Shown here: positions 1-64,000 of the stretch, one piece after another | Layout of the letters: every line of letters begins with the position of its first letter | How positions within the stretch are numbered: position 1 is the first letter of the stretch | DNA from: Bdellovibrionales bacterium | Lineage (GTDB): Bacteria; Bdellovibrionota; Bdellovibrionia; Bdellovibrionales; UBA1609 | DNA length: 64,000 nucleotides | Assembly: GCA_965205645.1 (NCBI GenBank) | Contig: OZ242172.1 | Coordinates: 576,122-640,121 of the forward strand | Reading direction: 5' to 3' | Position numbers and translations under genes: made by a program | The notes under the pieces: generated by a model | Seen by the model: only the letters and a program-made list of their open reading frames with translations | The model's database searches: none | What the model was told of the DNA's origin: nothing

Positions 1-1369
1 ATTTTTTAGAATCTTGATAGGTATCTATATATTGATGTATTTTCTTTATCTCGTTTTGACAGTTAACGAATTGCTTTCTAGCATAAAATTGTTGTCCCAT
101 GTGATAGGCATTCTTCACGTATTCTTGTTGTTCTGATGTTAAACTATTTAATTCAACGTCCTGGACCATTTTATTTTTAACCATATTCTCTGATGGTTTT
201 TCATTTGGTAGTAAGAAAAAACCAATGACCGCTGCAATGGATCCATAAATAAATATTCTTTTTTTATACTTTGCTAGAAAAGATGATGGAGGAGGAGCAT
301 TTTCTTGTGGTGTTTCCATAATGGCACCCGGGATATGGGCTGGCAGTGGCTGAGGTACGTAATGGCCTGGTAGATTCGCATAAGGTTGTTGTGTATTCTG
401 TTGATGTGCCACTAGGGCTTTACTGGTCGGTAATTTCATATTGGCAACTTCTTTTGCTAATGCCAGATTCTTTACTTCAAATATTATTTCAGTATCTACG
501 ATGAAGATTCCATCACTACTTTGGATAGGATAATATTTACCGGATGTTAATTTCTTATCGTTCAGGATAATACCATTGGAGCTTTTTAAATCTTTAATAT
601 AGTAAAGCCCTTGTTTTTGTTTAATTTTAAAATGCTTGCGACTAATGTTAGGACTATCTATAATAACATCAGCAGTTTCGTCCCGACCAATCATCCACGT
701 AGACTGATTTTCCTCTAGTTTGAAAATATCCAATGGAGCTTCTTCTTCAATAGATATTTTTAAATACGCCGTTAATTGATCTTGACCCTTACTCATGTTC
801 ATAATTGTCGTTTGATCGCCAGGATTTACGCCAGAAATATTGGTATTGTTTGCTAGGACCAGGTTAGCTTCTGGTTCATTTAGTGGATCATCAACTAGAT
901 TATTATTGTCATTTGTTGGTGAATCTTTTTGCTGTGAAGTGACGACATCATCCGAATAAACAGGTATGTCTACCTGATTAGTTGATTCTGCGAATTCATT
1001 ACCTGCTAAGTTCATTTCTGCTGCATTTTTTTTAGAATCCATACTAGATGCAGAAGATTGTTTTTCTAAACTATGTACTTTAAACAGGCAGAATTCATAA
1101 TTTTGTACATAAAAAGGCTGACCAGAATCAATAATCCCTTCTGTTATTTCACTACCCTCTATAATTAAAGTACTGTTCTGGGATAAGTTAGTGATTTTCC
1201 ACTGTCCATCTTCTGTTCGTTGGAGCTGTAAATGTTTACGTGAGATACTATGCTCTGCTGGTAGCACGACATCACAATCTTGTGCGCGACCAATAAGAAA
1301 TTCACTTTTATCTTTCAGTATAATTTCTTGCTGTAGTTTTCCAGTTTTTTTTATGACTAATTTAAACAT
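1..1369 (-). CDS. Protein with two FHA modules (partial; C-terminal end runs off the window)
   Basis: Absent from the ORF track because the frame is open at the window edge. My minus-strand translation from the ATG at 1369-1367 gives MFKLVIKKTGKLQQEIILKDKSEFLIGRAQDCDVVLPAEHSISRKHLQLQR. A second in-frame FHA core reads WMIGRDETADVIIDSPNISRKHFKIKQKQGLYYIKDLKSSNGIILN. ATGA start/stop overlap with the upstream gene. Confidence 0.6.
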   Translation of the reverse strand, partial: MFKLVIKKTGKLQQEIILKDKSEFLIGRAQDCDVVLPAEHSISRKHLQLQRTEDGQWKITNLSQNSTLIIEGSEITEGIIDSGQPFYVQNYEFCLFKVHSLEKQSSASSMDSKKNAAEMNLAGNEFAESTNQVDIPVYSDDVVTSQQKDSPTNDNNNLVDDPLNEPEANLVLANNTNISGVNPGDQTTIMNMSKGQDQLTAYLKISIEEEAPLDIFKLEENQSTWMIGRDETADVIIDSPNISRKHFKIKQKQGLYYIKDLKSSNGIILNDKKLTSGKYYPIQSSDGIFIVDTEIIFEVKNLALAKEVANMKLPTSKALVAHQQNTQQPYANLPGHYVPQPLPAHIPGAIMETPQENAPPPSSFLAKYKKRIFIYGSIAAVIGFFLLPNEKPSENMVKNKMVQDVELNSLTSEQQEYVKNAYHMGQQFYARKQFVNCQNEIKKIHQYIDTYQDSKK

Positions 1370-2493
1370 CAATAACGGTCCTTATATTGTATTTGGCATA
1401 TTTTATAATTTTCCCAAGCTTCTTTATAAGTAATATTGGTGGTGTCTTGTATGGAATATACGACATTTTGAAAAGCCGCCATACAAGCATTAAACTCTCT
1501 TTTTTCTCTGTAATATTTGCCAGCAATCATCCACGATTGTATCAGTTGTTGTTGTTTGATTTGTGATTTTTGCAAATAGCTGGAACATAAATTATGTTTG
1601 GGGTAAAGTGTTTTACAAACACGAAAAGATTCAACCGCTCTGTCATATAATCCTTTTCTGTAATCTCTAATCCCTTTAGTATAAGCGAATTGAGCGTTTT
1701 TATAATTAGGTAAGCTATTGATTTGTCTTTTCGCTTGTTCCTTTTCTTTTAACTGAGATAATATTTTAACATCCCGTTCTTTATCTTGTCGTGTAATGAG
1801 TATATCTTTTTTCTCTTCGGCTGATTTGTTTTCAGAATCGCTAAGAAGTAACCAAGCGATGAATACAATCCCTAGTGCTAAAATAATTTTTGATTTCATC
1901 GTTCTTTTTTTACTTGTTTGACTATAGGCGTTTTGTTTTTGTCCTATTTCGCCTGGGAACGACATATGTGGTTGATACGGAGATATCCCACCGCTATTCG
2001 CTAAATCGTGAGGAGAGATTTCCTGTGAATTGTTTTTTTGTACATGTGCTGGTGTGAGATGAATGTTTTCATTTTTATTTTGGAGTGGAATAATTTCTTT
2101 TCCGGCTGGAGCAATGACAGGAATAGGTGGTGGTGCAGGGGCTGTTGTCATTGGTTTTTTGTATTCAAACTGTAGGGTAGAATTTCCACATTGAATCATA
2201 TCTCCATCTTTCAATTTGGAATGGATTTGATGGAAGTTATTGATTTTTAAGGAAGATCTACTACTGGTATCTTTAATAGAATAGCCATCTGGGCCAAAAG
2301 TAATAACGGCTTGTTTGCGAGAGCATTTGTCGTCATCTATTAGGCATATATCGCTTTCTGAGTTACGACCAATAGTGATTTTACCTGCTACTAATTTATA
2401 TACAGCTCCTTTATGAGGACCGTTGTTAATTTTAATACGTGCGGTTGCTAGTGGGATGTGAGCAGGTACTGGCATATTAGAAGAACGATTCAT
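1369..2493 (-). CDS. FHA-domain membrane protein with TPR-like C-terminal region
   Basis: Start preferred at the internal ATG (MNRSSNMPVP), just downstream of the upstream stop at 2498. FHA core ITIGRNSESDICLIDDDKCSRKQAVITF...IKDTSSRSSLKINN, Pro-rich linker, TM segment IILALGIVFIAWLLL, helical repeat-like tail. Confidence 0.6.
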   Translation of the reverse strand: MNRSSNMPVPAHIPLATARIKINNGPHKGAVYKLVAGKITIGRNSESDICLIDDDKCSRKQAVITFGPDGYSIKDTSSRSSLKINNFHQIHSKLKDGDMIQCGNSTLQFEYKKPMTTAPAPPPIPVIAPAGKEIIPLQNKNENIHLTPAHVQKNNSQEISPHDLANSGGISPYQPHMSFPGEIGQKQNAYSQTSKKRTMKSKIILALGIVFIAWLLLSDSENKSAEEKKDILITRQDKERDVKILSQLKEKEQAKRQINSLPNYKNAQFAYTKGIRDYRKGLYDRAVESFRVCKTLYPKHNLCSSYLQKSQIKQQQLIQSWMIAGKYYREKREFNACMAAFQNVVYSIQDTTNITYKEAWENYKICQIQYKDRY

Positions 2494-2497
2494 TTTA

Positions 2498-4144
2498 CTA
2501 TGCCTCTTCTTGTTGTGCTTGGTTAACTGGTATAAAGGAAACCAATGCATAAGACAGGTGATCTTTGCCATAAACACCTTTAGCGGAAAGTTGAAATTCC
2601 ACTCCGCTGAACTCTAAATTATCTGTAGCGATTTCATTTGGATGTTGTGAGATTTTTTCTAATAGTCCGGTGATGTTGAGTTTTAAAGCTTGATCATCAA
2701 TGTCTTCTATTGCACTATTTAAAATTCTTTCAGAACTAATACCGGTTTCTTCTTCAAAATGTGCACTCACTCCATCTATTTTATTTGTATCTAAATTAAT
2801 ACCTAATGTTGGGTATCCAATCATTTCAATCAGGTGGTTCATTTCATTTTGTCGATCGTATTCAATGATGGATTGGTTACTATCCTGAACAGCGGAGATT
2901 CGTGACAAAGCAGAATTAATATTACTAGCTAAATTTTGTAGAGGAGTAAACTGATAGTCTGTTTTTACATCTAATGTGTCATCTTTAAGGGCAGAATCTA
3001 GTTGCTGGTTAATATCCAAAACAGGATATTCAATCATTTTGTATAAAAAGAAAAATAGTAAAACACCTAAAACCGTGGCGATAAAACAAGTTTGCACTAA
3101 CAGACTGAGAACTCTTTTATTGCCATATGCTAGTGCTCCGATGTTGTAAATGACGGCAGCGTAGGCAGCCGCTCTATGTGTATTGGTTTGACTGTTAAAA
3201 AATTGAATAGGTACCATAGCTGCTACGGTATTAGAATCCAGTTTTTTAACAGAGATGGCGTCTTTTTTACGTGCTTCGTTAATGAAAGGTAATTTGGAAT
3301 AAGTGTGTGCTTGTTCAGAAGGGGCTAAGATACGTCCATCCGCGGCGTTAATAATAAATGCTTTAGTCACGCCTGGTCTTCTGAGTGCGTATTCTACACT
3401 GGCAGAAGAGTGGATTTTATTTTTTATGGATTCTCGGTTTTCCTGAGCGAGTATTGTGGCAATCGTCTCTGCGTGGTTCATGCTTTCTTGTTCTACACTG
3501 GAATTTAAAATACGAATCAGTGGTACAGAAGATAAAGCCGTCATCACAACAACAAAGAATACCAAGAATCCGGCAATGACTAATTTTAATTCCAGCCAAG
3601 TAGGAAGTTTGTACACACCGGGTAATACCACTTTATCCATATAATTTTTAAACCAGTTTTTTAAAGTAAGTTTAAGTGCTGGTTCTGCGGGTGAGTGACT
3701 CGCTCCAGTGACAGGAGGGTATCCGTAGGGTGGAAGATGAGGTTGTTGCGGAGTTGGTATTCCTCCGACAGCACCAGTAGCTATTGGGAAAGTGGGTTGA
3801 CCTGGTTGAGGGGCAAGTGATTGTTCTGTAGATGATGATTGTAGACTCAGATTACCAGAATGGCGGATAATATCAAAAGTGCATTGATAAAGGGATATTT
3901 TATCTTGTGGTTTGATTTTACTTTCTCGTACTTTAACTCCGTTAACAAAAGTACCGTTACTGGAATTTAAGTCTTCAATAAAAATCTCATCTTTGGACAC
4001 TTCCATTTGTAGATGTTTTTTTGAAACACCTTGTTCCTGGATAGTAATTTGGCATTCTTCAGCTCGGCCAAGCGTGTATTGACCTTCCTGCAGATGCATT
4101 TCTTGTCCAGCCAGTTTGCCGTTTAAAAATCTAATCGTCCACAT
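2498..4144 (-). CDS. FHA-domain protein with two TM helices and a periplasmic/linker domain
   Basis: N-terminal FHA core YTLGRAEECQITIQEQGVSKKHLQMEV...IEDLNSSNGTFVNG, Pro-rich linker, TM helices LVIAGFLVFFVVVMTALSSV and CFIATVLGVLLFFFLY. Overlaps the upstream gene by 14 nt. Confidence 0.6.
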   Translation of the reverse strand: MWTIRFLNGKLAGQEMHLQEGQYTLGRAEECQITIQEQGVSKKHLQMEVSKDEIFIEDLNSSNGTFVNGVKVRESKIKPQDKISLYQCTFDIIRHSGNLSLQSSSTEQSLAPQPGQPTFPIATGAVGGIPTPQQPHLPPYGYPPVTGASHSPAEPALKLTLKNWFKNYMDKVVLPGVYKLPTWLELKLVIAGFLVFFVVVMTALSSVPLIRILNSSVEQESMNHAETIATILAQENRESIKNKIHSSASVEYALRRPGVTKAFIINAADGRILAPSEQAHTYSKLPFINEARKKDAISVKKLDSNTVAAMVPIQFFNSQTNTHRAAAYAAVIYNIGALAYGNKRVLSLLVQTCFIATVLGVLLFFFLYKMIEYPVLDINQQLDSALKDDTLDVKTDYQFTPLQNLASNINSALSRISAVQDSNQSIIEYDRQNEMNHLIEMIGYPTLGINLDTNKIDGVSAHFEEETGISSERILNSAIEDIDDQALKLNITGLLEKISQHPNEIATDNLEFSGVEFQLSAKGVYGKDHLSYALVSFIPVNQAQQEEA

Positions 4145-4487
4145 AGAGTTGATCTCCTGGCTGTAACGGATGGTGTTTTAAACTGGATGCTTTAAATTCA
4201 AATACGGAATGCGTGTTAGAAAACAAAGGAGGATAGATGAGTTTCATTGCTGTGATTTGTTGAAGAACACGAGTAATTTTTAAAGCATGTGTGACAAAGA
4301 TCACGTCAATGGGAAATTTCATAAAGAAAGTGTGGATGCCTCCTCTGCATGGAATAATCCAAAGTGTATGAAATAAAGGAAAGTCTGTTTTTCCCAACAG
4401 ACCTTTTATACGTGCAGGTAGGCGACTAGCTGTTACAATTTTTTCAGCTAAAGTTTTCCCAGTTTTTTTATGGATAAGTTTTGACAT
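4131..4487 (-). CDS. DUF192-family small protein
   Basis: Pattern RIKGLLGKTDFP...GGIHTFFMKFPIDVIFV...VFEFKASSL...GDQL matches the usual DUF192 (COG1430) layout. Translationally coupled to the flanking genes. Confidence 0.55.
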   Translation of the reverse strand: MSKLIHKKTGKTLAEKIVTASRLPARIKGLLGKTDFPLFHTLWIIPCRGGIHTFFMKFPIDVIFVTHALKITRVLQQITAMKLIYPPLFSNTHSVFEFKASSLKHHPLQPGDQLYVDD

Positions 4488-5410
4488 TATCCTCCTCCAT
4501 AGAAGAATTGAAGGCTGATAGGTGCTAGAACAGCAATAAACACAGCGGGTAGAATGAATATAATCATGGGTAATAGCATTTTTTGTGAAGCTTTAGCGCC
4601 TTGTTCTTCTGCGCGAGTGAATCGTTCATGTCGCATTTGTTCTGATTTTGCTTTAAGAGTTTTGGAGATACTGGCTCCTGTTTCTTCAGAGTCAATAATT
4701 GTCATACAGAAACTGGAGACTTCATCTATATCTAATCGTTTAGCCATATTAGCAAGGGCATCTTTGCGGGAGCTACCTAGTTTAATATCTTTTTGTATCG
4801 TTAGAAATTCAGTCGCGAGAGCAGAGTCAGTGGCTTTTTCCGTAATTCTTTGAATAGAACCAAAAAAGTCCAAACCGGCTTCGGCACTCAGAGCTAGTAA
4901 ATCAATAAAAAAAGGTAAATCTCTAAGGACTTCACTATCTCTTTGTTTTTTTCGACTGGTACAGTACCAGTGTGGAAAATAAAATCCCACTGCACTAACT
5001 ACTATTGCTGCCCATAAAGGAAAGTTGAATTGCAAAGCGAAATTAATAATTAGAAATAAAATAGGGAAAAGCAGTCCCCACAGCAATTGCAGGCCAATAA
5101 ACTCATCGGTATTGATTTCTTTGCTTAGTCCAGCAGTAAGGATTTTATGTTCCACTGATTCACGGTACTTAGCGGACTTAATTCTTTTTACATGTTGTAA
5201 AGTTAAGTTGTGGACTAAAGGCCGGGATAGTTGAATTAATGGCATTTTAGAGGGGCTAGGTTCTTGGCCTTCTGCCCATGCAAGGGATTCTGAGTCAGTG
5301 TTTTTAGTAAACATCACTGTGCAGAACAGGTAAATAGATGTAGCTCCCAAGGCTAGACCGGAAAATAAAAAAATATAATCAAATGGCATATTATTCCTTT
5401 GTGGATTCAT
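4487..5410 (-). CDS. tadC: Type II secretion system F-family / TadC-like pilus assembly membrane protein
   Basis: N-terminal TM, central TM pair, T2SSF-type cytoplasmic domain (DLPFFIDLLALSAEAGLDFFGSIQRI...IQKDIKLGSSRKDALANMAKR) and C-terminal TM. Confidence 0.7.
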   Translation of the reverse strand: MNPQRNNMPFDYIFLFSGLALGATSIYLFCTVMFTKNTDSESLAWAEGQEPSPSKMPLIQLSRPLVHNLTLQHVKRIKSAKYRESVEHKILTAGLSKEINTDEFIGLQLLWGLLFPILFLIINFALQFNFPLWAAIVVSAVGFYFPHWYCTSRKKQRDSEVLRDLPFFIDLLALSAEAGLDFFGSIQRITEKATDSALATEFLTIQKDIKLGSSRKDALANMAKRLDIDEVSSFCMTIIDSEETGASISKTLKAKSEQMRHERFTRAEEQGAKASQKMLLPMIIFILPAVFIAVLAPISLQFFYGGG

Positions 5411-5602
5411 TCAATTGACTATAAAAAGATCGGAAATTAGACTGTTAAACATAAAAAAAACTGCACTTATGCCTTTAAATTTCCCTTTTAATTTTTCCCC
5501 TATCGTGTACAAGGCGGATAGTTTGCGAACTGCCAGACAGTGTTTAAGTACGCATTACAAGGGGGGGAGATATAAAATACCCTAAAGAATAGGGCTTCTC
5601 TA

Positions 5603-6496
5603 ATGGGTTATTGGGAGGAATATCTAATGAAATCAAATCAAAAGCCACTATTTGAGAAAGTATTTTCCAAATTAACTTATGGCTTTCTAGGTGCGGGTTC
5701 TTTGTGCCAAGCTTTGTTAGAAGGGTTTTTGAGACAGGCAAATGTGCCTCCGGGAAATATCTTTTTAAGTTCACGTTCGGAGAAACGTTTATGTAAAGTT
5801 GCTGAGCGTTTTGGTGTGCAAAAAGTAGCTGAAAACGAAGAACTTTTGCAAAAAGCGCACGTGATTTTTTTATGTGTTAAGCCACAGGATATTACTATTG
5901 CGATGGAATCTTTGGCCGGTCGTTTTAGTCGTGAACAAACAGTTATTAGTTTTGCAGCTGGTGTTTCTTTAGCTAGGTTAACGGAATTAGTATCTTGTGA
6001 TTGCCGGTTAGTACGTGTGATGCCAAGCATGCCGGCGAGTATTGGACAAGGGTTATTTGGATATAGTGTATTGGGTAAGGATAGCAGTTTAAATTTTTTT
6101 ATAGAGGAATTATTTGCTCCTTTAGGTCTTGTCTTACCAGTGAGGGAACAGGATATGGGAGTATTGACAGTAGCAGGAGCTAGCGGAGTGGGTTTTGTTC
6201 TGGAACTTATGCAATATTGGAGTGAATGGTTAGAGAGTTATCAGTTATCTGAAGAAGTTGCGCGCCGAATCACAATACAAACTTTTGCAGGAACCGCTCT
6301 ATGGGCAAAGGCTTTTCCAAGTATATCTTTATCAGAGCTTCAGCGCCGTGTGGCATCTAAAAAAGGAGTAACTGCTGCAGGTTTAAAAGCTTTTGTTGAT
6401 TCTGAATTGGATACTATTTTACGTATGGGGTTTGAAAAATCCGTTTTATGTGAACAAAAATTATATGCATCAGCAAAACTTTCCAGTAAAAACTAA
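5603..6496 (+). CDS. proC: Pyrroline-5-carboxylate reductase
   Basis: NADP-binding GFLGAGSLCQAL, VRVMPSMPASIGQG and SKKGVTAAGL motifs typical of ProC. The true start may be the internal ATG at 5627. Confidence 0.85.
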   Translation: MGYWEEYLMKSNQKPLFEKVFSKLTYGFLGAGSLCQALLEGFLRQANVPPGNIFLSSRSEKRLCKVAERFGVQKVAENEELLQKAHVIFLCVKPQDITIAMESLAGRFSREQTVISFAAGVSLARLTELVSCDCRLVRVMPSMPASIGQGLFGYSVLGKDSSLNFFIEELFAPLGLVLPVREQDMGVLTVAGASGVGFVLELMQYWSEWLESYQLSEEVARRITIQTFAGTALWAKAFPSISLSELQRRVASKKGVTAAGLKAFVDSELDTILRMGFEKSVLCEQKLYASAKLSSKN

Positions 6497-6709
6497 CGCA
6501 TAGAATAAGTATTGGATTTATAATGTCTTTTTTTGTTATCCTACTTTCTAAGCAGGAAGCTGATAGCTTTTGTAACTGTTCGATAAAAGCTTTAGGACAA
6601 GGATGTTCTTTATTTTTTTTTATCGGACAGGGCTTGTTGTTTCTGAATGTCTCTGATATAGGATGTGCTAGGCTTTAGGACTTTAGGCTATATAACAAAG
6701 GCACAAGCT

Positions 6710-7372
6710 ATGGCATTTCATCCAGATGATATTTTAACAAAAGTTTTTACTCGCAAGGTTGTCGGTGGATTCAATCCATCAGAAGTCACTCATTTTTTAA
6801 AATCTATTGCAGAAGATGTAGACCAGCGGAATAAAGATAAACAAGCTTTAAGAGATAAGTTAAGTGAGATGGAGGTATTTGTTCGGGAGTATCGTGATCG
6901 GGAGGAGCTATTAAAGAGTACGATTTTATCTGTGCAGAAGATGGCGGATAAAATTAAGCAGGACGCAGAAAAAGAAGCGAGATTTATATTGGAGGATGCT
7001 CACCAAAAAGCGGATTTATTAATTGCGGATGCACGGGACTCGCTAAAGACGGCGTATCAGGATTTATCGGATTTACGTAGGATGCACATTCAGTTAAAAA
7101 ATGCGTTAAAGGCAGTATTACAGTCGCATCAGGATTTATTGGAGCAGGATCCGTTTCATTCTATTTTACCAACCTCATTAAGTGGTCAGAGGGCGGATAT
7201 ACCTCTGATGGAAAAAAAAATGATGGAATCTCTAGGTCAGGCGGCACAGATGTCTACACAAGCATTTAGTAAACATGGTGTGAAGAATGATAATGTTGGT
7301 ACAGTTGACTCGCAGCAAAATATTTCCTCCAAATCGAAGGCACAGCAAAAGCACTCTTCTTTGGAAATTTAA
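6710..7372 (+). CDS. divIVA: DivIVA-domain cell-division/polarity protein
   Basis: MAFHPDDILTKVFTRKVVGGFNPSEVTHFLKSIAEDV is the canonical DivIVA N-terminus, followed by coiled-coil sequence. Start moved to the internal ATG of ORF 6665..7372. Confidence 0.8.
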   Translation: MAFHPDDILTKVFTRKVVGGFNPSEVTHFLKSIAEDVDQRNKDKQALRDKLSEMEVFVREYRDREELLKSTILSVQKMADKIKQDAEKEARFILEDAHQKADLLIADARDSLKTAYQDLSDLRRMHIQLKNALKAVLQSHQDLLEQDPFHSILPTSLSGQRADIPLMEKKMMESLGQAAQMSTQAFSKHGVKNDNVGTVDSQQNISSKSKAQQKHSSLEI

Positions 7373-7410
7373 GTTGACGCATAGTGATTTATCATTTGTG
7401 AGATAGTAAT

Positions 7411-8169
7411 ATGAAAATATTAATTGGTAAGCATAATTTGCGACTTAGTAAAATTATTTTTTTATTAGGTATTTTATGGGGTTGTTCATCTCCGCAATCT
7501 TCTGTTGCGCCGGAAGAGACAGAGCAAGAAGATTCTGGTGTGTTTGGAGTTCAGACGATATGTCATCGGGATGAAGGTTGCACAGCTTCTTGTCACGAAT
7601 TATTTGTCGGAGATTCGGATCATGCAAACAAATGTATGGATCAGACGGTAGGGGATGTGAGGGCATTAAAAGTAGTATTGGCAGCGATGGAAAAAGGTTC
7701 TTGGTCTTCTATTAAACCGGATCAATTAGAGAGGGCTTTGAATTTTGATTCAGATCTTTGGCTTCCTTATGTGGACATTAACAAACCATGGAGCAGGGCT
7801 TTTTTAAAGCGGGTGGCGGAAGAACCTAAGATAGCGGAGTTACTAGACGATAATGAGGTTTTGCGGCGAGCTTTTATGTCTTTGGTGTTATTAGGTTCTC
7901 AGGACGATCAGATTTTAGGTGGAATGCGGGAATATGTGGATACAGATGAGAATCAGACTTTTCTTGGAGTGGCGGCATTAAATAAAAACGATAAAGCATT
8001 TGAAGAGGGGCATCGTTTGTTATCTGATGTTTGTCAGAAGAGGCAGTTATGCATTCAACGTGTGTATTGTGCCATTTACGAAGATATTGTGTTTACACGT
8101 TTGAACGATTTAAGTTTATCAGATGAAGTCACAGATAGTGGTCGTGTCTCAGTTGCTATTTGCAATTAA
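7411..8169 (+). CDS. Cys-rich secreted lipoprotein, paralog family member 1 of 8 (short form)
   Basis: Lipobox-like LLGILWG|C. CHRDEGCTASCHELF (C-x5-C-x3-C) motif and C-terminal CQKRQLCIQRVYC motif, both shared with the other members. Confidence 0.6.
   Translation: MKILIGKHNLRLSKIIFLLGILWGCSSPQSSVAPEETEQEDSGVFGVQTICHRDEGCTASCHELFVGDSDHANKCMDQTVGDVRALKVVLAAMEKGSWSSIKPDQLERALNFDSDLWLPYVDINKPWSRAFLKRVAEEPKIAELLDDNEVLRRAFMSLVLLGSQDDQILGGMREYVDTDENQTFLGVAALNKNDKAFEEGHRLLSDVCQKRQLCIQRVYCAIYEDIVFTRLNDLSLSDEVTDSGRVSVAICN
8147..8169 (+). repeat. Left copy of the 23-bp direct repeat bracketing the inserted cassette (also the 3' end of family member 1)
   Basis: tctcagttgctatttgcaattaa versus tctcagtcgctatttgcaattaa at 9553-9575 (one mismatch). 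Confidence 0.85.
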
Positions 8170-8368
8170 TGGGGACAAATTTCTAAAAAAATTAAACACA
8201 ACCAAAAATAGTGGTAAGTTGCTTGAGATAATAAGTTTTTATATTATAATTTTGCTATGGAAATCTGCAAGCAGTCATAGAATTACTGCTAAAGATGTTG
8301 CTTTTCTTTAAGTTTGTGCTTGAATGAATTTAAATTCATGACGATAATAAAAGAAGGAGTTTATTACT

Positions 8369-8578
8369 ATGAATCGTCTAAAAGAATTTCAAACATCCGA
8401 TTTGAAATATATATCAAAAAAGAGAAGAGAAGAGATTGAACAGGTGTTTAATACTTTAGGCTTGATGAATCAGAGCAATTTACCAAATTATTCTTATCCA
8501 TCTGATGGCTATAATATGCCATTTAAACAGTTTTCTGTATTAGAGAATAAAAAGATCATTTTCAGTAGTTCCAGTTAG
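8369..8578 (+). CDS. Small hypothetical protein (first gene of the inserted cassette)
   Basis: 69-aa ORF preceded by aaggag about 9 nt upstream. Its stop lies 3 nt before the start of the protease gene. No motif recognised. Confidence 0.4.
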   Translation: MNRLKEFQTSDLKYISKKRREEIEQVFNTLGLMNQSNLPNYSYPSDGYNMPFKQFSVLENKKIIFSSSS

Positions 8579-8581
8579 ATT

Positions 8582-9490
8582 ATGCCCAGTTGGAATGACA
8601 TTTTAAAAGAAATACAAAAAGAAATACAAAAAGATTCTGACAAAAATCCTTTTCATACTGTCAGACAAAAATATATTGATAAGCTTTTTAAAAAACGTCA
8701 GAGAAATGTTATTACTTACTATTCTGGCTGGCTTCAAAAATCTAATATAAAAGGTATTGAAATAAACGATAATGATAAAAATGCTTTTATGGCAGTTATT
8801 TATCAATTAGATCGATCGAAAGGATTAGATTTAATACTTCATACTCCTGGCGGTGAAGTAGCTGCAACAGAATCCTTAATTGATTATTTGAGAGAAATGT
8901 TTGATTTAAACATTGAAGTGTTTGTTCCTCAGATTGCTATGTCAGCGGGAACAGTGGTTGCTTGTGCTTCCAAACTGATACATATGGGAAAACAATCTAA
9001 TTTAGGTCCCATTGACCCTCAAATTGGAGGGCTGCCAGCTAGTGCTATATTGGATGAATTTGAAAAAGCGGCGCGAGAGATTAAAGAGCAACCAGAAAAA
9101 ATTCCATTATGGCAAGTTATTGTCAGTAAATATCATCCCAGTCTTATATTATCTTGTGAAAACGCCATTGAATGGTCGAAGGAAATAGCAAAGAAATACT
9201 TAGAGACAGGGATGTTTTCTAAGGATGCAGATATAGATATTTCTAAAATAGTGAATCATCTTTCGGATCACAAAAAAATGAAAACTCATTTTAGACATAT
9301 TGGCCTTAAGGAAGCTCAAAAGATTGGCTTAAAGATTACTCCTCTTGAAGAAGATAATGAACTTCAAGATATAGTTTTAACAATTCATCATTCCTATATG
9401 CATACATTGAATAGCACTCCTGCCATTAAAATTGTAGAAAATCATATTGGAGTTGGCCAGCTCCAGAGTTTACCAGTAGCTTCTAAATAA
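8582..9490 (+). CDS. SDH-family (Clp/SppA-fold) serine protease
   Basis: LDLILHTPGGEVAATESL and IAMSAGTVVACASKLIHMGKQSNLGPIDPQIGG match the PF01972 serine dehydrogenase proteinase / ClpP-fold signature, with the Ser in MSAG. Confidence 0.75.
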   Translation: MPSWNDILKEIQKEIQKDSDKNPFHTVRQKYIDKLFKKRQRNVITYYSGWLQKSNIKGIEINDNDKNAFMAVIYQLDRSKGLDLILHTPGGEVAATESLIDYLREMFDLNIEVFVPQIAMSAGTVVACASKLIHMGKQSNLGPIDPQIGGLPASAILDEFEKAAREIKEQPEKIPLWQVIVSKYHPSLILSCENAIEWSKEIAKKYLETGMFSKDADIDISKIVNHLSDHKKMKTHFRHIGLKEAQKIGLKITPLEEDNELQDIVLTIHHSYMHTLNSTPAIKIVENHIGVGQLQSLPVASK

Positions 9491-9510
9491 AATTGAAATC
9501 TTCTCCAGAT

Positions 9511-9543
9511 GCGGGAGTGGTGAAGTCACACCCCTTTGGGAGG
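9511..9543 (+). repeat. A-repeat, partial (head end only)
   Basis: gcgggagtggtgaagtcacacccctttgggagg corresponds to the CGCGGCGAAGTCAC-C5TTG5 end of the family. Confidence 0.6.
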
Positions 9544-9552
9544 CGAGTTATA

Positions 9553-9575
9553 TCTCAGTCGCTATTTGCAATTAA
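9553..9575 (+). repeat. Right copy of the 23-bp direct repeat bracketing the inserted cassette
   Basis: tctcagtcgctatttgcaattaa. It could also encode VAICN-stop like the left copy. Confidence 0.85.
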
Positions 9576-9580
9576 CGTAG

Positions 9581-9631
9581 TTTCTCAGGTAAAAATTTCT
9601 GTTCAAAGATTCAGACATATGTTTTGCCACC
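9581..9631 (+). repeat. Solo half of a B-repeat
   Basis: tttctcaggtaaaaatttctgttcaaagattcagacatatgttttgccacc matches the TCAAAAG-TCAGACATGCGTTTTG arm of the B family. Confidence 0.6.
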
Positions 9632-9688
9632 TTGCCATTGGGTCGGCGAGGACATTTATTTGTTAAAATGATTTACTAGTTTCTTCAG

Positions 9689-9788
9689 TTAAAAATCCAC
9701 CTCAAAAGTTCAGACATGCGTTTTGTTGTAAAGCGGACTTGCAGTCGCTTTGCAACAAAGCCGAACTCGTTTTGAGATGGATTTTTAA
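9689..9788. repeat. B-repeat hairpin element (100 bp)
   Basis: ttaaaaatccacctcaaaagttcagacatgcgttttgttgtaaagcggacttgcagtcgctttgcaacaaagccgaactcgttttgagatggatttttaa. The outer 19 nt are perfectly self-complementary. Confidence 0.85.
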
Positions 9789-9797
9789 TTAAAGAAA

Positions 9798-9875
9798 TTT
9801 ACATGATTTGTAAATATAATATGCGTGCAAGGAATCGCGGTGAAGTCACTCCCCCTTGGGGGGGCTAAGGTCTGG
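9798..9875 (+). repeat. A-repeat copy (short-core variant)
   Basis: tttacatgatttgtaaatataatatgcgtgcaaggaatcgcggtgaagtcactcccccttgggggggctaaggtctgg. Confidence 0.8.
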
Positions 9876-9999
9876 ATTTTTATTTCGATTTCAGATTTTT
9901 TAATTCCATGACCGATACTTAAGTATAGTGAAGTATGCACAATAGGTCTTTGCTGACATAATTTATAAATGAGTGAGGTAAATACCAAATAGGTTGTCT

Positions 10000-11091
10000 A
10001 TGAAGTTTAAAATATTTGTTTTATTTATTTGTTTGGTAGTGGCTTATTTATCTGCTTGTGGTCTTTACAACAGTAGCACGGATGATGTGTTTAGTTATAG
10101 CAATTCTAGTCGCTCGGGAGATGCGGGTGACGGGGATATTCCGCGCTTGTCTGAACGTTCAAAATCACGTCCAGATTTAGACGATCAACCTTGTGAAGAT
10201 CGAGAGGCTTGTCGCATTGTGTGTAAGGCTATGTATGATGATGTAGATAGTGAAGAAGAGTGTGTAGAATTAACTTATGGCAAGGTGGAAGCTTTAGAGG
10301 AAGTGTATTTAGCTTTAAGAAATGGCGAAACTGACGACACTGACGAAAATGCCGATCCCAATTTAAATGACATAGATTTTGATGATTTAGAAGAATATTT
10401 AGATATTGGATGGGATGGTTGGCTAGATGTTGTGATTCCTAAACATGTAAGGGATAAAGATTATGATAAAATATTTAATACTCTAAAATGGATTGCAGAT
10501 AATGGTGGAGCATCGGATGCACTGATGAATGTCCGGCGAGACACTAGGTACGAGCACCATGGTATTTTAAAAGGATTATTTTTAAATTATTGTCGTCCTG
10601 ATTCTGCTGGCGGTTGTGGTGCAGATAGTAGTGTAACTACAGTAACTACTTCTGCAGATGTAGCTGTTGGTCACAGTATTGAGTTTGATTATAACGCTGG
10701 TGAATTAAAGTGTTCTATATCGTCGCCGTCACAGTCTGAAATAATAATTGCATCTATTACAGAAGATCGTAAGAAAGAATTATTGATTGCGTTGAGTGCA
10801 TTAGGATCTAACTATCTAAGTAGTATTCAAAGTTTTTTTAATTATGCAGCAAATCGTAGGTATGATAATGCTCTTGAGTTAGCTCATCAGCTATTGGAAG
10901 TTGCGTGTGAAACGGATTCTGGTACTGGGTCGGTTAAATTTGAGCAATGTATTCGTGGATTTTATTGTTGGTTAAATGCTCACCATTCTGATAGTGACAG
11001 TCAAATCCTGCCAGCCGATTTTGAAGAAATAGAAATGAGTTTAAATAGTATTAATTTATCCTGTACTTGCGCTAATTTTACAGACATATAG
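10000..11091 (+). CDS. Cys-rich acidic secreted lipoprotein, paralog family member 2
   Basis: Canonical lipobox LSA|C. CEDREACRIVCKAMY, LEEYLDIGWDGW, LKWIADNG and C-terminal CIRGFYCW motifs. Confidence 0.65.
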   Translation: MKFKIFVLFICLVVAYLSACGLYNSSTDDVFSYSNSSRSGDAGDGDIPRLSERSKSRPDLDDQPCEDREACRIVCKAMYDDVDSEEECVELTYGKVEALEEVYLALRNGETDDTDENADPNLNDIDFDDLEEYLDIGWDGWLDVVIPKHVRDKDYDKIFNTLKWIADNGGASDALMNVRRDTRYEHHGILKGLFLNYCRPDSAGGCGADSSVTTVTTSADVAVGHSIEFDYNAGELKCSISSPSQSEIIIASITEDRKKELLIALSALGSNYLSSIQSFFNYAANRRYDNALELAHQLLEVACETDSGTGSVKFEQCIRGFYCWLNAHHSDSDSQILPADFEEIEMSLNSINLSCTCANFTDI

Positions 11092-11121
11092 TCAGTGAAT
11101 ATTATTTAGATGTTTTAAAAT

Positions 11122-12294
11122 ATGGAAAAGGTAAAAAAGATGGAACAACAATTAAACAGTGATTTTAAAAAAATTAGACAGCCAACTACTTGGTTTTTTA
11201 TGGCTATGATTTTTATTTTTACTTTGCTAATAGGTATGGAGTTATTTGGTTGTTCGGGTCGTCCTGGTGCTTCTGGGGTATTTGATAATAATCAGAATCA
11301 ATTTTCTTCAGATGATAGTACGGAAAATTCCGGCATATTTGAAAGTGCTGATGGGCGATTAAATTCAGATGATTTGTGCTATAACAATGAATCGTGTGTG
11401 GAATTATGTAACTCTATGCTGAAAGATTTTTCCGATCAAAAGAGATGTTATTCTTATCAAGAAGTGGATGTGCAGGCGTTTAGGGATACTTATAACAATC
11501 TGGCTTTAGGTCAAAATTTAGGTGATGTAGACTCGGATGAAATGGAATCTTTTTTGGATTTTGGTGTGGAGATATGGCGGGACGCCATTACAGGTTTTGA
11601 GCGAGATTGGCAAAGTGGTTGTGAAGTAGGTGCAGATGAACGGCTAAGTGATTGCCAGGGTGATGATTATTATTTGCAACGTGGTTATACCCGGCAAGGT
11701 GCAGCAGCGGCGCTTAGTTGGATTGCCCGTAGTGATTGGCTCGCAAAACTATTGCTAGATTATGATAATGATTTTGTCGTTATAGACGCACTGGTTGCTG
11801 TTTTAATAGATCCTGATCTTCCTAAAAAATATATAAATTTAGATTCGCCTAATACAGAAGTGATTGAATCAATTAAAGTATTTCCTGATGAAGAGCAGTG
11901 TCGGTCATATGTTAATCCAACATCAGATAATGATCCAGCTGAACCTTTAACAGAAAATTTAGCATTTAATATTCCCTGTTTAGATCAGAATTTAAATTAT
12001 ATATTATTAGCTCGGAAATATGATAATGAAGAATCTATTTTGTTAGGTGATAGGTATTGTAGTTATCTGGGTGTAGATTGTACTTTAGAAACAGCTGAGA
12101 TTTTGTTTCAAGCCGCTCAAAATGAAGGCAGAGTATATTCTTTTATTTGTGATTTACTTAGAGATGCTGGACTGATCAGTAATTGTGGTAATGATGAATG
12201 CACAGCTTGTCAAAGTTTTCAGAGAATGCTTGGTAATCCTGTTTCTGCGTGTGAAGCTGATCCTATTACTGATCAGCAACCTTGTCTTCCTTAG
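11122..12294 (+). CDS. Cys-rich acidic secreted lipoprotein, paralog family member 3
   Basis: Lipobox LFG|C. CYNNESCVELCNSML, MESFLDFGVEIW and LSWIARSDW motifs, many further Cys. Start uncertain (several in-frame ATGs). Confidence 0.65.
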   Translation: MEKVKKMEQQLNSDFKKIRQPTTWFFMAMIFIFTLLIGMELFGCSGRPGASGVFDNNQNQFSSDDSTENSGIFESADGRLNSDDLCYNNESCVELCNSMLKDFSDQKRCYSYQEVDVQAFRDTYNNLALGQNLGDVDSDEMESFLDFGVEIWRDAITGFERDWQSGCEVGADERLSDCQGDDYYLQRGYTRQGAAAALSWIARSDWLAKLLLDYDNDFVVIDALVAVLIDPDLPKKYINLDSPNTEVIESIKVFPDEEQCRSYVNPTSDNDPAEPLTENLAFNIPCLDQNLNYILLARKYDNEESILLGDRYCSYLGVDCTLETAEILFQAAQNEGRVYSFICDLLRDAGLISNCGNDECTACQSFQRMLGNPVSACEADPITDQQPCLP

Positions 12295-12295
12295 T

Positions 12296-12332
12296 AAAAA
12301 ACCTTGTTTAAAAGTTCAGACATATGTTTTAC
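12296..12332 (+). repeat. Solo half of a B-repeat directly after the stop of family member 3
   Basis: aaaaaccttgtttaaaagttcagacatatgttttac. Confidence 0.55.
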
Positions 12333-12368
12333 TTCAGACATTTGTAAAAATGATTACAAAATTGTAAG

Positions 12369-12486
12369 TTTCTCTATTTAAAAACTCTACTCAAAACGAG
12401 TTCGGCTTTGGTGCAGAGCGACTGTAAGTCTGCTTTGCAACAAAACGCATGTCTGAGTTTTTGAGTAGAGTTTTTAAATAGAGAAA
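12369..12486. repeat. B-repeat hairpin element (118 bp)
   Basis: tttctctatttaaaaactctactcaaaa-cgagttcggctttggtgcagagcgactgtaagtctgctttgcaacaaaacgcatgtctgagt-ttttgagtagagtttttaaatagagaaa. The 28-nt outer arms are perfectly complementary. Confidence 0.9.
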
Positions 12487-12505
12487 TATACATCATAATT
12501 AGTGA

Positions 12506-12574
12506 AGTCGTGACAGGTGTGCAGCGGAGTTGCGGCGAAGTCACTCCCCCTTGGGGGGCGGGGCTTAGGTCTGG
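12506..12574 (+). repeat. A-repeat copy (short-core variant)
   Basis: agtcgtgacaggtgtgcagcggagttgcggcgaagtcactcccccttggggggcggggcttaggtctgg. Shares the trailing ggct(a/t)aggtctgg with the copy at 9798. Confidence 0.8.
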
Positions 12575-12770
12575 TAATTGGTGAAAAATCTAAGGAAATA
12601 TGTTTAAGAATCCGAATTTATATTAAGATAAAGATTGTGTCAGTAGACATCATCTGGAGAGATAACACAATAATAAACATTAAAAGTAATCATTGGACAT
12701 TAGTAAAAGCTGACAGAGTGATTAAGACATAATAAAGGATGAAAAAAAAATTAACGAAGGGGAATAGGCA

Positions 12771-13913
12771 ATGCGTGGAATTAAAGAAGTATGGAATTTC
12801 ATTTGTGGTGCAGATAAAAAACTTATTCAAAAAGTTTTTGGCATATTAGTCAGTGGTTTTATTTTAACGGCGATTGTGTCAGCGGGCTTTATGTCTTGCA
12901 CACCGAATTTTGATGTGGATTCTGGCAGTTCCAGGGATAGCAATAACAATAGTGATGACGACGATGATGACGAAGATGATGGAGAAAAGTGCCTAGGTCA
13001 CGAAACTTGTGAAAAAATTTGTGAAAAAATTTATTATGCAGGCAGAGATCAAGTGGATTGCCAGGAAGAAGGCAGGAACAAAGTTGGTCGTTTGGATGAA
13101 ATATATGATCTTTTAAAAACAGGCGATTCTAGAGATTTAGAGAAAATTTTCCCAGATGAAGATGGGGTAGAACTAGATGATTTGGAAGATTATTTAAATA
13201 TTGGTATTTCTGGTGTGGAGGATTTGATTGATGAGAATAGTAAGGGTGATGATTATTGGGATGACATAAATAAGTTGGGATCTGTTTTAAAATGGATTAT
13301 TGATGAAGAAGATGTAGCAAATGTGTTAAATGGGTTAGATGATAATGGAGGACATCGTATTTTAGAAGAGCTTCTTGATAGAATGGAGGTTACTAAAGAC
13401 GGCGATTGTATTAGTAAGAATAGCCTTGCTTGTGGTACTAGTCCAACTATTAATCACGTAAATCATTATGACTATGATAGTAATAGTGGCCAAATTGAAA
13501 TTTGTACTGATAATAGAGATCCAACATTAAAAGGATCTGTTGATCTAGTTAATGGCGCTGATATACAATTATATGATGCTTTATCTTGTGTATATAATGA
13601 CTTAAGGGCTAATGGAAAAGATCAAAATGTGTTTTCTTATGCTAGTGTAAAAAATAATAGCATTATTTTTAATATGGCTTATAATTTATTAAATGATATT
13701 TGTGAAAATGTAGATGATCGCGATCCTGATCATCAAAGAGCTTGTAGAAAAGCTTTACTTTGTTGGACAGGTGTTCAAAGTGAAGAAGGTGATGATCCAA
13801 ATGAAAATTTTTTTAGGGAGTATGTGAATGATCATAGAAATGATTTAGAAAAAGATAGCGGTGGTTCTGACTATAATCAATGTCAACCAAGACATTTTGC
13901 CGATTTCTTTTAA
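12771..13913 (+). CDS. Cys-rich acidic secreted lipoprotein, paralog family member 4
   Basis: FMS|C lipobox-like site, poly-Asp/Glu linker, CLGHETCEKICEKIY, LEDYLNIGISG, LKWIIDEEDV, CRKALLCW, C-terminal NQCQPRHFADFF. Closest paralog of member 5. Confidence 0.7.
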   Translation: MRGIKEVWNFICGADKKLIQKVFGILVSGFILTAIVSAGFMSCTPNFDVDSGSSRDSNNNSDDDDDDEDDGEKCLGHETCEKICEKIYYAGRDQVDCQEEGRNKVGRLDEIYDLLKTGDSRDLEKIFPDEDGVELDDLEDYLNIGISGVEDLIDENSKGDDYWDDINKLGSVLKWIIDEEDVANVLNGLDDNGGHRILEELLDRMEVTKDGDCISKNSLACGTSPTINHVNHYDYDSNSGQIEICTDNRDPTLKGSVDLVNGADIQLYDALSCVYNDLRANGKDQNVFSYASVKNNSIIFNMAYNLLNDICENVDDRDPDHQRACRKALLCWTGVQSEEGDDPNENFFREYVNDHRNDLEKDSGGSDYNQCQPRHFADFF

Positions 13914-14360
13914 CCAGTTTTTTTCATTTCCTTTCAGTGCATCTTAAATTAGCAAAAAAATCCATGGAATATTATTATGAAAAATTTAATTCCACAAATT
14001 GTACTAGAATTAGTTAGCCTTATTAATAAAAGGTTTAGTAGTAGTTTGACAGAAAAGGAAAAAGAAAAGGAAAAAGAAAAGCTCCAATTTTTGATTGAAC
14101 AAGTTGAGCAAAAATATAAAGATTTAAAAAATTTCATTCTTTATGTGGCTGTCGGGCAGTTTATTTTAACCATTGTTGCTATGAGTGCTATTGTAACTAT
14201 GGTTGTAAATAAGATTTAATGTGAAACAATATCCAATTCTTTCATAAAATTGATCTTTATAACAATATAGCCGTTTACTCCGCTGCTATTCCAAACTTTT
14301 GTATCTATAGTTTTTTATATTTTCTAATGATCTTAATATGTTTTATACAATGCATTGGCA

Positions 14361-14512
14361 CAGTCGTGACATGCGTGCAAGGATTCACAGCGGCCGGCGA
14401 CTCGCCGCAGACATTTACTTGTAAACTTAATTAGCAAAGTTGTGACATGCGTGCAAAGAACTCGCGGCGAAAATGTCACCGGCAACTCGCCGGCCACTTT
14501 GAAGGGGGTGGA
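14361..14512 (+). repeat. Two tandem A-repeat copies (variant with a CCGGCGACTCGCCGG-type hairpin)
   Basis: cagtcgtgacatgcgtgcaaggattcacagcggccggcgactcgccg... then tttacttgtaaac...gtgacatgcgtgcaaagaactcgcggcgaaaatgtcaccggcaactcgccggccactttgaagggggtgg. Confidence 0.75.
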
Positions 14513-15128
14513 ATGGATTTTGCTAGAAGAGCTTGCAGGATTGAAAAGTGTATTCATTCACAAGCAAGAGGGCCTTCAGGAAGAGGATTTTAAATTCTTT
14601 TTTTCTAAGATTCCTGCTGAATCCAGAAAAATTATGCTAAATTATGGTTTGAAGATAATAGATACTCAGGATTCAAAGGTACGAAAAGCTTATAAAGGTC
14701 ATCAATTAAGAGGTCGTGGTGTTATAAAGCTATTATCTGAGATATGGAGTATAAAAAGACCTGCTCCGTCTAAAGTAAAGGAAATTTTTCACGATTTTGC
14801 CGATATACTGAAAAAGCTGAAAGGAAAACAAAGAAAGGACACAAGTCTAAGGATACTGGAATACTTAATTGATAATACGGGCTTAGATTTAAGGACATGG
14901 AAGAAAGCAGAGAAGTTGATTATAGAAGAGGGAATTTTAACCAGAGGAGGTGTTATGGACATAAGAGAACATATTAAAGAAAAAGGCCGTTGGGAAGGAA
15001 GACAGGAACGAAACAAGGAAGTTATTTTAAATATGCTAAAAGAGAAGGCAGATATTTCCTTTATTTCCAAAATTACAGGTTTGTCTGAGAAAGAAATAAA
15101 GAAACTAAAAAACGGTTTTTCATTATAA
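14442..15128 (+). pseudogene. Rpn/YhgA-like recombination-promoting nuclease (putative transposase), C-terminal fragment only
   Basis: The C-terminus GRWEGRQERNKEVILNMLKEKADISFISKITGLSEKEIKKLKN resembles the tail characteristic of Rpn-family proteins. No PD-(D/E)XK core is visible, and the first ~24 codons are read from an A-repeat copy. Confidence 0.4.
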
Positions 15129-15150
15129 AAAATCTGAAGATCTAATTCCC

Positions 15151-15440
15151 CTATACATTCAGCTTCATTTTCGGGTGATCTGCTGAATACGATTAATGTC
15201 TTTCACATTTTGATTACTACTTTCTTTAAGCCATGATAAAGCGATTCACAAATTAAAGTATGTCCAATTTAATATATTAAATTCATTAAATCTTGTATTC
15301 ACTCCAGTGAATCTTGTTGACACTGAAACTTATTAAATACTTCACCACTTGATCTCAGTTATGTAAATTTTTCACCTGTGCATTTCTATGAGTAATTGTT
15401 TTATTGACATTAACACTCAGTCTGTCTATAAAATTTTCAG
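15151..15440 (-). pseudogene. Scrambled pdxJ gene fragments (duplicate of the pdxJ 3' end, middle and 5' end)
   Basis: 15151-15211 matches 17282-17342. 15213-15268 matches 16790-16848, with only about 3 mismatches by eye over ~50 nt. 15310-15440 matches 17385-17512. Order is rearranged and no ORF remains. Confidence 0.7.
15404..15432 (+). promoter_or_regulatory. Candidate sigma-70 promoter (duplicate of the pstS promoter) upstream of family member 5
   Basis: TTGACA, 17-nt spacer, TATAAA. Lies in the duplicated block homologous to 17478-17506. Confidence 0.4.
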
Positions 15441-15497
15441 CAGCTCATTCAGTGAAAATCACTCAATCTTATGACATACATCAAAAGGGATGTGGAG

Positions 15498-16658
15498 ATG
15501 ACTCAAAAGAAAAATTCTGATGCATTAATAAAGCCAGTTTTTAGTCATTTAACATTTGTCATCACATTGTTTCTACAATCAACCTTTATTAGCTTGTTAT
15601 TAGCACACCCTACATTCGCCCGTTCATCCATGACAGACCGGCCGATCATTGCTGTGGCAACCAATATCGATAGAGAGAGAAAAGGTGTGAATAATGAAAA
15701 AAAATGTATGGGTCACAAAACTTGTGAGATGTGTGAAAAAATTTATGGTGCGGACAATGATAAAATAGCTTGTCAAAAAGAGAGCCTTAACAAAGTAAAT
15801 CATTTGAATAAAATATATGCTTTTTTAAAAGATGGAGATTATGAGGATTGGGATAAATTTTTCCTGGATGAAGATGAAGTGAATCTAAAATATCTAAAAG
15901 ATTACTTAAATATTGGCGATTCCGGTATAGAAAATCTTATTAAGAATCATTGGAGTGAAGATCAACTGATAAAATTCTTACAATTGATTATTGATAAAAT
16001 ACAGGTAGCGGAAATTTTATATAACTTAGCTGGAGGAAAATATCTTTTAAAAGAAATACTTCTAGCAATAAGAAATAAAACCGATCAATGTATTGGAAAT
16101 AACACTCTTAATGATTGTAATGATTCACCACACGGACATTATGGCAGAACTGGTTATGGTGTAGATTATAGTTTAGACGATGACACCGTTAATATTTGTA
16201 CTGAGGATAAAAACCCCAGTTGGTCATATACATTGGATCATCTTTTTCCATTTCCCAAAGAATTCATTTGGAAGAAAAGGAGTTTTACTTTTTTAGATGA
16301 TGATAACACGTCATTATATGACGCTTTATCTTGTTTCTCATTAATAGATAAAAGTAGCTTTTCAATTACACATTACAATGTATTTTCTTATGCTAGTATG
16401 AAAGAAAATGATTTTATTTTTAATATGGCTTATGATTTATTAAATGATACTTGTGAAGATTTTGATACTGATGAGAACGATTATAAACAACTCTGCAAAA
16501 AAGTTTCGTTTTGTTGGATTCATGAAGTAGATGAGAAACAAGGAGAGAGGAGTTTTAAATATCTTGTTGAGTTTGACTATGATGATGGTTTAGAAGGGGA
16601 TAGCGGTGGTTCTAACTATAATCAATGTGCACCAAGACATTTTGCCGAATTCTTTTAA
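15498..16658 (+). CDS. Chimeric paralog family member 5: PstS-derived leader/signal peptide fused to the Cys-rich family domain
   Basis: N-terminus MTQKKNSDAL...LLLAHPTFARSSMTDRPIIAVA is homologous at DNA and protein level to the PstS N-terminus MTQKKRSNLL...LLLATSTLAYSSMTDMPLVAAS. The rest carries CMGHKTCEMCEKIY, LKDYLNIGDSG, CKKVSFCW and NQCAPRHFAEFF. Confidence 0.75.
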   Translation: MTQKKNSDALIKPVFSHLTFVITLFLQSTFISLLLAHPTFARSSMTDRPIIAVATNIDRERKGVNNEKKCMGHKTCEMCEKIYGADNDKIACQKESLNKVNHLNKIYAFLKDGDYEDWDKFFLDEDEVNLKYLKDYLNIGDSGIENLIKNHWSEDQLIKFLQLIIDKIQVAEILYNLAGGKYLLKEILLAIRNKTDQCIGNNTLNDCNDSPHGHYGRTGYGVDYSLDDDTVNICTEDKNPSWSYTLDHLFPFPKEFIWKKRSFTFLDDDNTSLYDALSCFSLIDKSSFSITHYNVFSYASMKENDFIFNMAYDLLNDTCEDFDTDENDYKQLCKKVSFCWIHEVDEKQGERSFKYLVEFDYDDGLEGDSGGSNYNQCAPRHFAEFF

Positions 16659-16753
16659 CCAGCTTTTTCGCTCAAGTTACTTTACATAGTATATTAACTG
16701 TGTAGTTAGAGAACCAGTAATATCTATCATTAAAGTATTTTAAATGACTAATT

Positions 16754-17503
16754 TTATAATTTCTCTGTCTGGCAGATATTTAGATACTTAGTCACTACCT
16801 TCTTTAAGCCATGATAAAGCGATTCACAAATTAAAGCATGCCCAATAGAAACTTCACTCACACCTGGTACTCTTTGCAAAAAATAAGAAAGATTGTCTAA
16901 ATTTAAATCATGTCCGGCATTGATTTCTATTTTTAAATTTTTTAACTGCTCGGCTGCGCGAACATAAACAGCCGTGACTGTTTCCCTCTGAACAGTAGGC
17001 CATGCATTTGCATAAGCTTCTGTGTAAAGCTCTACACGATCCGATTGAATTTTCTGCAAAGCGCTTAATTCGGATTCTTCTAAATTAAAAGGATCTACAA
17101 ATAAAGAAGAACGAACATAGTGTTTTTTTAAAAATAAAATATTTTCAGTTAATTGGTGTATATTTTCCTTAAGCTTCCAACCGGCATTAGAAGTAAGCGC
17201 ATCAGGAGAATCCGGTACGAAAGTGCACTGGCTTGGCTTCACTGATTCAATCAGTTGCAAAAACGACCGATCCGGATATCCCTCTACATTTAACTCCACT
17301 TCCGGGTGATCCGCTAAAATACCTTTAATGTCTTTTACATCCTGGTATAAAATGTGCCGCCCATCCGGACGCGGATGCACCGTAATGCTTGTCACACCGA
17401 AACTAATTAAATCCCGCACCACTTGTCTCAGGTTAGGCAAGTTTTTCCCCCTCGCATTTCTGAGAGTGGCAATTTTATTGACATTAACACTTAGTCTAGC
17501 CAT
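16754..17503 (-). CDS. pdxJ: Pyridoxine 5'-phosphate synthase
   Basis: LSVNVNKIATLRNARG, HPRPDGRHI and the EINAGHDLN-type motif; the 249-aa length is typical for PdxJ. Confidence 0.9.
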   Translation of the reverse strand: MARLSVNVNKIATLRNARGKNLPNLRQVVRDLISFGVTSITVHPRPDGRHILYQDVKDIKGILADHPEVELNVEGYPDRSFLQLIESVKPSQCTFVPDSPDALTSNAGWKLKENIHQLTENILFLKKHYVRSSLFVDPFNLEESELSALQKIQSDRVELYTEAYANAWPTVQRETVTAVYVRAAEQLKNLKIEINAGHDLNLDNLSYFLQRVPGVSEVSIGHALICESLYHGLKKVVTKYLNICQTEKL

Positions 17504-17506
17504 AAA
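17478..17506 (+). promoter_or_regulatory. Candidate pstS promoter lying inside the 5' end of divergent pdxJ
   Basis: TTGACA, 17-nt spacer, CATAAA, about 65 nt upstream of the pstS ATG. Conserved in the duplicated copy at 15404-15432. Confidence 0.35.
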
Positions 17507-17572
17507 ATCCTTAGGCGGTTTATTCAGTAAAAATCATTCAAGCTTATAACATACATCAAAAGGGATGTGGAG

Positions 17573-18766
17573 ATGACTCAAAAGAAAAGATCTAATTTGC
17601 TGAAAAATTCGCTCTTCTTTTCTGCATTTTTACGTTTAACATTTGTTGCTGCATGGGTCATAAGCTCAATATTTACTTTGCTATTGGCAACATCCACGCT
17701 CGCTTATTCATCCATGACGGACATGCCACTTGTCGCTGCATCCGCTATCACGCAAATTAAAAAATTTGTTCGCGGAAAAAACCGCCGTCCATTACTCATT
17801 AATGGTGCAGGCGCTTCTTTCCCCTATATCCTGTACTCCAAATGGTTTTCAGAATATCAAAAGATAGATCCTTCTGTGAGAATTAATTATCGCTCCATCG
17901 GAAGCGGAGGAGGAATCCGCCAGTTCTTAATAGGTACTTTAGATTTTGGAGCTACCGATGTGCCAATTATAAAAAGTAAAATGCGCACACTCAAAACACC
18001 TCCACTACATATTCCTACCGCATTAGGCGCTGTGGTTATTAGCTATTATTTACCAACACTGAAAAATACAGATACCCTACAGCTGACACCTGTTATCCTA
18101 GCAGACATTTACCAAGGTAAAATTAAAAAATGGAATCATAAAAAAATAGTGGCCATTAACCCTAAGCTGTCTTTACCAGATCAGCAAATTGTGCCAGTGT
18201 ATCGCGCAGATGGTAGTGGTACAACAGCTGTGTTTACAGAATACCTGGCTCACTTTTCCACAGAATGGCTGCAACAAGCAGGAAAAGGTAAAGCTGTTAA
18301 CTGGCCAACCGGTATCGGAGGTAAAGGGAATGAAGGCGTGATGGGTCTTGTCCGCAAAATACCAGGCGCGATTGGTTACATTGCCTGGAGCTATGCCGCT
18401 AATATCCGATTCCCCACAGCAGCTGTCCAAAATGCATCCGGACATTTTGTAAAAGTTAGTCATGAAAATGCTAGTAACTCCGCTACACAAATTTGGAAAA
18501 AACACCACGACTTGTTTAAACCATTAGCTACTGCCAAAGGCGCTGACGCTTATCCTCTATCCTCTTATACCTACTTGCTTGTGAATCAAAAAATGCTTTC
18601 TCAAAAAGGACTCGCCATCGTAAAATTCCTTAAATGGGCTATGCAAAAAGGACAAACATTTTGCAAACCACTGCATTATATTCCACTTCCTCAACCTGTT
18701 ATACAAGCTACACTTAAACAAATAGATTCCATTTATATACCGAAAGATAATCCTATAAAAAAATGA
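17573..18766 (+). CDS. pstS: Phosphate ABC transporter substrate-binding protein
   Basis: Signal peptide, GSGGGI and YRADGSGTT motifs typical of PstS. Start moved to the ATG at 17573 (MTQKK). Confidence 0.9.
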   Translation: MTQKKRSNLLKNSLFFSAFLRLTFVAAWVISSIFTLLLATSTLAYSSMTDMPLVAASAITQIKKFVRGKNRRPLLINGAGASFPYILYSKWFSEYQKIDPSVRINYRSIGSGGGIRQFLIGTLDFGATDVPIIKSKMRTLKTPPLHIPTALGAVVISYYLPTLKNTDTLQLTPVILADIYQGKIKKWNHKKIVAINPKLSLPDQQIVPVYRADGSGTTAVFTEYLAHFSTEWLQQAGKGKAVNWPTGIGGKGNEGVMGLVRKIPGAIGYIAWSYAANIRFPTAAVQNASGHFVKVSHENASNSATQIWKKHHDLFKPLATAKGADAYPLSSYTYLLVNQKMLSQKGLAIVKFLKWAMQKGQTFCKPLHYIPLPQPVIQATLKQIDSIYIPKDNPIKK

Positions 18767-19758
18767 TTCGACTACGTAAAAATTTAAAAAAAAATGACGT
18801 ACATCTTCAAGATCAAGTGTTCTATCTTGGCTTAAAATCATTATCTATTTTTTTTATCTTTATTTTTTTATATATGCTGTTCTCTATTTTTAAAATGTCA
18901 TGGCCGGCTTTCGCTCATTTTGGAACAAATTTTTTTATCAACCCAGCATGGAATAGCTGGACAGAAAACTTCGGAGCACTTTCTTTAATATACGGTACAG
19001 TCGTTAGTTCTATCTTGGCACTCATACTCGCCGTACCGATCAGTGTGGCCACGGCACTGTGCTTGACAGAACTAGCTCCACGTTGGTTGGCACGACCTTT
19101 AAGTTTCATCGTGGAAATGCTGGCTGCTGTGCCCTCTATCGTATATGGCCTGTGGGGTTTATTTATTTTAGCACCTTTTTTACGGGATTATATCCAACCG
19201 TTTTTAGCTAAATATTTATCTTTTATACCTTTTTTTCAAGGATCTCACTACGGAGTAGGGATGATGTGCGGAGGAGTGATCTTAGCTATTATGATTGTTC
19301 CCACAATTTCATCCGTGTGCCGAGAAGTATTTAACGCCATTCCTAAATCACATCGTGAAGCTGTGCTTAGCCTAGGTGCTACCCGTTGGGAAATGCTAAA
19401 ACTAGCTGTTCTCAAAGGTGGTTTTGCCGGCATTGTTGGAGCTATTGTCATGGGCTTAGGCCGCGCACTCGGTGAAACCATGGCAATTACTATGGTCATT
19501 GGTAACGCTCCCTCCATTAAATTATCTTTGTTTGAACCTGCACAAACGATGGCTAGCATTCTAGCGAATCAATACGCAGAAGCAGATAGTGACCTGCATC
19601 TTGCCTCTTTAACGGCTATAGGTTTTACACTTTTTTGCTTGTCTCTACTTATCAATGCACTAGCACTATGGATGGTGTGGAGAATAGAAAAACAATTTCA
19701 CCCACAAACAAAAACTCCTCATAACCAAATGCTTGATTCACTGACGGAGGTGCAATGA
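18763..19758 (+). CDS. pstC: Phosphate ABC transporter permease PstC
   Basis: Six-TM permease with EAA-type loop EAVLSLGATRWEMLKLAVL. Coupled to pstS and pstA by 4-nt overlaps. Confidence 0.9.
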   Translation: MIRLRKNLKKNDVHLQDQVFYLGLKSLSIFFIFIFLYMLFSIFKMSWPAFAHFGTNFFINPAWNSWTENFGALSLIYGTVVSSILALILAVPISVATALCLTELAPRWLARPLSFIVEMLAAVPSIVYGLWGLFILAPFLRDYIQPFLAKYLSFIPFFQGSHYGVGMMCGGVILAIMIVPTISSVCREVFNAIPKSHREAVLSLGATRWEMLKLAVLKGGFAGIVGAIVMGLGRALGETMAITMVIGNAPSIKLSLFEPAQTMASILANQYAEADSDLHLASLTAIGFTLFCLSLLINALALWMVWRIEKQFHPQTKTPHNQMLDSLTEVQ

Positions 19759-20600
19759 ATCACCCCATCAGATACCAATGGCGTAAACTGGTTAACCATA
19801 CAATGATTGGCACTTTGTTTTTACTTAGCCTAGCAGCCGGTGCTACATTTTTCTTTATTGTGTACTACGTGACCAAACAAGGCTTGGGTGCTATTAACTT
19901 AAATTTTTTTACTGAACTGCCAAAGCCAGCTGGAGAAAGTGGTGGAGGAATGGCTAATGCACTGATCGGTAGTAGCTTAATTGTTGGACTCGCTTCCCTC
20001 GTCGGTATTCCTTGGGGAATCGCAATGGGTATCTACTTAACCGAATATAGGGATACATATACAGCTAAAGTTTTGCGCTTCACAGCGAATCTCTTAATGA
20101 GTGCACCCTCTATTGTTATTGGTATTTTTATTTACGGATTAGTTGTCAAAAGATATGGCTTCTCCTCCTACGCTGGTTCAATGGCGCTGCTGCTTATTAT
20201 GCTGCCAGTAGTAACACGCGGAACAGAAGAAATTTTAAAAATGATTCCTCACCATATCCGAGAAGCAGGACTCGCCCTCGGCGTGCCTCGATGGAAAACG
20301 ATCCTCTATATTCTCATCCCGGGATCCTTTAGTATGCTCCTAACTATTATCATGCTCGCTATTGCCCGTATTGCTGGAGAAACCGCACCCTTGCTCTTTA
20401 CCTCCCTTGGAAATCAATTTCATATCAATAGCTTAAATGAACCAACTGCTTCTTTGCCTGTTCAAATATACGAATTTTCCAAAAGCGGAATTGAACAAAT
20501 GGAACAACAAGCCTGGGCCGGTGCAATGGTGCTCGTCTTATTTATATTTTTTATTAACCTACTGACCCGAGTTAGCCTCTTTTTCTACGCAAAACAATAA
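19755..20600 (+). CDS. pstA: Phosphate ABC transporter permease PstA
   Basis: Permease with loop EAGLALGVPRWKTILYILIP and IAGETAPLLFT, typical of PstA. Confidence 0.9.
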   Translation: MNHPIRYQWRKLVNHTMIGTLFLLSLAAGATFFFIVYYVTKQGLGAINLNFFTELPKPAGESGGGMANALIGSSLIVGLASLVGIPWGIAMGIYLTEYRDTYTAKVLRFTANLLMSAPSIVIGIFIYGLVVKRYGFSSYAGSMALLLIMLPVVTRGTEEILKMIPHHIREAGLALGVPRWKTILYILIPGSFSMLLTIIMLAIARIAGETAPLLFTSLGNQFHINSLNEPTASLPVQIYEFSKSGIEQMEQQAWAGAMVLVLFIFFINLLTRVSLFFYAKQ

Positions 20601-20674
20601 ATTTAGATCAATTAGGCACGCTCTATGCTATACTACAATAGTCAATCTAATAAAATATAAACAAGGTGACCTTA

Positions 20675-21277
20675 ATGGATGTTGAAAAAAAAGATATACT
20701 CGTGCGCATGCTGACTACACCTAATCCTTATGCTTTAAAATTTGTTTTAAACGTGCCTCTAAAAAACATCGGTCGCGCATCTTTCTACAGTAAACAAGAA
20801 ACCACTCATCTACCCTTATTCCATTCTCTGTTTGATATTAAAGGCATAAAACAAATCTATGTGTTTCAAAATCAAATAACCATTACACATGAGGGAGCCC
20901 TTGGTGAAGAAGATATGGAAAAACAAGTAACAGCTGTGATCGGTACCCGATTGCCCATTCATGATCCAAACTTTATATCCCCAGAGGAAGAACAACAAAA
21001 CTCTACCCCTGCCAATAAAATAAAAACCGCAAAAGAAAAAACACCAGAGATGCTAAAAATAGAAGCCATCTTAGATCGCACCGTCCGACCCGGATTAAGA
21101 GCGGATGGAGGAGATATGGAAGTGCTTTCTGTTAAACAAAACGAAGTACACATTGCCTACCAAGGAGCTTGTAGCGGATGCCCCAGCGCATTTATGGGTA
21201 CACTAGAAGCTGTGGAAAGTATCCTACGACAAGAAACTGGTTGCGATACACTAAAAGTTATTCCCATAGATTCATAA
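20675..21277 (+). CDS. NFU-type Fe-S cluster scaffold/carrier (Nfu_N plus NifU C-terminal domain)
   Basis: N-terminal TPNPYALKFVLN (Nfu_N-like) and C-terminal RPGLRADGGDMEVL...GACSGCPSAFMGTL with the CxxC motif. Confidence 0.8.
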   Translation: MDVEKKDILVRMLTTPNPYALKFVLNVPLKNIGRASFYSKQETTHLPLFHSLFDIKGIKQIYVFQNQITITHEGALGEEDMEKQVTAVIGTRLPIHDPNFISPEEEQQNSTPANKIKTAKEKTPEMLKIEAILDRTVRPGLRADGGDMEVLSVKQNEVHIAYQGACSGCPSAFMGTLEAVESILRQETGCDTLKVIPIDS

Positions 21278-21333
21278 ATATTTTTTTTATAAGTTTTTTT
21301 AAATTAAAAATAGTTTTAGTGATGATACAATCA

Positions 21334-22545
21334 TTAAGCTCCATCTAAAATATTTTTTGCCTTTCGGACGGCATGAACCAATAACTGAATGTCCTCTTCA
21401 TTATTGTAAATAGAAAAAGATGCTCGCACCACACCAGATGGCAAACCATAACGTTTCATCAAAGGTAAACAACAATGATGCCCAGCTCGTACCGCCGCAC
21501 CTGCTTGCGAAATCAACTGACCCAAATCACTACAATGCAAACCGTCTATTATAAAAGATAAAATATTTACCCGTGAAGATGACCGCCCAATAATACGCAA
21601 ACCCTCTATACTCTTTAACTCTGTCTCTGCATAATGCAATAAAGCGGTAGATTTACTTTTTGTTTCCTCCAAAGAACAATTTTGATTGAGAAATTCTAAT
21701 ACCGCACCCAAAGCTAATACCGCACCAATCGCCGGCGTGCCCGCTTCAAAACGATGCGGTACGTCCGCCCATACCGCACTTAACTCATCCACATCCGATA
21801 CCATGCCGCCACCTAACTGATACGGCTGTATATTTTGCATCACCTCTTCACGCGCATAAAGTACCCCCACTCCCTCTGGTGCAAATAACTTATGCCCGGA
21901 AAAGACCAAACAATCACAACCGATTTTTTGCACATCCACCGGCTCCACCGTCATTGCCTGCGCAGCATCCACTACTGTAAGCACTCCACGCTTACGCGCC
22001 CACGCGACTAACTTCTCCACAGGATTGCACGTGCCTAATACATTAGAATAATATACAAAAGAAAATATCTTTGTCCGATCGCTCACTAAATTGTCTAACT
22101 CAGATAATACTAATTCACCCACATCATCTACTGGTAAAAATTTTAACCGTAAATTCCGCCGCTTGGCTAAAGCCTGCCAAGGTAATAAATTAGAATGATG
22201 CTCCATCTGCGTTAGTAAAATCTCGTCCCCCTCCTTTAAAGAATCTCCCAAACACGTCGCTAAAAAGTTAATACCCTCCGTAGCACTCTTTGTAAAAATA
22301 ACTTCCTCTACCTTCGCCGCACTAATCCATTTCCGTACTAGATCCCGTACCCGCTCATACCGAGTAGTTAATTGCGTACTTAAATAATGATCTCCACGAT
22401 GCACATTCGATACCTGCTGTTCATACAATTGCTTTAAAGTGTCCGGTACACACTGAAGCTTTAAAGACGTCGCGGCACTATCTAAGTACACCTGACTCTT
22501 CTGCTTCAAAAATTCCACCTGAGGAAAATGTTTCCGAAAATCCAT
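21334..22545 (-). CDS. sufS: Cysteine desulfurase, SufS type
   Basis: PLP lysine motif SGHKLFAPEGVGVLY and catalytic-Cys motif RAGHHCCLPL. Adjacent to sufD. Confidence 0.9.
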   Translation of the reverse strand: MDFRKHFPQVEFLKQKSQVYLDSAATSLKLQCVPDTLKQLYEQQVSNVHRGDHYLSTQLTTRYERVRDLVRKWISAAKVEEVIFTKSATEGINFLATCLGDSLKEGDEILLTQMEHHSNLLPWQALAKRRNLRLKFLPVDDVGELVLSELDNLVSDRTKIFSFVYYSNVLGTCNPVEKLVAWARKRGVLTVVDAAQAMTVEPVDVQKIGCDCLVFSGHKLFAPEGVGVLYAREEVMQNIQPYQLGGGMVSDVDELSAVWADVPHRFEAGTPAIGAVLALGAVLEFLNQNCSLEETKSKSTALLHYAETELKSIEGLRIIGRSSSRVNILSFIIDGLHCSDLGQLISQAGAAVRAGHHCCLPLMKRYGLPSGVVRASFSIYNNEEDIQLLVHAVRKAKNILDGA

Positions 22546-22728
22546 GTTTTTACTTCCCGTGTTTTTACTTCCCGTATTTTTACTTCCCGTTGCTTCGTGC
22601 TGCTGCAGACTTTGATCTCTAATTACATTTTTACTTCCCGTTGCTTCGTGCTGCTACATGCCCGGATTTCTAATCATGTTTTTACTTCCCGTTGCTTCGT
22701 GCTGCTACATACCCGGATCTCTAATTAT
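22546..22728. repeat. Tandem array between sufD and sufS: 15-bp unit x2 followed by a 51-bp unit x3
   Basis: Units begin (g/a)tttttacttcccgt at 22546, 22561, 22576, 22627 and 22678. The three long units continue tgcttcgtgctgct(g/a)ca... On the gene strand each unit ends ACGGGAAGTAAAAA(C/T), and the last is followed directly by the sufS ATG. Confidence 0.9.
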
Positions 22729-24146
22729 GTGACTTGTGCTTTTTTCACTTCATTCGCTAAATTTAATAATACGCTTTTATTGCGATGAATCATCTGATTT
22801 AAATGCTCCAAGCAACTATCCGCTGGAAACTGATGTAAAACATCCTTTATATAAGCAAATATCAAAAGCTCCCAAGCAGACTTCATGTCCAATCCACGAG
22901 TTTGTAAATAAAATATTTCGTTCGGATCAAAATTTCCCACCGCAGAACCATGCTGCGCCTGCACCTCGCTGCAATCAATCGCTAATTCCGGTTGGATGCA
23001 AGAGTGCGCACGATCACTTAATAATAAATTCTTGGCCGACTGACTGCAATCCACACCCTTTGCCCAAGATTCAACGTGTACCCGACCATGAAAAATACCC
23101 TTGGATTCATCATTCAATATCCCACGGCAAAATTGACGAGAATAACCCCCTGGCTTTAAATGATGCACATTAAACCGATGATCACTCTGATTCTTATTCT
23201 TTAAAATAGATAAACCTAATAATGTACTACGAGCTTTTTCCCCAACATGCACCACATCCGCCCTGTCCCTGGAAAACCGAGAACCTAAGCTAAAATGCAA
23301 ACGATCTATACTTGATTCTTTCTCCATCTCACTAATCGATTGATTAAAATAACAAGAAGAGCCACTGCCTTGCTCCACCCGAATCCATCGTAAAGCCGAC
23401 TGCTCAGAGTGATACACATTGGATACCGTATTCACTACTGCCTGTCCGTAATGAGAAATGTTCTCCACTAAAGTGAGCCGAGCTCCCTTACCCATAAAAA
23501 TAAAATTCCACCCCCCTAAGGGGGTTACTTTCGCCGCGGCTTCATTTACGTTATTGTCACTATCTTGCAAATCATGTTTACCCAGTGTCTCTGCCGACTC
23601 GGCGGCAAATACAGAATGAATGTGCAAAGCCTTAGAAGACTCATACCCATCCGGTATAAATAAAATATACCCACTTGGAAAAGCCCCAGCTAAATGAAAT
23701 AAACCATCTCCATTTCCAGCTACTTTTTTTTCTCCACGAAAACAATCCAATAACCAAGACCAACACGGAAAATCAGCATTCAACTGATCCCAAGTGCACC
23801 AACGCAAACCATCATCAATAGACGCTTCCACTAATTGATCATTATGAAAATGCAAACGATCTACATTTGGAAAATCAGCAATTAACTCTTCATTAATACT
23901 GTGCCGATCACTTACATTATTGCGCTCGGCATTCTGAAAAATGCTACGTAAAATATTCTGCACATAAGTAAACTGCCACCACTTGTCCGAACCCGACGGA
24001 AATCCCTTCTTTAAAAATTGAGCAAAATGCTTGTCCCGCATTTCACCCAATACCCGCCGCGAGTCCTCGGACGATAAGCCAAGCCATCCTTGCCGCTCCT
24101 GCTCAAATTCCTTTTTTAAAAATTCTATCCATCTGTCATCTGTCAT
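22725..24146 (-). CDS. sufD: Fe-S cluster assembly protein SufD (carries an in-frame A-repeat insertion)
   Basis: SufB/SufD C-terminal signature ...AQHGSAVGNFDPNEIFYLQTRGLDMKSAWELLIFAYI. Internal GKHDLQDSDNNVNEAAAKVTPLGG is encoded by the repeat at 23508-23583. Confidence 0.8.
   Translation of the reverse strand: MTDDRWIEFLKKEFEQERQGWLGLSSEDSRRVLGEMRDKHFAQFLKKGFPSGSDKWWQFTYVQNILRSIFQNAERNNVSDRHSINEELIADFPNVDRLHFHNDQLVEASIDDGLRWCTWDQLNADFPCWSWLLDCFRGEKKVAGNGDGLFHLAGAFPSGYILFIPDGYESSKALHIHSVFAAESAETLGKHDLQDSDNNVNEAAAKVTPLGGWNFIFMGKGARLTLVENISHYGQAVVNTVSNVYHSEQSALRWIRVEQGSGSSCYFNQSISEMEKESSIDRLHFSLGSRFSRDRADVVHVGEKARSTLLGLSILKNKNQSDHRFNVHHLKPGGYSRQFCRGILNDESKGIFHGRVHVESWAKGVDCSQSAKNLLLSDRAHSCIQPELAIDCSEVQAQHGSAVGNFDPNEIFYLQTRGLDMKSAWELLIFAYIKDVLHQFPADSCLEHLNQMIHRNKSVLLNLANEVKKAQVT
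23508..23583 (-). repeat. A-repeat copy (long-core form) inserted in frame in sufD
   Basis: ccacccccctaagggggttactttcgccgcggcttcatttacgttattgtcactatcttgcaaatcatgtttaccc. Confidence 0.9.
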
Positions 24147-24422
24147 ACCACATGAATTAAACAGGATTTCTAAAGGTTTTCAATGACTTAAATTTCTACA
24201 TCCATAAATCATAGGTGTATTTCGCCTTAGCCAATAAAATCGCCATTCAAAGTGCCGCTCGTTTATTCCAACTATTGCCATATATGTATCATTCCATAAA
24301 AGAAGTTTGACGCAATAAGGGAGTTCCATGTAACTTTTTAATAAAAAATAGGAAAAGAAATAATTGCTATTCAAACAAATAATCTTCTTCTGTTCTTTTT
24401 TAAGTAAACTAATGAAAGATAT

Positions 24423-24632
24423 ATGAAAAAATCTTTTTTGTTGATCGGTCTGAGCTTTGAAGTTGCCTTGCTCCTATGGTTTGCTGTCGTTGCTGGCCAG
24501 AAATTAGATCAACAAATAGGTAACGGTAACACCGCTACACTAATATTCATTGTACTGGTCCTCCTGGTATGGATCTATCAGTTACTACGCCTGTTTGCTA
24601 TCAACCAAAAAAATAAAACAAACGAAACATAG
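24423..24632 (+). CDS. AtpI/AtpZ-like small membrane protein preceding atpB
   Basis: 69 aa with two hydrophobic helices, located immediately upstream of atpB. Confidence 0.5.
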   Translation: MKKSFLLIGLSFEVALLLWFAVVAGQKLDQQIGNGNTATLIFIVLVLLVWIYQLLRLFAINQKNKTNET

Positions 24633-24714
24633 CACTCATTAACTAAACCTATCATTAGATGACAAACCACAAATGCATCAGCTATAACAACAATTAATTA
24701 TTTAGGATATTTTA

Positions 24715-25404
24715 ATGACACATTTTGCACTGCTAGAACTGCTGCCTTTTATTGATAGTTCCAATGTACACATCGCTTACACAGTACTGGTCAGTTGTTT
24801 CCTTGTTCTACTCACTATCCTTGCTAGAAGAATCCTCAAAAATCATAAAGATCCACTCGTCCCTGATAAACATCTGTCTATAAAAGCCTTTCTGGAAACG
24901 TTTCTGCTGGCCATTACCGAACTGTCCGATCTGGTCATCGGAAAAGTCGGTCGTAGCTTCGTACCCTATTTTGCTACTTTGTTTTTGTTTATATGGCTGA
25001 ATAATCTCTTTGGATTACTGCCAGGTATGGGTGCCGCTACTGCTAACCTTAATACCACCTTCGCTCTCGGCTTGTTTTCCTTTTTTATCTATAACATTCA
25101 TGGATTTAAAGAACATGGCTGGGGTTATTTGAAACAGCTGATGGGGCCTGTTTTGTTCCTAGCCCCTATGATGTTTATTATAGAACTAATATCCCACCTC
25201 GTCCGCCCACTCAGCCTGGGACTTCGGTTGTACGGTAATATGATGGGAGACCATACCGTGCTATCCATTTTTCTAGACCTTGTCCCCATCGGAATACCCG
25301 TTATTTTTTACTTTTTAGGATTTTTTGTGTGCACGATGCAGGCTTTTATCTTTACTATTCTTAGTATGGTCTATATAAGTATTGCTCTATCTCATGAACA
25401 TTAA
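24715..25404 (+). CDS. atpB: F0F1 ATP synthase subunit a
   Basis: LSLGLRLYGNMMGDH motif with the essential Arg, multi-TM protein. Confidence 0.9.
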   Translation: MTHFALLELLPFIDSSNVHIAYTVLVSCFLVLLTILARRILKNHKDPLVPDKHLSIKAFLETFLLAITELSDLVIGKVGRSFVPYFATLFLFIWLNNLFGLLPGMGAATANLNTTFALGLFSFFIYNIHGFKEHGWGYLKQLMGPVLFLAPMMFIIELISHLVRPLSLGLRLYGNMMGDHTVLSIFLDLVPIGIPVIFYFLGFFVCTMQAFIFTILSMVYISIALSHEH

Positions 25405-25421
25405 AACAAGGAGAATATAAA

Positions 25422-25775
25422 ATGAAAAACCTCAGCAAAATATTTCATAACTGGTACGCAATGACCATATTTCTCGCATTGGAATGGAGCGTCCACGGCA
25501 TAGCATGGGCTGCGGATACCGCACATAACGCTGAGACAGCCGTTTCCAGCCATAGTGGACTTTATGCGATTGCTGCCGCTGCCGCTATCGCCATCGCTGC
25601 ATTTGGGGGAGCTGTCGGACAAGGACGTGTAGGCGCCGCTGCAATGGAAGGTATCGCACGAAATCCACAAGCACAAAAAATTATGTTCATTCCTATGATT
25701 ATCGTACTGGCTCTTATTGAGTCATTCGTGATCTTCTCCCTCGCCATCGCCATGATCATCGTTGGAAAAATATAA
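25422..25775 (+). CDS. atpE: F0F1 ATP synthase subunit c with N-terminal extension
   Basis: GQGRVGAAAMEGIARNPQA loop and LALIESFVIF helix with the carboxylate Glu. About 40 extra signal-like residues at the N-terminus. Confidence 0.85.
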   Translation: MKNLSKIFHNWYAMTIFLALEWSVHGIAWAADTAHNAETAVSSHSGLYAIAAAAAIAIAAFGGAVGQGRVGAAAMEGIARNPQAQKIMFIPMIIVLALIESFVIFSLAIAMIIVGKI

Positions 25776-25844
25776 AAAACAATCCATCGCGAATGAGTGA
25801 TAATAATATTGATAGTAGCTTAAGTTTAAAAAATTTAGCCTCAA

Positions 25845-27581
25845 TTAAGAACATTCTAATAAGCGATAAAAATCTGATTGGATTTTTTTTAGCTCTTTGT
25901 CAGATCGGCCGCCAAAACGAAAAGTAAACATGCTCTGTGTATTGGAAAGACGTGCCAGACCCCAAGCTTTCCCCGGAAAACATACCCGCACACCATCTAC
26001 TAAACATAACTGCGCTTCAGAATATTTCGCATAATGATCTTTGACTCGATTCAAAAGTTTGTGTGCCCGTGCTATGTCATTAACCGCTATACGTATCTCA
26101 TTCGTATGAACTCCAATGTTAGTAGGCAGTATTTTATCTAATAACTCTTCTACACGATACACACCACTCTCACATAAAATCCGTAACAAACGTAAAGTTG
26201 CATATACACCATCATCTAAAAAATAACCTTCATCACAAAAAAAGTAATGTCCGCTAAACTCACCACCGAATATCGCCCCTAATGCCAATGTTCGCCGACG
26301 AATTAAACTATGCCCCGACCCCCCAAGGGGGAGTGGTTTCGCCGCGGCTTCATTTACGTTATTGTCACGTCTTTGCTTCTCAAGGGGGAGTGGTTTCGCC
26401 GCGGCTTCATTTACGTTATTGTCACTATTTTGCAAATCATGTTTACCAAGTGCCAACGCAGATTTCTGCGTTTCTAAAAAATCAAAGAACCATGGGGCGC
26501 ATTTTACATCTGCGACAATAACACCGGCATCCTTATTCCGTTTCCATATATCAGAAATAAAAATCGCCATTAGCTCATCTCCATATAGCACCCTACCGGA
26601 TTCACTGATCACGACTAAACGATCCCCATCCCCATCCAAAGCCACTCCAAACTTTGCTCCACAGCTTCTTACCTTCTGACGTAAATCATTTAAATTTTCA
26701 TCTAAGGAAGGATCTGGATGATGATTCGGAAAACGTCCGTCCGGATCTGCATATAACCATTCAGCATTTAAACCTAACTCCTTAAAAACTGCTTGTGCCA
26801 CCGGCCCCGCTGCTCCATTTCCGCAATCCACTACAATGCTTCCCTGATCCTTCCACATTTTCCCTAACTGAGAAAATTTCTTTTTCATTAACTGAACATA
26901 AAAAGATATCACTGTATTATCTAAACTTTTGACTGACTTCTTCTCACGATTGATATTTGTTAAATGTCCACTGTCCGATACACAATGCTTGTCAGATAAA
27001 GATGTGGATTTTGTCTTTGCTAACAAAGAATCATCCGTAGATAATTGAAGGATAATATCTTTTAACTCTTGCAACTTCTCATCACATAAAGTTTCTTCAT
27101 ATACAGAAAATTTAAAGCCGTTAAAGTCAGCTGGGTTATGACTTGCCGTCACCATCACAGAAGCTGCGGTATCAGGAAAAAAATGGGAAGCAACAAAACA
27201 AACCGGAGTGGATACTAAACCTAAAAATTGTATCGGTGCTTGACCGGCAGTGAGTCCCTCTATTAAAGCATTTGTTACGTCTGGACTGCTTAAGCGACTG
27301 TCATGTCCCACTGCTACAAAGCTTAAAGACATAGGTGTGTCTAACAGTTTATCTTTTTTACTACTATGAAATGCCTTTTTGTCTTTTGTGATACTACGTT
27401 CACTGTTATTCCTAATGTTTGTGCGATATGAGATAAACTTAGCAAAAGCTATCCCCAAGTATCGCACGAAATCTAAATCAAAATCTTTTCCATATATTCC
27501 ACGAATATCATTTTTTCTAAAAATATCCGGATTCCATTTCATGTGCTTCAACCTAATATCCATCTCATACTCATTATGCAC
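25845..27581 (-). CDS. Phosphomannomutase/phosphoglucomutase (carries 1.5 in-frame A-repeat copies)
   Basis: Active-site TASHNPADFNGFKF, Mg site ALDGDGDRLVV, GHSLIRR sugar loop. The insertion ALGKHDLQNSDNNVNEAAAKPLPLEKQRRDNNVNEAAAKPLPLGG lies directly before GHS. Confidence 0.85.
   Translation of the reverse strand: MHNEYEMDIRLKHMKWNPDIFRKNDIRGIYGKDFDLDFVRYLGIAFAKFISYRTNIRNNSERSITKDKKAFHSSKKDKLLDTPMSLSFVAVGHDSRLSSPDVTNALIEGLTAGQAPIQFLGLVSTPVCFVASHFFPDTAASVMVTASHNPADFNGFKFSVYEETLCDEKLQELKDIILQLSTDDSLLAKTKSTSLSDKHCVSDSGHLTNINREKKSVKSLDNTVISFYVQLMKKKFSQLGKMWKDQGSIVVDCGNGAAGPVAQAVFKELGLNAEWLYADPDGRFPNHHPDPSLDENLNDLRQKVRSCGAKFGVALDGDGDRLVVISESGRVLYGDELMAIFISDIWKRNKDAGVIVADVKCAPWFFDFLETQKSALALGKHDLQNSDNNVNEAAAKPLPLEKQRRDNNVNEAAAKPLPLGGSGHSLIRRRTLALGAIFGGEFSGHYFFCDEGYFLDDGVYATLRLLRILCESGVYRVEELLDKILPTNIGVHTNEIRIAVNDIARAHKLLNRVKDHYAKYSEAQLCLVDGVRVCFPGKAWGLARLSNTQSMFTFRFGGRSDKELKKIQSDFYRLLECS
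26319..26447 (-). repeat. A-repeat, one truncated plus one full long-core copy, in frame in the phosphomannomutase gene
   Basis: ccccccaagggggagtggtttcgccgcggcttcatttacgttattgtcac, a 12-nt joint, then caagggggagtggtttcgccgcggcttcatttacgttattgtcactattttgcaaatcatgtttacc. Confidence 0.9.
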
Positions 27582-27602
27582 TAACTGCCTTCCAAAAGGG
27601 TA

Positions 27603-27708
27603 CTCCCAAAGAGAGTGACTTTCGCCGTCCGCGAGTTGCGACCCCCCAAGGGGGAGTGGTTTCGCCGCGATTCCTTCGTACTCATGTCACTATCTTGTAA
27701 ATGATATG
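27603..27708 (-). repeat. Two adjacent A-repeat copies (one partial), intergenic
   Basis: ctcccaaagagagtgactttcgccgtccgcgagttgcg then accccccaagggggagtggtttcgccgcgattccttcgtactcatgtcactatcttgtaaatgatatg. Confidence 0.8.
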
Positions 27709-27710
27709 GG

Positions 27711-27828
27711 TTTCTCCACTTAAAAATCTTATTCAAAACGAGTTTGGCTTTGAAGCAGAGCGACTGAAAGCTTGCTCTGCGGCAAAACGCATGTTTGAGC
27801 TTTTGAATAAGATTTTTAAGTGGAGAAA
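27711..27828. repeat. B-repeat hairpin element (118 bp)
   Basis: tttctccacttaaaaatcttattcaaaa-...core...-ttttgaataagatttttaagtggagaaa. Same core as 12369, different but self-complementary arms. Confidence 0.9.
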
Positions 27829-27843
27829 TGACTACCCCTGGAC

Positions 27844-27900
27844 TCCCTCACAAAGGGAGGTGACTTTACCGCAATTTCCTGCACTTATGTCATAATCTTG
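27844..27900 (-). repeat. A-repeat copy (diverged), intergenic
   Basis: ctccctcacaaagggaggtgactttaccgcaatttcctgcacttatgtcataatcttg. Confidence 0.65.
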
Positions 27901-27906
27901 TTCTGT

Positions 27907-28845
27907 TTACAAGTAAATGTTAACAGTGTTCATTGCCCACAGTAAAGCCCGCCGCATCGATTCCGCAGAAGCCTTGTTCTGTCCAAAAATATTTTTAGCG
28001 GTGCCATGACTCACACTAGTTCTTACAAAAGGTAACCCTAAACTCAGTTGAAAACTCTGTGTCCCATGTGCCATTTTAAATGGAATTAAAGCTTGATCAT
28101 GATACAAACAAACATATAGGGAAAAACAAGGCCAATTACTTTTTAAAAAGGCGCTATCCGGTACTAAAGGTCCTGTTACTTCCTTTGACCACTTTTTTAA
28201 ATATAATTTCAGAGTGGATTCTTCGGTGCCTAGTAATCCCTCTTCCCCTGCATGTGGGTTAAGTCCCAATATTGCTATTGGTTTGTTTTGGTAAGTTTCT
28301 GGTAAACACTTTCGTAGATGACAACATAAATGCAAACATCTGTCTAAGTCGTTGGGTGTCCATGTGATTTTCTTTAAAGGAACATGGCCAGTTAACAATG
28401 TCACATTAAAGTAATCCCCTAAGAAAGTCATAAACACTGTCTTTGCTCCGGAAATTCTCTGTAAAAGCGGTGTGTGTCCTTTTTCAGAAAAATGATCTGC
28501 TTGCATTTGTGTTTTAGATAAGGGACCTGTAACCATTATTTCATCAGACGGACTACGGGTGCATCGTTGCGCTACCGTTTCCACCCACTGTGTTGGACGG
28601 GTAACAGAAGCGATATCTAATAATATGTTTTCTGTTTTGGGTGCAGTATTTAAGTCATTTATATTATTGAGTGTAACGATTCGTCCAGGCCATTTAAAAA
28701 TGTGAAATAGATCTTGTCCAACTCCTTGTTGCCTCCATAACACAAATTGTACACCGGTGCATTGGCCTATTGTCGCTAACGCTTTTAAGCTAACTTCCAG
28801 TCCAATACCGTCTGTATCACCAGTGGTGATGTGAATGCGCTTCAT
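27907..28845 (-). CDS. pdxA: 4-hydroxythreonine-4-phosphate dehydrogenase
   Basis: ITTGDTDGIGLEV and GLNPHAGEEG motifs. Downstream of the surA-like gene, the same surA-pdxA order found in E. coli. Confidence 0.85.
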   Translation of the reverse strand: MKRIHITTGDTDGIGLEVSLKALATIGQCTGVQFVLWRQQGVGQDLFHIFKWPGRIVTLNNINDLNTAPKTENILLDIASVTRPTQWVETVAQRCTRSPSDEIMVTGPLSKTQMQADHFSEKGHTPLLQRISGAKTVFMTFLGDYFNVTLLTGHVPLKKITWTPNDLDRCLHLCCHLRKCLPETYQNKPIAILGLNPHAGEEGLLGTEESTLKLYLKKWSKEVTGPLVPDSAFLKSNWPCFSLYVCLYHDQALIPFKMAHGTQSFQLSLGLPFVRTSVSHGTAKNIFGQNKASAESMRRALLWAMNTVNIYL

Positions 28846-29777
28846 AAATTAACGCGAATAAAAGCTTTCGCCTTTTTTTGCTCTAACCAAGCTTTTAACT
28901 GCTGATGAAATAAGGTTTTAAACAACTGATCGGATAACTGTTTTTGCCGTAAACGATTTTGAATAATCGGGGTCTTCCATATCACTTTAAAAATATGATA
29001 CCCCAATTGTGGAATAAAAAGAACATAGGAATATTGTCCAACAGATAAATTTTTAACTGCGACTCTGATTTTCGGATGCAAAGACTGTAATTTCTGTTTC
29101 GTTAATCGTCTTTTCTTAGCGCCTTTGATGACTGGCTGATAGCGGTCAAAGTAAGCTGGATCTTGTGATAACAGTTTAAGTGTTTTATTTGCTTCCTTCT
29201 TTCCTCGTTTGACTGGCGGGAAAAATAAAAACTCCAGATCGTACTCAAAAGAACTGAATAAAGGTTTGCCCTGTTTTCGTGTGGCGTATTCATTCAGATC
29301 ATTGTCAGAGATTCTTATTTTTTCTAACACTTCTCGTTGAATAAGTATTTTTCTCAAAAGATTCTTTTTTAAAAAAGTTTTGTAAGAAGCTGCTGTAAAC
29401 TGATTTCGCACTAACAGGCGACTAAAATCCCGCTTGGATAATTTTCTTCTTTTACGTCGTTTCTTCAATTCCTGTTTTATCTGAGTCGAATGTATTGGAA
29501 TATTTAATGATTGAGCGGATTCATTCAGCAACATTTCGTAGGTCAGATATTCCAATGCCAGTTTTTTTGTTCTTAATCTTGTTTTTTTAAATAAAGATTC
29601 TAATACCGAATCTTTCATAAAACCGCGTTTCCATCTTTTTTGCGCTTCCAACACATCCAACAGAGAGATCATCTGTCCATTGACTTCTGCTAATGTTTTT
29701 TCCACTACCTTTGCTGTTGCAGATGGATGTAAAGAAAAAATAAACCATAAAAAACAAATGATCCGCTGTTTTATCAT
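28842..29777 (-). CDS. SurA-like periplasmic chaperone (SurA N-terminal-type domain)
   Basis: Signal peptide, Lys-rich helical protein, 4-nt overlap with pdxA. Assignment rests mainly on the conserved surA-pdxA context. Confidence 0.45.
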   Translation of the reverse strand: MIKQRIICFLWFIFSLHPSATAKVVEKTLAEVNGQMISLLDVLEAQKRWKRGFMKDSVLESLFKKTRLRTKKLALEYLTYEMLLNESAQSLNIPIHSTQIKQELKKRRKRRKLSKRDFSRLLVRNQFTAASYKTFLKKNLLRKILIQREVLEKIRISDNDLNEYATRKQGKPLFSSFEYDLEFLFFPPVKRGKKEANKTLKLLSQDPAYFDRYQPVIKGAKKRRLTKQKLQSLHPKIRVAVKNLSVGQYSYVLFIPQLGYHIFKVIWKTPIIQNRLRQKQLSDQLFKTLFHQQLKAWLEQKKAKAFIRVNL

Positions 29778-30026
29778 TGTATAAACTCGTTATGATTCCA
29801 TTCAGTTTTATTTCATTAAATCAAAGTACGTATTGAACACTTTTATTCTTAATATAATACGCTGCGCTTATTTGCCATGTTTTAAAAATAAAGAAACTAA
29901 AAACATTATGACAAAGTCCTCTTATAGTCTTGTTGATCCGCCCTGTCAATAAGTCCTGAAATCGCATTATCTATTAAGAAATCAAATGGATACTCCGAAG
30001 TGGAAAATAAGTGGAGAATTAAAAAA

Positions 30027-30977
30027 ATGAAATATTATCTGTGGTTGTGCTTAGTGCTACTAAGCATGGGTATTTTTTGTATCCAATGTTCTATGATTTC
30101 TTCCCCTCCAGATATACCGACTGTCACCAGGGATGCTCCGGAAAATGGATTGGACAATGAGTCTTTGTTCCCAAAGTGTGAGAGAGGAGAATGCTGTTCT
30201 GAAAATAAGGAGTGCGAAAGAATCTGTGATAATATTTTTAACAGTTTTGTACCAGCTAAGGATCGCTGTAGATCTTTGCCGCAACCATTAGTATTTGATA
30301 TTGGAGATCTGGTCAGAGGGTTGGAACACCCGATTGTTCAGGATTTAAGGCGGGTGGATGTGAAGGATGAATTTCGTCGTTTATTGGCCTTAGATTATAT
30401 GGTGTTGGTACGTATTGTAGAACGTTATAGAATAGATAAAGCACGAGAACTACTTTTATGGTTTGCTGAAGAAGATGCAGTAGCTAAGGAATTACTTAAA
30501 TTAAGGAGAGAAGATCGTAATCATTTAATGTATGCATTACTGGCTAGCGCAGGAGATCGTACTTTACCTGGATCTGCGGAAAATGGCTTAGCCAGAAACG
30601 TATCTTTTGATAAAACATTTTTTGCATTGCTTATAGATTTTCTTAATAATGATATGTTGCAAATTGTTCATGACATGCTTCGAGGGGAAATGTGTGCTCC
30701 AGACTTTGGAGAAGGTAAAAAAGCTGAGCTTTGTATATTGCGTATTTATTGTCGTGAAAGAGTTGGGTTAGATAATCAATATGTACATAATGAAGATTTG
30801 CGCACTGATATTTCTTTTCGTCTGGAAGATAAACAGTTTTTTGATTATATTCGACGAGAAGTTTACAATTCTTCTTTAGATGATTTTAATTTATCACAAC
30901 CTTTGATGAATGATATGACTTGCCAAATTGTTTGTAATGATACTTACCGTGGATGTGAAGGATGGAATTTACAATAA
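30027..30977 (+). CDS. Cys-rich secreted protein, paralog family member 6
   Basis: Signal peptide MKYYLWLCLVLLSMGIFC. CERGECCSENKECERICDNIF, LLWFAEEDAV and C-terminal CILRIYCRE motifs. Confidence 0.65.
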   Translation: MKYYLWLCLVLLSMGIFCIQCSMISSPPDIPTVTRDAPENGLDNESLFPKCERGECCSENKECERICDNIFNSFVPAKDRCRSLPQPLVFDIGDLVRGLEHPIVQDLRRVDVKDEFRRLLALDYMVLVRIVERYRIDKARELLLWFAEEDAVAKELLKLRREDRNHLMYALLASAGDRTLPGSAENGLARNVSFDKTFFALLIDFLNNDMLQIVHDMLRGEMCAPDFGEGKKAELCILRIYCRERVGLDNQYVHNEDLRTDISFRLEDKQFFDYIRREVYNSSLDDFNLSQPLMNDMTCQIVCNDTYRGCEGWNLQ

Positions 30978-32101
30978 AAAAACTACTCGCTACGATTCGT
31001 TCTTTTAGAGTGGGTGATTTTCAATGTGCATGTGCGCGCGTTATTGTCACATGTGTGCAAGGGATCATTACATACTTTCGCAGGTATTCACGCGCTATTG
31101 GTTTATTAGTGGCTTTAGTGGCATTGCTTGTGCACTGTACTTCGCCGGAACAACGGGCGACTCGCCGGATTGGTTCAACTCGTTTGGATACAAGAATTCC
31201 TGTGCGAAATGTATATAATGAGATATACGGTAGTTACCGAAAGCAGGATTATGATGGACCTTCGTGCAAGGATGAGGATGAAGATCGTAGCCAGTCTAGA
31301 AATGACAGAGAGGAAAACTGCGAATATATCTGTCGTGAGATGTATAATGAACACAGTCGGGAATGCGGAAGTGCTCCAGCAGAATTAGTGCATGCACTAT
31401 ATGATTTTTTTAAAAAGATGCGTCGTATTCGGCAGCCCAGTTCTTTATTCCGACAGGTAGATATTTCTAATTTTGGTGTGATGATTGATTTGGATGTGGA
31501 GCCAATGTTGGAGTTAATCTCTGATTGGAGTGTAAGAGAAACTAAATTATTTTTAATATGGACGGCAGAAACCATAGCGGTATCTGCGGCCATCCGACAT
31601 CATGATAGAGATAATCTGATCTTGGAACATGCTTTTGAAAAATTGGGTAAAGAACACGATTATGCCAGAGGACTGGAAGAGAGAGTTTTAGTGGGTTTTA
31701 GTGAAGATCTACATGGATTTACAGAAACTTTCTTATCTCTTGCTCAACACCAAAGAAATGAAGCAGCTTTTGTCATTGCTCATCGGGCGATAGAACAGGT
31801 GTGTGAGAATGAATCCTGTATCGTGCGTGCCTATTGCACAAGAGAAAGTTATGATCGGTTATTGAATGCTCCTCGATGTCCTTACCAGACTTCTGGCCGG
31901 TTAGCTGGTTCTAGGTCTAATCATTGTTATGTACATGGGGCGGAAGTCTGGAGTTATTGGGAAATATTAAACCGAGATAGAAAAATTGAGGACAAAGAAT
32001 TTCCATTTGACAGTGAATATAAAATCAATCAAGCTAAATGTGATAGTGAAGAAATATGTGGAGAAGATATAGACAGTTCTTGTAAAAGGAACTTGGATTA
32101 A
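30962..32101 (+). CDS. Cys-rich secreted protein, paralog family member 7 (start uncertain)
   Basis: Hydrophobic segment AIGLLVALVALLVHC, acidic linker, ENCEYICREMY, FLIWTAETIAV and CIVRAYCTRE motifs. The first ~60 codons overlap a degenerate A-like repeat and the end of member 6. Confidence 0.6.
   Translation: MEFTIKKLLATIRSFRVGDFQCACARVIVTCVQGIITYFRRYSRAIGLLVALVALLVHCTSPEQRATRRIGSTRLDTRIPVRNVYNEIYGSYRKQDYDGPSCKDEDEDRSQSRNDREENCEYICREMYNEHSRECGSAPAELVHALYDFFKKMRRIRQPSSLFRQVDISNFGVMIDLDVEPMLELISDWSVRETKLFLIWTAETIAVSAAIRHHDRDNLILEHAFEKLGKEHDYARGLEERVLVGFSEDLHGFTETFLSLAQHQRNEAAFVIAHRAIEQVCENESCIVRAYCTRESYDRLLNAPRCPYQTSGRLAGSRSNHCYVHGAEVWSYWEILNRDRKIEDKEFPFDSEYKINQAKCDSEEICGEDIDSSCKRNLD
31038..31170 (+). 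repeat. Degenerate A-like repeat inside the annotated 5' end of family member 7
   Basis: cgttattgtcacatgtgtgcaagggatca... and ...tacttcgccggaacaacgggcgactcgccgg resemble the gtgacatgcgtgcaagg and ccggcgactcgccg parts of the 14361 variant. Confidence 0.4.
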
Positions 32102-32137
32102 AAATAAGAAAATAGTCTTTTATATTAGGAGGATACT

Positions 32138-33148
32138 ATGAAATATGCGGCTATCAAATATTTTACAATATTTACTATTGCTAGTTCATTGGCGGCACTA
32201 ATGATTTTTGGTTGTTCTACGGAAACCGGCCGTAATGTTGGGACCACTGATAATGGTGGAACAAATAGTGGTAGTCGTCGTAGTCGTAGTACAACCAGTA
32301 CTTTAGATTGTTCTATGCCATCGGGTGGCAGCACATGTGAAGGGGATGAGGATTGTGAAGAACTATGTGAGGATAATGATCATTTGAATCTATCAGGCAG
32401 TGCGAGAAAGGAATGTTTTGATTGGCCAACAGCCTCTGTAGAAAAATTAGATGAGATATTTAAGGAGATAAAGGATCCAGAGGAAGATAAGTTAAATGAC
32501 TTAACAAACGACGACATTAATTTACTGTGTGCGGCGATAGAGATGGAAGAAGATTTTTGGCTTGACGAGATTAAGGGTTATACTCCTTCAGATTCCAAAT
32601 ATATTTTAAAATGGATCATTAATAATGAGCAAGTGACTTTTCTTTTAGATAGAGAAATAAAAGAAGAGGATAGGACAAACCATTTGAAATATTTGCTTGT
32701 AGCACTTGCTGACTCTCATGATATTCTAGATGATATGAAGATATTGGAAGGTTTAGGAGATAGAGTGGATACAGATGATGATGAGAATGTGATAGAATAT
32801 GCAGAGAGCGCAGGTAATGAAGACTTTATTAAAATGGTACATGAGCTAATTGTTGAGGAAGGTATATGTGACGTAACGGACAACCAGCCTACATTTACTG
32901 ATGCCTCTGCTAATTATCAGAAGTCCGCTTGTATGTTAGGGGTTTACTGTCACATAATAGATGATGAAGGTGTTAGAAAGAGCATTGCAGAGATTATTAA
33001 TAATGGGGATATTAAAGGTCTTATTGAATCAGACAATACCGGTGGTCTTGATTTAGGTGAGGAAGATGCAGAGGAATGGACTACTGTAGCTTGCGCAAAA
33101 CTAGTATCTGACTGGGCAGATACTGCTAATTTAGATTTAGGTTTATAA
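32138..33148 (+). CDS. Cys-rich acidic secreted lipoprotein, paralog family member 8
   Basis: Lipobox IFG|C. CEGDEDCEELCEDND, ILKWIINNEQV and CMLGVYCHI motifs. aggagg SD upstream. Confidence 0.65.
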   Translation: MKYAAIKYFTIFTIASSLAALMIFGCSTETGRNVGTTDNGGTNSGSRRSRSTTSTLDCSMPSGGSTCEGDEDCEELCEDNDHLNLSGSARKECFDWPTASVEKLDEIFKEIKDPEEDKLNDLTNDDINLLCAAIEMEEDFWLDEIKGYTPSDSKYILKWIINNEQVTFLLDREIKEEDRTNHLKYLLVALADSHDILDDMKILEGLGDRVDTDDDENVIEYAESAGNEDFIKMVHELIVEEGICDVTDNQPTFTDASANYQKSACMLGVYCHIIDDEGVRKSIAEIINNGDIKGLIESDNTGGLDLGEEDAEEWTTVACAKLVSDWADTANLDLGL

Positions 33149-33190
33149 TTTACCAGTTACTTTTTAATAAAATGAAAATATAATTTTTCT

Positions 33191-33224
33191 AACAGCCGGT
33201 AGTAAATACTACCGGTTGTTTTTT
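33191..33224 (+). terminator. Rho-independent terminator after family member 8
   Basis: Stem ccggtagt / actaccgg with loop aaat, followed by ttgtttttt. Confidence 0.7.
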
Positions 33225-33237
33225 AGAGGAGGATATA

Positions 33238-33840
33238 ATGAGAGATACTATTCAGTGCAGAGTATTTTACTATCTAAAAACCATGGTTTTTTTGTTTGCT
33301 TTATTTCCAATGATTAGTTTCGCATCACCTTTAGAGAATGTATGGGATACATTGTTTCCAACTACTAGAGCAATCTCAAGAAGTGAAGTTCAGAACCTTT
33401 TACAAAATTCTTCTGAAAAAAGTATAATGCATATTCAAACCTATAAAGGATGCGAACCAGCCTTTGTAACTCTTGGAACAAAAGTATGGTTGAGCATGAC
33501 GGCACAAAAGACGGAAAAAAAGACCTGTTCTGTTGCTGTTCATCCAGGCAATAAAATATCCGTTAGTTTTAGCAATAAAACTGTTCTTGTGGCACCAATG
33601 AGCAGTAGAGCGGTCGTTGGTGATATAAAATATAACCTAGCCATTGGTGAGATAGATGGACACAATGTTTTAATGGTTGCATATGATGAAAATGGTACAA
33701 TCTCTTATGCAATATATACTGTTTATGATTTAAATGACAATGTAGTAGATTCTTATCTACAAGATGAATGGGATACATGGAAAGATTCTATTAGATATTG
33801 TGTTATTGCACCTGTATATCAACAATCAATGTGTGATTAG
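33238..33840 (+). CDS. Small secreted hypothetical protein, tandem duplicate copy 1
   Basis: Signal peptide MVFLFALFPMISFA|SP, Cys-containing ~180-aa mature part. Near-identical to the next gene. Confidence 0.6.
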   Translation: MRDTIQCRVFYYLKTMVFLFALFPMISFASPLENVWDTLFPTTRAISRSEVQNLLQNSSEKSIMHIQTYKGCEPAFVTLGTKVWLSMTAQKTEKKTCSVAVHPGNKISVSFSNKTVLVAPMSSRAVVGDIKYNLAIGEIDGHNVLMVAYDENGTISYAIYTVYDLNDNVVDSYLQDEWDTWKDSIRYCVIAPVYQQSMCD

Positions 33841-33882
33841 TATTCCAATAAATAGTTTCAATTCCATTCAAAGAGTAGTGTA

Positions 33883-34497
33883 ATGAAATATATCATTAAA
33901 TGCAGGTGTTTTTATTATCTAAAAACCATGGTTTTTTTGTTTGCTTTATTCCCTATCATTAGTTCCGCATCACCTTTAGAGAATTTATGGGATACATTGT
34001 TCCCAACTACTGGAGCAATCTCAAGAAGTGAAGTTCAGAACCTTTTACAAAATTCTTCTGAAAAAAGTATAATGCATATTCGCACCTATAAAGGATGCGA
34101 AGCAGTCCCCTCTGTAATTCTTGTAACTCTTGGAACAAGAGTATGGTTGAGCATGATGGCACAAAAGACGGAAAAAGAGACCTGTTCTGTTACTGTTCAC
34201 TCAGGTAATAAAGTATCCGTTAGTTTTAGCAATAAAACTGTTCTTGTGGCACCAATGAGCATGAAACTGGTCGTTGGTGATATAAAAGAAAACATAGCCA
34301 TTGGTGAGATAGATGAACACAATGTTTTAATGGTTGCATATGATGAAAATGGTACAATCTCTTATGCAATATATACTGTTTATGATTTAAATGACAATGT
34401 AGTATATTCTGCTCTACAAGATGAATGGGATACATGGAAAGATTCTATTAGATATTGTGTTATTACACCTGTATATCAACAATCAATGTGTGATTAG
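33883..34497 (+). CDS. Small secreted hypothetical protein, tandem duplicate copy 2
   Basis: Same sequence as copy 1 apart from scattered substitutions and a 4-aa insertion (AVPSVILV region). The 3' flank tagtattccaataaatagtttcaattccattca is also duplicated. Confidence 0.6.
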   Translation: MKYIIKCRCFYYLKTMVFLFALFPIISSASPLENLWDTLFPTTGAISRSEVQNLLQNSSEKSIMHIRTYKGCEAVPSVILVTLGTRVWLSMMAQKTEKETCSVTVHSGNKVSVSFSNKTVLVAPMSMKLVVGDIKENIAIGEIDEHNVLMVAYDENGTISYAIYTVYDLNDNVVYSALQDEWDTWKDSIRYCVITPVYQQSMCD

Positions 34498-34616
34498 TAT
34501 TCCAATAAATAGTTTCAATTCCATTCATAGAAAATCTATTTTTCCTATCTATTGAATTTTCTGTTTATAACAAGAGCAATTTGAGTTCAACATTCAAATA
34601 TGCTATGACTTCTAAA

Positions 34617-34944
34617 GGGGATTGCGGGTGCTTGCTGAATTTATTTTAATAAATTTAGAGGAAAGTCCGGACTCCAATGGCAACGCAAAAGGTGAAAACC
34701 TTTCCACCGGAAACGGTGCGGACAAGTGGAACAGAAAGTATATCCGAGTCTTTATTGCTGTAATGAGTGGTGAGGATTGCTGGAGTGAAATCAGCTAAAC
34801 TCTGCGTGGAGCAAGATCAAATAAGGAAGTGCTTGAGTACCGCCAATACGATACTTCCGGGTCGATCGCATAGATGAATAAGTGCCTCCTCTGAGCTTTT
34901 GTCGGTTAAGCCAGAGAAGACAGAATCCGGCTTACAGCAACCCC
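34617..34944 (+). ncRNA. rnpB: RNase P RNA, bacterial type A
   Basis: Universally conserved GAGGAAAGTCCGGACTCC (P4 5' strand) and GACAGAATCCGGCTTACAG (P4 3' strand). P1 pairing ggggattgc / gcaacccc. Ends approximate. Confidence 0.9.
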
Positions 34945-35452
34945 TTAAAACCGGCCCTTTTAAAAAATATATCCTGTTTTTTTTTCGATTGTCGTGGCCA
35001 CGCACGTAGAGGATACAATTCCTCAATATCAGCTAAAATAGCAATTTTTAAGTCTTTTCTATACACTTACTATAAAATTTTGGATGTTTTCTATATAGTT
35101 GATATAAATTTTAGGGCTTTTCTATATATTACTGCATATAGTACTTCAATAATATAAAACAAGTAATAATGAGGTTTTAAAAAATATGAATAACCCGAGT
35201 AATCCTTTTAATCCAAGTTCAATAGTAACACCTACATTATTTGCTGGAAGAAGTCAGCAAGTGGTGAATGTTTTAAAAAAACTATCCAATGTGAGGGAAG
35301 GAATCTAAAATCCTTAGAAAGAGAATAAACAAAATTTTTTATTTTTTGCTTATACAAGATTTTCTGTCCTGTATTATCCGCTCCCCTTCGGTCGCAGATA
35401 CTATAGGCCGCTTCTTCGCTTCGAATTCTACCTTTTGTTTTTTAAATAAAAG

Positions 35453-35526
35453 TGATGGCGGTAGGACTCGAACCTACGACCTACGGCTTAGAAGGCCGTT
35501 GCTCTATCCAGCTGAGCTACGCCACC
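35453..35526 (-). tRNA. tRNA-Arg (anticodon UCU)
   Basis: Minus strand GGTGGCGTAGCTCAGCTGGATAGAGCAACGGCCTTCTAAGCCGTAGGTCGTAGGTTCGAGTCCTACCGCCATCA folds as a cloverleaf. 7-bp acceptor stem, anticodon loop CUUCUAA, TPsiC loop GGTTCGAGTCC, no encoded CCA. Confidence 0.9.
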
Positions 35527-35544
35527 AATAACATTACATGAGAT

Positions 35545-36837
35545 TTAACCACCATGTTTAACTAGCTTGTTATCTATAGCATATGAATGAGAAATAGCTA
35601 ATAAAGATAAACCAATTAACATGGCTAAAACACTAGCAACTAAGATACTTAATTTGGAATATACGGTTAACTCAAATACATTAAAACTTAAATGAGAAAT
35701 AAATAAAGACATTGTAAATCCAATCCCGGCTAAACATCCAACTCCTGCTAATCGTAGCCAATTAAATCCCTCTGGCCATTCTGCCAACTTCCAACGAATC
35801 GCTAAAAAAGAAAAAAGTAAAATTCCGATAGGTTTACCAATTAACAACCCTGTTAACACACCGATGGAAACCGGATGAGCAATAAACTCCATAAAAGAAA
35901 AATCAACCGGCAGAGATACCCCTGCATTAAAAAATGCAAATGTTGGCATAATGAACCAAGTAACATAAGGATGCATGCTTTCTATCAATCGATCAGCATG
36001 TGTGTGTAAACCACGAGCCGAACGAATAATTTGCTGAACTTCCTTATAAGAAGGCATTTGCTGAGTCAACTTTCGGATGTTTACCAGTTTTTCTTGCCGA
36101 TTGGTAAACCAGGCAGCTGGAGTCATTAAGCCTAAAATTACGCCAGACACCGTTGCATGCACGCCACTTTTTAAGACAAAAAACCAAGTCATTATTCCGC
36201 AAAAAATATAAAAAGCAAAATGTTTTATGCCAGCTTTTTTTGCACAATAAATAAGAAATAACATCAAACCGGCAAAAGCTAAAAACTGACTGGCAATTCC
36301 ATGCGAGTAAAAAAATGCAATAACTAATACAGCTCCCAAATCATCTACAATGGCCAAAGTTAATAAGAACACTTTTAATGATAGTGGTACCCTACCTGAC
36401 ATTAAGCTCAGTGCCCCGACGGCAAAAGCAATATCCGTGGCCATAGGGATTCCCCATCCTTCCTCACCACTGCCGTGCATATTAAATAGGAGATAACACA
36501 TAGCTGGAATTAACATTCCTCCTACTGCAGCGAAAATAGGTAGTGCCGCCTTCTTTGGTGTTGCTAATTCACCTACAGTCAATTCTCTTTTAATTTCCAG
36601 CCCAGCGACAAAAAAGAAAATCACCATCAAAGCATCATTCACCCAATGGTGTAAAGAATGCGACAGCGCAAAGTTTCCAATATGTAAACCGACTGGAAAA
36701 TGTAAAATACTGTCATAGGTAGCCGCCCAAGGGGAATTTGCTAAGAATAAAGCAGCCAGAGCGGAGATCAAAAGCGTCACACCCGCACTGGCTTCTAAAG
36801 AAAAAAATCGCTCAAATGGACTCAGCAGTTTTATCAT
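35545..36837 (-). CDS. nhaA: Na+/H+ antiporter NhaA
   Basis: About 12 TM helices with the conserved IVDDLGAVLVIAFFY (DD) motif and overall NhaA layout. Confidence 0.9.
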   Translation of the reverse strand: MIKLLSPFERFFSLEASAGVTLLISALAALFLANSPWAATYDSILHFPVGLHIGNFALSHSLHHWVNDALMVIFFFVAGLEIKRELTVGELATPKKAALPIFAAVGGMLIPAMCYLLFNMHGSGEEGWGIPMATDIAFAVGALSLMSGRVPLSLKVFLLTLAIVDDLGAVLVIAFFYSHGIASQFLAFAGLMLFLIYCAKKAGIKHFAFYIFCGIMTWFFVLKSGVHATVSGVILGLMTPAAWFTNRQEKLVNIRKLTQQMPSYKEVQQIIRSARGLHTHADRLIESMHPYVTWFIMPTFAFFNAGVSLPVDFSFMEFIAHPVSIGVLTGLLIGKPIGILLFSFLAIRWKLAEWPEGFNWLRLAGVGCLAGIGFTMSLFISHLSFNVFELTVYSKLSILVASVLAMLIGLSLLAISHSYAIDNKLVKHGG

Positions 36838-36838
36838 A

Positions 36839-37660
36839 TTACCTCTTAAAACTGTTTTTCTTCTTTTTTTGAATATGTGATTCTAACTCTTCTGTCCATG
36901 TTTTGTAGTTATTAAAAATAGTGTCAATGTCAGCTGGTGGCTGAATAGGACCTACATATAAGCGTGTTTTGCCAGGTCGTGGAAAGTAATTGTCTCTTGG
37001 CCACAAAGCGCGGTTGCCGCGAAAATAAAGAAATAAAATCGGCGTGTTCGTTCGTTGTGATAATATTGCTGCTCCCTTCTTAAATGGCTGCAATGTACCA
37101 TCTGAAGAACGAGTGCCTTCTGGGAACATAATCATCCATACTCGCTTTAAGGAACTTAAAATATTCAGACATTTTTTAACGGATTCGGATCGCCTCACTA
37201 TCGTTGTTTCAGTGGCATTTTGTATACCCTCAGTTGAAGCACTTTCACGATTTTTGCCTCTATTCATCGGAATGGCATTTAGAAAATGCTTTGAAAAAAA
37301 TCTTAATAATCCATTACTAAACCAATAATCCTGTGCAGCTAAAATATATAAATCCATCCAATGTGAAAACGAAATAGCAGATAAAATAGCTGGTCCATCC
37401 AAGTGACTTGTGTGATTGGAAATAATAATCAGCTTAGGGTATTTTTTATAAAATCCTTTAAAGCTACCTTTGATCTTCATGCGTATATAAAATTTAAAAG
37501 CCATTCGTAGGAATATGGCCCAAATGGCACGTGCAAATAAATGCCCAGATATTTTTTCATAATCAAATAGTTCCCAAAACCGAGGTTCATCATCTAATGG
37601 TGGTTCTTTTGTTTCCAGATCCATATCTTGCATGAGAATACGCCTTTCAATAATGTCCAA
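36839..37660 (-). CDS. 1-acyl-sn-glycerol-3-phosphate acyltransferase family protein
   Basis: HX4D motif NHTSHLDG and the FPEGTRS motif. Confidence 0.8.
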   Translation of the reverse strand: MDIIERRILMQDMDLETKEPPLDDEPRFWELFDYEKISGHLFARAIWAIFLRMAFKFYIRMKIKGSFKGFYKKYPKLIIISNHTSHLDGPAILSAISFSHWMDLYILAAQDYWFSNGLLRFFSKHFLNAIPMNRGKNRESASTEGIQNATETTIVRRSESVKKCLNILSSLKRVWMIMFPEGTRSSDGTLQPFKKGAAILSQRTNTPILFLYFRGNRALWPRDNYFPRPGKTRLYVGPIQPPADIDTIFNNYKTWTEELESHIQKKKKNSFKR

Positions 37661-37721
37661 TAATCATTTTAATATTAACTGCATTCTTTAAACTCTTAAA
37701 ATAAGCTATAAAATATGTTAT

Positions 37722-37826
37722 CGCCCCCCAAGGGGGGATGACTTCGCCGCGATTCCTCTGCACGCCTGTTACAACTTTGCCGATTATGTTTACAAATAAA
37801 AGCCTGTGGTAACTTGCTGCCGCCAC
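37722..37826 (-). repeat. A-repeat copy plus adjacent variant tail, intergenic
   Basis: cgccccccaaggggggatgacttcgccgcgattcctctgcacgcctgttacaactttgccgattatgtttacaaataaaagcctgtggtaacttgctgccgccac. Confidence 0.75.
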
Positions 37827-37915
37827 TGATAATACTCACTAGGATGACACATATTTCAACCATTAACTTGCCTGTCCAAAAAAATACAGCTTAACAAAAT
37901 AAGAATAAAAGTTTA

Positions 37916-39172
37916 ATGACAAGATACCAAATAAAAGGAAAGAATATGTATTTTTTGTTACTGGAAGGGATTCACCCTATAGCAAAGGCGCAACTAACAG
38001 CATACGGGTTATCTGTAAAGCAGCTAAAATCTCCCATTGATTGGAAAAAAATGTCATTTAGCGGCAATATTACAGGTTTATGTATTCGATCTCGCACAAA
38101 AATAACAAAAAATATTTTGCAGTCTTTACGCCAGCTCAGAGTCATTGGTGCGTTTTGTATCGGGACAGATCAAATAGATTTAACAGCTGCTTGTCAGCTA
38201 GGCATTCCTGTTTTTAATGCTCCCTATGGTAACACCCGTAGCGTAGCAGAGCTTACCATCGGACATATTATCGCTCTGTCTCGCCAAAGTTATCGCTTGA
38301 ACCACATGATGCATCAGGGGAAGTGGCGTAAAAGTTCTCAAGGTAGCCGTGAGGTACGTGGAAAAACACTTGGTATTTTAGGATATGGCCATATCGGAAC
38401 ACAAGTAGGCATACTCGCAGAATCCTTGGGAATGCAAGTCTTATACTTTGACATTGCTGAAATGCTTCCCATGGGTAATGCTCGTGCTGTTAAGAATATT
38501 AAGGAACTCTTATCTCGCAGTGATATAGTGACTTTGCATGTTCCTGAAACTCCTTTAACGAAAAATATGATTCAGTCTAAACAATTAAAATGGATGAAAA
38601 AAGGTAGTGTACTGATTAATACCAGTCGTGGGTCAGTCGTCAATATTCAAGACTTAAAATCGGCTTTGCAAACAAAGTGGCTATGTGGCGCAGCCATAGA
38701 CGTATTTCCCAAGGAACCTTTATCCGCTTCATATGATTCATTTGTGAATGCACTACAAGGAATGCCACAGGTGATTCTCACTCCACATATCGCTGGTAGT
38801 ACAGAAGAAGCGCAAGAAAATATTGCTCGGCAGGTTTCTGATTCTCTAAGAAGATATTTATTCCATGGAATATCTGAAGGTAGTGTTAACTTTCCCACTT
38901 TAAACCCTTCGCCTATTAGTAATACCAAGGAGTATCAGCGATTAGTAAATATTCATCATAATGTACCGGGAGTGCTTGCTCAAATTAACGGTTTGGTTTC
39001 TCAATTAAAAATTAATATTACAACACAACAGCTAGCGACTAATGAACATATTGGGTACTTGGTAATGGACGTAGAAAAAGAACATCAGAAACAACTATGC
39101 CAGGCGATTCACCAACTAAAAACGTCTATCCGTACTTTCATTCTCCCTCCTCCCCAGGAAGAATCCCCATAG
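37916..39172 (+). CDS. serA: D-3-phosphoglycerate dehydrogenase with C-terminal ACT domain
   Basis: NAD-binding GILGYGHIGTQVG, catalytic-region LTPHIAGST, C-terminal ACT-like RLVNIHHNVPGVLAQING. Confidence 0.9.
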   Translation: MTRYQIKGKNMYFLLLEGIHPIAKAQLTAYGLSVKQLKSPIDWKKMSFSGNITGLCIRSRTKITKNILQSLRQLRVIGAFCIGTDQIDLTAACQLGIPVFNAPYGNTRSVAELTIGHIIALSRQSYRLNHMMHQGKWRKSSQGSREVRGKTLGILGYGHIGTQVGILAESLGMQVLYFDIAEMLPMGNARAVKNIKELLSRSDIVTLHVPETPLTKNMIQSKQLKWMKKGSVLINTSRGSVVNIQDLKSALQTKWLCGAAIDVFPKEPLSASYDSFVNALQGMPQVILTPHIAGSTEEAQENIARQVSDSLRRYLFHGISEGSVNFPTLNPSPISNTKEYQRLVNIHHNVPGVLAQINGLVSQLKINITTQQLATNEHIGYLVMDVEKEHQKQLCQAIHQLKTSIRTFILPPPQEESP

Positions 39173-39182
39173 TTACTGCAAT

Positions 39183-40238
39183 TTACATTTGCAGTGATTT
39201 GTTGCTTTCTAATGGAGTCGAATGCATAGCATATTGCTCAAATACTCCATAATCATGCAGACGATTATATAAGGTTTTAATCGTAATCCCTAAAGCTTTG
39301 GCCGCTTCTCTCTTGGAAGTGAAATGTTCCAAAGCATGTAAGATATATATTTTATTCATTTCCGCTAATGACATGCTTGGATCATATTCAATGCCGACAT
39401 TTTGATACGGATTAGTCGCTAGGAGAGATTTTGGTAAATCATTTATTGTGATTCTATTTTCTGTTTTTAAAATACGCCATCTGCTGCAAAGATTTTGTAA
39501 TTCTCTCACATTACCTGGCCAATTATATTTTGTTAAGATACTCATAGCATCTGGAGCAATTTTCACATAAGGACCTAAAAAGTGCTCCAATAAAACAGGA
39601 ATGTCTTCCCGTCTTTCAGATAAAGAAGGAATCTCAAGCGTAATCGTATTGATACGATAAAATAAATCTTCACGGAAACGACCTTGTACCACTTCTTCTG
39701 CCAGGTTCTTATTAGTGATACATACCACGCGTACATCTAAATGAATGGGGGTTTTACTGCCTACTCTGTAGATTTCATTTTCCTGTAAAAACTTAAGTAG
39801 CTTGGCTTGTGTTTCGGGTTTTAAATCTCCAATTTCATCTAATACAATCGTGCCTTTATGGCTTTTTTCCAATAAACCTATTGTTTGCCGATTGGCTCCT
39901 GTAAAGGCCTCCTTTTCATAACCGAAAAGTTCACTGTTTGCTAAGTTGTCACTTAAGTAACTACAATTAATCACTGTAAAAGGTTTATTTTTGCGATAGC
40001 TTAATTGATGGATTTTAGAAGCCATTAGCTCCTTGCCTGTACCACTTTTACCAATCAGTAGAACAGAAGCATCTGTGGATGCTACCTTGTTAATAATTTT
40101 GATTAATTTAGCCATAGACTCATGGCGATAAACCATGTCTTCATCATTTACATCTTTTTGATCGTCTATCAAAGTGTTACCCTGGCCTTTATTAAGATAT
40201 GGAATCATTTGCCGTTCTCCTTCCGTGGTTAGACGCAT
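39183..40238 (-). CDS. Sigma-54-dependent transcriptional activator (AAA+ plus Fis-type HTH, no receiver or sensory domain)
   Basis: Walker A GKSGTGKE, GAFTGA-like EKEAFTGA, Walker B LDEIGDL, C-terminal HTH REAAKALGITIKTLYNRL. Only ~45 residues precede the AAA+ core. Confidence 0.85.
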   Translation of the reverse strand: MRLTTEGERQMIPYLNKGQGNTLIDDQKDVNDEDMVYRHESMAKLIKIINKVASTDASVLLIGKSGTGKELMASKIHQLSYRKNKPFTVINCSYLSDNLANSELFGYEKEAFTGANRQTIGLLEKSHKGTIVLDEIGDLKPETQAKLLKFLQENEIYRVGSKTPIHLDVRVVCITNKNLAEEVVQGRFREDLFYRINTITLEIPSLSERREDIPVLLEHFLGPYVKIAPDAMSILTKYNWPGNVRELQNLCSRWRILKTENRITINDLPKSLLATNPYQNVGIEYDPSMSLAEMNKIYILHALEHFTSKREAAKALGITIKTLYNRLHDYGVFEQYAMHSTPLESNKSLQM

Positions 40239-40322
40239 TGTGTCTCATAATAATACAGTGCATTATTATCTACCAGAGTTATGAATTTATTTCAATAGGA
40301 ATATGTAAATTTTTTACGAATT

Positions 40323-41612
40323 TTGAAAAAAATGTTTAACGTAAAATTATTTCACACTTGTATAAATATTAGACGATATATTCGTAAGTACTTAAAATAT
40401 ATAGAATTTAATAAAATTTTATCAGAAAATACCTGTCGAGCTTACCATATAGATTTAAGACAGTTGTTAATAAATTATCATCCGGTGCTTGGTAATTTAT
40501 TTTCTTTAAAAGGTTGGAAACTATACACTGATTTGTCTCAGGATGAGTCTGTTTTTGGCGTAGAGAGTGACTTATTTTCAGACATTGTTCATCAGCAGGT
40601 TGGTGGCGGGTTGCTACGGGCACTTACTTGTAAACATGATGTGCAAGATAGTGACAATAACGTAAATGCAGCCGCGGCGAAAGTAACCCCCTCTGGGGGT
40701 GGCAGGTCACCACGGGCACTTACTTGTAAACATGATGTGCAAGATAGTGACAATAACGTAAATGCAGCCGCGGCGAAAGTAACCCCCTCTGGGGGTATGG
40801 ATCCATTAGAGGAGAAGTGGGTAGGGGAGATGATGAAATACAGTTTTAAGAAGTGGGCTTCATTATCTCCGGCATCTCGTAATCGAAAGTATGCTTGTTT
40901 GAAAGCTTTTTTATCTTGGTTATTTGTTCATGGAGGAGTGCAGGTGGATATGCAGAGTTGGATTAAGCTACCACGTGTTCCTCAACGTATCCCTTATTAC
41001 TTATCTGTAGATGAGGCTCTTTACTTAATAAAGACTGTGCAAAAACAGGCAAACGCAAAAGAAAGAGATCGGGATTTATTATTAATTCTTTTGCTATATG
41101 GTGGCGGACTGAGGGTGAGTGAGGCTTGTGGTATGCAGTGGAATCAAGTGGATATAGCGAATGGTTGTTTACGTGTATTAGGTAAGGGTGGAAAAGAAAG
41201 GTTAGTGACAGTGCCAAAAGTGGTGTTAAAGGAGTTAGGTCGCTGTCAAAGTCTTCAGCATGACAAACATAATTTGCAAAGCAATAAAAAGGGAGCAGCG
41301 GAATCGCGGCGAAACGTTCCTCGCGACCCGCGAGTTTTTCCTGGGTTAGCGGTTAGGCAGGCTTATGAGATCGTTCGACGTTGGGGTCAGCGTGCGGGTT
41401 TAAGTAAACCGTTAAGTCCTCATGTTTTGCGACACAGTTTTGCGACACATTTATTAAGCAGTGGATCTGATTTACGTACTTTACAGGAGTTATTGGGGCA
41501 TCGTTCTTTGAGTGCTACTCAAAAGTATACGCACTTACAGATGTCACATTTGAATCGTTTGTTAGAATCTTATCATCCTTTACGTAATCGTCAGCGCGAT
41601 AAATCACGTTGA
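40323..41612 (+). CDS. Tyrosine site-specific recombinase XerC/XerD family (three in-frame A-repeat insertions)
   Basis: LRVSEA (Arg I), HVLRHSFATHLL and LLGHRSLSATQKYTH (catalytic Tyr). Two 32-codon tandem insertions LTCKHDVQDSDNNVNAAAAKVTPSGG in the N-terminal domain and a variant copy in the catalytic domain. Confidence 0.85.
   Translation: MKKMFNVKLFHTCINIRRYIRKYLKYIEFNKILSENTCRAYHIDLRQLLINYHPVLGNLFSLKGWKLYTDLSQDESVFGVESDLFSDIVHQQVGGGLLRALTCKHDVQDSDNNVNAAAAKVTPSGGGRSPRALTCKHDVQDSDNNVNAAAAKVTPSGGMDPLEEKWVGEMMKYSFKKWASLSPASRNRKYACLKAFLSWLFVHGGVQVDMQSWIKLPRVPQRIPYYLSVDEALYLIKTVQKQANAKERDRDLLLILLLYGGGLRVSEACGMQWNQVDIANGCLRVLGKGGKERLVTVPKVVLKELGRCQSLQHDKHNLQSNKKGAAESRRNVPRDPRVFPGLAVRQAYEIVRRWGQRAGLSKPLSPHVLRHSFATHLLSSGSDLRTLQELLGHRSLSATQKYTHLQMSHLNRLLESYHPLRNRQRDKSR
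40617..40796 (+). repeat. Two tandem long-core A-repeat copies (96-bp period) in frame in xerC/D
   Basis: cgggcacttacttgtaaacatgatgtgcaagatagtgacaataacgtaaatgcagccgcggcgaaagtaaccccctctgggggt occurs at 40617 and again at 40713. Confidence 0.9.
41259..41334 (+). repeat. Variant A-repeat copy in frame in the xerC/D catalytic domain
   Basis: catgacaaacataatttgcaaagcaataaaaagggagcagcggaatcgcggcgaaacgttcctcgcgacccgcgag. The tail and cgcggcgaa core are recognisable; the head resembles the partial copy at 27603. Confidence 0.6.
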
Positions 41613-41645
41613 TATATTGGTAAGTATTATTGATGCGTCTCTTAG

Positions 41646-41686
41646 ATTTAAATATTCTGCTCAAAAGCTCAGACATGCGTTTTGCC
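41646..41686 (+). repeat. Half B-repeat, left of the A copy
   Basis: gatttaaatattctgctcaaaagctcagacatgcgttttgcc. Confidence 0.7.
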
Positions 41687-41752
41687 CCCCAAGGGGGAGT
41701 GACTTCGCCGCGGCTGCATTTACGTTATTGTCACAGCTTTGCATATTTTGTG
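41685..41752 (-). repeat. A-repeat copy (long-core form), intergenic, flanked by two half B-repeats
   Basis: ccccccaagggggagtgacttcgccgcggctgcatttacgttattgtcacagctttgcatattttgtg. Confidence 0.85.
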
Positions 41753-41770
41753 ATTGTTTCTTAAGGGGGA

Positions 41771-41807
41771 ATCCTGCTCAAAAGTTCAAACATATGTTTT
41801 ATCCCCC
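41771..41807 (+). repeat. Half B-repeat, right of the A copy, same orientation as the left half
   Basis: atcctgctcaaaagttcaaacatatgttttatccccc. Confidence 0.7.
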
Positions 41808-42044
41808 AAATAATAAACAGTAGTATTAATTATATCTGTTTTATGTGTCTCATTTTGAGATTTTTATCTAAATTAGTAAAAAAAACCATTACTTATTAAA
41901 GTTAATGGAGCAAATAGCAGAGTAATTATTATGTAAATATCTAAGATAATATTTCGGAAGGAATAAAATAAGTCATCGTGTGCATTAAAATAAGAAGTTT
42001 GTCATAATCAATAGCAGTAAAAATAAAAAAATTAGGAATGTTTA

Positions 42045-43568
42045 ATGGGTAAAAGGTTAGATGAATTAAAGCAATGTTTTCGTTTAGATAATATTCGTCG
42101 CATAAAAGGTTCAGCAGCTATTTTAATGGCTTTAGTGGTGTCTGGTTCTGTCGCAACAGTGATTTTTGTGAGTCAGAACACTTTAACACAATTTATGTCT
42201 GCTCGGAGTAAAAGAACGGTTAATTGGCAGATGGATCTAGCGGTGCAGTATGGACTGCATTTAGGTGGATATTTAGTAGCTAATAATGTCATTTTATGTC
42301 GTGAAGGTGGATGGAGAGCTTTAGGTGATACTGGACCCTTATGTAAATGGACAGATGCTAAAGAAAAAGGGATTCCTTCACCGAGTGATTATGATCTGAC
42401 AGATAAGACAGCTGTTGTGGTTGGAGAGCAAAGTAGAAAACAGCTTCGTTATAATGGAACAAAAGATATTGAAGGTCAGGAATACTCTTATCAGTTATTT
42501 TTTGATTTAGTGAATTGGAAAGATGCCAGGATGAGTAGCTTGATGGGGGAAGTGCCAGATACGCTTTGTCGAAATACGAAATTACAAGTAGTGGAAGGTC
42601 TCTGTGATCAAGCGGATCAAGAGCATTGTAAAAAACCTGGAGGAGCAGATATTAAAGGCACGCATTGTGAATACATTGCCAATATGGATCAGGATATGAC
42701 GATTGTATTATTAAAAGTGGTTATATTGGATGAAGATGAAAATCCTGTGGGTAGTCCAAAATATGCTGGTATTAGAAGACCTTTGGCTGCTATCACATTG
42801 GAGGTGGCAACGCCGCCAAAGTGTGAGCTATCCTGTGCGTCTGGTTTCGGTGGTCTCTTCCCTGAATGCCGAAGTTCGCCAACGGCTGAATCTGCTGGTA
42901 TAAAAACTGGTGTTTCTTCTATGGAATTGCGAGTGCACAATCAAGGTCCTGGGGCTATTTATGCACTTTCATTGTTACGGATGGATAAGCCGACTAGTTC
43001 TACTGCTTCTTGTGAAGATAAAGCAGGTCATTCAGATTGCACATATATGGTGACTCCGGATTTGCTAAAATTTAAAACAATAGAAGTATTTTTTCCAGGT
43101 GATGAATTTACTTTTACAGAACCTGTAGACTGTTCAAAAAAGACAATTGTAAAAGAAATAGTTAAGCGTCAGATATGTCAAGGTGGACGATGGGAGAACA
43201 CAGATTGTAAAGTAGGAAGTCTTACTGTAGAGAGTGTATCTATTAATCCACATATTCAGCCGTTTTCAGAGATTGTTTTTGATTTATTTTCTATGCAATC
43301 TATGAAGAATTCATGGGGAGCATGTATGAAAGAGGGATTTGCAACCTCAACTATAGATTTGAAGGATTGGATTGTTGCAAAAGATAATAAAGACTGTGGA
43401 CCTGGAGGTATAGAAGGTAAAACTTGTGGAGAAGGTAAAGGTAAATGTCGTTATCCTGATATTGAACCAAAGCGAATTTTTGCTCCTGGTTCTGGATCAG
43501 GTCATGGCTCTTTTCATATACAGCAAGAGATATTAAAAGTAATTAATAAATTTGTTATGCCTCATTAA
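42045..43568 (+). CDS. Cys-rich exported protein with PilX-like N-terminal hydrophobic segment
   Basis: N-terminus RRIKGSAAILMALVVSGSVATVIFVS resembles PilX/minor-pseudopilin N-termini ([KR]G-small-x-[ILV]...). More than 20 Cys. No other domain recognised. Confidence 0.45.
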   Translation: MGKRLDELKQCFRLDNIRRIKGSAAILMALVVSGSVATVIFVSQNTLTQFMSARSKRTVNWQMDLAVQYGLHLGGYLVANNVILCREGGWRALGDTGPLCKWTDAKEKGIPSPSDYDLTDKTAVVVGEQSRKQLRYNGTKDIEGQEYSYQLFFDLVNWKDARMSSLMGEVPDTLCRNTKLQVVEGLCDQADQEHCKKPGGADIKGTHCEYIANMDQDMTIVLLKVVILDEDENPVGSPKYAGIRRPLAAITLEVATPPKCELSCASGFGGLFPECRSSPTAESAGIKTGVSSMELRVHNQGPGAIYALSLLRMDKPTSSTASCEDKAGHSDCTYMVTPDLLKFKTIEVFFPGDEFTFTEPVDCSKKTIVKEIVKRQICQGGRWENTDCKVGSLTVESVSINPHIQPFSEIVFDLFSMQSMKNSWGACMKEGFATSTIDLKDWIVAKDNKDCGPGGIEGKTCGEGKGKCRYPDIEPKRIFAPGSGSGHGSFHIQQEILKVINKFVMPH

Positions 43569-43625
43569 AAATAACTCAGTGGTTGAGCATGAGTGTAAAA
43601 TAATATGGAATGTTTTGGAGATTAA

Positions 43626-46600
43626 GTGAAAATTAAAAATAAAATTCTTTGGAATCAAAAAGGATCTCTGATTGGGAGCATAATGGCTCTTTCCATTATG
43701 GGGTTGAGCACTGTTGGTTTACTACATTATACGACAGGTTTTAGGAGTAATGTGGTAGAGCAAGTACAGCAGCGGGATAATGAAGTATTAATCAGCCGAC
43801 AGGCAATCAATCGCTTAAAAGCTTTGTTAGTTGAAAAAACAACTAAAGAAGATGGCGGTATCGCTCTACAAAATACTTATGGAATATGTTCTTTATTAGA
43901 AAGTCCAGGTATTTCAGTAGGTGCAGAAGCTATATTTCTAAATTTTAAATATGTTAATACAAAGGGTATTAATTGGAATAAATCCAGGTGGCAGGTAATT
44001 TTTGCCGCACCCGATTGGGAGTTTGCTGATGCTGCTTCATGCCAACGAATAGATGATAGTTTTACAGCAAGTGTTTTTGCCCGCTGCTTAGAATATAAAG
44101 GGGATAGTAGTGGTGCTTGGCAAACTTTCGTGATTGCAAAAATACGTCCAGAATATTTTCCAGGTGGCAAGATTATTGATATTAAAGATAAGTCAATAGA
44201 TCCAAAAAGTGTTATGTTTATTTTAACAGCTAAAACAGGATCTTTTTATGTGGGCACACCTTCTGCAGAAAATTCTCAGGAAGAATCTGAAGAGGTTCAG
44301 CAAGATATCGTTTATTTCCATCAAACGTCTGATATGTTATGGGCGAATAGTGTTGGTGAATGTCACGTTCAAACTAGGGATGATAAGGAATGGACAACTG
44401 TTCATTTTTCTGGATCTGGTACGGGATCTAATTCCAATAATAGAGTGATCAATGATTCTGCATTTCATGATACACATAATTGTGAAGCACTTGAGATACC
44501 AGATGATAGTATTAATGATGGTGTCGTACAGGCGGGACAATTGGCGGGACAATCAAATACTTTTAATTTAAGTTCCATTATTGGGTTAAATGTTAAATTA
44601 AGTTGTACTGCAAAAACATTTCGCTGTAAAAAATCTGGTGGAATTCCGGCTTTTGAGAATAAGGATATCGATCCATTTCGATTCACTTTTAAGGTTCGCA
44701 ATAGACATCCATATCCAATTACTTTAACAGCAATAAATATTACCTTAAAAAAGAAAAATTCAGGTGAGGTAGATGGTACTGCTAATCGTCGGTTAGACGG
44801 TGTATCTATGAATTTATATGATAGTGCGGATAGTGTTACTCCTATTATGGCTGCTAATATAGATGATGAAGAAAATAAATATGAGATCAATGGAGAAAAA
44901 GAGTTTGCTGTAGAAGCTGATGGTGTGCAAATGGATAATCATTGTCGGTCTATCTGCCAAAAAAACTCTGATTTTTATCCTGTCATTGACGTAGATACTG
45001 ATTATGATACAGATGGTTCTTGTTTTAGAAAAGATTTCAGTGATGATGAGAGTAATAAAGTGCATTGTACTGTGTGTTATATGAAGTCTTGTCAACGTTC
45101 TGGTTTAGGCACTTTTGGTCCGTTGCAACCAAGAGCTTTTGACAAAGAACGTTCCTCGGTACAATTAACAGGTGTGGACATAAAACAGCAACAGTTCCAA
45201 GGTTTACCGGATGAAGCCTTGGATTCTCAATTACCAGAATGTCATATTACTCAATCATATAAAGGGAGTGATTTACCAACAAAGGCTTTGGAAACAGTAA
45301 GTAATGGTAGTGATGATTGTTTAGCTGTTAGTGTATCTAGTGTGAATGATTTTAAGGATCTGCATTCACGTCCGTATCACCGATCAAGTTGTAAGACTAC
45401 AAAACCTGTCTTGTGTTTTATTAACGGTCATTATGTGCCGGCCGTGGAAATTGTAGGTTCTGATCCTGATCAGCTAAAAATGATTATTAAAAAAACTACT
45501 TTTGCTAATGCACAACAGGCATGTTTTGAGATGGGTCGGGAAATAGGAAGTATGTCTAGCTTAACTACTATGTTTCATAGCGCGTATGAAGCTGAAGATT
45601 CTCTAAAAGAGCAATTAGCAAAAATCCAAAATGAATTAGTTTTTGCATCAGATAAAGAAAAATTTGATTTTATTAACAATGCGACAAGGGGATTATTTTT
45701 AGCTCCTGTTAAGAGAACGTACAGTGTTATTCCTAATGGGCTAGTTCATTATATGGTGAACAAAGTAGTTAAGGATTACAGTTCTATGTGGACAGCCATA
45801 GAAATGGACGGTGGTGGTTCACCAGTGGCATCTGTTCCTTGGGCAGGGGTGGCATCCAGAGCTTTAAAAAAAGATCAGCCTTGGGCAGTATTTTTTAATA
45901 AGGATGGAGCTCGCCCTGTGCTGTTCAAAGAAACAAGCCAGTTACAAGATTCCTCAAAACATTTTGCTTTACATTATAATTTAAGATGGAAGGGTGCTGC
46001 TCCACAGTCTTCAACTACAGACGCACGTTTTGTATGCCTTAATCCAACTAACCAAAAATATGTTGTCACGTCGGATACAGGTACATTGGAAGAAGGTGCA
46101 AGTGTTTGTGCGAGAGAGGGTAACTTGTTTATTCCTCCGTTTAGTGGTGATGACTGGGCACAAGCCATGCTAAGTTTAAACCCTAACGATGAAATGTATC
46201 CTTTTCCTGATCCAAAATTAAGTGATGCCACACAAAAAGCTTTTGTATATTCTCATTCATTAGAAGATCCAGTTGCTTGGTTAGCTTTAGAAAGCACCTT
46301 ATCAAAACAGGCAGGTGATTCAGTACCTAAAGCTTCTGAATTAAATTTTTATGTGAGTCGCTGGTCAAATGGAGCAAATGTGTTAAGCAAATCTATTTTA
46401 AAAACACGTAGTACATTTACAAAAACAGGAATCACTTTGGATGGAGTGCCGAGAGGTACCTGTGATGATGCAGGTGATACACTTTTGTCTCTTTGTGTGA
46501 GTCGACAAGCTGGTGGTTTTTCACCAGTTGCCATTGTACCAGAATCTAGTACTAGTAGCTGTCCATCTGGTAGCCTGAAAGCAAGTGATGCAAAGGTAGC

Positions 46601-46961
46601 TAACAAATTTTTTAAACCACAAAGTTATCGGTACATGGCTAAATTGTATCAATTACTAGATAAGAAACGAAAAGATTATAGAAGTAAAAAACCCAAAGAA
46701 GTTATTATTGTTATTAATGCTAAAAAGTCCAAAGGTTGTACGAAACAGTGCAAGGAGACTAAGTCTCATTATGTTAGCTATATCGTTTCTGGATCTAAGC
46801 CACCAGAAACACAGTATAGGTGGGACAAGGTTAGCTCAAATAGCGTCAAGTGCCCTAAAAGTCCTCCTGACAACGATCGAGATTCATTTAAGGGTTCTAG
46901 TACAAGAAGCTGTGGCTCTAGTTGTAGGATAGTTACTACAAGAGAATTTCCACCTCTTTAA
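43626..46961 (+). CDS. Very large (1111 aa) Cys-rich exported protein with PilX-like N-terminus
   Basis: N-terminus NQKGSLIGSIMALSIMGLSTVGLL followed by a helical segment. Long Cys-rich body. Co-oriented with the preceding gene, 57 nt downstream. Confidence 0.5.
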   Translation: MKIKNKILWNQKGSLIGSIMALSIMGLSTVGLLHYTTGFRSNVVEQVQQRDNEVLISRQAINRLKALLVEKTTKEDGGIALQNTYGICSLLESPGISVGAEAIFLNFKYVNTKGINWNKSRWQVIFAAPDWEFADAASCQRIDDSFTASVFARCLEYKGDSSGAWQTFVIAKIRPEYFPGGKIIDIKDKSIDPKSVMFILTAKTGSFYVGTPSAENSQEESEEVQQDIVYFHQTSDMLWANSVGECHVQTRDDKEWTTVHFSGSGTGSNSNNRVINDSAFHDTHNCEALEIPDDSINDGVVQAGQLAGQSNTFNLSSIIGLNVKLSCTAKTFRCKKSGGIPAFENKDIDPFRFTFKVRNRHPYPITLTAINITLKKKNSGEVDGTANRRLDGVSMNLYDSADSVTPIMAANIDDEENKYEINGEKEFAVEADGVQMDNHCRSICQKNSDFYPVIDVDTDYDTDGSCFRKDFSDDESNKVHCTVCYMKSCQRSGLGTFGPLQPRAFDKERSSVQLTGVDIKQQQFQGLPDEALDSQLPECHITQSYKGSDLPTKALETVSNGSDDCLAVSVSSVNDFKDLHSRPYHRSSCKTTKPVLCFINGHYVPAVEIVGSDPDQLKMIIKKTTFANAQQACFEMGREIGSMSSLTTMFHSAYEAEDSLKEQLAKIQNELVFASDKEKFDFINNATRGLFLAPVKRTYSVIPNGLVHYMVNKVVKDYSSMWTAIEMDGGGSPVASVPWAGVASRALKKDQPWAVFFNKDGARPVLFKETSQLQDSSKHFALHYNLRWKGAAPQSSTTDARFVCLNPTNQKYVVTSDTGTLEEGASVCAREGNLFIPPFSGDDWAQAMLSLNPNDEMYPFPDPKLSDATQKAFVYSHSLEDPVAWLALESTLSKQAGDSVPKASELNFYVSRWSNGANVLSKSILKTRSTFTKTGITLDGVPRGTCDDAGDTLLSLCVSRQAGGFSPVAIVPESSTSSCPSGSLKASDAKVANKFFKPQSYRYMAKLYQLLDKKRKDYRSKKPKEVIIVINAKKSKGCTKQCKETKSHYVSYIVSGSKPPETQYRWDKVSSNSVKCPKSPPDNDRDSFKGSSTRSCGSSCRIVTTREFPPL

Positions 46962-46982
46962 GTTATTTAATCAAAATAATGA

Positions 46983-47043
46983 ACTGCGTGCAAGGAATCA
47001 CGGCGAAAATGTCACCGGCGACCTGCCGGCCCCTTTGAGGGAG
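46983..47043 (+). repeat. A-repeat copy (hairpin variant) between convergent genes, overlapping the enoyl-CoA hydratase 3' end
   Basis: actgcgtgcaaggaatcacggcgaaaatgtcaccggcgacctgccggcccctttgagggag. Confidence 0.8.
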
Positions 47044-47785
47044 TTAATAATTTTTTAATTCTAGCTTGAGTGGTTTTAGTTTTACGGGCAGTGTGAATCA
47101 TACTGATTGCCTGAGATTTAATTTTCTTAATAGGACAAAGATAAGCTTTGTTTAATATTCTCTTTGTTTTTTTAACAGCAGTTAGATCTAATTGTTTTAA
47201 GTGTTTCAATAATGTTTGTAAAAAAGTATCACATTGATTTGCACTGCCAATAAAATGCACTAAGCTAGCTTGCTGCGCTTCTTTTGCGGAAAAAGGTAAG
47301 GCGCTTAACATAAAAAATCGTGCCCAGGAAAATGGTATTTTTTTTAAAATAAAAGGGCTAATCATGGAAGGCACTAACCCTAAACGTGTTTCACTAAATT
47401 GAAAGCGTGAACCAAGCTCTGCAATCACTACGTCACATACACTCATTAGGCCAATACCACCACCCATGATAAAACCATGTACCTTTGCAATCACGGGTAC
47501 TTTGCAGTGATCTATTTGTTCTAATAAAGTAAATAATTGGCTTAAGGACTGCTTGCTAAAAGTTTTTTCATTTGTTAGCCATTTTAAGTCTGCACCGCTG
47601 CAAAACGCTTTGCCTTTTCCACTAAGTACAACCGCTTGAACAGTAGAATCTTGCTCAATAGATTTAAAAATTCTGGATAAGCCATGAATGACCTCAGGAT
47701 TTAAAGCATTGCGCTTTTCCGGTCGATTCAAAGTGATAAAAATAATATCTTTATTTTTTTTTAATTCCAGAAGGGATCTAGCCAT
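47012..47785 (-). CDS. Enoyl-CoA hydratase/isomerase family protein (likely methylglutaconyl-CoA hydratase by context)
   Basis: FCSGADLKW and GFIMGGGIGLMSVCDVVIA crotonase motifs. Downstream of the carboxyltransferase gene. The last ~10 codons and the stop lie in an A-repeat copy. Confidence 0.8.
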   Translation of the reverse strand: MARSLLELKKNKDIIFITLNRPEKRNALNPEVIHGLSRIFKSIEQDSTVQAVVLSGKGKAFCSGADLKWLTNEKTFSKQSLSQLFTLLEQIDHCKVPVIAKVHGFIMGGGIGLMSVCDVVIAELGSRFQFSETRLGLVPSMISPFILKKIPFSWARFFMLSALPFSAKEAQQASLVHFIGSANQCDTFLQTLLKHLKQLDLTAVKKTKRILNKAYLCPIKKIKSQAISMIHTARKTKTTQARIKKLLTPSKGPAGRR

Positions 47786-47806
47786 TATTTATCCTTTGCT
47801 CGTGTT

Positions 47807-49420
47807 TCACATTCGGTAAATGCCTTTTAACTTTTTAGGCAAGGGGGCGTATAAAGCAGCATCTAAACCTAAAGCCAAAACTTTTCTAGTATCTATTGGA
47901 TCAATAATTCCATCATCCCATAAGCGAGCTGTAGAATAATAAGCGGAACTTTGTCGTTGGTATTGTTCTACCAAAGATTCTTCTACTTTGTTATGTAGTT
48001 TTTCTTTATTTGCGTTTGAACGAATTTTGTGTAGCACTTTTTCCGCTTGGATTCCTCCCATGACAGCAATGCGTGCACTTGGCCACATCCATAACTGCCG
48101 AGGCTGATAGGCCCGTCCACACATTCCATAATTGCCAGCTCCATAGGAAGAACCAATAATGACAGTAAACTTAGGAACCCTTGCTAGACTCACCGCGGAT
48201 ACCATTTTAGCTCCATGTTTAACAATGCCCTCGCTTTCGTATTTTTGACCTACCATAAAACCAACGACATTTTGTAAGAACACAAGAGGGATTCCTCTTT
48301 GGTCACATAAATCAATAAAATGTGTAGCCTTTAATGCTGATTCACTAAATAAAATACCATTGTTTGCTAATATTCCGACAGGGTATCCGCATATATGCGC
48401 CCATCCGACCACTAAAGATGTGCCATAATTTTTCTTAAATTCATGGAAATCCGACCCATCTACTAAACGAGCAATGATTTCCCGTATATCAAACGGTGTT
48501 TTAAAATCAGTCGGTAAAATCCCATATATTTCTTCAGAAGGATAGAGAGGATCGCTACTTTCCCGTACGGACAAAGGTTGCACTGTGTGCGTGTTTCCTA
48601 AGTGAGAAACAATGTCACGTGCTATGCGTAAAGCACTATCTTCATCTGCCGCTAAATAATCACTGACACCAGAACGGGCTGTATGCAAGTCTGCTCCTCC
48701 TAAATCTTGTGCATTGACTGTTTCTCCGGTTGCGGCTTCCACTAGAGGTGGACCTCCTAAAAAAATCGTTCCATTCCCCTGGACAATGATATTTTCATCA
48801 GACATGGCTGGTACATAAGCGCCCCCTGCTGTGCAATGTCCAAAAACAACAGAGATTTGTGGAATCCCCTGTGCAGACATCTGCGCTTGATTATAAAAGA
48901 TTCGCCCAAAATGATTTTTGTCTGGAAAAACTTCATCTTGATATAATAAATAAGCTCCACCACTATCTACTAAATATAAGCAAGGTAGTTTATTTTCTTG
49001 TGCAATTTCCTGTGCTCGTAAATGCTTACGCACAGTTAATGGAAAGTAAGTTCCACCTTTCACTGTGGCATCATTAGCAACTACGACACAAGGTCGACCG
49101 GCAATGACGATGATACCAGTGACGATGCCTGCTGCTGCCACTTTCTCCTTATAGACATTTTGGCCGGCTAATGCAGAGAATTCCAAAAAACAAGTGCCCG
49201 GGTCTTTTAGTCGTTCAATTCTTTCTCGAACTAAATACTTGTTTCTACTTTTATGACGCTCTTGGTTTTTTTGCCCGCCTCCCTCTTTTGCCTGTTGGAT
49301 CGCTTTTTTAAGTTTTTCCACCTGCCCCTTCATGTAATGAAAGTTGTGTATAAATTGCTCAGAGCGGGTGTCCACTGTTGTCGTTAAAACCATAACTAGC
49401 AGTGTGCTATAGCAAAACAA
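47807..49420 (-). CDS. Acyl-CoA carboxylase carboxyltransferase (beta) subunit, methylcrotonyl-CoA carboxylase-like
   Basis: Full-length carboxyl transferase domain pair, similar throughout to MCCase/PCCase beta subunits. The start may be the internal ATG at 49393. Confidence 0.85.
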
Positions 49421-49502
49421 GAAAATAAAGCTTTTGCTCTCTGCTCCGCTTCATTTGTAAAACTTGATTTAATATATAAAACCAGCCATACTGAATCGGA
49501 AT

Positions 49503-50303
49503 ATGTTCATACACTGCCTTTCTAAACTGAAACTATATCGTTTCAGGATTTTAGCCGTATTTCTGCTTTGCGTGTTCTTAGCCGTAACTTGGTTTACTTT
49601 TCACGAACCTCCACAGCATTCAGAAGAGCTTCATATCAGTTTGAGAACGCAATTAAAGCAATTGATTCAAAAAACCTTATCTGAAAAAGAGCCGGATGCA
49701 AATAATGTTCAATTTCACAAAATGTGGACAGAGCCAACTAGGCAAAAAAATGAAATAACAGCACAATTTGAATATTCTTATGACCAGCAAAGTACCAATG
49801 TTCAGGTCAGTGGTGCTGCAGTGATTATTAAGCAAAGTATGCGATCACAAGATTATGAGTTATGGGTGGTGCACTCTATTCGGACAGACAATTGGTCTAT
49901 TGATTTTCAAGAGCCTGTCGTGCTGCTTTCGGATAAAGAATATAAAACGCCAGAGTCAAAATCCGATTCAGTCGGAAAAGATGCATCCGCTAAAGTAGAT
50001 AAAGCAGCTAAAACAGAGACCAGTGCGCCTGCAGCAGCAGGTACAGCACCAGAAAAAACATCCCCTGGTGCAGCCAGTGCAAAATCTAAAAAGCTTGCTC
50101 CTTCTGGTGCAGTGGGTACAAAATCTAAAGAACAAGTGCCAGCAACAACAAATACAGAATCTGGTAAAAAAACAGAATCTTCTGAAGAAAGTAAAGAGCC
50201 TTCTGCAGACAGTGCACCTGTGTCTCAAACAGATAAGACATCTGAATCAAAACCGCCTGAATCAAAACCGGCACCTGTTTCTTCTGATAATCCAACTCAG
50301 TGA
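49503..50303 (+). CDS. Membrane-anchored hypothetical protein with low-complexity Ser/Lys/Pro/Ala-rich tail
   Basis: N-terminal TM ILAVFLLCVFLAVTWFTF, a ~110-aa globular region, then a compositionally biased tail. Confidence 0.5.
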   Translation: MFIHCLSKLKLYRFRILAVFLLCVFLAVTWFTFHEPPQHSEELHISLRTQLKQLIQKTLSEKEPDANNVQFHKMWTEPTRQKNEITAQFEYSYDQQSTNVQVSGAAVIIKQSMRSQDYELWVVHSIRTDNWSIDFQEPVVLLSDKEYKTPESKSDSVGKDASAKVDKAAKTETSAPAAAGTAPEKTSPGAASAKSKKLAPSGAVGTKSKEQVPATTNTESGKKTESSEESKEPSADSAPVSQTDKTSESKPPESKPAPVSSDNPTQ

Positions 50304-50749
50304 AGAAACATAAAACGATTTTTAATGGGAATGCGAAAGGCTGGCCATCGTCAGTATGGATCTATACGGATGGAGCGTCTCGCGGTAACCCGGGTTTATC
50401 CTCTATTGGTATTGTCGTATATGATGAACAGGGCAAAACACTGTACGAAGAAGCTACCTTGTTAGGAGTACAGACGAATAATTATGCAGAATACTCTGCG
50501 GCACTTAAAGCTTTAAAGCTTAGCTGTAACAACAAAGTACAATCATTAGTTTTAAAAAGTGACAGTCAGTTATTGGTCAACCAATTATCTGGAAAATATA
50601 AAGTGCGCTCTCCTAATATTCGATCTCTATACCAGGCTTGTGCAAAATATGCGTTAAAGATTCCTGCTGCTCAGTTTCAACATATACCACGCGAACAAAA
50701 CACCAAAGCGGATGCAATGGCTAATCTTATTTTAGATACACATCAATAA
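50300..50749 (+). CDS. rnhA: Ribonuclease HI family protein
   Basis: IYTDGASRGNPG, NNYAEYSA, DSQLLVNQLSGKYKV and NTKADAMAN give the DEDD active-site pattern. Confidence 0.8.
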   Translation: MKKHKTIFNGNAKGWPSSVWIYTDGASRGNPGLSSIGIVVYDEQGKTLYEEATLLGVQTNNYAEYSAALKALKLSCNNKVQSLVLKSDSQLLVNQLSGKYKVRSPNIRSLYQACAKYALKIPAAQFQHIPREQNTKADAMANLILDTHQ

Positions 50750-50881
50750 CAGCGATTCCCTATCTAATTTTCTCTACTCCATGACCAAACTTTGTTTTTA
50801 TAATTTTTGCTATTTTAGGCAATTATTAAGCTTCTAAAGAATTTTATAAATATTTATTTTAATAAGATAACTAATATAAAT

Positions 50882-51496
50882 CTAATTAAAATAATTTGGG
50901 TAGTATTGTTTCATCAATTTAATTTGTTGTTCAGCTCTTTTTTTAAGAGATTGAGCCCAACGTTCTAATAAGTGTTTTTTAGCATCTTTCCAATTTCTTT
51001 GTTTTGGTTCTATATTTTTTGACCAATTACACTGAAAAGGAGGGTTATTTGGAGCTATTGCTATTTCCTTTAATCCTTTAAGGCTAATAATAAAAGTTTT
51101 CGTATCTCTCTTTCTAACAACGATAAAATAAAAATCTCTTTTTTCATTTTTATTTTCATTTTCACACATAGATTGAAAGAATTTATTATATTGATTAGGA
51201 GCATGTTTGCAGCCAGTTAAAAAATAGTAAATGACGGCTTTTCCTATAGTGTTATCGTTATTAGTCATTTCACTAATTTTTATATTACAATAAAATTTTC
51301 CAATTTTTATATCATACCAACATCTATTAGGAGGTATTTCAATTTCATATTGAGTTTTATTTTTTATAAATTTAGCAATAATTTTTTCTGATTCAATTGA
51401 ATTAACCCTTCCATCATTTGAATGTGTGGAAAGCTTAATTGAAGATGGATTTTTAGAAATTATATTAGCGACATCTTGTAAAATGGTAGGTATCAC
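50882..51496 (-). CDS. Putative type II restriction endonuclease (partner of the upstream methyltransferase)
   Basis: 204-aa ORF overlapping the methyltransferase stop by 4 nt, in very AT-rich DNA. No family recognised by eye; the call rests on context. Confidence 0.5.
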   Translation of the reverse strand: MIPTILQDVANIISKNPSSIKLSTHSNDGRVNSIESEKIIAKFIKNKTQYEIEIPPNRCWYDIKIGKFYCNIKISEMTNNDNTIGKAVIYYFLTGCKHAPNQYNKFFQSMCENENKNEKRDFYFIVVRKRDTKTFIISLKGLKEIAIAPNNPPFQCNWSKNIEPKQRNWKDAKKHLLERWAQSLKKRAEQQIKLMKQYYPNYFN

Positions 51497-52611
51497 AATT
51501 CACCAATAGGAGCATTTTGTAAGCTTTTTTGAGAAAAAATTAATCTTCCATCGCAAACAAAACCAAGAGTTTGCCAATCCATTTTATTTAATTTATCTAC
51601 AGCTTTAATTAGATTTAAATTATTGGTTGTTGGAAAAAGAGCTAAAACCGACCCATCATAAGCTTTGTCTTCACTAATAAAAAATGGCTTTGGATTCCGG
51701 GTTTTGCAATTAACATATATTCTTTCACCTTCTTGATAATGATAAGCTCTTCCCCACTTCCACCAATTGCTTTGATTAAAAGCTCTCACCCTGCGACTTA
51801 AAAGCCTATCCTTAAATTTTTCCAAGTAGCGACATTTTTTATTGTAAATCATTTTTCGTTTTTCACCAGATTTGCCAGTCAGAGAACATACCATGTTTAC
51901 ATTACCATACTTTTTATTTGAAAAAACATCATCTGCCCCGCTCACTGCTCCCACCTTAACATTAAAATAATTTGCCAAACTCGTTCTTGACAGCTTATTT
52001 CCAAACCATATTTGTCCATTTGAATAATGAAATATTTTTCCACATGATATTTTTTTTTCTTTGCGACCTTTCTCCCACCGCCAAATAGCACAATTAGGAG
52101 AATAGCCATTAAAAATAGAGGCATCACCTAATTCATAAAACTCAGTAAATGAACCTTGATCATATAATTTTTTATTTAATTTTCTAGAATTTGTTGATTT
52201 TAAAAAATCCCGAGGGGTGATAAAAATTAGTTCTCCACCTTTGTCTAGATGTTCAATACATTTTGCTATAAAAAATAAATACAGATTGCTCCTGTGATCA
52301 AATAAATTCATTGGTAGCAAATTTTTGGTTTTGCTTGGAATATCCTGGAATCGCACATAAGGAGGATTCCCTATGATAGTTTGAAATTTATTTTTTATTG
52401 GATATTCAAAAAAATCACCAACATGAATTCTGTTATCTATTACTACTTTTTCATCTAGCTCAATGCCAACAGCACTACTCTCTAGCACAGAAAGAAAAGC
52501 TCCATTTCCAGCTGAAGGTTCAAGTACAGAACCTTTACTTCTGCGAAGCGTAACCATTTTTTCTACTATTTTGTAGGGAGTGAATACTTGTCCTAGTTTT
52601 TTTACATTCAC
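51493..52611 (-). CDS. N6-adenine DNA methyltransferase (gamma class, Eco57I/TaqI-like)
   Basis: LGQVFTPYKIV, AdoMet motif VLEPSAGNGAF and catalytic motif IIGNPPYV. Confidence 0.85.
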   Translation of the reverse strand: MNVKKLGQVFTPYKIVEKMVTLRRSKGSVLEPSAGNGAFLSVLESSAVGIELDEKVVIDNRIHVGDFFEYPIKNKFQTIIGNPPYVRFQDIPSKTKNLLPMNLFDHRSNLYLFFIAKCIEHLDKGGELIFITPRDFLKSTNSRKLNKKLYDQGSFTEFYELGDASIFNGYSPNCAIWRWEKGRKEKKISCGKIFHYSNGQIWFGNKLSRTSLANYFNVKVGAVSGADDVFSNKKYGNVNMVCSLTGKSGEKRKMIYNKKCRYLEKFKDRLLSRRVRAFNQSNWWKWGRAYHYQEGERIYVNCKTRNPKPFFISEDKAYDGSVLALFPTTNNLNLIKAVDKLNKMDWQTLGFVCDGRLIFSQKSLQNAPIGEL

Positions 52612-52839
52612 AAAATGTCCCCTTACTATTAGCCCTTATTAGATTTGTACGTTAACTGATTAGGAACTAGCAACTAAAAATATTTTACAATGCTAATAGT
52701 TAGACTATGGTGAGAATTTTTATTATCACTATTAGTGTCTTTTGATAAGTTATATATCGCGTTAAGTGGTCAATATAAATACAATATGAAAGCTAAATAT
52801 AAATTTAAGATGCTAATGTTTAGTTTGTGTATATGAAAA

Positions 52840-53532
52840 TTAACAACACATTTTTTGAATGCGACGGCAGACAGTGGCTGGATCCTCCGCTGTATAAATA
52901 GGTCGTCCCATCACAAATGCGTTAGCTCCAGCTTGTAATACCTCCTTGGGAGTGCATACTCGATTTTGATCTTCACTTACTTGCTGTAACATACGCACAC
53001 CTGGTGTTAGTAAATACACTTCTGGATGCCGCTTTCGTAAAGCACATAACTCTTGCCCGGAACACACCAGCGCACTCAGTCCACTTTTAATAACCAAATC
53101 AGATAACATTTCCACTTGGGATGAAATGGCATAATGTCTGGTAAAATAAGGCATTGTCCGTTGTGAAAAACTGGTTAATACCGTGACCGCTAAAATGCGA
53201 AACTCTCGCCGCGCTTTTAATCGTTGTTCCAATTCAGCTAACTGACTTAAGGCCACCATTCCAGCACTTGCATGCACTGTTATAGAATCCACACCAAGAT
53301 CAAAAGCTGTTTGTACTGCACCCACCATAGAAGAGGGGATGTCAAAAAATTTAAAATCCAATAAGATTTTTCCAAAAGTTTTTAATTTTAAAATTAAAGA
53401 CGGGTGGGCTTTAAAAAAAAGTCGTGGACCCACTTTAAATCCCTCTACTTGATCCGCTACTTCTCGCGCAATCCATAGCGCCCTTTGCTCATCTTCCACA
53501 TCTAAGGCAACATAAAGCGGTAGTGGCTTCAC
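52840..53532 (-). CDS. pyrF: Orotidine 5'-phosphate decarboxylase
   Basis: LDFKFFDIPSSM (DxKxxDIxxT-type) motif and the C-terminal VMGRPIY motif. Confidence 0.9.
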   Translation of the reverse strand: MKPLPLYVALDVEDEQRALWIAREVADQVEGFKVGPRLFFKAHPSLILKLKTFGKILLDFKFFDIPSSMVGAVQTAFDLGVDSITVHASAGMVALSQLAELEQRLKARREFRILAVTVLTSFSQRTMPYFTRHYAISSQVEMLSDLVIKSGLSALVCSGQELCALRKRHPEVYLLTPGVRMLQQVSEDQNRVCTPKEVLQAGANAFVMGRPIYTAEDPATVCRRIQKMCC

Positions 53533-54803
53533 TCACTCTTCCTTACACCAGCTTCCGATGCGAAAGCTAAAATACAGTTAGATACTTCAGATAATAATAT
53601 TTTTTGTTTGTGATGATTTTTTCGATTCACTAATTCCACACCGGACGACGCAATATCTCTGGCGCCTATGTCAACTCTTAGTGGCATTCCTAATAAATCA
53701 GCATCTTTAAACTTCACACCTGGTTTTTCCAACCGGTCATCCAAAAAGACGTCTATTCCTTTATCCCATAAAGATTGATATAATTTTTCTGCTGCAGCCG
53801 CTGTTTCTTTATGCTCCGGATCCAATAAGCAAATATGTACTAAAAATGGAGCCACCGACACTGGCCATATCAACCCATTTGCATCATGGCTTTGCTCTAA
53901 AACTGCTTGAATCGTTCGTGTGATCCCAACACCATAACAACCCATCTGCACGTTTTGCTGTTCACCTTTTTTGTCCTTATAGACCACTGACATGGCTTTA
54001 GAATATTTGTCTCCTAGATAAAAAATATGTCCTGTTTCAATGCCTTTGGCTCTTTGAAAAACTTGTCCGTCTGGTGAAGTATCTCCGACGCGCAGTTTTA
54101 GATTTAAAGCCTGACTCACAGCCGTCGTGTCTGTGACTAATAATTCACTTTCTCCTTGCTGGGCTAAGATGTGAAATTCTTCTGACTGACTGCCCCCTAT
54201 TTCGCCACTGTCCGCTTGTACAATGCGGAATTTAACCCCTAGCTGCGAGAAAATAGCCTGATACGCCGTTCGCATTTTTTGATAACTCTTTTCCGCTTGC
54301 TGTACATCAGAGTCAAAGCTGTACGCATCTTTCATAATAAATTCTTTGGCTCTCATTAAACCAAATCGTGGGCGAATTTCATCACGAAACTTCGTTTGAA
54401 TCTGATATAAATACAAAGGTAAATCCCGATAACTATTAATGTCATTTTTCACATATTCCGCAATAACTTCTTCATGCGTGGGACCTAAGCAAAAATCCCG
54501 TCCAGTTCGGCTTGTCATCTTTTGCAATAGATCATCGTATAACTTCCACCGACCGCTTTGTACCCAAATTTCCTTCGGTTGTACCATCGGCATTAAGATT
54601 TCTATACAATCTATTTTATCTAATTCCTTACGTACAATTTGTTCAAATTTTTTAATAGAACGAAGAAGCAAAGGCCCATAAGTAAAAATCCCGGCAGATA
54701 ATTTTTTAAGATATCCCCCTCGCGCAAGTAAGGCATAACTGATGAGACCACTGTCCGCTGGGTCTTGTCTTAAAGTTTTTATGCCTACGTTCCGCCACTT
54801 CAT
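53529..54803 (-). CDS. proS: Prolyl-tRNA synthetase (short form without a large editing insertion)
   Basis: Class II motif 2 FRDEIRPRFGLMRAKEFIMKDAYSF, motif 3 GCYGVGITR, C-terminal anticodon-binding domain. Confidence 0.9.
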   Translation of the reverse strand: MKWRNVGIKTLRQDPADSGLISYALLARGGYLKKLSAGIFTYGPLLLRSIKKFEQIVRKELDKIDCIEILMPMVQPKEIWVQSGRWKLYDDLLQKMTSRTGRDFCLGPTHEEVIAEYVKNDINSYRDLPLYLYQIQTKFRDEIRPRFGLMRAKEFIMKDAYSFDSDVQQAEKSYQKMRTAYQAIFSQLGVKFRIVQADSGEIGGSQSEEFHILAQQGESELLVTDTTAVSQALNLKLRVGDTSPDGQVFQRAKGIETGHIFYLGDKYSKAMSVVYKDKKGEQQNVQMGCYGVGITRTIQAVLEQSHDANGLIWPVSVAPFLVHICLLDPEHKETAAAAEKLYQSLWDKGIDVFLDDRLEKPGVKFKDADLLGMPLRVDIGARDIASSGVELVNRKNHHKQKILLSEVSNCILAFASEAGVRKSE

Positions 54804-54821
54804 TCGTGTACTCGCTTTTTA

Positions 54822-56189
54822 CTAAGATTGAATCGTTTTAATGTTAACAAATTCATAAAATCCCCACTCAGAAAGTTCTCTTCCATAACCAGAATTTTTA
54901 ATACCTCCAAAAGGTAAAGCAGGATGAGAATGCATTGCATGGCCTATAGAACAACTCCCAACCTTTAATTCATCCCGCGCAATCCGTTCCGCTTTTTTTC
55001 TATCCGTGCCAAATACTGCCGCACCTAAACCATAATTAGAATGATTCGCTGCTTGTACCGCCTCTGCTTCATTTGATACAACAATAATCAAGGCCACAGG
55101 ACCAAATAACTCCTCTTTATATTCTTCTGTTAAAGAAAATTTATCTTGTCTTAATACTGTCGGAGGATAAAAATACCCTTTACGTTTCAAACATTTCCCT
55201 CCTAATAGTAATTTCATTGAATCATTTAATTTTTGCACTTGTCTATGTAAATTATCTCTCAACTCCTCCCTCGCTAAAGGGCCTAATAATGTGTCCGGTA
55301 AACTTGGATCGCCTGTGCGATAACCTCGCATTTTTTCTATTACTATGTCTGTAAAATAATCTGCATTTTTTCTTGTCACAATAAATCGCTTAGCTGCAAT
55401 ACAGCTTTGTCCATTGTTAACCATTCTACCAGCTACACATTCTTCTGCAGCAGACTCTACGTCTACTGAATCCAAAAGTAAATAAGGATCACTTCCTCCA
55501 AGCTCTAACACAGTTTTTTTTAGATGCCGTCCAGCTAATTCTGCCACTATGCGTCCTGCTCTCACACTGCCTGTTAAAGACACTCCTTGCACTCTCTGAT
55601 CTTGAATTAATTTTGCTGTTTGTTCTAAAGATACCGGTAGATTTTGATAGACACCTTTTGGAAAATCTGCTTCTTGAAATATTGTTTCTAATTGTTTTGC
55701 AGTGCCCATTGTATTAGGGGCATGCTTAATTAAGACCGTGTTTCCACTTAGTATACTCGGTAGTGCAAAACGACAGACCTGCCAAACCGGAAAATTCCAG
55801 GGCATAATACCCAAAATCACTCCCAGACTGCGGTACACGACATAAGAACCGGCCGGTGCCATTGGCAATTTTTGTTTCTCTGTTAAAAATTTCTCCGCAT
55901 TTTGAGATGCAAAGTCACAAAAATGAATACATTTTTTAATCTCCGCTTCTGACTGCTGAAGGGGTTTGCCCATCTCTTGAGTGATGAATGTTGCTAATTG
56001 TTTCTTGTTCTTTTCCAAAGATAATATCAGTCGACGAACAACTTCACACCGATTTTTTATCGCTTGCCGAGACCATGACATTTGCCACGTCCGATCAGCT
56101 AATTCTAAAGCCTGTTCCACTTTTTCATCTGAAAAAAGAGCAGTTTGTAAAAAACATTCTTCTGTATAAGGATTAACAGAACGAAACAT
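54822..56189 (-). CDS. NAD(P)-dependent aldehyde dehydrogenase, succinate-semialdehyde dehydrogenase-like
   Basis: VLELGGSDP and NNGQSCIAAKR (catalytic Cys) motifs; the 455-aa length matches this subfamily. Confidence 0.8.
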   Translation of the reverse strand: MFRSVNPYTEECFLQTALFSDEKVEQALELADRTWQMSWSRQAIKNRCEVVRRLILSLEKNKKQLATFITQEMGKPLQQSEAEIKKCIHFCDFASQNAEKFLTEKQKLPMAPAGSYVVYRSLGVILGIMPWNFPVWQVCRFALPSILSGNTVLIKHAPNTMGTAKQLETIFQEADFPKGVYQNLPVSLEQTAKLIQDQRVQGVSLTGSVRAGRIVAELAGRHLKKTVLELGGSDPYLLLDSVDVESAAEECVAGRMVNNGQSCIAAKRFIVTRKNADYFTDIVIEKMRGYRTGDPSLPDTLLGPLAREELRDNLHRQVQKLNDSMKLLLGGKCLKRKGYFYPPTVLRQDKFSLTEEYKEELFGPVALIIVVSNEAEAVQAANHSNYGLGAAVFGTDRKKAERIARDELKVGSCSIGHAMHSHPALPFGGIKNSGYGRELSEWGFYEFVNIKTIQS

Positions 56190-56880
56190 CAGATAATCTA
56201 GTTGGAATATTTTTCATCTTTTGTCGTTTCAGGATTGGCCAAAACCAGGACAACAGAGAATCTCCTTCAATCACTTCTTCCAATGTGATTGCTTTTTTCA
56301 TGATTCCCTTTTTTTCACGGCTTGAAACAGGCAAAATAGAAATATAATGATTAAAATATTGGGTTTTATTCCATTCCATAAATACTTTATTTTCCATTTT
56401 GGAAAAATATTGCATGGAAAAATAAGGAGATTGAGGGGATTTTCTTTTATAAACTTTTAATATCTTTTGATCAAAATCTTCTCCATGTACAATATTTAGT
56501 AATACTTTTTCAAATGTTTTAGCTCTTGCACAAACACATAATGCCGGAGATACACCGACTAAAAAATCCGGGTGTGCAGCTGTGACTCGTATTAGCCTCT
56601 CGTATAAGCCCATATTGACTAAGAAAGACATCAAACGTATATGAATCACTGAATCCAAAGATTCCTTGCGCTCCATTAAGCCCCATAACCATAAAGGGAC
56701 TGGTAAGCCACGATTTTTTAAAATCTGTCGCGCTTTACTCATACATAACATAACGTCCGGAATTCGGGCGTAATGACGGAATACGCTACTGGAATGAGAT
56801 ACCGATGGATAAAAAAACACCGCCTTTATCTTATTTTTTGCTATCACTCCGTTTGTCTTTACATTATCTATTCTCATCAA
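56173..56880 (-). CDS. Hypothetical protein
   Basis: 235-aa ORF overlapping the downstream dehydrogenase start by 17 nt. No motif recognised. Confidence 0.4.
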   Translation of the reverse strand: MMRIDNVKTNGVIAKNKIKAVFFYPSVSHSSSVFRHYARIPDVMLCMSKARQILKNRGLPVPLWLWGLMERKESLDSVIHIRLMSFLVNMGLYERLIRVTAAHPDFLVGVSPALCVCARAKTFEKVLLNIVHGEDFDQKILKVYKRKSPQSPYFSMQYFSKMENKVFMEWNKTQYFNHYISILPVSSREKKGIMKKAITLEEVIEGDSLLSWFWPILKRQKMKNIPTRLSDVSFC

Positions 56881-57075
56881 TATTCCATTTTTATTAAGAT
56901 TAATTTTTTAAGTATATTTGCTGTGTTTTCTATACTCCCTACATTAATATAACAACTTTGTTTACCACCTTTTAGTTATTAAAAACATAAAAATTAAATT
57001 TGATCACTAAAAAAAATTAAACACCACTTTTTTACACAAACAATGTACATTCTTACATCCTTTGTGAAAACATTT

Positions 57076-57141
57076 CACCCCCAAAGGGGGTTACTTTCGA
57101 CGCGGCTGCATTTACATTATTGTCACTACTGTGCAAATTAT
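57076..57141 (-). repeat. A-repeat copy (long-core form), intergenic
   Basis: cacccccaaagggggttactttcgacgcggctgcatttacattattgtcactactgtgcaaattat. Confidence 0.85.
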
Positions 57142-57149
57142 ATTATTCT

Positions 57150-57266
57150 CATAGGATTAAATATCCTGCTCAAAAGCTCAAACATGCGTTTTGCCCGCAG
57201 AGCAGACTTAACAGTCGCTCTGCGTCCAAAGCCGAACTCGTTTTGAGCAGAATATTTAATCCTATG
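57150..57266. repeat. B-repeat hairpin element (117 bp)
   Basis: cataggattaaatatcctgctcaaaagctcaaacatgcgttttgcccgcagagcagacttaacagtcgctctgcgtccaaagccgaactcgttttgagcagaatatttaatcctatg. Confidence 0.9.
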
Positions 57267-57439
57267 AAATCAATAAGCATTAATATGAAATAATCTCTAA
57301 GGAAAACAATTGTTAATACAAGTATCTATGTCTGTGTGATTTTTAAACGAGGAAGATAAGGGTATATTTAAAAACAGGCTACAAGGGCAGGAGACATAGC
57401 GTATTGAGAAACTAGAACTATCTTGCTAGACTTTTTGCT

Positions 57440-58414
57440 ATGAAGATTTCGTTTTCCCCAAATATAAAAATGCCAGTACTTCGTTTTAAAAACGTAGTTG
57501 TTGATTTCGTGTCCAAAAAAAGATACTGGCTGTTCGTCTTAATTTTAGCTTATTGTATAGCTGATTTACTCGTGCTCGCTATTCATCCTTACCTTGTATC
57601 TTCTCAAGTTAAAAACTGGAATCGGGGTCATTTATCCGCACAACAACCTCTTACAGAATACATACCAATATGGGACTTTAATGTATTTCACAATGCACCC
57701 ATTCCTCCATCTTTGTTTTCTCTGCAGAAAGGCCAGGAAATTAACAGTACCCAACCTAAAGTCTCTAATTTACCATTGACACTCAATGGCACGATTGTTT
57801 ATCAAAACCCTGTTTATTCTATTGCCAATATCACATTAAAAAATCAAAATAAATCAGATAGTTATCAAGTACAAGATGAAATAGAATCCTTAGCTCGTAT
57901 TACGGATATCATGAGTGCCAGAGTGTATTTGATTAACTTAACGAATAACAAGAGAGAATATATAGCTGTTTCAGATTTACCAGACATTAATTTGCAATTT
58001 AAGAAGAGAGAATCTTCATTATATACACCAAGAGGGAGGACACCGGCAAAAGGCTTTCACCAAAAAATTAATCGATCTTTTATTAATAAACACTTACGTT
58101 CTTTGCCGGAAGTTTTACAACAAGCTAGAGTCATGCCTCATTGGGAGAATGGAAAAATGATTGGATATCGTTTTAAACATATTCAGCCAGGTAGTCCTTA
58201 TGAACATTTAGGTTTTCAAGAAGCTGATATTATTAAGTCGGTAGAGGGAGAAGAAATTAAATCGGAGTTACAAGCGGCTGAGCTATTTCATCGTTTAAAG
58301 AATAGTTCTAAATTGAATATGATTCTTCAAAGAGAAGGGAAAGATGTTCCGTTTTCTTGGACAGTAGATGAAGATGCGGCTATTGAAGATGCCTCTACAG
58401 TCAATTTTCAATAA
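57440..58414 (+). CDS. gspC: Type II secretion system protein C-like (TM anchor plus PDZ domain)
   Basis: TM YWLFVLILAYCIADLLVLAI, C-terminal PDZ-like GYRFKHIQPGSPYEHLGFQEADIIKSVEGEEI. Immediately upstream of the secretin gene. Confidence 0.65.
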   Translation: MKISFSPNIKMPVLRFKNVVVDFVSKKRYWLFVLILAYCIADLLVLAIHPYLVSSQVKNWNRGHLSAQQPLTEYIPIWDFNVFHNAPIPPSLFSLQKGQEINSTQPKVSNLPLTLNGTIVYQNPVYSIANITLKNQNKSDSYQVQDEIESLARITDIMSARVYLINLTNNKREYIAVSDLPDINLQFKKRESSLYTPRGRTPAKGFHQKINRSFINKHLRSLPEVLQQARVMPHWENGKMIGYRFKHIQPGSPYEHLGFQEADIIKSVEGEEIKSELQAAELFHRLKNSSKLNMILQREGKDVPFSWTVDEDAAIEDASTVNFQ

Positions 58415-58437
58415 GGAGAATTAGATAGCAGGATTCT

Positions 58438-61206
58438 ATGAAGTATTTAGCAGGGACGCTTTTTATTAGTTTATTGGTAATAGCTCTGATTAGCAGTTGC
58501 GATCGCACGTCATCAGACAGAATTTTAGCCAGCACTCAAGAAAACACTAGTTCAGTGTCTTCGTCTAGTCAATCTGTTGGTGATGGTAGAATCAAAAGTA
58601 ATACAGCCATTCATAAAATAAAAGAAAATAAAATCCAAGCTCCTTTTATTGGCAAACGTACGGGTACACGTATTTTTCAGTCGCATCCAGAAGACATCAC
58701 TTCTGAAAATTATCCGGAAGTGATTGAAAGTTTTGTTTTTCCTAATGCAGAATTGAAAGATGTCATCAAAGCAATGAGTACGGACATGAATATTAACATC
58801 ATTATGGATCCGACGATTGCTAATAAAAAAATTAGCATTATTTCTTATTCTCCGATTACTGTTGCTGAAGCCTATCAGGCATTTTTATCTGCTTTAGCGG
58901 TACATGGTTTGACAGTTGTTCCCAGTGGATCTTTTTTAAAAGTAGTTTCTAAAGAAACTGCTTTAAAAAGTAATATTCACGTACACACCAAGTCCACTCC
59001 TCTGAAAACAGATCAATTTATCACTCAGATTATTAAGTTAAAACATATTAGTGCCGATTCTTTAGAGAAAAAAATTAAACCATTTATAGATTCAAAGTCC
59101 GTACAGTCTATGATTTTTTATGAACCATCCGATATAGTGATTATTTCTGATCATGGTTTGAATATTGAGCGATTTCAAAAAATTATTACAGCATTGGATA
59201 TTCCCACTAAAGAAATTATGTTTAAAGTTCTTCCTATTAAACATGCTGGTGCGAGTGATTTATCCAATATTATTTCTAACTTGTTGTCCGGTTCCATGCC
59301 TTCATCCACTTATTCTACTTTTGGAAAAAGAGGAAGAGGAAGAGGTAAATATCAAATCAAGCAGGATGGTATAAAAATCCAGTCTTTGTTTCATGATGAG
59401 AGAACCAATTCCATTATAGTCATGGGTAACAAAAAAGGTATACAAAAAGTGGAAAACTTAGTCGCGCAATTAGATTATTATAAAGACCCTGCATTAGCGG
59501 GAGGAATTTTTGTTTATAAAGTTAAACATGGCACAGCGAAAGAACTGGCTACAACACTCAATGCAGTCATTGGAAAGGAAACTTCATTAAGAGGTACTGC
59601 TTCTGTTGGAAAACGCTCTCGTCTTTCTAGATCCAGTTACCGAGGACGTCGTTCCAGCACTCTTTCTGCTCTACCTAGTGCACGCAGTATGCAAGAAGTG
59701 GACACAGCCAGATCTTTTAAAGATGTGCGTGTTATTGCAGAAAGTAATACAAACAGCCTGCTCATTGTATCTAACAAATACAATTATGAAACTATTTTGG
59801 ATATTTTAAATAAAGTGGATATTTCCCGCAACCAAGTATTTATTAAAACAATTATCATGGAGCTCAATACAGACAAAAATAAAGATTGGAAGATTGCCAA
59901 TTATTTTTTTCCTAAAGACGGTAAAGGTTTGGCTCGTATGGGATATGGGCTGAGTGATTTATCAGATTTAACTTCTCCATCCGGTGCGACTTTAATGTTT
60001 CCACTTTCTTTAATTTTAGATAAGAGCTTAACTGGTATCTCTGCAAAACAAATGACAGACATCAATCCACTTTTCCTTGGTAAAGCTATGCCTGGTACAG
60101 CAAAAGTTTTTTCCATTCCCTCTTTATCTTCTTTTGTGCAGTTTTTACAAAAAAATGTAGGAGCTAATATCTTATCTACTCCACAAGTCATGGCTCTCGA
60201 TCACCAGGAAGCGATTGTTACAATTAATGAAAGTATTCCGGTTATTGGTACCTTACTTCAATTTGGATCCGGTGCTAATTCTGTGCCTGGAGCTAACATC
60301 AATTATAAAAATGTGGAAACAGCGCTGAAAATTACACCTCATATCAATCCAGATGTTAGCTCTGTACGATTAAAAATTGAGCAAAAAATTGACAGCATTA
60401 TTAAGGAAGCTGACTTGCCTGCGCAAGTGCAAGATGCTGCAGTATCTATTAAGAAACGTACGATTAAAACGCATATCGCCTTAAAAGATAGGGAAACAGC
60501 TGTCTTAGGTGGGTTAGTTAAAGAATCCAATATTAAAAATGAATCTAAAGTTCCTTTGTTAGGAGATCTGCCTTTTATAGGTTGGTTGTTTAAGAATTCA
60601 AAGACAAGTAGAAAAAAATCTAATTTAATTGTATTTATTACACCACGGATCATTCGTTCAGCAGATGAACATCAAGTTATTTTGAATTCAAAATTGAAAG
60701 AAAGAATGAATTTCATTCACCGATTTGTTGGAGATAAGGATCCTTACGAACACACGACTAAACAAATGATACAAAACAATAAAGAGCCTCTTCACCAGAA
60801 TAAAGAAACTCTTCACCAGACAGGTACAATGCCTGATGAATCGGTGATAGATAGTACAGAAGGCATAGAATATGCAGAAGAGGAAGAAGAATCAGCAGAA
60901 GAAAAAGACACTAAAGAAGTAGTTCCCTCTGTGGATGAATCGTCTTCTTTGGAAGGAAACGAGGGAGATATAGGAACTATATCACCACCCACTCAATTGA
61001 ATGCTAATGAACAGAAAATAAATATAGAACAGACTTCTCCGACAGTCACTGCAGAGGATAGTCAAAAAGCAGATGAGATTAGTTCAAGTACAGAAGAAGA
61101 TAAGACTGGTCATAGCGAGCAACAAGAAAATTTTAACAATGATTCAGACATAAAAGATAGCTCTGGTGAAGTAGAAGAACATATATTGTTTCCGTCATCA
61201 GAGTAG
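58438..61206 (+). CDS. gspD: Type II secretion system secretin GspD with a long acidic C-terminal extension
   Basis: Lipobox-like LISS|C, N-domains, and secretin core STPQVMALDHQEAIVTINESIPV...VPLLGDLPFIGWLFKNSK...LIVFITPRII. About 190 extra Glu/Ser-rich residues at the C-terminus. Confidence 0.9.
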   Translation: MKYLAGTLFISLLVIALISSCDRTSSDRILASTQENTSSVSSSSQSVGDGRIKSNTAIHKIKENKIQAPFIGKRTGTRIFQSHPEDITSENYPEVIESFVFPNAELKDVIKAMSTDMNINIIMDPTIANKKISIISYSPITVAEAYQAFLSALAVHGLTVVPSGSFLKVVSKETALKSNIHVHTKSTPLKTDQFITQIIKLKHISADSLEKKIKPFIDSKSVQSMIFYEPSDIVIISDHGLNIERFQKIITALDIPTKEIMFKVLPIKHAGASDLSNIISNLLSGSMPSSTYSTFGKRGRGRGKYQIKQDGIKIQSLFHDERTNSIIVMGNKKGIQKVENLVAQLDYYKDPALAGGIFVYKVKHGTAKELATTLNAVIGKETSLRGTASVGKRSRLSRSSYRGRRSSTLSALPSARSMQEVDTARSFKDVRVIAESNTNSLLIVSNKYNYETILDILNKVDISRNQVFIKTIIMELNTDKNKDWKIANYFFPKDGKGLARMGYGLSDLSDLTSPSGATLMFPLSLILDKSLTGISAKQMTDINPLFLGKAMPGTAKVFSIPSLSSFVQFLQKNVGANILSTPQVMALDHQEAIVTINESIPVIGTLLQFGSGANSVPGANINYKNVETALKITPHINPDVSSVRLKIEQKIDSIIKEADLPAQVQDAAVSIKKRTIKTHIALKDRETAVLGGLVKESNIKNESKVPLLGDLPFIGWLFKNSKTSRKKSNLIVFITPRIIRSADEHQVILNSKLKERMNFIHRFVGDKDPYEHTTKQMIQNNKEPLHQNKETLHQTGTMPDESVIDSTEGIEYAEEEEESAEEKDTKEVVPSVDESSSLEGNEGDIGTISPPTQLNANEQKINIEQTSPTVTAEDSQKADEISSSTEEDKTGHSEQQENFNNDSDIKDSSGEVEEHILFPSSE

Positions 61207-61275
61207 AATGATTCAGTGGATAGTTTAAATGCTATTCACGTATCTCATTTCAGTGGGATTCAAAAATAATATATT

Positions 61276-62172
61276 TTATTTTAGATCTTTATAAGAAATG
61301 GAGTGTTGAAGCATATAAGCTGTACGCAGTTCCAACCAACCTAGCTTTTTCCATCTTTGAGAGGGTAATTGTTTTAATAAATGCTTTAGTACTTCTTGTT
61401 CATTGCCATAAAAATATTCTTTAGCAAATTGATTAAATCCCTCCTCATTTTTGTAACGAAGTCCTTGTTCACTCAGAAGTATTTCAACAAGTTCCTTTAC
61501 AGCGATAGATGGGTACGCTATTATTTTGCCTTCATTGGCCTTTATGATATGGAGAGAAATTGGTGTATCGGTGATGTCTGAATGTTTCCAACTAAGGGCA
61601 AAGAATTGATTTGAATCTAATAAATTTTCCACGACTGTATAGATTTTATTTGTATTCCCATTAGTATATTGATCCGCTAGTTGTTTTTGCTTGCTAGGAT
61701 CACGATAGTTTTTAATAAAGCTATCTGGATCTGGTTTGACAAGAAGATATATATTAAGAAGATTTGCTAATGTTGTATTTTTATCATAGTGTTTTTTGAA
61801 AAATACAGATTGGTTACTGCTCTCGTGGTATTTTTCAGTTGATTTGTTTGTTTCTTGTAATTGATCTGGTTCTGGCCATTCTAGATCAAGCAATTCATTT
61901 GGAGATAACGATTTCTTCATTATCGTATAAACTTTATCTGCTGTATAATTTTTATCTATTGTATCATTGTTCAGCTTTTTAACCAACCGTTCTAGACCAC
62001 TTGACCCTTTGTACTCTGTTTTTAATGTGTTTGCTAAACCATCTGATTTGCTGATAAATGGATGTAATTCACTCGTTGGAGAGTCAAAATTGCCACGGCA
62101 AGATTCAGATTCTGCCATTAGTGCTATCATCCAAAAAGTTGCTAAAAAAATACAAGCTATCTTGATGGTCAT
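61276..62172 (-). CDS. Hypothetical secreted protein
   Basis: Signal peptide IACIFLATFWMIALMA, no recognisable motif. Confidence 0.45.
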   Translation of the reverse strand: MTIKIACIFLATFWMIALMAESESCRGNFDSPTSELHPFISKSDGLANTLKTEYKGSSGLERLVKKLNNDTIDKNYTADKVYTIMKKSLSPNELLDLEWPEPDQLQETNKSTEKYHESSNQSVFFKKHYDKNTTLANLLNIYLLVKPDPDSFIKNYRDPSKQKQLADQYTNGNTNKIYTVVENLLDSNQFFALSWKHSDITDTPISLHIIKANEGKIIAYPSIAVKELVEILLSEQGLRYKNEEGFNQFAKEYFYGNEQEVLKHLLKQLPSQRWKKLGWLELRTAYMLQHSISYKDLK

Positions 62173-62383
62173 CAGCTTTCTCCTAATTTTTATAATATTT
62201 TAACACACTGCTTATGAGCAAAAATATAAGGTATTCACAACATATCATTCGCTCAGAACCAATGAAATACAATACACTCATGTAATAATTACACCAATTG
62301 ATATAATTAGTATTGTATTGTGATCCAGTTTTTTAATATAATAAATGGATAAAATAAAGATTTTTTTTCAAAAGGAGATTGGA

Positions 62384-63646
62384 ATGATTCAAAAGTTGCT
62401 GCTTGGATTAAGTTTCATAGCGGTATTATGTGTGACTACATCTTGTCAGTACTTGAAACTTGAACATTATCGGAACAAATATTCTCAATATCAGCGTCAA
62501 AGTGAGTCTAAGGCGATTATTCATCCTCTTGAGAAAAAGAATATTGGCGGGTGGGTGCATTTTAAACACGTTAAGAAAAAAGGAAAAGAACAAACTGCTT
62601 TGGTGACAGCGAAAATTACTGGATTAGAACCAAATAAAAAATATGGATTTCATGTCCATGAATATGGCGACTGCTCGGAACAAGGTCAGTATGTGGGAAA
62701 ACATTATAACCCTCATTATACTCGTCATGGATTGCCAGGAGATGAACAAAGACATTTAGGTGATATGGGTAATTTATCCGCTGGAGCAGATGGTACAGCT
62801 TTTTACAATAAACTTTTAAGTATGTGTATGTGGGGGACTGTGGGACGTTCTATTGTCATTCATGCAAAAATAGATGATGGACAAAGTCAGCCGTCAGGTA
62901 ATGCTGGTCCTTATATTGCTTGTGGTGTCATTGGCTATACCTCTTCTACTGAAGAAGGTGACATATTGGAAGATGAAAGTGAGTTGATATGGGAAGATGA
63001 AAAACAAGCTAAAAAAGCATCTCATGTAACAGTGAAGAAATTAGAATCATCCAAGCCAGCAGCTAATCAACAGCAAGATCACCCGCAGCAAATACCACCA
63101 AAGCCACCGATGTTTACGTCTTCACCGCCATCTACAGAATCTCCGAAACCTGCTGTGCTTAAAGTAGCCCCAACTACTTCAGCACCAGCACCTAAAAAAG
63201 CAGTACTACCTACTAAGGCAGTAAAGTCCGAGGCAGTACTACCCAAGGCAGTAAAGTCCAAAGCAGTACTACCCAAGGCAGTAAAATCCAAAGCAGTACT
63301 ACCCAAGGCAGTAAAATCCAAAGCAGTGCTACCCAAGGCAGTAAAGTCCAAGGCAGTAAAGTCCAAGGCAGTAAAGTCCAAGGCAGTACAATCTAAGACA
63401 GAGGTAAAGTCTGCAACAGAAACAAAGCCTGTAAAAAAGGAAAAGCCTAAGGAAGTAAAATCCAAGGCAGTAAAACCGAAAGTAGTTGCAGAACCTACCG
63501 CAGCATCGCCGAAAACAATGGAATTAAAAACTTCAGCAGCGCCAGCGCCAGTGCCACCAAAGTCGACAGTTACACCATCTCCTTCGGGTAAAAAAGGAAC
63601 TGTGCCATCATCTTCCACAATCGAGACCAACGAAAAAGCCAAGTAG
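62384..63646 (+). CDS. sodC: Cu,Zn superoxide dismutase with Lys/Ala/Pro/Val-rich repetitive C-terminal tail
   Basis: aaggag SD upstream of the ATG at 62384, signal/lipobox-like VLCVTTS|C. GFHVHEYGDC, HLGDMGN and SIVIHAKIDD metal-site motifs, then AVLPKAVKSK repeats. Confidence 0.85.
   Translation: MIQKLLLGLSFIAVLCVTTSCQYLKLEHYRNKYSQYQRQSESKAIIHPLEKKNIGGWVHFKHVKKKGKEQTALVTAKITGLEPNKKYGFHVHEYGDCSEQGQYVGKHYNPHYTRHGLPGDEQRHLGDMGNLSAGADGTAFYNKLLSMCMWGTVGRSIVIHAKIDDGQSQPSGNAGPYIACGVIGYTSSTEEGDILEDESELIWEDEKQAKKASHVTVKKLESSKPAANQQQDHPQQIPPKPPMFTSSPPSTESPKPAVLKVAPTTSAPAPKKAVLPTKAVKSEAVLPKAVKSKAVLPKAVKSKAVLPKAVKSKAVLPKAVKSKAVKSKAVKSKAVQSKTEVKSATETKPVKKEKPKEVKSKAVKPKVVAEPTAASPKTMELKTSAAPAPVPPKSTVTPSPSGKKGTVPSSSTIETNEKAK
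63200..63397 (+). repeat. In-frame tandem repeats in the sodC tail (30/33-bp unit x5, then 15-bp unit x3)
   Basis: gcagtactacccaaggcagtaaa(g/a)tccaa(a/g) reiterated from 63200, collapsing to gcagtaaagtccaag from 63353. Confidence 0.9.
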
Positions 63647-63660
63647 TTTTGGTTCAGTTT

Positions 63661-64000
63661 TTGTCTGTCTACTTTCAATGGCTACAAAAATATAAAGGTA
63701 GCTTTAAGTCTATTTTATTTTTAGGCCTGACTGGTTTATTGCTTATAGTTTTTATTTCTCAGAAGCAAAACTATCGGGAAATAATCAGTCAGGAAGTGCG
63801 TGAAAAATTTAAGGCAGAATTGCAATCAATACCTTTACCAGATTTTAAAGAACAACTGGGTTTTGAAGTTACAAAAGAGCTAGCGAATTTAGGACGAATG
63901 TTATTTAACGATCCGGTGCTTTCCAGAAACAATGATGTTTCCTGCGCTACCTGTCACTTAAGCAACCATGGTTTTGCAGATGGTAACCGATTAAATTTTG
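63661..64000 (+). CDS. Di-haem cytochrome c peroxidase (partial, N-terminal part only; start uncertain)
   Basis: My frame-1 translation gives ...LGRMLFNDPVLSRNNDVSCATCHLSNHGFADGNRLNF, the typical CCP/MauG first haem site (CxxCH), preceded by a TM/signal segment. TTG start candidates at 63649 and 63661. Confidence 0.7.
   Translation, partial: MSVYFQWLQKYKGSFKSILFLGLTGLLLIVFISQKQNYREIISQEVREKFKAELQSIPLPDFKEQLGFEVTKELANLGRMLFNDPVLSRNNDVSCATCHLSNHGFADGNRLNF

Follow-up and report, generated by a model that had tools for sequence, protein, structure and literature searches.

A candidate operon of three ancient cysteine-rich lipoprotein paralogues with a predicted all-α domain in small-genome Bdellovibrionota

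Three consecutive forward-strand genes of a Bdellovibrionales bacterium, m6, m7 and m8, encode ancient paralogues of a Cys-rich family of predicted lipoproteins, and we propose that they form an operon whose products would act together in a hetero-oligomeric assembly of the envelope or cell surface. Judged from the sequence, this reading is about an even bet (a probability of roughly 0.5). The genes lie in the 64,000-nucleotide stretch of DNA analysed here (the window), which holds eight family members in two clusters, m1–m5 and m6–m8. An earlier note on this DNA had placed the second cluster in the same Cys-rich family as the first, and profile–profile alignment of the two bears this out (hhalign probability 98.7%, E 1.8e-16, 194 columns). 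An HMM built from the eight members recovers exactly those eight among the window ORFs of at least 120 aa, with m6, m7 and m8 scoring 276–329 bits. The translations of m6–m8 contain all nine motifs quoted in the note, in the order given.

The m6 gene (30027–30977, + strand) encodes a 316-aa lipoprotein precursor, whose signal peptide ends in FCIQC with the lipobox cysteine Cys21 (codon 30087–30089), followed by 12 further cysteines. Its reading frame is open from 30000 and a GGAG lies at 30013–30016, 5' of the ATG at 30027; this start is backed by P0003, which is 80% identical, and by the alignment of m6 orthologues (A4). The call for m6 in the genome collection, P0002, is 294 aa long, 22 residues short of the product that starts at ATG-30027, and probably begins at an internal methionine with loss of the signal peptide. 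In the 379-aa product of m7 (30962–32101, + strand) a long N-region leads into a hydrophobic stretch that ends in LVHC, with 12 further cysteines after Cys59 (codon 31136–31138). The 16-nt overlap of m6 and m7 (30962–30977), which had been noted as annotated, is real: the closest relative, L017, keeps both the m7 ATG and the overlap, and the two m7 proteins are 74% identical over their full length, N-terminus included. An m7 start at one of the later in-frame GTGs would abolish the overlap; these starts were rejected because L017 does not keep them. The third gene, m8 (32138–33148, + strand), has a strong ribosome-binding site (AGGAGGA at 32127–32133) and encodes a 336-aa paralogue of pI 4.1 with a canonical lipobox (IFGC; Cys26, codon 32213–32215), a linker rich in Ser/Thr/Arg and 10 further cysteines; all three cysteine counts were taken from the translations. 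Exact-sequence look-up returned no record for m6 or m8.

The terminator that had been described after the cluster is present as an intrinsic-terminator-like hairpin 3' of m8 (33192–33226, + strand; AACAGCCGGTAGT-AAAT-ACTACCGGTTGTT plus a T-run), with a stem of 12–13 bp at 33192–33220 followed by the T-run. Its predicted RNA fold has a dG of -22.8 kcal/mol (z -5.98), and none of 200 shuffles was as stable. A simple consensus scan missed this hairpin. The overlapping frames of m6 and m7, the strong ribosome-binding site of m8 itself and the terminator after it together suggest that m6-m7-m8 is one transcription unit. Beyond the hairpin lie two further + strand ORFs for proteins of about 200 aa outside the family (33238–33840 and 33883–34497), the tandem duplicates that the note had reported, with 84% identity in protein and 91.6% in DNA. 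Both have an N-terminal hydrophobic stretch resembling a type I signal peptide, and scans against Pfam and NCBIfam gave no known domain in the pair. The dN/dS between the copies is 0.85, and the gene is single-copy in L017.

As a working definition, the lipobox cysteine of a family member is followed by a disordered linker and then by an all-α domain of some 250 aa, which has an even number of cysteines and the pattern C-x5-C-x3-C-x13-C ... L-x-W ... N-x7-[HY] ... C-x12-C-x5-C ... C. In m6, m7 and m8 all core cysteines (C57, C63, C67, C81 ... C223, C236, C242 ... C299 in m6 numbering) are present, together with W145 and N207. Of 104 members, 101 have an even number of post-lipobox cysteines, usually 8, 10 or 12, and this parity points to extracytoplasmic, putatively disulfide-bonded lipoproteins. 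Bacterial lipoprotein signals consist of a positive n-region, a hydrophobic h-region and a lipobox [LVI][ASTVI][GAS]C with an invariant cysteine at +1. The family carries the sequence features of such Lgt/LspA/Lnt substrates: its logo is [LF][LF][FL][FVIL][SGQA]C[SGT], the 12 residues before the cysteine have a mean hydropathy of 2.2, and the cysteine column is filled in 135 of 173 aligned members (99% in alignment A6), with S, G or A at -1 in 102 of the 135. The earlier term 'secreted' is better narrowed to 'lipoprotein', i.e. membrane-anchored. The -1 residue is unusual in m6 (IQC) and m7 (VHC), each conserved within its own orthogroup; given these non-canonical Q and H residues, m6 and m7 are less secure candidates for lipidation than m8.

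AlphaFold2 (AF2) models of m6 (pLDDT 81.8, pTM 0.79) and m8 (pLDDT 76.5, pTM 0.71) agree on an all-α domain, with about 16 helices in the same order plus a disordered linker. Foldseek searches with the two models against PDB and one against BFVD gave no match at E<0.1, all TM-scores being below 0.3; the sub-threshold matches are generic helical repeats. The best hit of a profile search of PDB sequences was a designed helical protein at E 0.038. Scans of the eight window members against Pfam and NCBIfam yielded nothing significant, with no Pfam match at E<=1, and a Pfam scan of 104 family members yielded no match at E<=0.01 and no recurrent family. In ten long multi-domain members the Pfam scan likewise found no informative fused domain, only one weak LRR. 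No account of the lipoprotein family came up in literature searches. The family is undescribed and, as far as the two models compared with PDB indicate, its predicted fold is without a solved relative.

The family-wide invariants are cysteines, hydrophobic residues, W145 and N207; N207 is kept in 91% of members and H215 in 73%, the latter being replaced by Y or T in m3–m5. The m6 orthologue alignment has 55 invariant columns, including a YVHSEDLR motif. Because H215 is not invariant and the adjoining residue varies, the idea of a histidine-based enzyme, of phospholipase-A2 type or other, was dropped. No conserved polar catalytic constellation exists family-wide, so the domain most likely serves as a rigid scaffold, for binding or structure, rather than as an enzyme.

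The members of the first cluster, all on the + strand, fit into one ancestral array with m6–m8. The smallest, m1 (7411–8169; 252 aa), lies directly 3' of a divIVA-like gene, its orthologues adjoin DivIVA in L003, L009 and L011, and it headed the ancestral array. Then come m2 (9994–11091), m3 (11122–12294) and m4 (12771–13913), whose orthologues keep this order in L009, and m5 (15471–16658), a duplicate of m4 in the lineage of the window (m4/m5 clade bootstrap 98) that is without the lipobox cysteine. The 5' end of m5 with its signal peptide is a copy of the pdxJ-pstS junction (15320–15521 vs 17394–17596, 81% match). In L009 a single contiguous array reads DivIVA-m1-m2-m3-m4-m6-m7-m8, and in L003 DivIVA-m1-m6-m7-m8. 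The two clusters of the window, separated by 13.4 kb between the end of m5 (16658) and the start of m6 (30027), are therefore best read as one ancient array later split by rearrangement, and the pdxJ-pstS copy at the 5' end of m5, at the break, is consistent with this. Array neighbourhoods vary between genomes, and single family copies occur outside arrays, near mnmE-yidC-dnaA in L019 and L020, which indicates that not all members need partners.

The orthology of m6 and m7 is stricter than that of m8. Orthologues of m6 occur in 13 of 13 species genomes, and m7 always lies immediately downstream of m6 in these and in L017, at a spacing of -35 to +84 nt. Across all 14 genomes compared, the orthologues of each correspond one to one within their own orthogroup (bootstrap 96 for m6 and 100 for m7), with congruent trees. 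For m8 (clade bootstrap 76), reciprocal-best orthologues are found in 10 of the 13 genomes, in nine of them directly 3' of the m6-m7 pair, and the clade has expanded in a lineage-specific manner, to four copies in L001 and three to four in L003. One-to-one orthogroups across the clade mean that the duplications predate the whole of it. The inference of repeated duplication and dispersal, drawn earlier from the distance between the clusters, finds no support in the phylogeny of the members or in the single arrays of L009 and L003; the window records no recent events other than the duplications behind m4/m5 and the downstream pair.

The family genes are under purifying selection, with dN/dS of 0.165, 0.20 and 0.31 vs 0.07–0.125 for housekeeping neighbours. 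The identity of m6–m8 across the clade is 26–51%, compared with 60–70% for DivIVA, TadC and ProS. Between paralogues it is about 20%, and self-blastn of the window detects no DNA similarity between family members except m4/m5. In some relatives two to five copies of the domain are fused in tandem in one polypeptide (e.g. P0041, P0029, P0032 and P0037).

A whole-library, index-free search recovered 776 representative clusters, 652 of them at E<=1e-10; a word-indexed search gave few relatives even with a 104-sequence profile. A scan of the genome collection with motifs of the m6 orthologues recovered 13 species genomes, all of them 'Bdellovibrionales' MAGs, the complete ones being 1.4–2.3 Mb. 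On the basis of these m6-motif genomes, the family appears to be restricted to small-genome Bdellovibrionota. L017 comes from a sponge metagenome (a literature search found no paper citing its project accession), and some relatives are coral-skeleton MAGs; by extension from them, the organism of the window may itself be host-associated. Small-genome Bdellovibrionota recur in sponge and coral metagenomes, where they may either prey on other symbionts or be symbionts of the animal itself (PMC9944714, PMC9868349).

We propose that m6, m7 and m8 would be co-transcribed as one unit ending at the terminator, and that the precursors would be lipidated at the lipobox cysteine and cleaved. The mature protein would hang from a membrane by a disordered tether, often acidic or Ser/Thr-rich, carrying the all-α domain of about 250 residues, which four to six intramolecular disulfides would lock. 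The paralogues would then each supply a different subunit to a hetero-oligomeric assembly of the envelope or cell surface; their one-to-one retention, the constant adjacency and frequent overlap of m6 and m7, and the fusions of two to five domain copies suggest that they work together. Such an assembly might plausibly mediate contact with prey or host cells.

Alternatively, the members might function singly, each as a binding protein or enzyme of the periplasm or cell surface, with for example a lipid, metal, glycan or peptidoglycan fragment as ligand, the array reflecting ancient subfunctionalisation without physical association. The single copies outside arrays speak for this, as do the invariant charged residues peculiar to each orthogroup (e.g. 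YVHSEDLR in m6) and the wide retention of H215 and N207. We consider it rather unlikely, since a family-wide polar set is lacking (with H215 lost from m3–m5), no resemblance to enzyme or binding-protein folds emerged, and the invariant m6-m7 adjacency with its frequent overlap, together with the domain fusions, favours joint action. It is also conceivable that the genes constitute a variable surface lipoprotein repertoire, serving antigenic or phase variation or rapid change of host or prey range in the manner of Borrelia and Mycoplasma. A large family in tandem arrays, the faster evolution of m6–m8 than of housekeeping genes, the m8 expansions in L001 and L003, the recent m4/m5 duplicate, and the MITE-like repeats and Rpn-like genes in or near arrays would all suit it. 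However, m6 and m7 are strictly one-to-one with congruent trees, dN/dS is 0.17–0.31, far below 1, and the self-blastn of the window shows no silent cassettes or conversion tracts. Such repertoires are marked by recent duplication or gene conversion within a genome, poor orthology between strains or species, and diversifying selection; these marks are missing from m6 and m7 and appear only in part, in m4/m5 and in the m8 expansions of other genomes. This explanation is improbable.

Still less probable is an envelope lattice cross-linked by intermolecular disulfides that would stiffen the cell. In the chlamydial elementary body envelope, OmcA and OmcB form such a cross-linked Cys-rich complex, and the present family resembles them in comprising Cys-rich lipoproteins of reduced-genome, perhaps host-associated lineages, with several members presumably co-expressed from one operon. 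However, the even cysteine count in 101 of 104 members fits full intramolecular pairing with no spare thiol, and no Pfam match, chlamydial or other, was obtained. We give practically no credence to the notion that low-complexity Cys-rich ORFs resemble each other by chance or composition, or that the ORFs are not real genes: only the low paralogue identity of about 20% would suit it, and it is refuted by the profile E-value of 1.8e-16, the 652 library representatives at E<=1e-10, the conservation of orthologues under purifying selection and the confident structure predictions.

With joint action of m6–m8 as the preferred reading, a bolder and unlikely extension is that all eight paralogues are subunits of an unseen disulfide-stabilised assembly of unsolved fold, on the envelope of the reduced-genome Bdellovibrionota of sponge and coral samples, which would be the lineage's apparatus for host or prey attachment or recognition. 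At least eight copies of one lipoprotein family in a genome of about 1.5 Mb represent a heavy investment in the envelope, which puts these proteins first among the candidates for direct contact with the partner cell. With a confident predicted fold lacking a PDB relative and four to six predicted disulfides, they are also a target for structural biology, and the at least 776 representative clusters without a name mark an annotation gap.

Several known systems offer parallels. The Borrelia Mlp/Erp/Vsp and Mycoplasma Vlp families are also lineage-specific lipoprotein arrays with tethered globular domains in small host-associated genomes, whereas the present paralogues are ancient, one-to-one (m6, m7), under purifying selection, chromosomal and Cys-rich, with no detectable sequence or fold relation to them. 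OmcB and the lipoprotein OmcA share with the family a Cys-rich composition, an envelope location, a common operon and a reduced genome; nevertheless, Pfam scans of the window members and 104 relatives indicate no homology, the present fold is predicted to be all-α, and the even cysteine parity suggests intramolecular rather than lattice-forming disulfides. The Sel1-like Hcp proteins of Helicobacter are likewise paralogous, exported, all-α proteins of a host-associated bacterium, with helices stapled by regular disulfides, and are regarded as scaffolds for binding, not as enzymes. However, no match to the Sel1 repeat (PF08238), a helix pair bridged by a disulfide, occurs in the eight window or 104 family members, Foldseek shows no similarity, and a single non-repetitive domain of about 250 aa with a lipobox differs from the stacked 36-aa repeats of Hcp. 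Finally, the N-terminal C-x5-C-x3-C-x13-C segment, predicted to span two short helices in a row (H61-70 and H75-82 of the m6 model), recalls the disulfide-pinned helix hairpins of the CHCH type (CX3C/CX9C), but it has one CX3C and no twin motif and is set inside a much larger bacterial extracytoplasmic domain, so the resemblance is one of principle only.

The second cluster comprises three genes on the plus strand, m6 (ORF 30000/30027-30977), m7 (30962-32101) and m8 (32138-33148). The most likely start of m6 is the ATG at 30027: a GGAG sits 10 nt upstream, and this start is kept, along with the signal peptide, in a protein-collection record 80% identical to m6 (P0003) and in all m6 orthologs. 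The collection's own m6 call (P0002) is 294 aa long, 22 residues shorter than the ATG-30027 product, and probably begins at an internal Met, so it would lack the signal peptide. The m7 ATG at 30962 lies 16 nt ahead of the m6 stop. This overlap, pointed out in the earlier note, is real and is conserved, along with the m7 ATG and the N-terminal MEFTIKKLL, in the closest relative, a sponge-metagenome contig (L017); in-frame downstream GTGs considered as m7 starts are not conserved there. A strong AGGAGGA ribosome-binding site precedes the m8 ATG by 4 nt. The terminator noted behind the cluster corresponds to a plus-strand hairpin with a T-run at 33192-33226 (12-13 bp stem; dG -22.8 kcal/mol, z -5.98 by RNA folding), at which a consensus terminator scan made no call, some of the T residues being base-paired in the stem. 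The duplicated secreted-protein pair was also recovered (33238-33840 and 33883-34497; 84% protein identity). The two copies, 91.6% identical in DNA, arose by recent tandem duplication, and the sponge relative has a single such gene. Each encodes ~200 aa with a signal-peptide-like N-terminus, and the dN/dS of 0.85 between them suggests relaxed or diversifying selection.

All motifs quoted earlier for m6-m8 are found in the translations in the same order. In profile-profile comparison these three proteins align significantly with the products of the first cluster, m1 (7411-8169), m2 (9994-11091), m3 (11122-12294), m4 (12771-13913) and m5 (15471-16658), with a probability of 98.7% and E of 1.8e-16 (hhalign); the common family proposed for the two clusters therefore survives this comparison. 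An HMM of m1-m8 matches just those eight among window ORFs of at least 120 aa, and the family matches no entry in Pfam or NCBIfam. HMMER, run without an index against 1.84 billion representatives, recovered 776 clusters at E<=1e-3, of which 652 pass E<=1e-10. This is a real and sizeable family without a name. In some other metagenomic members, 2-5 copies of the domain are fused in tandem.

Across 104-173 members, a conserved Cys closes the N-terminal hydrophobic stretch within a lipobox of the form [LF][LF][FL][FVIL][SGQA]C[SGT], followed by conserved C57, C63, C67, C81, L143, W145, N207, C223, C236, Y241, C242 and C299 (m6 numbering). H215 is conserved in 73% of members, m3-m5 carrying Y or T in its place, and no polar catalytic set is conserved across the whole family. 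The number of cysteines after the lipobox Cys is even in 101 of 104 members, mostly 8, 10 or 12 (12 each in m6 and m7 and 10 in m8, as counted from the translations), which is the pattern of fully disulfide-paired extracytoplasmic proteins. The proteins are mostly acidic (pI 4.1-6). Confident AlphaFold2 models of m6 (pLDDT 81.8, pTM 0.79) and m8 (pLDDT 76.5, pTM 0.71) are alike: a signal helix and 30-40 residues of disordered linker precede ~16 helices in a shared order, so that the predicted protein is a rigid helical domain with a flexible tether. Searches of the two models against the PDB matched no chain (lowest E 1.1 and 0.54, TM<0.3), nor did that of m6, the one searched there, match BFVD; a profile search of PDB sequences was likewise negative.

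Reciprocal best hits, gene maps and a bootstrapped NJ tree agree on the orthology of these genes. Both m6 (bootstrap 96) and m7 (bootstrap 100) form one-to-one orthogroups in 14 of 14 genomes, and m7 lies directly 3' of m6 in every one, at a spacing of -35 to +84 nt with overlaps of 1-4 nt in several; m6 is strictly co-conserved with m7. The m8 clade (bootstrap 76) adjoins m7 downstream in nine genomes and is expanded in a lineage-specific manner (four copies in L001, three to four in L003). In L009 the whole set forms a single array, ProC-DivIVA-m1-m2-m3-x-m4-m6-m7-m8-m8', and L003 has the order DivIVA-m1-m6-m7-m8; cluster 1 of the window has the same setting, FHA-FHA-TadC-ProC-DivIVA. Gene order therefore indicates that the two clusters are a single ancestral array that was later split. 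The one-to-one orthogroups and the contiguity in L009 argue against the repeated duplication and dispersal that the earlier note had favored, the sole recent duplication of the family in the window being m4/m5 (bootstrap 98).

At its 5' end, signal peptide included, m5 is copied from the pdxJ-pstS junction, which today flanks the array break, and this copied junction appears to mark the rearrangement that split the array. The region 15149-15521, upstream of m5 and including its first ~17 codons, is 81-94% identical to 16794-16846 and 17280-17596; its source is that junction with the PstS signal peptide, and the lipoprotein signal was therefore swapped for one of PstS type. Between m4 and m5 lies a 228-aa ORF (14442-15128) that has homologs close to the lipoprotein arrays in several relatives, and one homolog gives a weak match to the Rpn C-terminal HTH; the intervals listed with it are 17625-18089 in L003, 12821-15298 in L005, 4994-5956 in L013, 3556-4080 in L015 and 516-9891 in L019. 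Several PDDEXK_2 genes adjoin a family member in L019, and these and the ORF with its kin may be Rpn/PD-(D/E)XK transposase-like elements involved in rearrangements. MITE-like dispersed palindromic repeats of ~120-190 bp, 73-84% identical, occur at 9680-9863, 12363-12560, 27642-27829 and 57157-57275 (partial copies at 37722-37788 and 41646-41711), two of them in intergenic gaps of cluster 1. A ~70-bp repeat (23512-23581, 26320-26451, 40630-40796, 41685-41746 and 57077-57144; 85-96% identical) is present between genes and also in frame within unrelated housekeeping ORFs (SufD-like, phosphoglucomutase-like with two copies and XerC/D-like recombinase with two copies), contributing the peptide '..KHDLQ.SDNNVN.AAAK..'. 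It resembles the Rickettsia palindromic elements, which are characterized by insertion into coding sequences.

An m6-specific motif scan over 185,579 species genomes returned 13 loci, every one titled 'MAG: Bdellovibrionales bacterium', the complete chromosomes among them being 1.4-2.3 Mb; the contig carrying the window is 1.56 Mb. Synteny in the sponge relative (m6 80% and m7 74% identical) is the same, namely PdxA-SurA, m6-m7-m8, one copy of the downstream gene and NhaA. Two of the 13 loci come from MAGs named IP30a/IP30b, names of the form used for Isopora palifera coral-skeleton MAGs (PMC11070183; PMC9868349). Small, low-GC Bdellovibrionota MAGs, which may or may not be of this clade, are on record from a glass sponge (PMC9944714).

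Elsewhere in the window, two adjacent large Cys-rich ORFs without Pfam matches (42045-43568, 507 aa; 43626-46961, 1111 aa) are conserved together in L014 at 29% identity and may represent a further clade-specific pair of envelope proteins or adhesins. A type II secretion GspC-like gene (57440-58414; T2SSC and PDZ) is followed by a 922-aa putative secretin, as read by eye (58438-61206), which carries a signal of lipoprotein type (...ISSC) and whose C-terminal tail is long and acidic; 62345-63646 encodes a putative Cu/Zn superoxide dismutase with a C-terminal KAVLPKAVKS repeat tail. A minus-strand Eco57I-type N6 DNA methylase gene (51493-52611), with a homolog in L004, adjoins a 204-aa ORF without a Pfam match (50882-51496), and the two may form a restriction-modification pair.

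The m6-m7-m8 genes are an operon of three ancient paralogs with a lipoprotein-type signal, a disulfide-compatible cysteine parity and no active-site signature. We propose that each paralog would be a separate subunit of one hetero-oligomeric assembly in the envelope or at the surface, where it would plausibly mediate contact with host or prey cells. That they instead act as independent binding proteins or enzymes is less likely. A repertoire of variable antigens is improbable, given the orthology and the dN/dS values against the sponge relative: 0.165, 0.20 and 0.31 for m6, m7 and m8, against 0.07-0.125 for five housekeeping neighbors. These values point to purifying selection that is somewhat relaxed, as is common among envelope proteins. 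A cross-linked envelope lattice, against which the even cysteine count speaks, seems very improbable.

The family is a promising candidate for the apparatus with which an unstudied group would contact other cells. In concept it comes closest to the Sel1-like cysteine-rich proteins of Helicobacter, to the lipoprotein paralog families known in spirochaetes and mycoplasmas and to the chlamydial OmcA/OmcB, and Pfam and fold searches place the present proteins in none of these families. A lineage-specific paralogous lipoprotein family is already familiar as a kind; what is new is this family itself, together with the fold predicted for it and the conserved organization of its eight members.

Follow-up and report, generated by a model that had tools for sequence, protein, structure and literature searches.

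A Xer-like tyrosine recombinase gene (xer) in Bdellovibrionales has probably been colonised by a family of short dispersed repeats specific to its lineage, of which selection keeps only one sense frame within genes. The gene lies in a 64-kb stretch of DNA, analysed as a whole and called the window here, and it carries repeat sequence in frame at two separate sites. The repeats form two sister subfamilies, A and A2, and occur alongside a second, palindromic element, B. The gene and its inserts are arranged as follows:

40323-41612, + strand: Xer-like tyrosine recombinase ORF, 429 codons from a TTG; Phage_integrase match at 1e-36
40602-40697, + strand: A-repeat unit 1, 96 nt or 32 codons, aa 94-125; site 1, in the N-terminal domain
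40698-40793, + strand: A-repeat unit 2, aa 126-157; extra tandem unit, not in the ~97%-identical relative L001
41112-41528, + strand: span of the catalytic codons (R264 at 41112, K288 at 41184, H367 at 41421, R370 at 41430, H393 at 41499, Y402 at 41526)
41259-41336, + strand: A2-subfamily copy, aa 313-338; site 2, in the catalytic domain

Direct comparison bore out the preliminary description of two identical 84-nt copies lying in frame in the N-terminal domain with a period of 96 bp. The 84-mers at 40617-40700 and 40713-40796 were 100% identical and 96 nt apart, and the full units were 96% identical to each other, with four of four differences inside the first 15 nt. Both units translate as ..LTCKHDVQDSDNNVNAAAAKVTPSGG.. 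within the xer ORF; an example of a peptide spanning a junction between host and insert is ..VTPSGGMDPLEEK... A third, diverged copy had been placed between the conserved arginine and the HxxR box. This copy is real and in frame, translating as HDKHNLQSNKKGAAESRRNVPRDPRV between R264/K288 and H367-x-x-R370, but it is a member of the sister subfamily A2 and not of A. It matched an iterated family model (nhmmer E=1e-4 to 5e-4) and was 80% complementary over 49 nt to an intergenic copy at 37743-37791.

Alignment with Xer orthologues, proposed earlier as a check, showed that orthologues of 310-350 aa carry neither insert. Both sites appear to be permissive loops, since unrelated indels fall at the same positions in other lineages. 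In the AlphaFold model of Xer, aa 94-156 had pLDDT values of 27-37 with no secondary structure, and aa 323-332 fell below 50. These values are soft evidence that the inserts may be disordered, because the whole model was of modest quality (mean pLDDT 65, a 20-sequence alignment and a low-confidence C-terminus).

The host protein retains all six residues of the tyrosine-recombinase R-K-H-R-H-Y set (R264, K288, H367, R370, H393 and Y402), as the preliminary description had stated, together with the two-domain architecture. Its top PDB matches were XerA and XerD, and translation likely starts at the ATG at 40332, giving 426 aa. The original XerC/D-type label is too precise: the protein scored 210.6 bits against the NCBIfam XerC equivalog (TIGR02224, cut-off 335) and 203 bits against the XerD equivalog (TIGR02225, cut-off 330). 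"Xer-like tyrosine recombinase" is the name that can be defended. The low score is a trait of the clade, because insert-free relatives also fall short (214 and 207 bits for P0010).

These scores, a small genome (1.56-Mb contig) and an insert that replaces a conserved strand in a second host, a phosphomannomutase/phosphoglucomutase (PMM), might be taken to indicate that xer, and perhaps sufD and PMM, are decaying in a reduced genome, with the inserts marking early pseudogenisation. We consider this very unlikely: insert-free relatives score no better, the catalytic set is complete, and the xer ORF is unbroken in four assemblies that differ in insert state. The neighbourhood of the gene is syntenic with that of its orthologues, and dN/dS was 0.18 against L001, 0.17 against L002 and 0.12 against L004. 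Xer is under purifying selection and is not the decayed paralogue that had been raised as a concern; presumably, it is still active.

To place the inserts in xer within the family as a whole, we compiled the copies in the window, where 14 A/A2 matches at 11 loci and five copies of B were found. A 32-nt A core pattern matched seven times, with none expected from 100 shuffles. Four of the A/A2 loci are genic, six are intergenic and one lies at the start of an ORF. Beyond xer and two other host genes described below, the copies are:

9681-9863, + strand: intergenic B (9681-9802) with the 3' part of A2 (9801-9863)
12364-12557, + strand: intergenic B (12364-12491) with the 3' part of A2 (12493-12557)
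14425-14473, + strand: A-family copy overlapping the called start of the ORF at 14442-15128
27642-27900, - strand: intergenic A2 (27642-27707), B (27706-27828) and an A-like fragment (27850-27900)
37725-37790, - strand: intergenic A2, the copy most closely related to the third one in xer
41643-41801, - strand: intergenic composite downstream of xer, with an A copy (41685-41751) antisense to xer and B half-elements on either side
57078-57272, - strand: intergenic A (57078-57143) with B (57149-57272)

The copy at 14425-14473 is probably upstream of the true start of its ORF. Although 85% of the window is coding, only four of the 11 A/A2 loci are intragenic (binomial P=3e-4); this under-representation suggests that most genic insertions have been purged. 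Intergenic A-family copies were as well conserved as genic ones and lay either way round with respect to the adjacent genes (compare 41685-41751 with 9801-9863), which argues that the insertion process is not intrinsically strand-locked.

The A/A2 unit is about 96 nt long (32 codons), with a small GC-rich hairpin at either end. The sequences of these hairpins vary (CCCCC..GGGGG, CTCGCG..CGCGAG, GGCGA.TCGCC) and their pairing is kept. A and A2 are not palindromes: their fold z-scores were only -0.4 to -2.4, with no structure larger than the terminal hairpins, and A has no terminal inverted repeats. B is a palindrome of about 125 nt that forms a long hairpin (fold z about -10) with an internal hairpin and terminal inverted repeats of about 26-34 nt, including a perfect 26-nt repeat in the xer gene of L001 and 34-nt arms at 12363-12492. 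Every full copy of B in the window and in L005 adjoins A-family sequence on at least one side, and where both parts of A are present, B occupies one constant point within it, bracketed by a duplicated CAT(G/A)ATTT.. segment that forms an imperfect direct repeat of 8-12 nt. Pfam gave no match for the inserted peptides (26-32 aa), and Rfam gave no family for xer or the other repeat regions. An intein or other self-splicing element was rejected on these two results, the short length of the inserts and the weak fold of A; CRISPR, intron and sRNA readings were ruled out by the anatomy and the same lack of Pfam and Rfam matches.

Two further genes in the window carry A sequence:

23511-23606, - strand: A copy in frame in SufD (host ORF 22725-24146, - strand)
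26319-26470, - strand: about 1.5 tandem A copies in frame in PMM (host ORF 25845-27581, - strand)

The insert in PMM is not a simple loop addition, as it takes up the position of the conserved (I)MWK strand that precedes SGHS; a search for PMM relatives found no close orthologue (best 46% identity). Extra Xer and PMM segments in three other genomes of the clade showed no significant similarity that would point to an origin from shared repeats. At the DNA level, two A units were found in the sense frame at the N-terminus of a MurF-like protein, and a 413-aa ORF of L005 carries another sense-frame copy. A profile search with the sense peptide added a PilM-like protein with five tandem copies, an Amidase_2 protein, a TTL-like protein, exonuclease III and Ogt, and a concatenated four-frame peptide query found a PLP enzyme of the PALP family with two A units on the window's own 1.56-Mb contig. 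At least 12 unrelated proteins hold the same peptide in frame. The independent sites at the DNA level number six, and six further host proteins were found at the protein level.

The preliminary description had noted that the coding insertions of the window (sufD, PMM and xer) share one strand and frame, and this held for every intragenic copy that we found. One strand and frame was used at six of six independent intragenic sites (xer sites 1 and 2, SufD, PMM, the MurF-like gene and the 413-aa ORF of L005). If the four open frames were equally usable, the chance of a shared frame would be (1/4)^6 = 2e-4, a figure based on these six independent sites only. No conserved gene using an antisense frame or the second sense frame was found in the window or in the relatives' DNA examined. 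The four-frame query recovered just two proteins and missed known sense hosts, and is thus an insensitive probe and not a quantitative survey of frames; its sole antisense match (P0129) was rejected, since the ORF had been called too far upstream of a prepilin leader.

This bias had been attributed to stop codons, on the view that only one of the six frames is stop-free and hence tolerated. Six-frame translation of every copy supported the explanation only in part. Within the sense strand of the A subfamily it holds, as the two other frames are interrupted by 2-6 stops per copy. Why only the sense strand is used is another matter: almost all copies leave one antisense frame (..GVTFAAAAFTLLSLSC..) open, most leave the other two antisense frames open in the core, and in the A2 subfamily the second sense frame is also open, as in a 120-codon ORF in L005, yet conserved genes use none of these. 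These translations contradict a filter by stop codons alone, which we consider quite unlikely.

The chemistry of the peptides points to a different filter. In the used frame, the peptide is hydrophilic and of low complexity (..KHDLQDSDNNVNEAAAK.., GRAVY -0.3 to -1.8), and the terminal hairpins are read as flexible Gly/Pro caps (GG..P / TP.GG). Of the antisense frames, two are clearly hydrophobic (GRAVY +0.5 to +0.9), the third is rich in aromatic and basic residues (GRAVY about -0.3 to -0.6), and all of them contain one or two Cys. Because the antisense frames are largely open, with two of them hydrophobic and Cys-containing, and the used frame is hydrophilic, we infer from these translations that selection on the peptide is a better explanation of the bias than stop codons.

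Selection against unsuitable peptides differs from selection for a useful one. The recurrence of one peptide in frame in so many unrelated proteins, and the age of the inserts at sites 1 and 2 of xer, which predate the split between the window and L002 (dS 0.63), could suggest an adaptive role, with the inserts serving as modules that many proteins have recruited as a common linker or interaction motif, perhaps tied to host association. Several observations make this quite unlikely. The hosts are unrelated cytoplasmic housekeeping enzymes, copy number differs between near-identical strains, intergenic copies are as conserved as genic ones, and the peptide belongs to no Pfam family and is predicted to be disordered. 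Moreover, wherever the xer copies differ from the sufD copy, the change is non-synonymous, which argues that the peptide is without constraint.

Comparison with relatives indicated that resident copies turn over. L001, about 97% identical to the window, has a single unit at xer site 1 against the window's two. Its A2 copy at site 2 contains an additional nested B of 150 nt, which is flanked by CAT(A/G)ATTTGCAA and is read in frame; an orthologous but shorter B, also in frame, stands at this site in L002, and the window has a clean A2 unit from which B has been lost. The presence of B differs between the window and L001 at two loci, and the polarity at xer is loss, not gain. Close relatives differ in A copy number and in the presence of B only. 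Within the window, the xer copies share 94% identity with the sufD copy, even though the site-1 insert is older than a dS of 0.63. Further A/A2 copies were found in L001, L002 and L005, and the syntenic L004 has no A or B whatsoever. The close relatives L002, L003 and L005 come from a sponge metagenome. Scans with the exact A-core pattern returned no matches in GTDB species genomes and JGI metagenomes, collections that lack the window's own genome, and the A family thus appears to be very narrowly distributed.

Short repeats are a classic source of misassembly, and an exact 96-nt tandem could collapse or expand, so that the repeats might have been mis-joined into genes in a metagenome-assembled genome (MAG). 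We regard this as the least probable of the readings weighed here. The same insert sites recur in independent assemblies from other samples and pipelines (ENA ERZ25067264; ENA ERZ922809 with Logan SRR1576521), the frame is always kept, and the host sequence on either side is colinear with that of orthologues. Assembly doubt really attaches to a single feature, whether xer site 1 has one unit or two.

A further possibility, to which we give less credence than to colonisation by A/A2 itself, is that the propagating unit is an A5'-B-A3' composite, or that B homes to a fixed 12-nt site in A, in which case the genic 96-nt A would be what remains once the unstable palindrome B has been deleted between the direct repeats that flank it. 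The constant association of full B copies with A, their fixed point within it between duplicated CAT(G/A)ATTT.. segments, the long hairpin of B, and the orthologous B that L001 shares with the more distant L002 at the site where the window has clean A2 are all consistent with this idea. B also occurs without A in other Bdellovibrionales MAGs and, for that reason, would be an older element that spreads independently. On the other hand, B-free tandem arrays of A (five units in the PilM-like protein, two each in xer, the MurF-like protein and the PLP enzyme) demand a separate means of amplification, and B in one close relative against a complete new A unit in another is seen at xer site 2 only. 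B has other settings as well: in a related MAG it forms arrays with periods of 213 and 300 nt upstream of prepilin-like genes. Long stop-to-stop ORFs with B in MAG OZ241921 were considered as genic insertions and rejected, as these arrays lie upstream of G|FGLVE prepilin N-termini.

We therefore favour a history, built on the observed anatomy, frames, distribution among relatives, constraint on xer and peptide properties, in which A/A2, often joined with the palindromic, MITE-like B of about 125 nt, would land or be copied throughout the genome, and only copies in the sense orientation and in a single frame would persist in genes. There, the insert would probably be translated and tolerated by the protein, carried as an additional disordered loop made of a stop-free hydrophilic peptide with Gly/Pro caps. 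Antisense copies would in two of three frames add hydrophobic, Cys-containing segments and be removed by selection, which would account for the strand bias. Resident copies would grow and shrink by whole units, and deletion between the 12-nt direct repeats on either side would remove a nested B, with the frame kept throughout. Mobility of A itself may underlie this pattern. Its transposition is something we only infer, because no transposase was found among the roughly 30 window ORFs scanned with Pfam, and no target-site duplication or filled-versus-empty polymorphism of A among the close relatives compared; A could just as well have spread through recombination or as part of an A-B composite.

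Two bolder ideas follow from the same observations. It is conceivable, though doubtful, that B homes into one 12-nt site in A and is reversibly lost, generating frame-preserving variation in housekeeping proteins; if so, loops, one of them beside the Xer active site, would switch between in-frame inserts of 26 aa and 76 aa. More speculatively, the Xer-like protein or another tyrosine recombinase may mobilise the hairpin-ended A units in trans.

The closest known parallel is found in the Rickettsia palindromic elements (RPE; Ogata et al. 2000 Science 290:347; reviewed in PMC2229807, PMC10969869). These are dispersed repeats of about 100-150 nt that are both intergenic and in frame in unrelated, conserved housekeeping genes; each family encodes one conserved peptide, the hosts stay intact, and the insertions are regarded as neutral or slightly deleterious (PMC2229807, PMC10969869). 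A/A2 is likewise a short dispersed repeat of a small genome that lies between genes and in frame in housekeeping genes, with a conserved peptide. The likeness is one of behaviour and not of sequence: the Bdellovibrionales MAGs belong to another phylum, and homology is not expected. Unlike RPE, genic A has no long palindrome (z about -2, versus about -10 for B), is shorter (96 nt) and is often tandemly amplified in genes, and the true palindrome, B, nests inside it and is read in frame.

B itself resembles the bacterial MITEs that are compatible with open reading frames, such as the 107-bp Correia/NEMIS element, ERIC and YPAL (Delihas 2007/2008, PMC2229807); in Correia elements, which have 107- and 155-bp forms, genic location follows the open frames (PMC2229807). 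Like these, B is about 125 nt long, has terminal inverted repeats, an internal hairpin and flanking direct repeats, and is mostly intergenic, but is occasionally read in frame (xer of L001 and L002), with a genic location that tracks open frames. In contrast to these MITEs, B is nearly always found at one position inside another repeat, shows no cognate IS or transposase among the window ORFs scanned with Pfam, and forms arrays upstream of prepilin-like genes in a related MAG. REPs are extragenic repeats of 20-40 nt with GTAG/CGTC heads and are associated with RAYT transposases. The GC-rich terminal hairpins of A, and the presence of one element at a fixed site in another repeat, recall REP/BIME sequences and the IS that target them; however, A and B show no GTAG/CGTC heads, and the Pfam scans of the roughly 30 window ORFs revealed no RAYT. 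Overall, A/A2 is a new RPE-like family in Bdellovibrionales, an instance of a known phenomenon and not a new kind of system.

There are practical consequences for annotation. The repeats inflate and fragment gene calls, as seen in the ORFs that read through arrays upstream of pilin-like genes, depress family-model scores and make marker genes differ in length between strains. The family also offers a cleaner-than-usual test of which frame wins, in which peptide chemistry (a hydrophilic core with Gly/Pro caps) would act as the filter. Together, these data extend the RPE phenomenon, translatable selfish repeats in essential genes, from Rickettsia to unrelated small-genome Bdellovibrionales, and the relatives from sponge metagenomes support its recurrence in host-associated bacteria with small populations.

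The gene that carries the insertions encodes a tyrosine recombinase:

40323-41612, + strand: xer ORF, 429 codons from TTG

The database protein starts at the ATG at 40332 and has 426 aa. The product (Pfam Phage_integrase, 1e-36) has Pyrococcus XerA and E. coli XerD as its closest solved structures and retains, as the preliminary description held, the complete catalytic set (R264, K288, H367, R370, H393 and Y402). The gene had been called XerC/D-type; the recombinase assignment stood, but the protein fell below both NCBIfam cut-offs (211 bits against 335 for XerC, 203 against 330 for XerD), and relatives without inserts scored the same. The name was therefore softened, and judged by sequence the product is an Xer-like recombinase assignable to neither XerC nor XerD. 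The caveat that the gene might be a decayed paralogue does not apply: dN/dS (Nei-Gojobori, shared codons) was 0.18, 0.17 and 0.12 against the orthologues on contigs L001, L002 and L004 of relatives, the catalytic residues are present, and gene order comparison found the neighbourhood conserved in four related contigs (Na+/H+ antiporter, acyltransferase, 2-hydroxyacid dehydrogenase, sigma-54 activator, xer, two large proteins).

Among the 120 best xer homologues, the usual length is 310-350 aa. Alignment with 20 homologues showed that the inserts are additions at exactly two places: site 1, after ..SDLFSDIVHQQV in the N-terminal domain, and site 2, after ..KELGRCQSLQ in the catalytic domain. 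Proteins of other lineages (P0007, P0026, P0050) carry unrelated indels at these places, suggesting that both positions are permissive. In the AlphaFold model, which is moderate overall (mean pLDDT 65), residues 94-156 had pLDDT 27-37 and no secondary structure, and residues 323-332 had pLDDT <50.

The repeat insertions proposed for xer proved real. Two identical 84-mers occupy 40617-40700 and 40713-40796, and a 32-nt core pattern had seven matches in the window but none in 100 shuffled sequences. The true unit spans 96 nt (32 codons), and its two occurrences, 40602-40697 and 40698-40793, share 96% identity, with all four differences within the first 15 nt (GGTGGCGGGTTGCTA vs GGTGGCAGGTCACCA). 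Differences so clustered in otherwise identical units have little resemblance to the outcome of one simple, recent duplication with later random mutation; they may reflect either a second insertion beside the first or gene conversion of the 84-nt core. The third copy (41259-41336, reading HDKHNLQSNKKGAAESRRNVPRDPRV) also exists as claimed but is a diverged member of the sister subfamily A2 (core ..GGAATCGCGGCGAA..) and not of A. An iterated family model matched it at E=1e-4 to 5e-4, and it shows 80% complementarity over 49 nt with intergenic 37743-37791.

Units of A and A2 (~96 nt) have a small 5' hairpin, e.g. GGCGA-C-TCGCC or ACGCAGA-AA-TCTGCGT, and a GC-rich 3' hairpin (CCCCC-TCT-GGGGG, CTCGCG-ACC-CGCGAG or CCGGCAA-C-TCGCCGG), whose sequences vary among copies while pairing is preserved; folding of A as a whole is weak (z -0.4 to -2.4). 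Family B (~125 nt) is a classic palindromic MITE-like element with z of about -10. In the window and on L005, an 18.6-kb contig of a relative that shares its source sponge metagenome with L002, every full B copy borders A-family sequence at one end or both; when both A parts occur, B always occupies a single position within A and has a duplicated CAT(G/A)ATTT.. segment on either side. B without detectable A occurs in other Bdellovibrionales MAGs (OZ241921.1, JANQSP01, JANQSX01, JAPPLG01, CBDETO01), and the A core pattern had no match in GTDB species genomes or JGI metagenomes; from this distribution, B is the older and more widespread element, and A/A2 is confined to the window's narrow clade.

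Comparison with relatives revealed turnover at both xer sites. The ENA contig L001, ~97% identical to the window across the upstream 5.4 kb, has a single A unit at site 1 against two in the window, and its A2 copy at site 2 is broken by 150 nt (50 codons). This insert, a copy of B, has perfect 26-nt terminal inverted repeats, is bounded by the direct repeat CAT(A/G)ATTTGCAA and is open in frame, reading ..LLKSSDMRFAAEQTRSRSAGKAELVLSKHFE.. An orthologous B copy occupies the same place in L002, a sponge-metagenome contig at dS 0.63 to the window. By parsimony, the window lineage would have lost the site-2 B by deletion between the direct repeats with the frame kept. Contig L004, whose Xer has 353 aa, shows no A or B sequence in its 21 kb. 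It seems improbable to us that A and B form a nested, reversible system for modulating protein loops, or one mobilised by a tyrosine recombinase. The window and L001 also differ in B at a second locus, the spacer separating the enoyl-CoA hydratase and carboxyltransferase genes, where B is present in L001 (17583-17706) and absent from the window (47761-47805); the genomes are 87-97% identical there.

Other differences and repeats were also observed. The window holds a bacterial RNase P RNA (34616-34950, +) and a tRNA (35453-35526, -). In L001 the RNase P RNA region occurs twice (960-1342 and 3393-3773, ~96% identical to the window), bracketing 2 kb of sequence with an AAA_14/DUF4143 gene; the window lacks this segment, which has the look of a target-duplicating insertion. 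Three tandem 51-nt repeats (22577-22727; 84-90% identical, unrelated to A or B) occur within the short spacer separating the sufD stop from the start of a sufS-like aminotransferase gene. At 63172-63486, tandem repeats of 15 and 30 nt (GCAGTAAAGTCCAAG-like) form a long array that falls within ORF 62345-63646 and is thus a coding low-complexity repeat. Cys-/Asp-rich paralogues with signal-peptide-like N-termini (9994-13913, 15471-16658, 30000-32101, 33236-34420) had no Pfam match; one tandem pair (33238-33840 and 33883-34497) is 91-93% identical, and A+B composites occupy spacers between some of these genes. GC content is 33-41%, and GC skew switches with gene strand in 5-15 kb blocks, with no single replication-related trend across the window.

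The A family has 11 loci in the window (four genic, one at an ORF start, six intergenic), and all five B copies are intergenic. As the window is 85% coding, random placement gives P=3e-4 for at most 4 of 11 genic loci, so most genic insertions evidently get lost. The genic loci are the two xer sites, SufD (..AAESAETLGKHDLQDSDNNVNEAAAKVTPLGG..) and PMM (..LGKHDLQNSDNNVNEAAAKPLPLEKQRRDNNVNEAAAKPLPLGG..), and all four share the coding strand and one common frame, as had been reported for these genes. L005 adds two genic sites in this frame: two A2 units between ..IDSREI and GGFFAIKG of a MurF-like N-terminus (MurF by motif only) and a decayed copy within a 413-aa ORF, bringing the used strand and frame to six of six independent sites. 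A sense-peptide profile matched only seven of 1.84 billion representative proteins: the window's own PMM and SufD, and PilM-like (five tandem units, B and A2), Amidase_2, TTL-like, exonuclease III and Ogt proteins. A four-frame query added a PLP enzyme of the window's own genome, with two units. The one antisense reading encountered among called proteins, an N-terminal extension of pilin P0129, is almost certainly an ORF-calling artefact, with alternating copies upstream of the G|MSLVELL prepilin site.

A/B arrays also lie directly upstream of prepilin-type genes (G|F/M-x-L-V-E N-termini) on L005 (7785-8100, 10860-11263), L007, L019, L021, L030, L041, L044 and L053 (OZ241921.1); being open in frame, they lead ORF callers to add 100-400 residues. 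The arrays of MAG OZ241921, with periods of 213 and 300 nt, are followed by a paralogous Cys-rich pilin-like family. At 31039-31076, an antisense A-like fragment (nhmmer E=0.04, first A model) overlaps the 5' end as called for ORF 30962-32101, whose lipoprotein-like signal sequence starts downstream of it; translation may thus really begin within the repeat or beyond it.

Why only one frame is used had been attributed to its being the sole stop-free frame of six. Six-frame translation of 13 copies showed otherwise, leaving the preliminary interpretation partly supported overall. The used sense frame is open and the other two sense frames of A contain 2-6 stops, but almost all copies leave the antisense frame ..GVTFAAAAFTLLSLSC.SCL.. 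open, and in most copies the core has no stops in ..GGYFRRGCIYVIVTILHIMFT.. or ..RGLLSPRLHLRYCHYLA.HVY.. either. What distinguishes the used frame is its peptide, with GRAVY of -0.3 to -1.8, 19-33% charged residues and Gly/Pro-rich ends, since the GC hairpins at the element's termini are read as GG..P and (T)P.GG. Two antisense peptides have GRAVY of +0.5 to +0.9 and 32-59% bulky hydrophobic residues, the third (about -0.3 to -0.6) is rich in aromatic and basic residues, and all three contain 1-2 Cys. Between genes, copies are found in both orientations with respect to their neighbours, so the insertion process itself does not impose the strand bias. We infer that the frame choice is best read as selection at the protein level, in which only copies adding a soluble, flexible loop would persist.

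Not all insertions are clean additions, as PMM illustrates. There the element occupies the place of the (I/V)MWK strand directly before the (S/T)GHS motif, a strand present in all orthologues and the P. aeruginosa enzyme, and its terminal ..PLGG stands in for that strand. PMM/PGM (25845-27581, -) is ~100 aa longer than typical orthologues and carries, on top of the A copies, further lineage-specific segments close to its N-terminus and within the domain 1-2 linker.

That small repeats can fuse in frame to conserved genes is established, and the best-known case is that of Rickettsia palindromic elements (RPEs): R. conorii has 19 genic insertions, each family codes for a conserved peptide, and a guanylate kinase bearing an RPE is translated and active (PMC2229807, PMC10969869). 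The 107-bp Correia element, ERIC and YPAL provide further examples (PMC2229807). Our literature search, incomplete in coverage, found no description of A/B repeats. The A family works like RPEs but differs in lineage, in that the genic element is non-palindromic, in its frequent tandem amplification within genes, and in the true palindromic MITE (B) nested in A and likewise read in frame. Together, these data suggest that A is quite probably a selfish, ORF-compatible repeat filtered by the tolerability of its peptide. Fixation was likely slightly deleterious, in a small population; the small genome (1.56-Mb contig) and sponge-associated close relatives fit the drift-dominated setting of RPEs.
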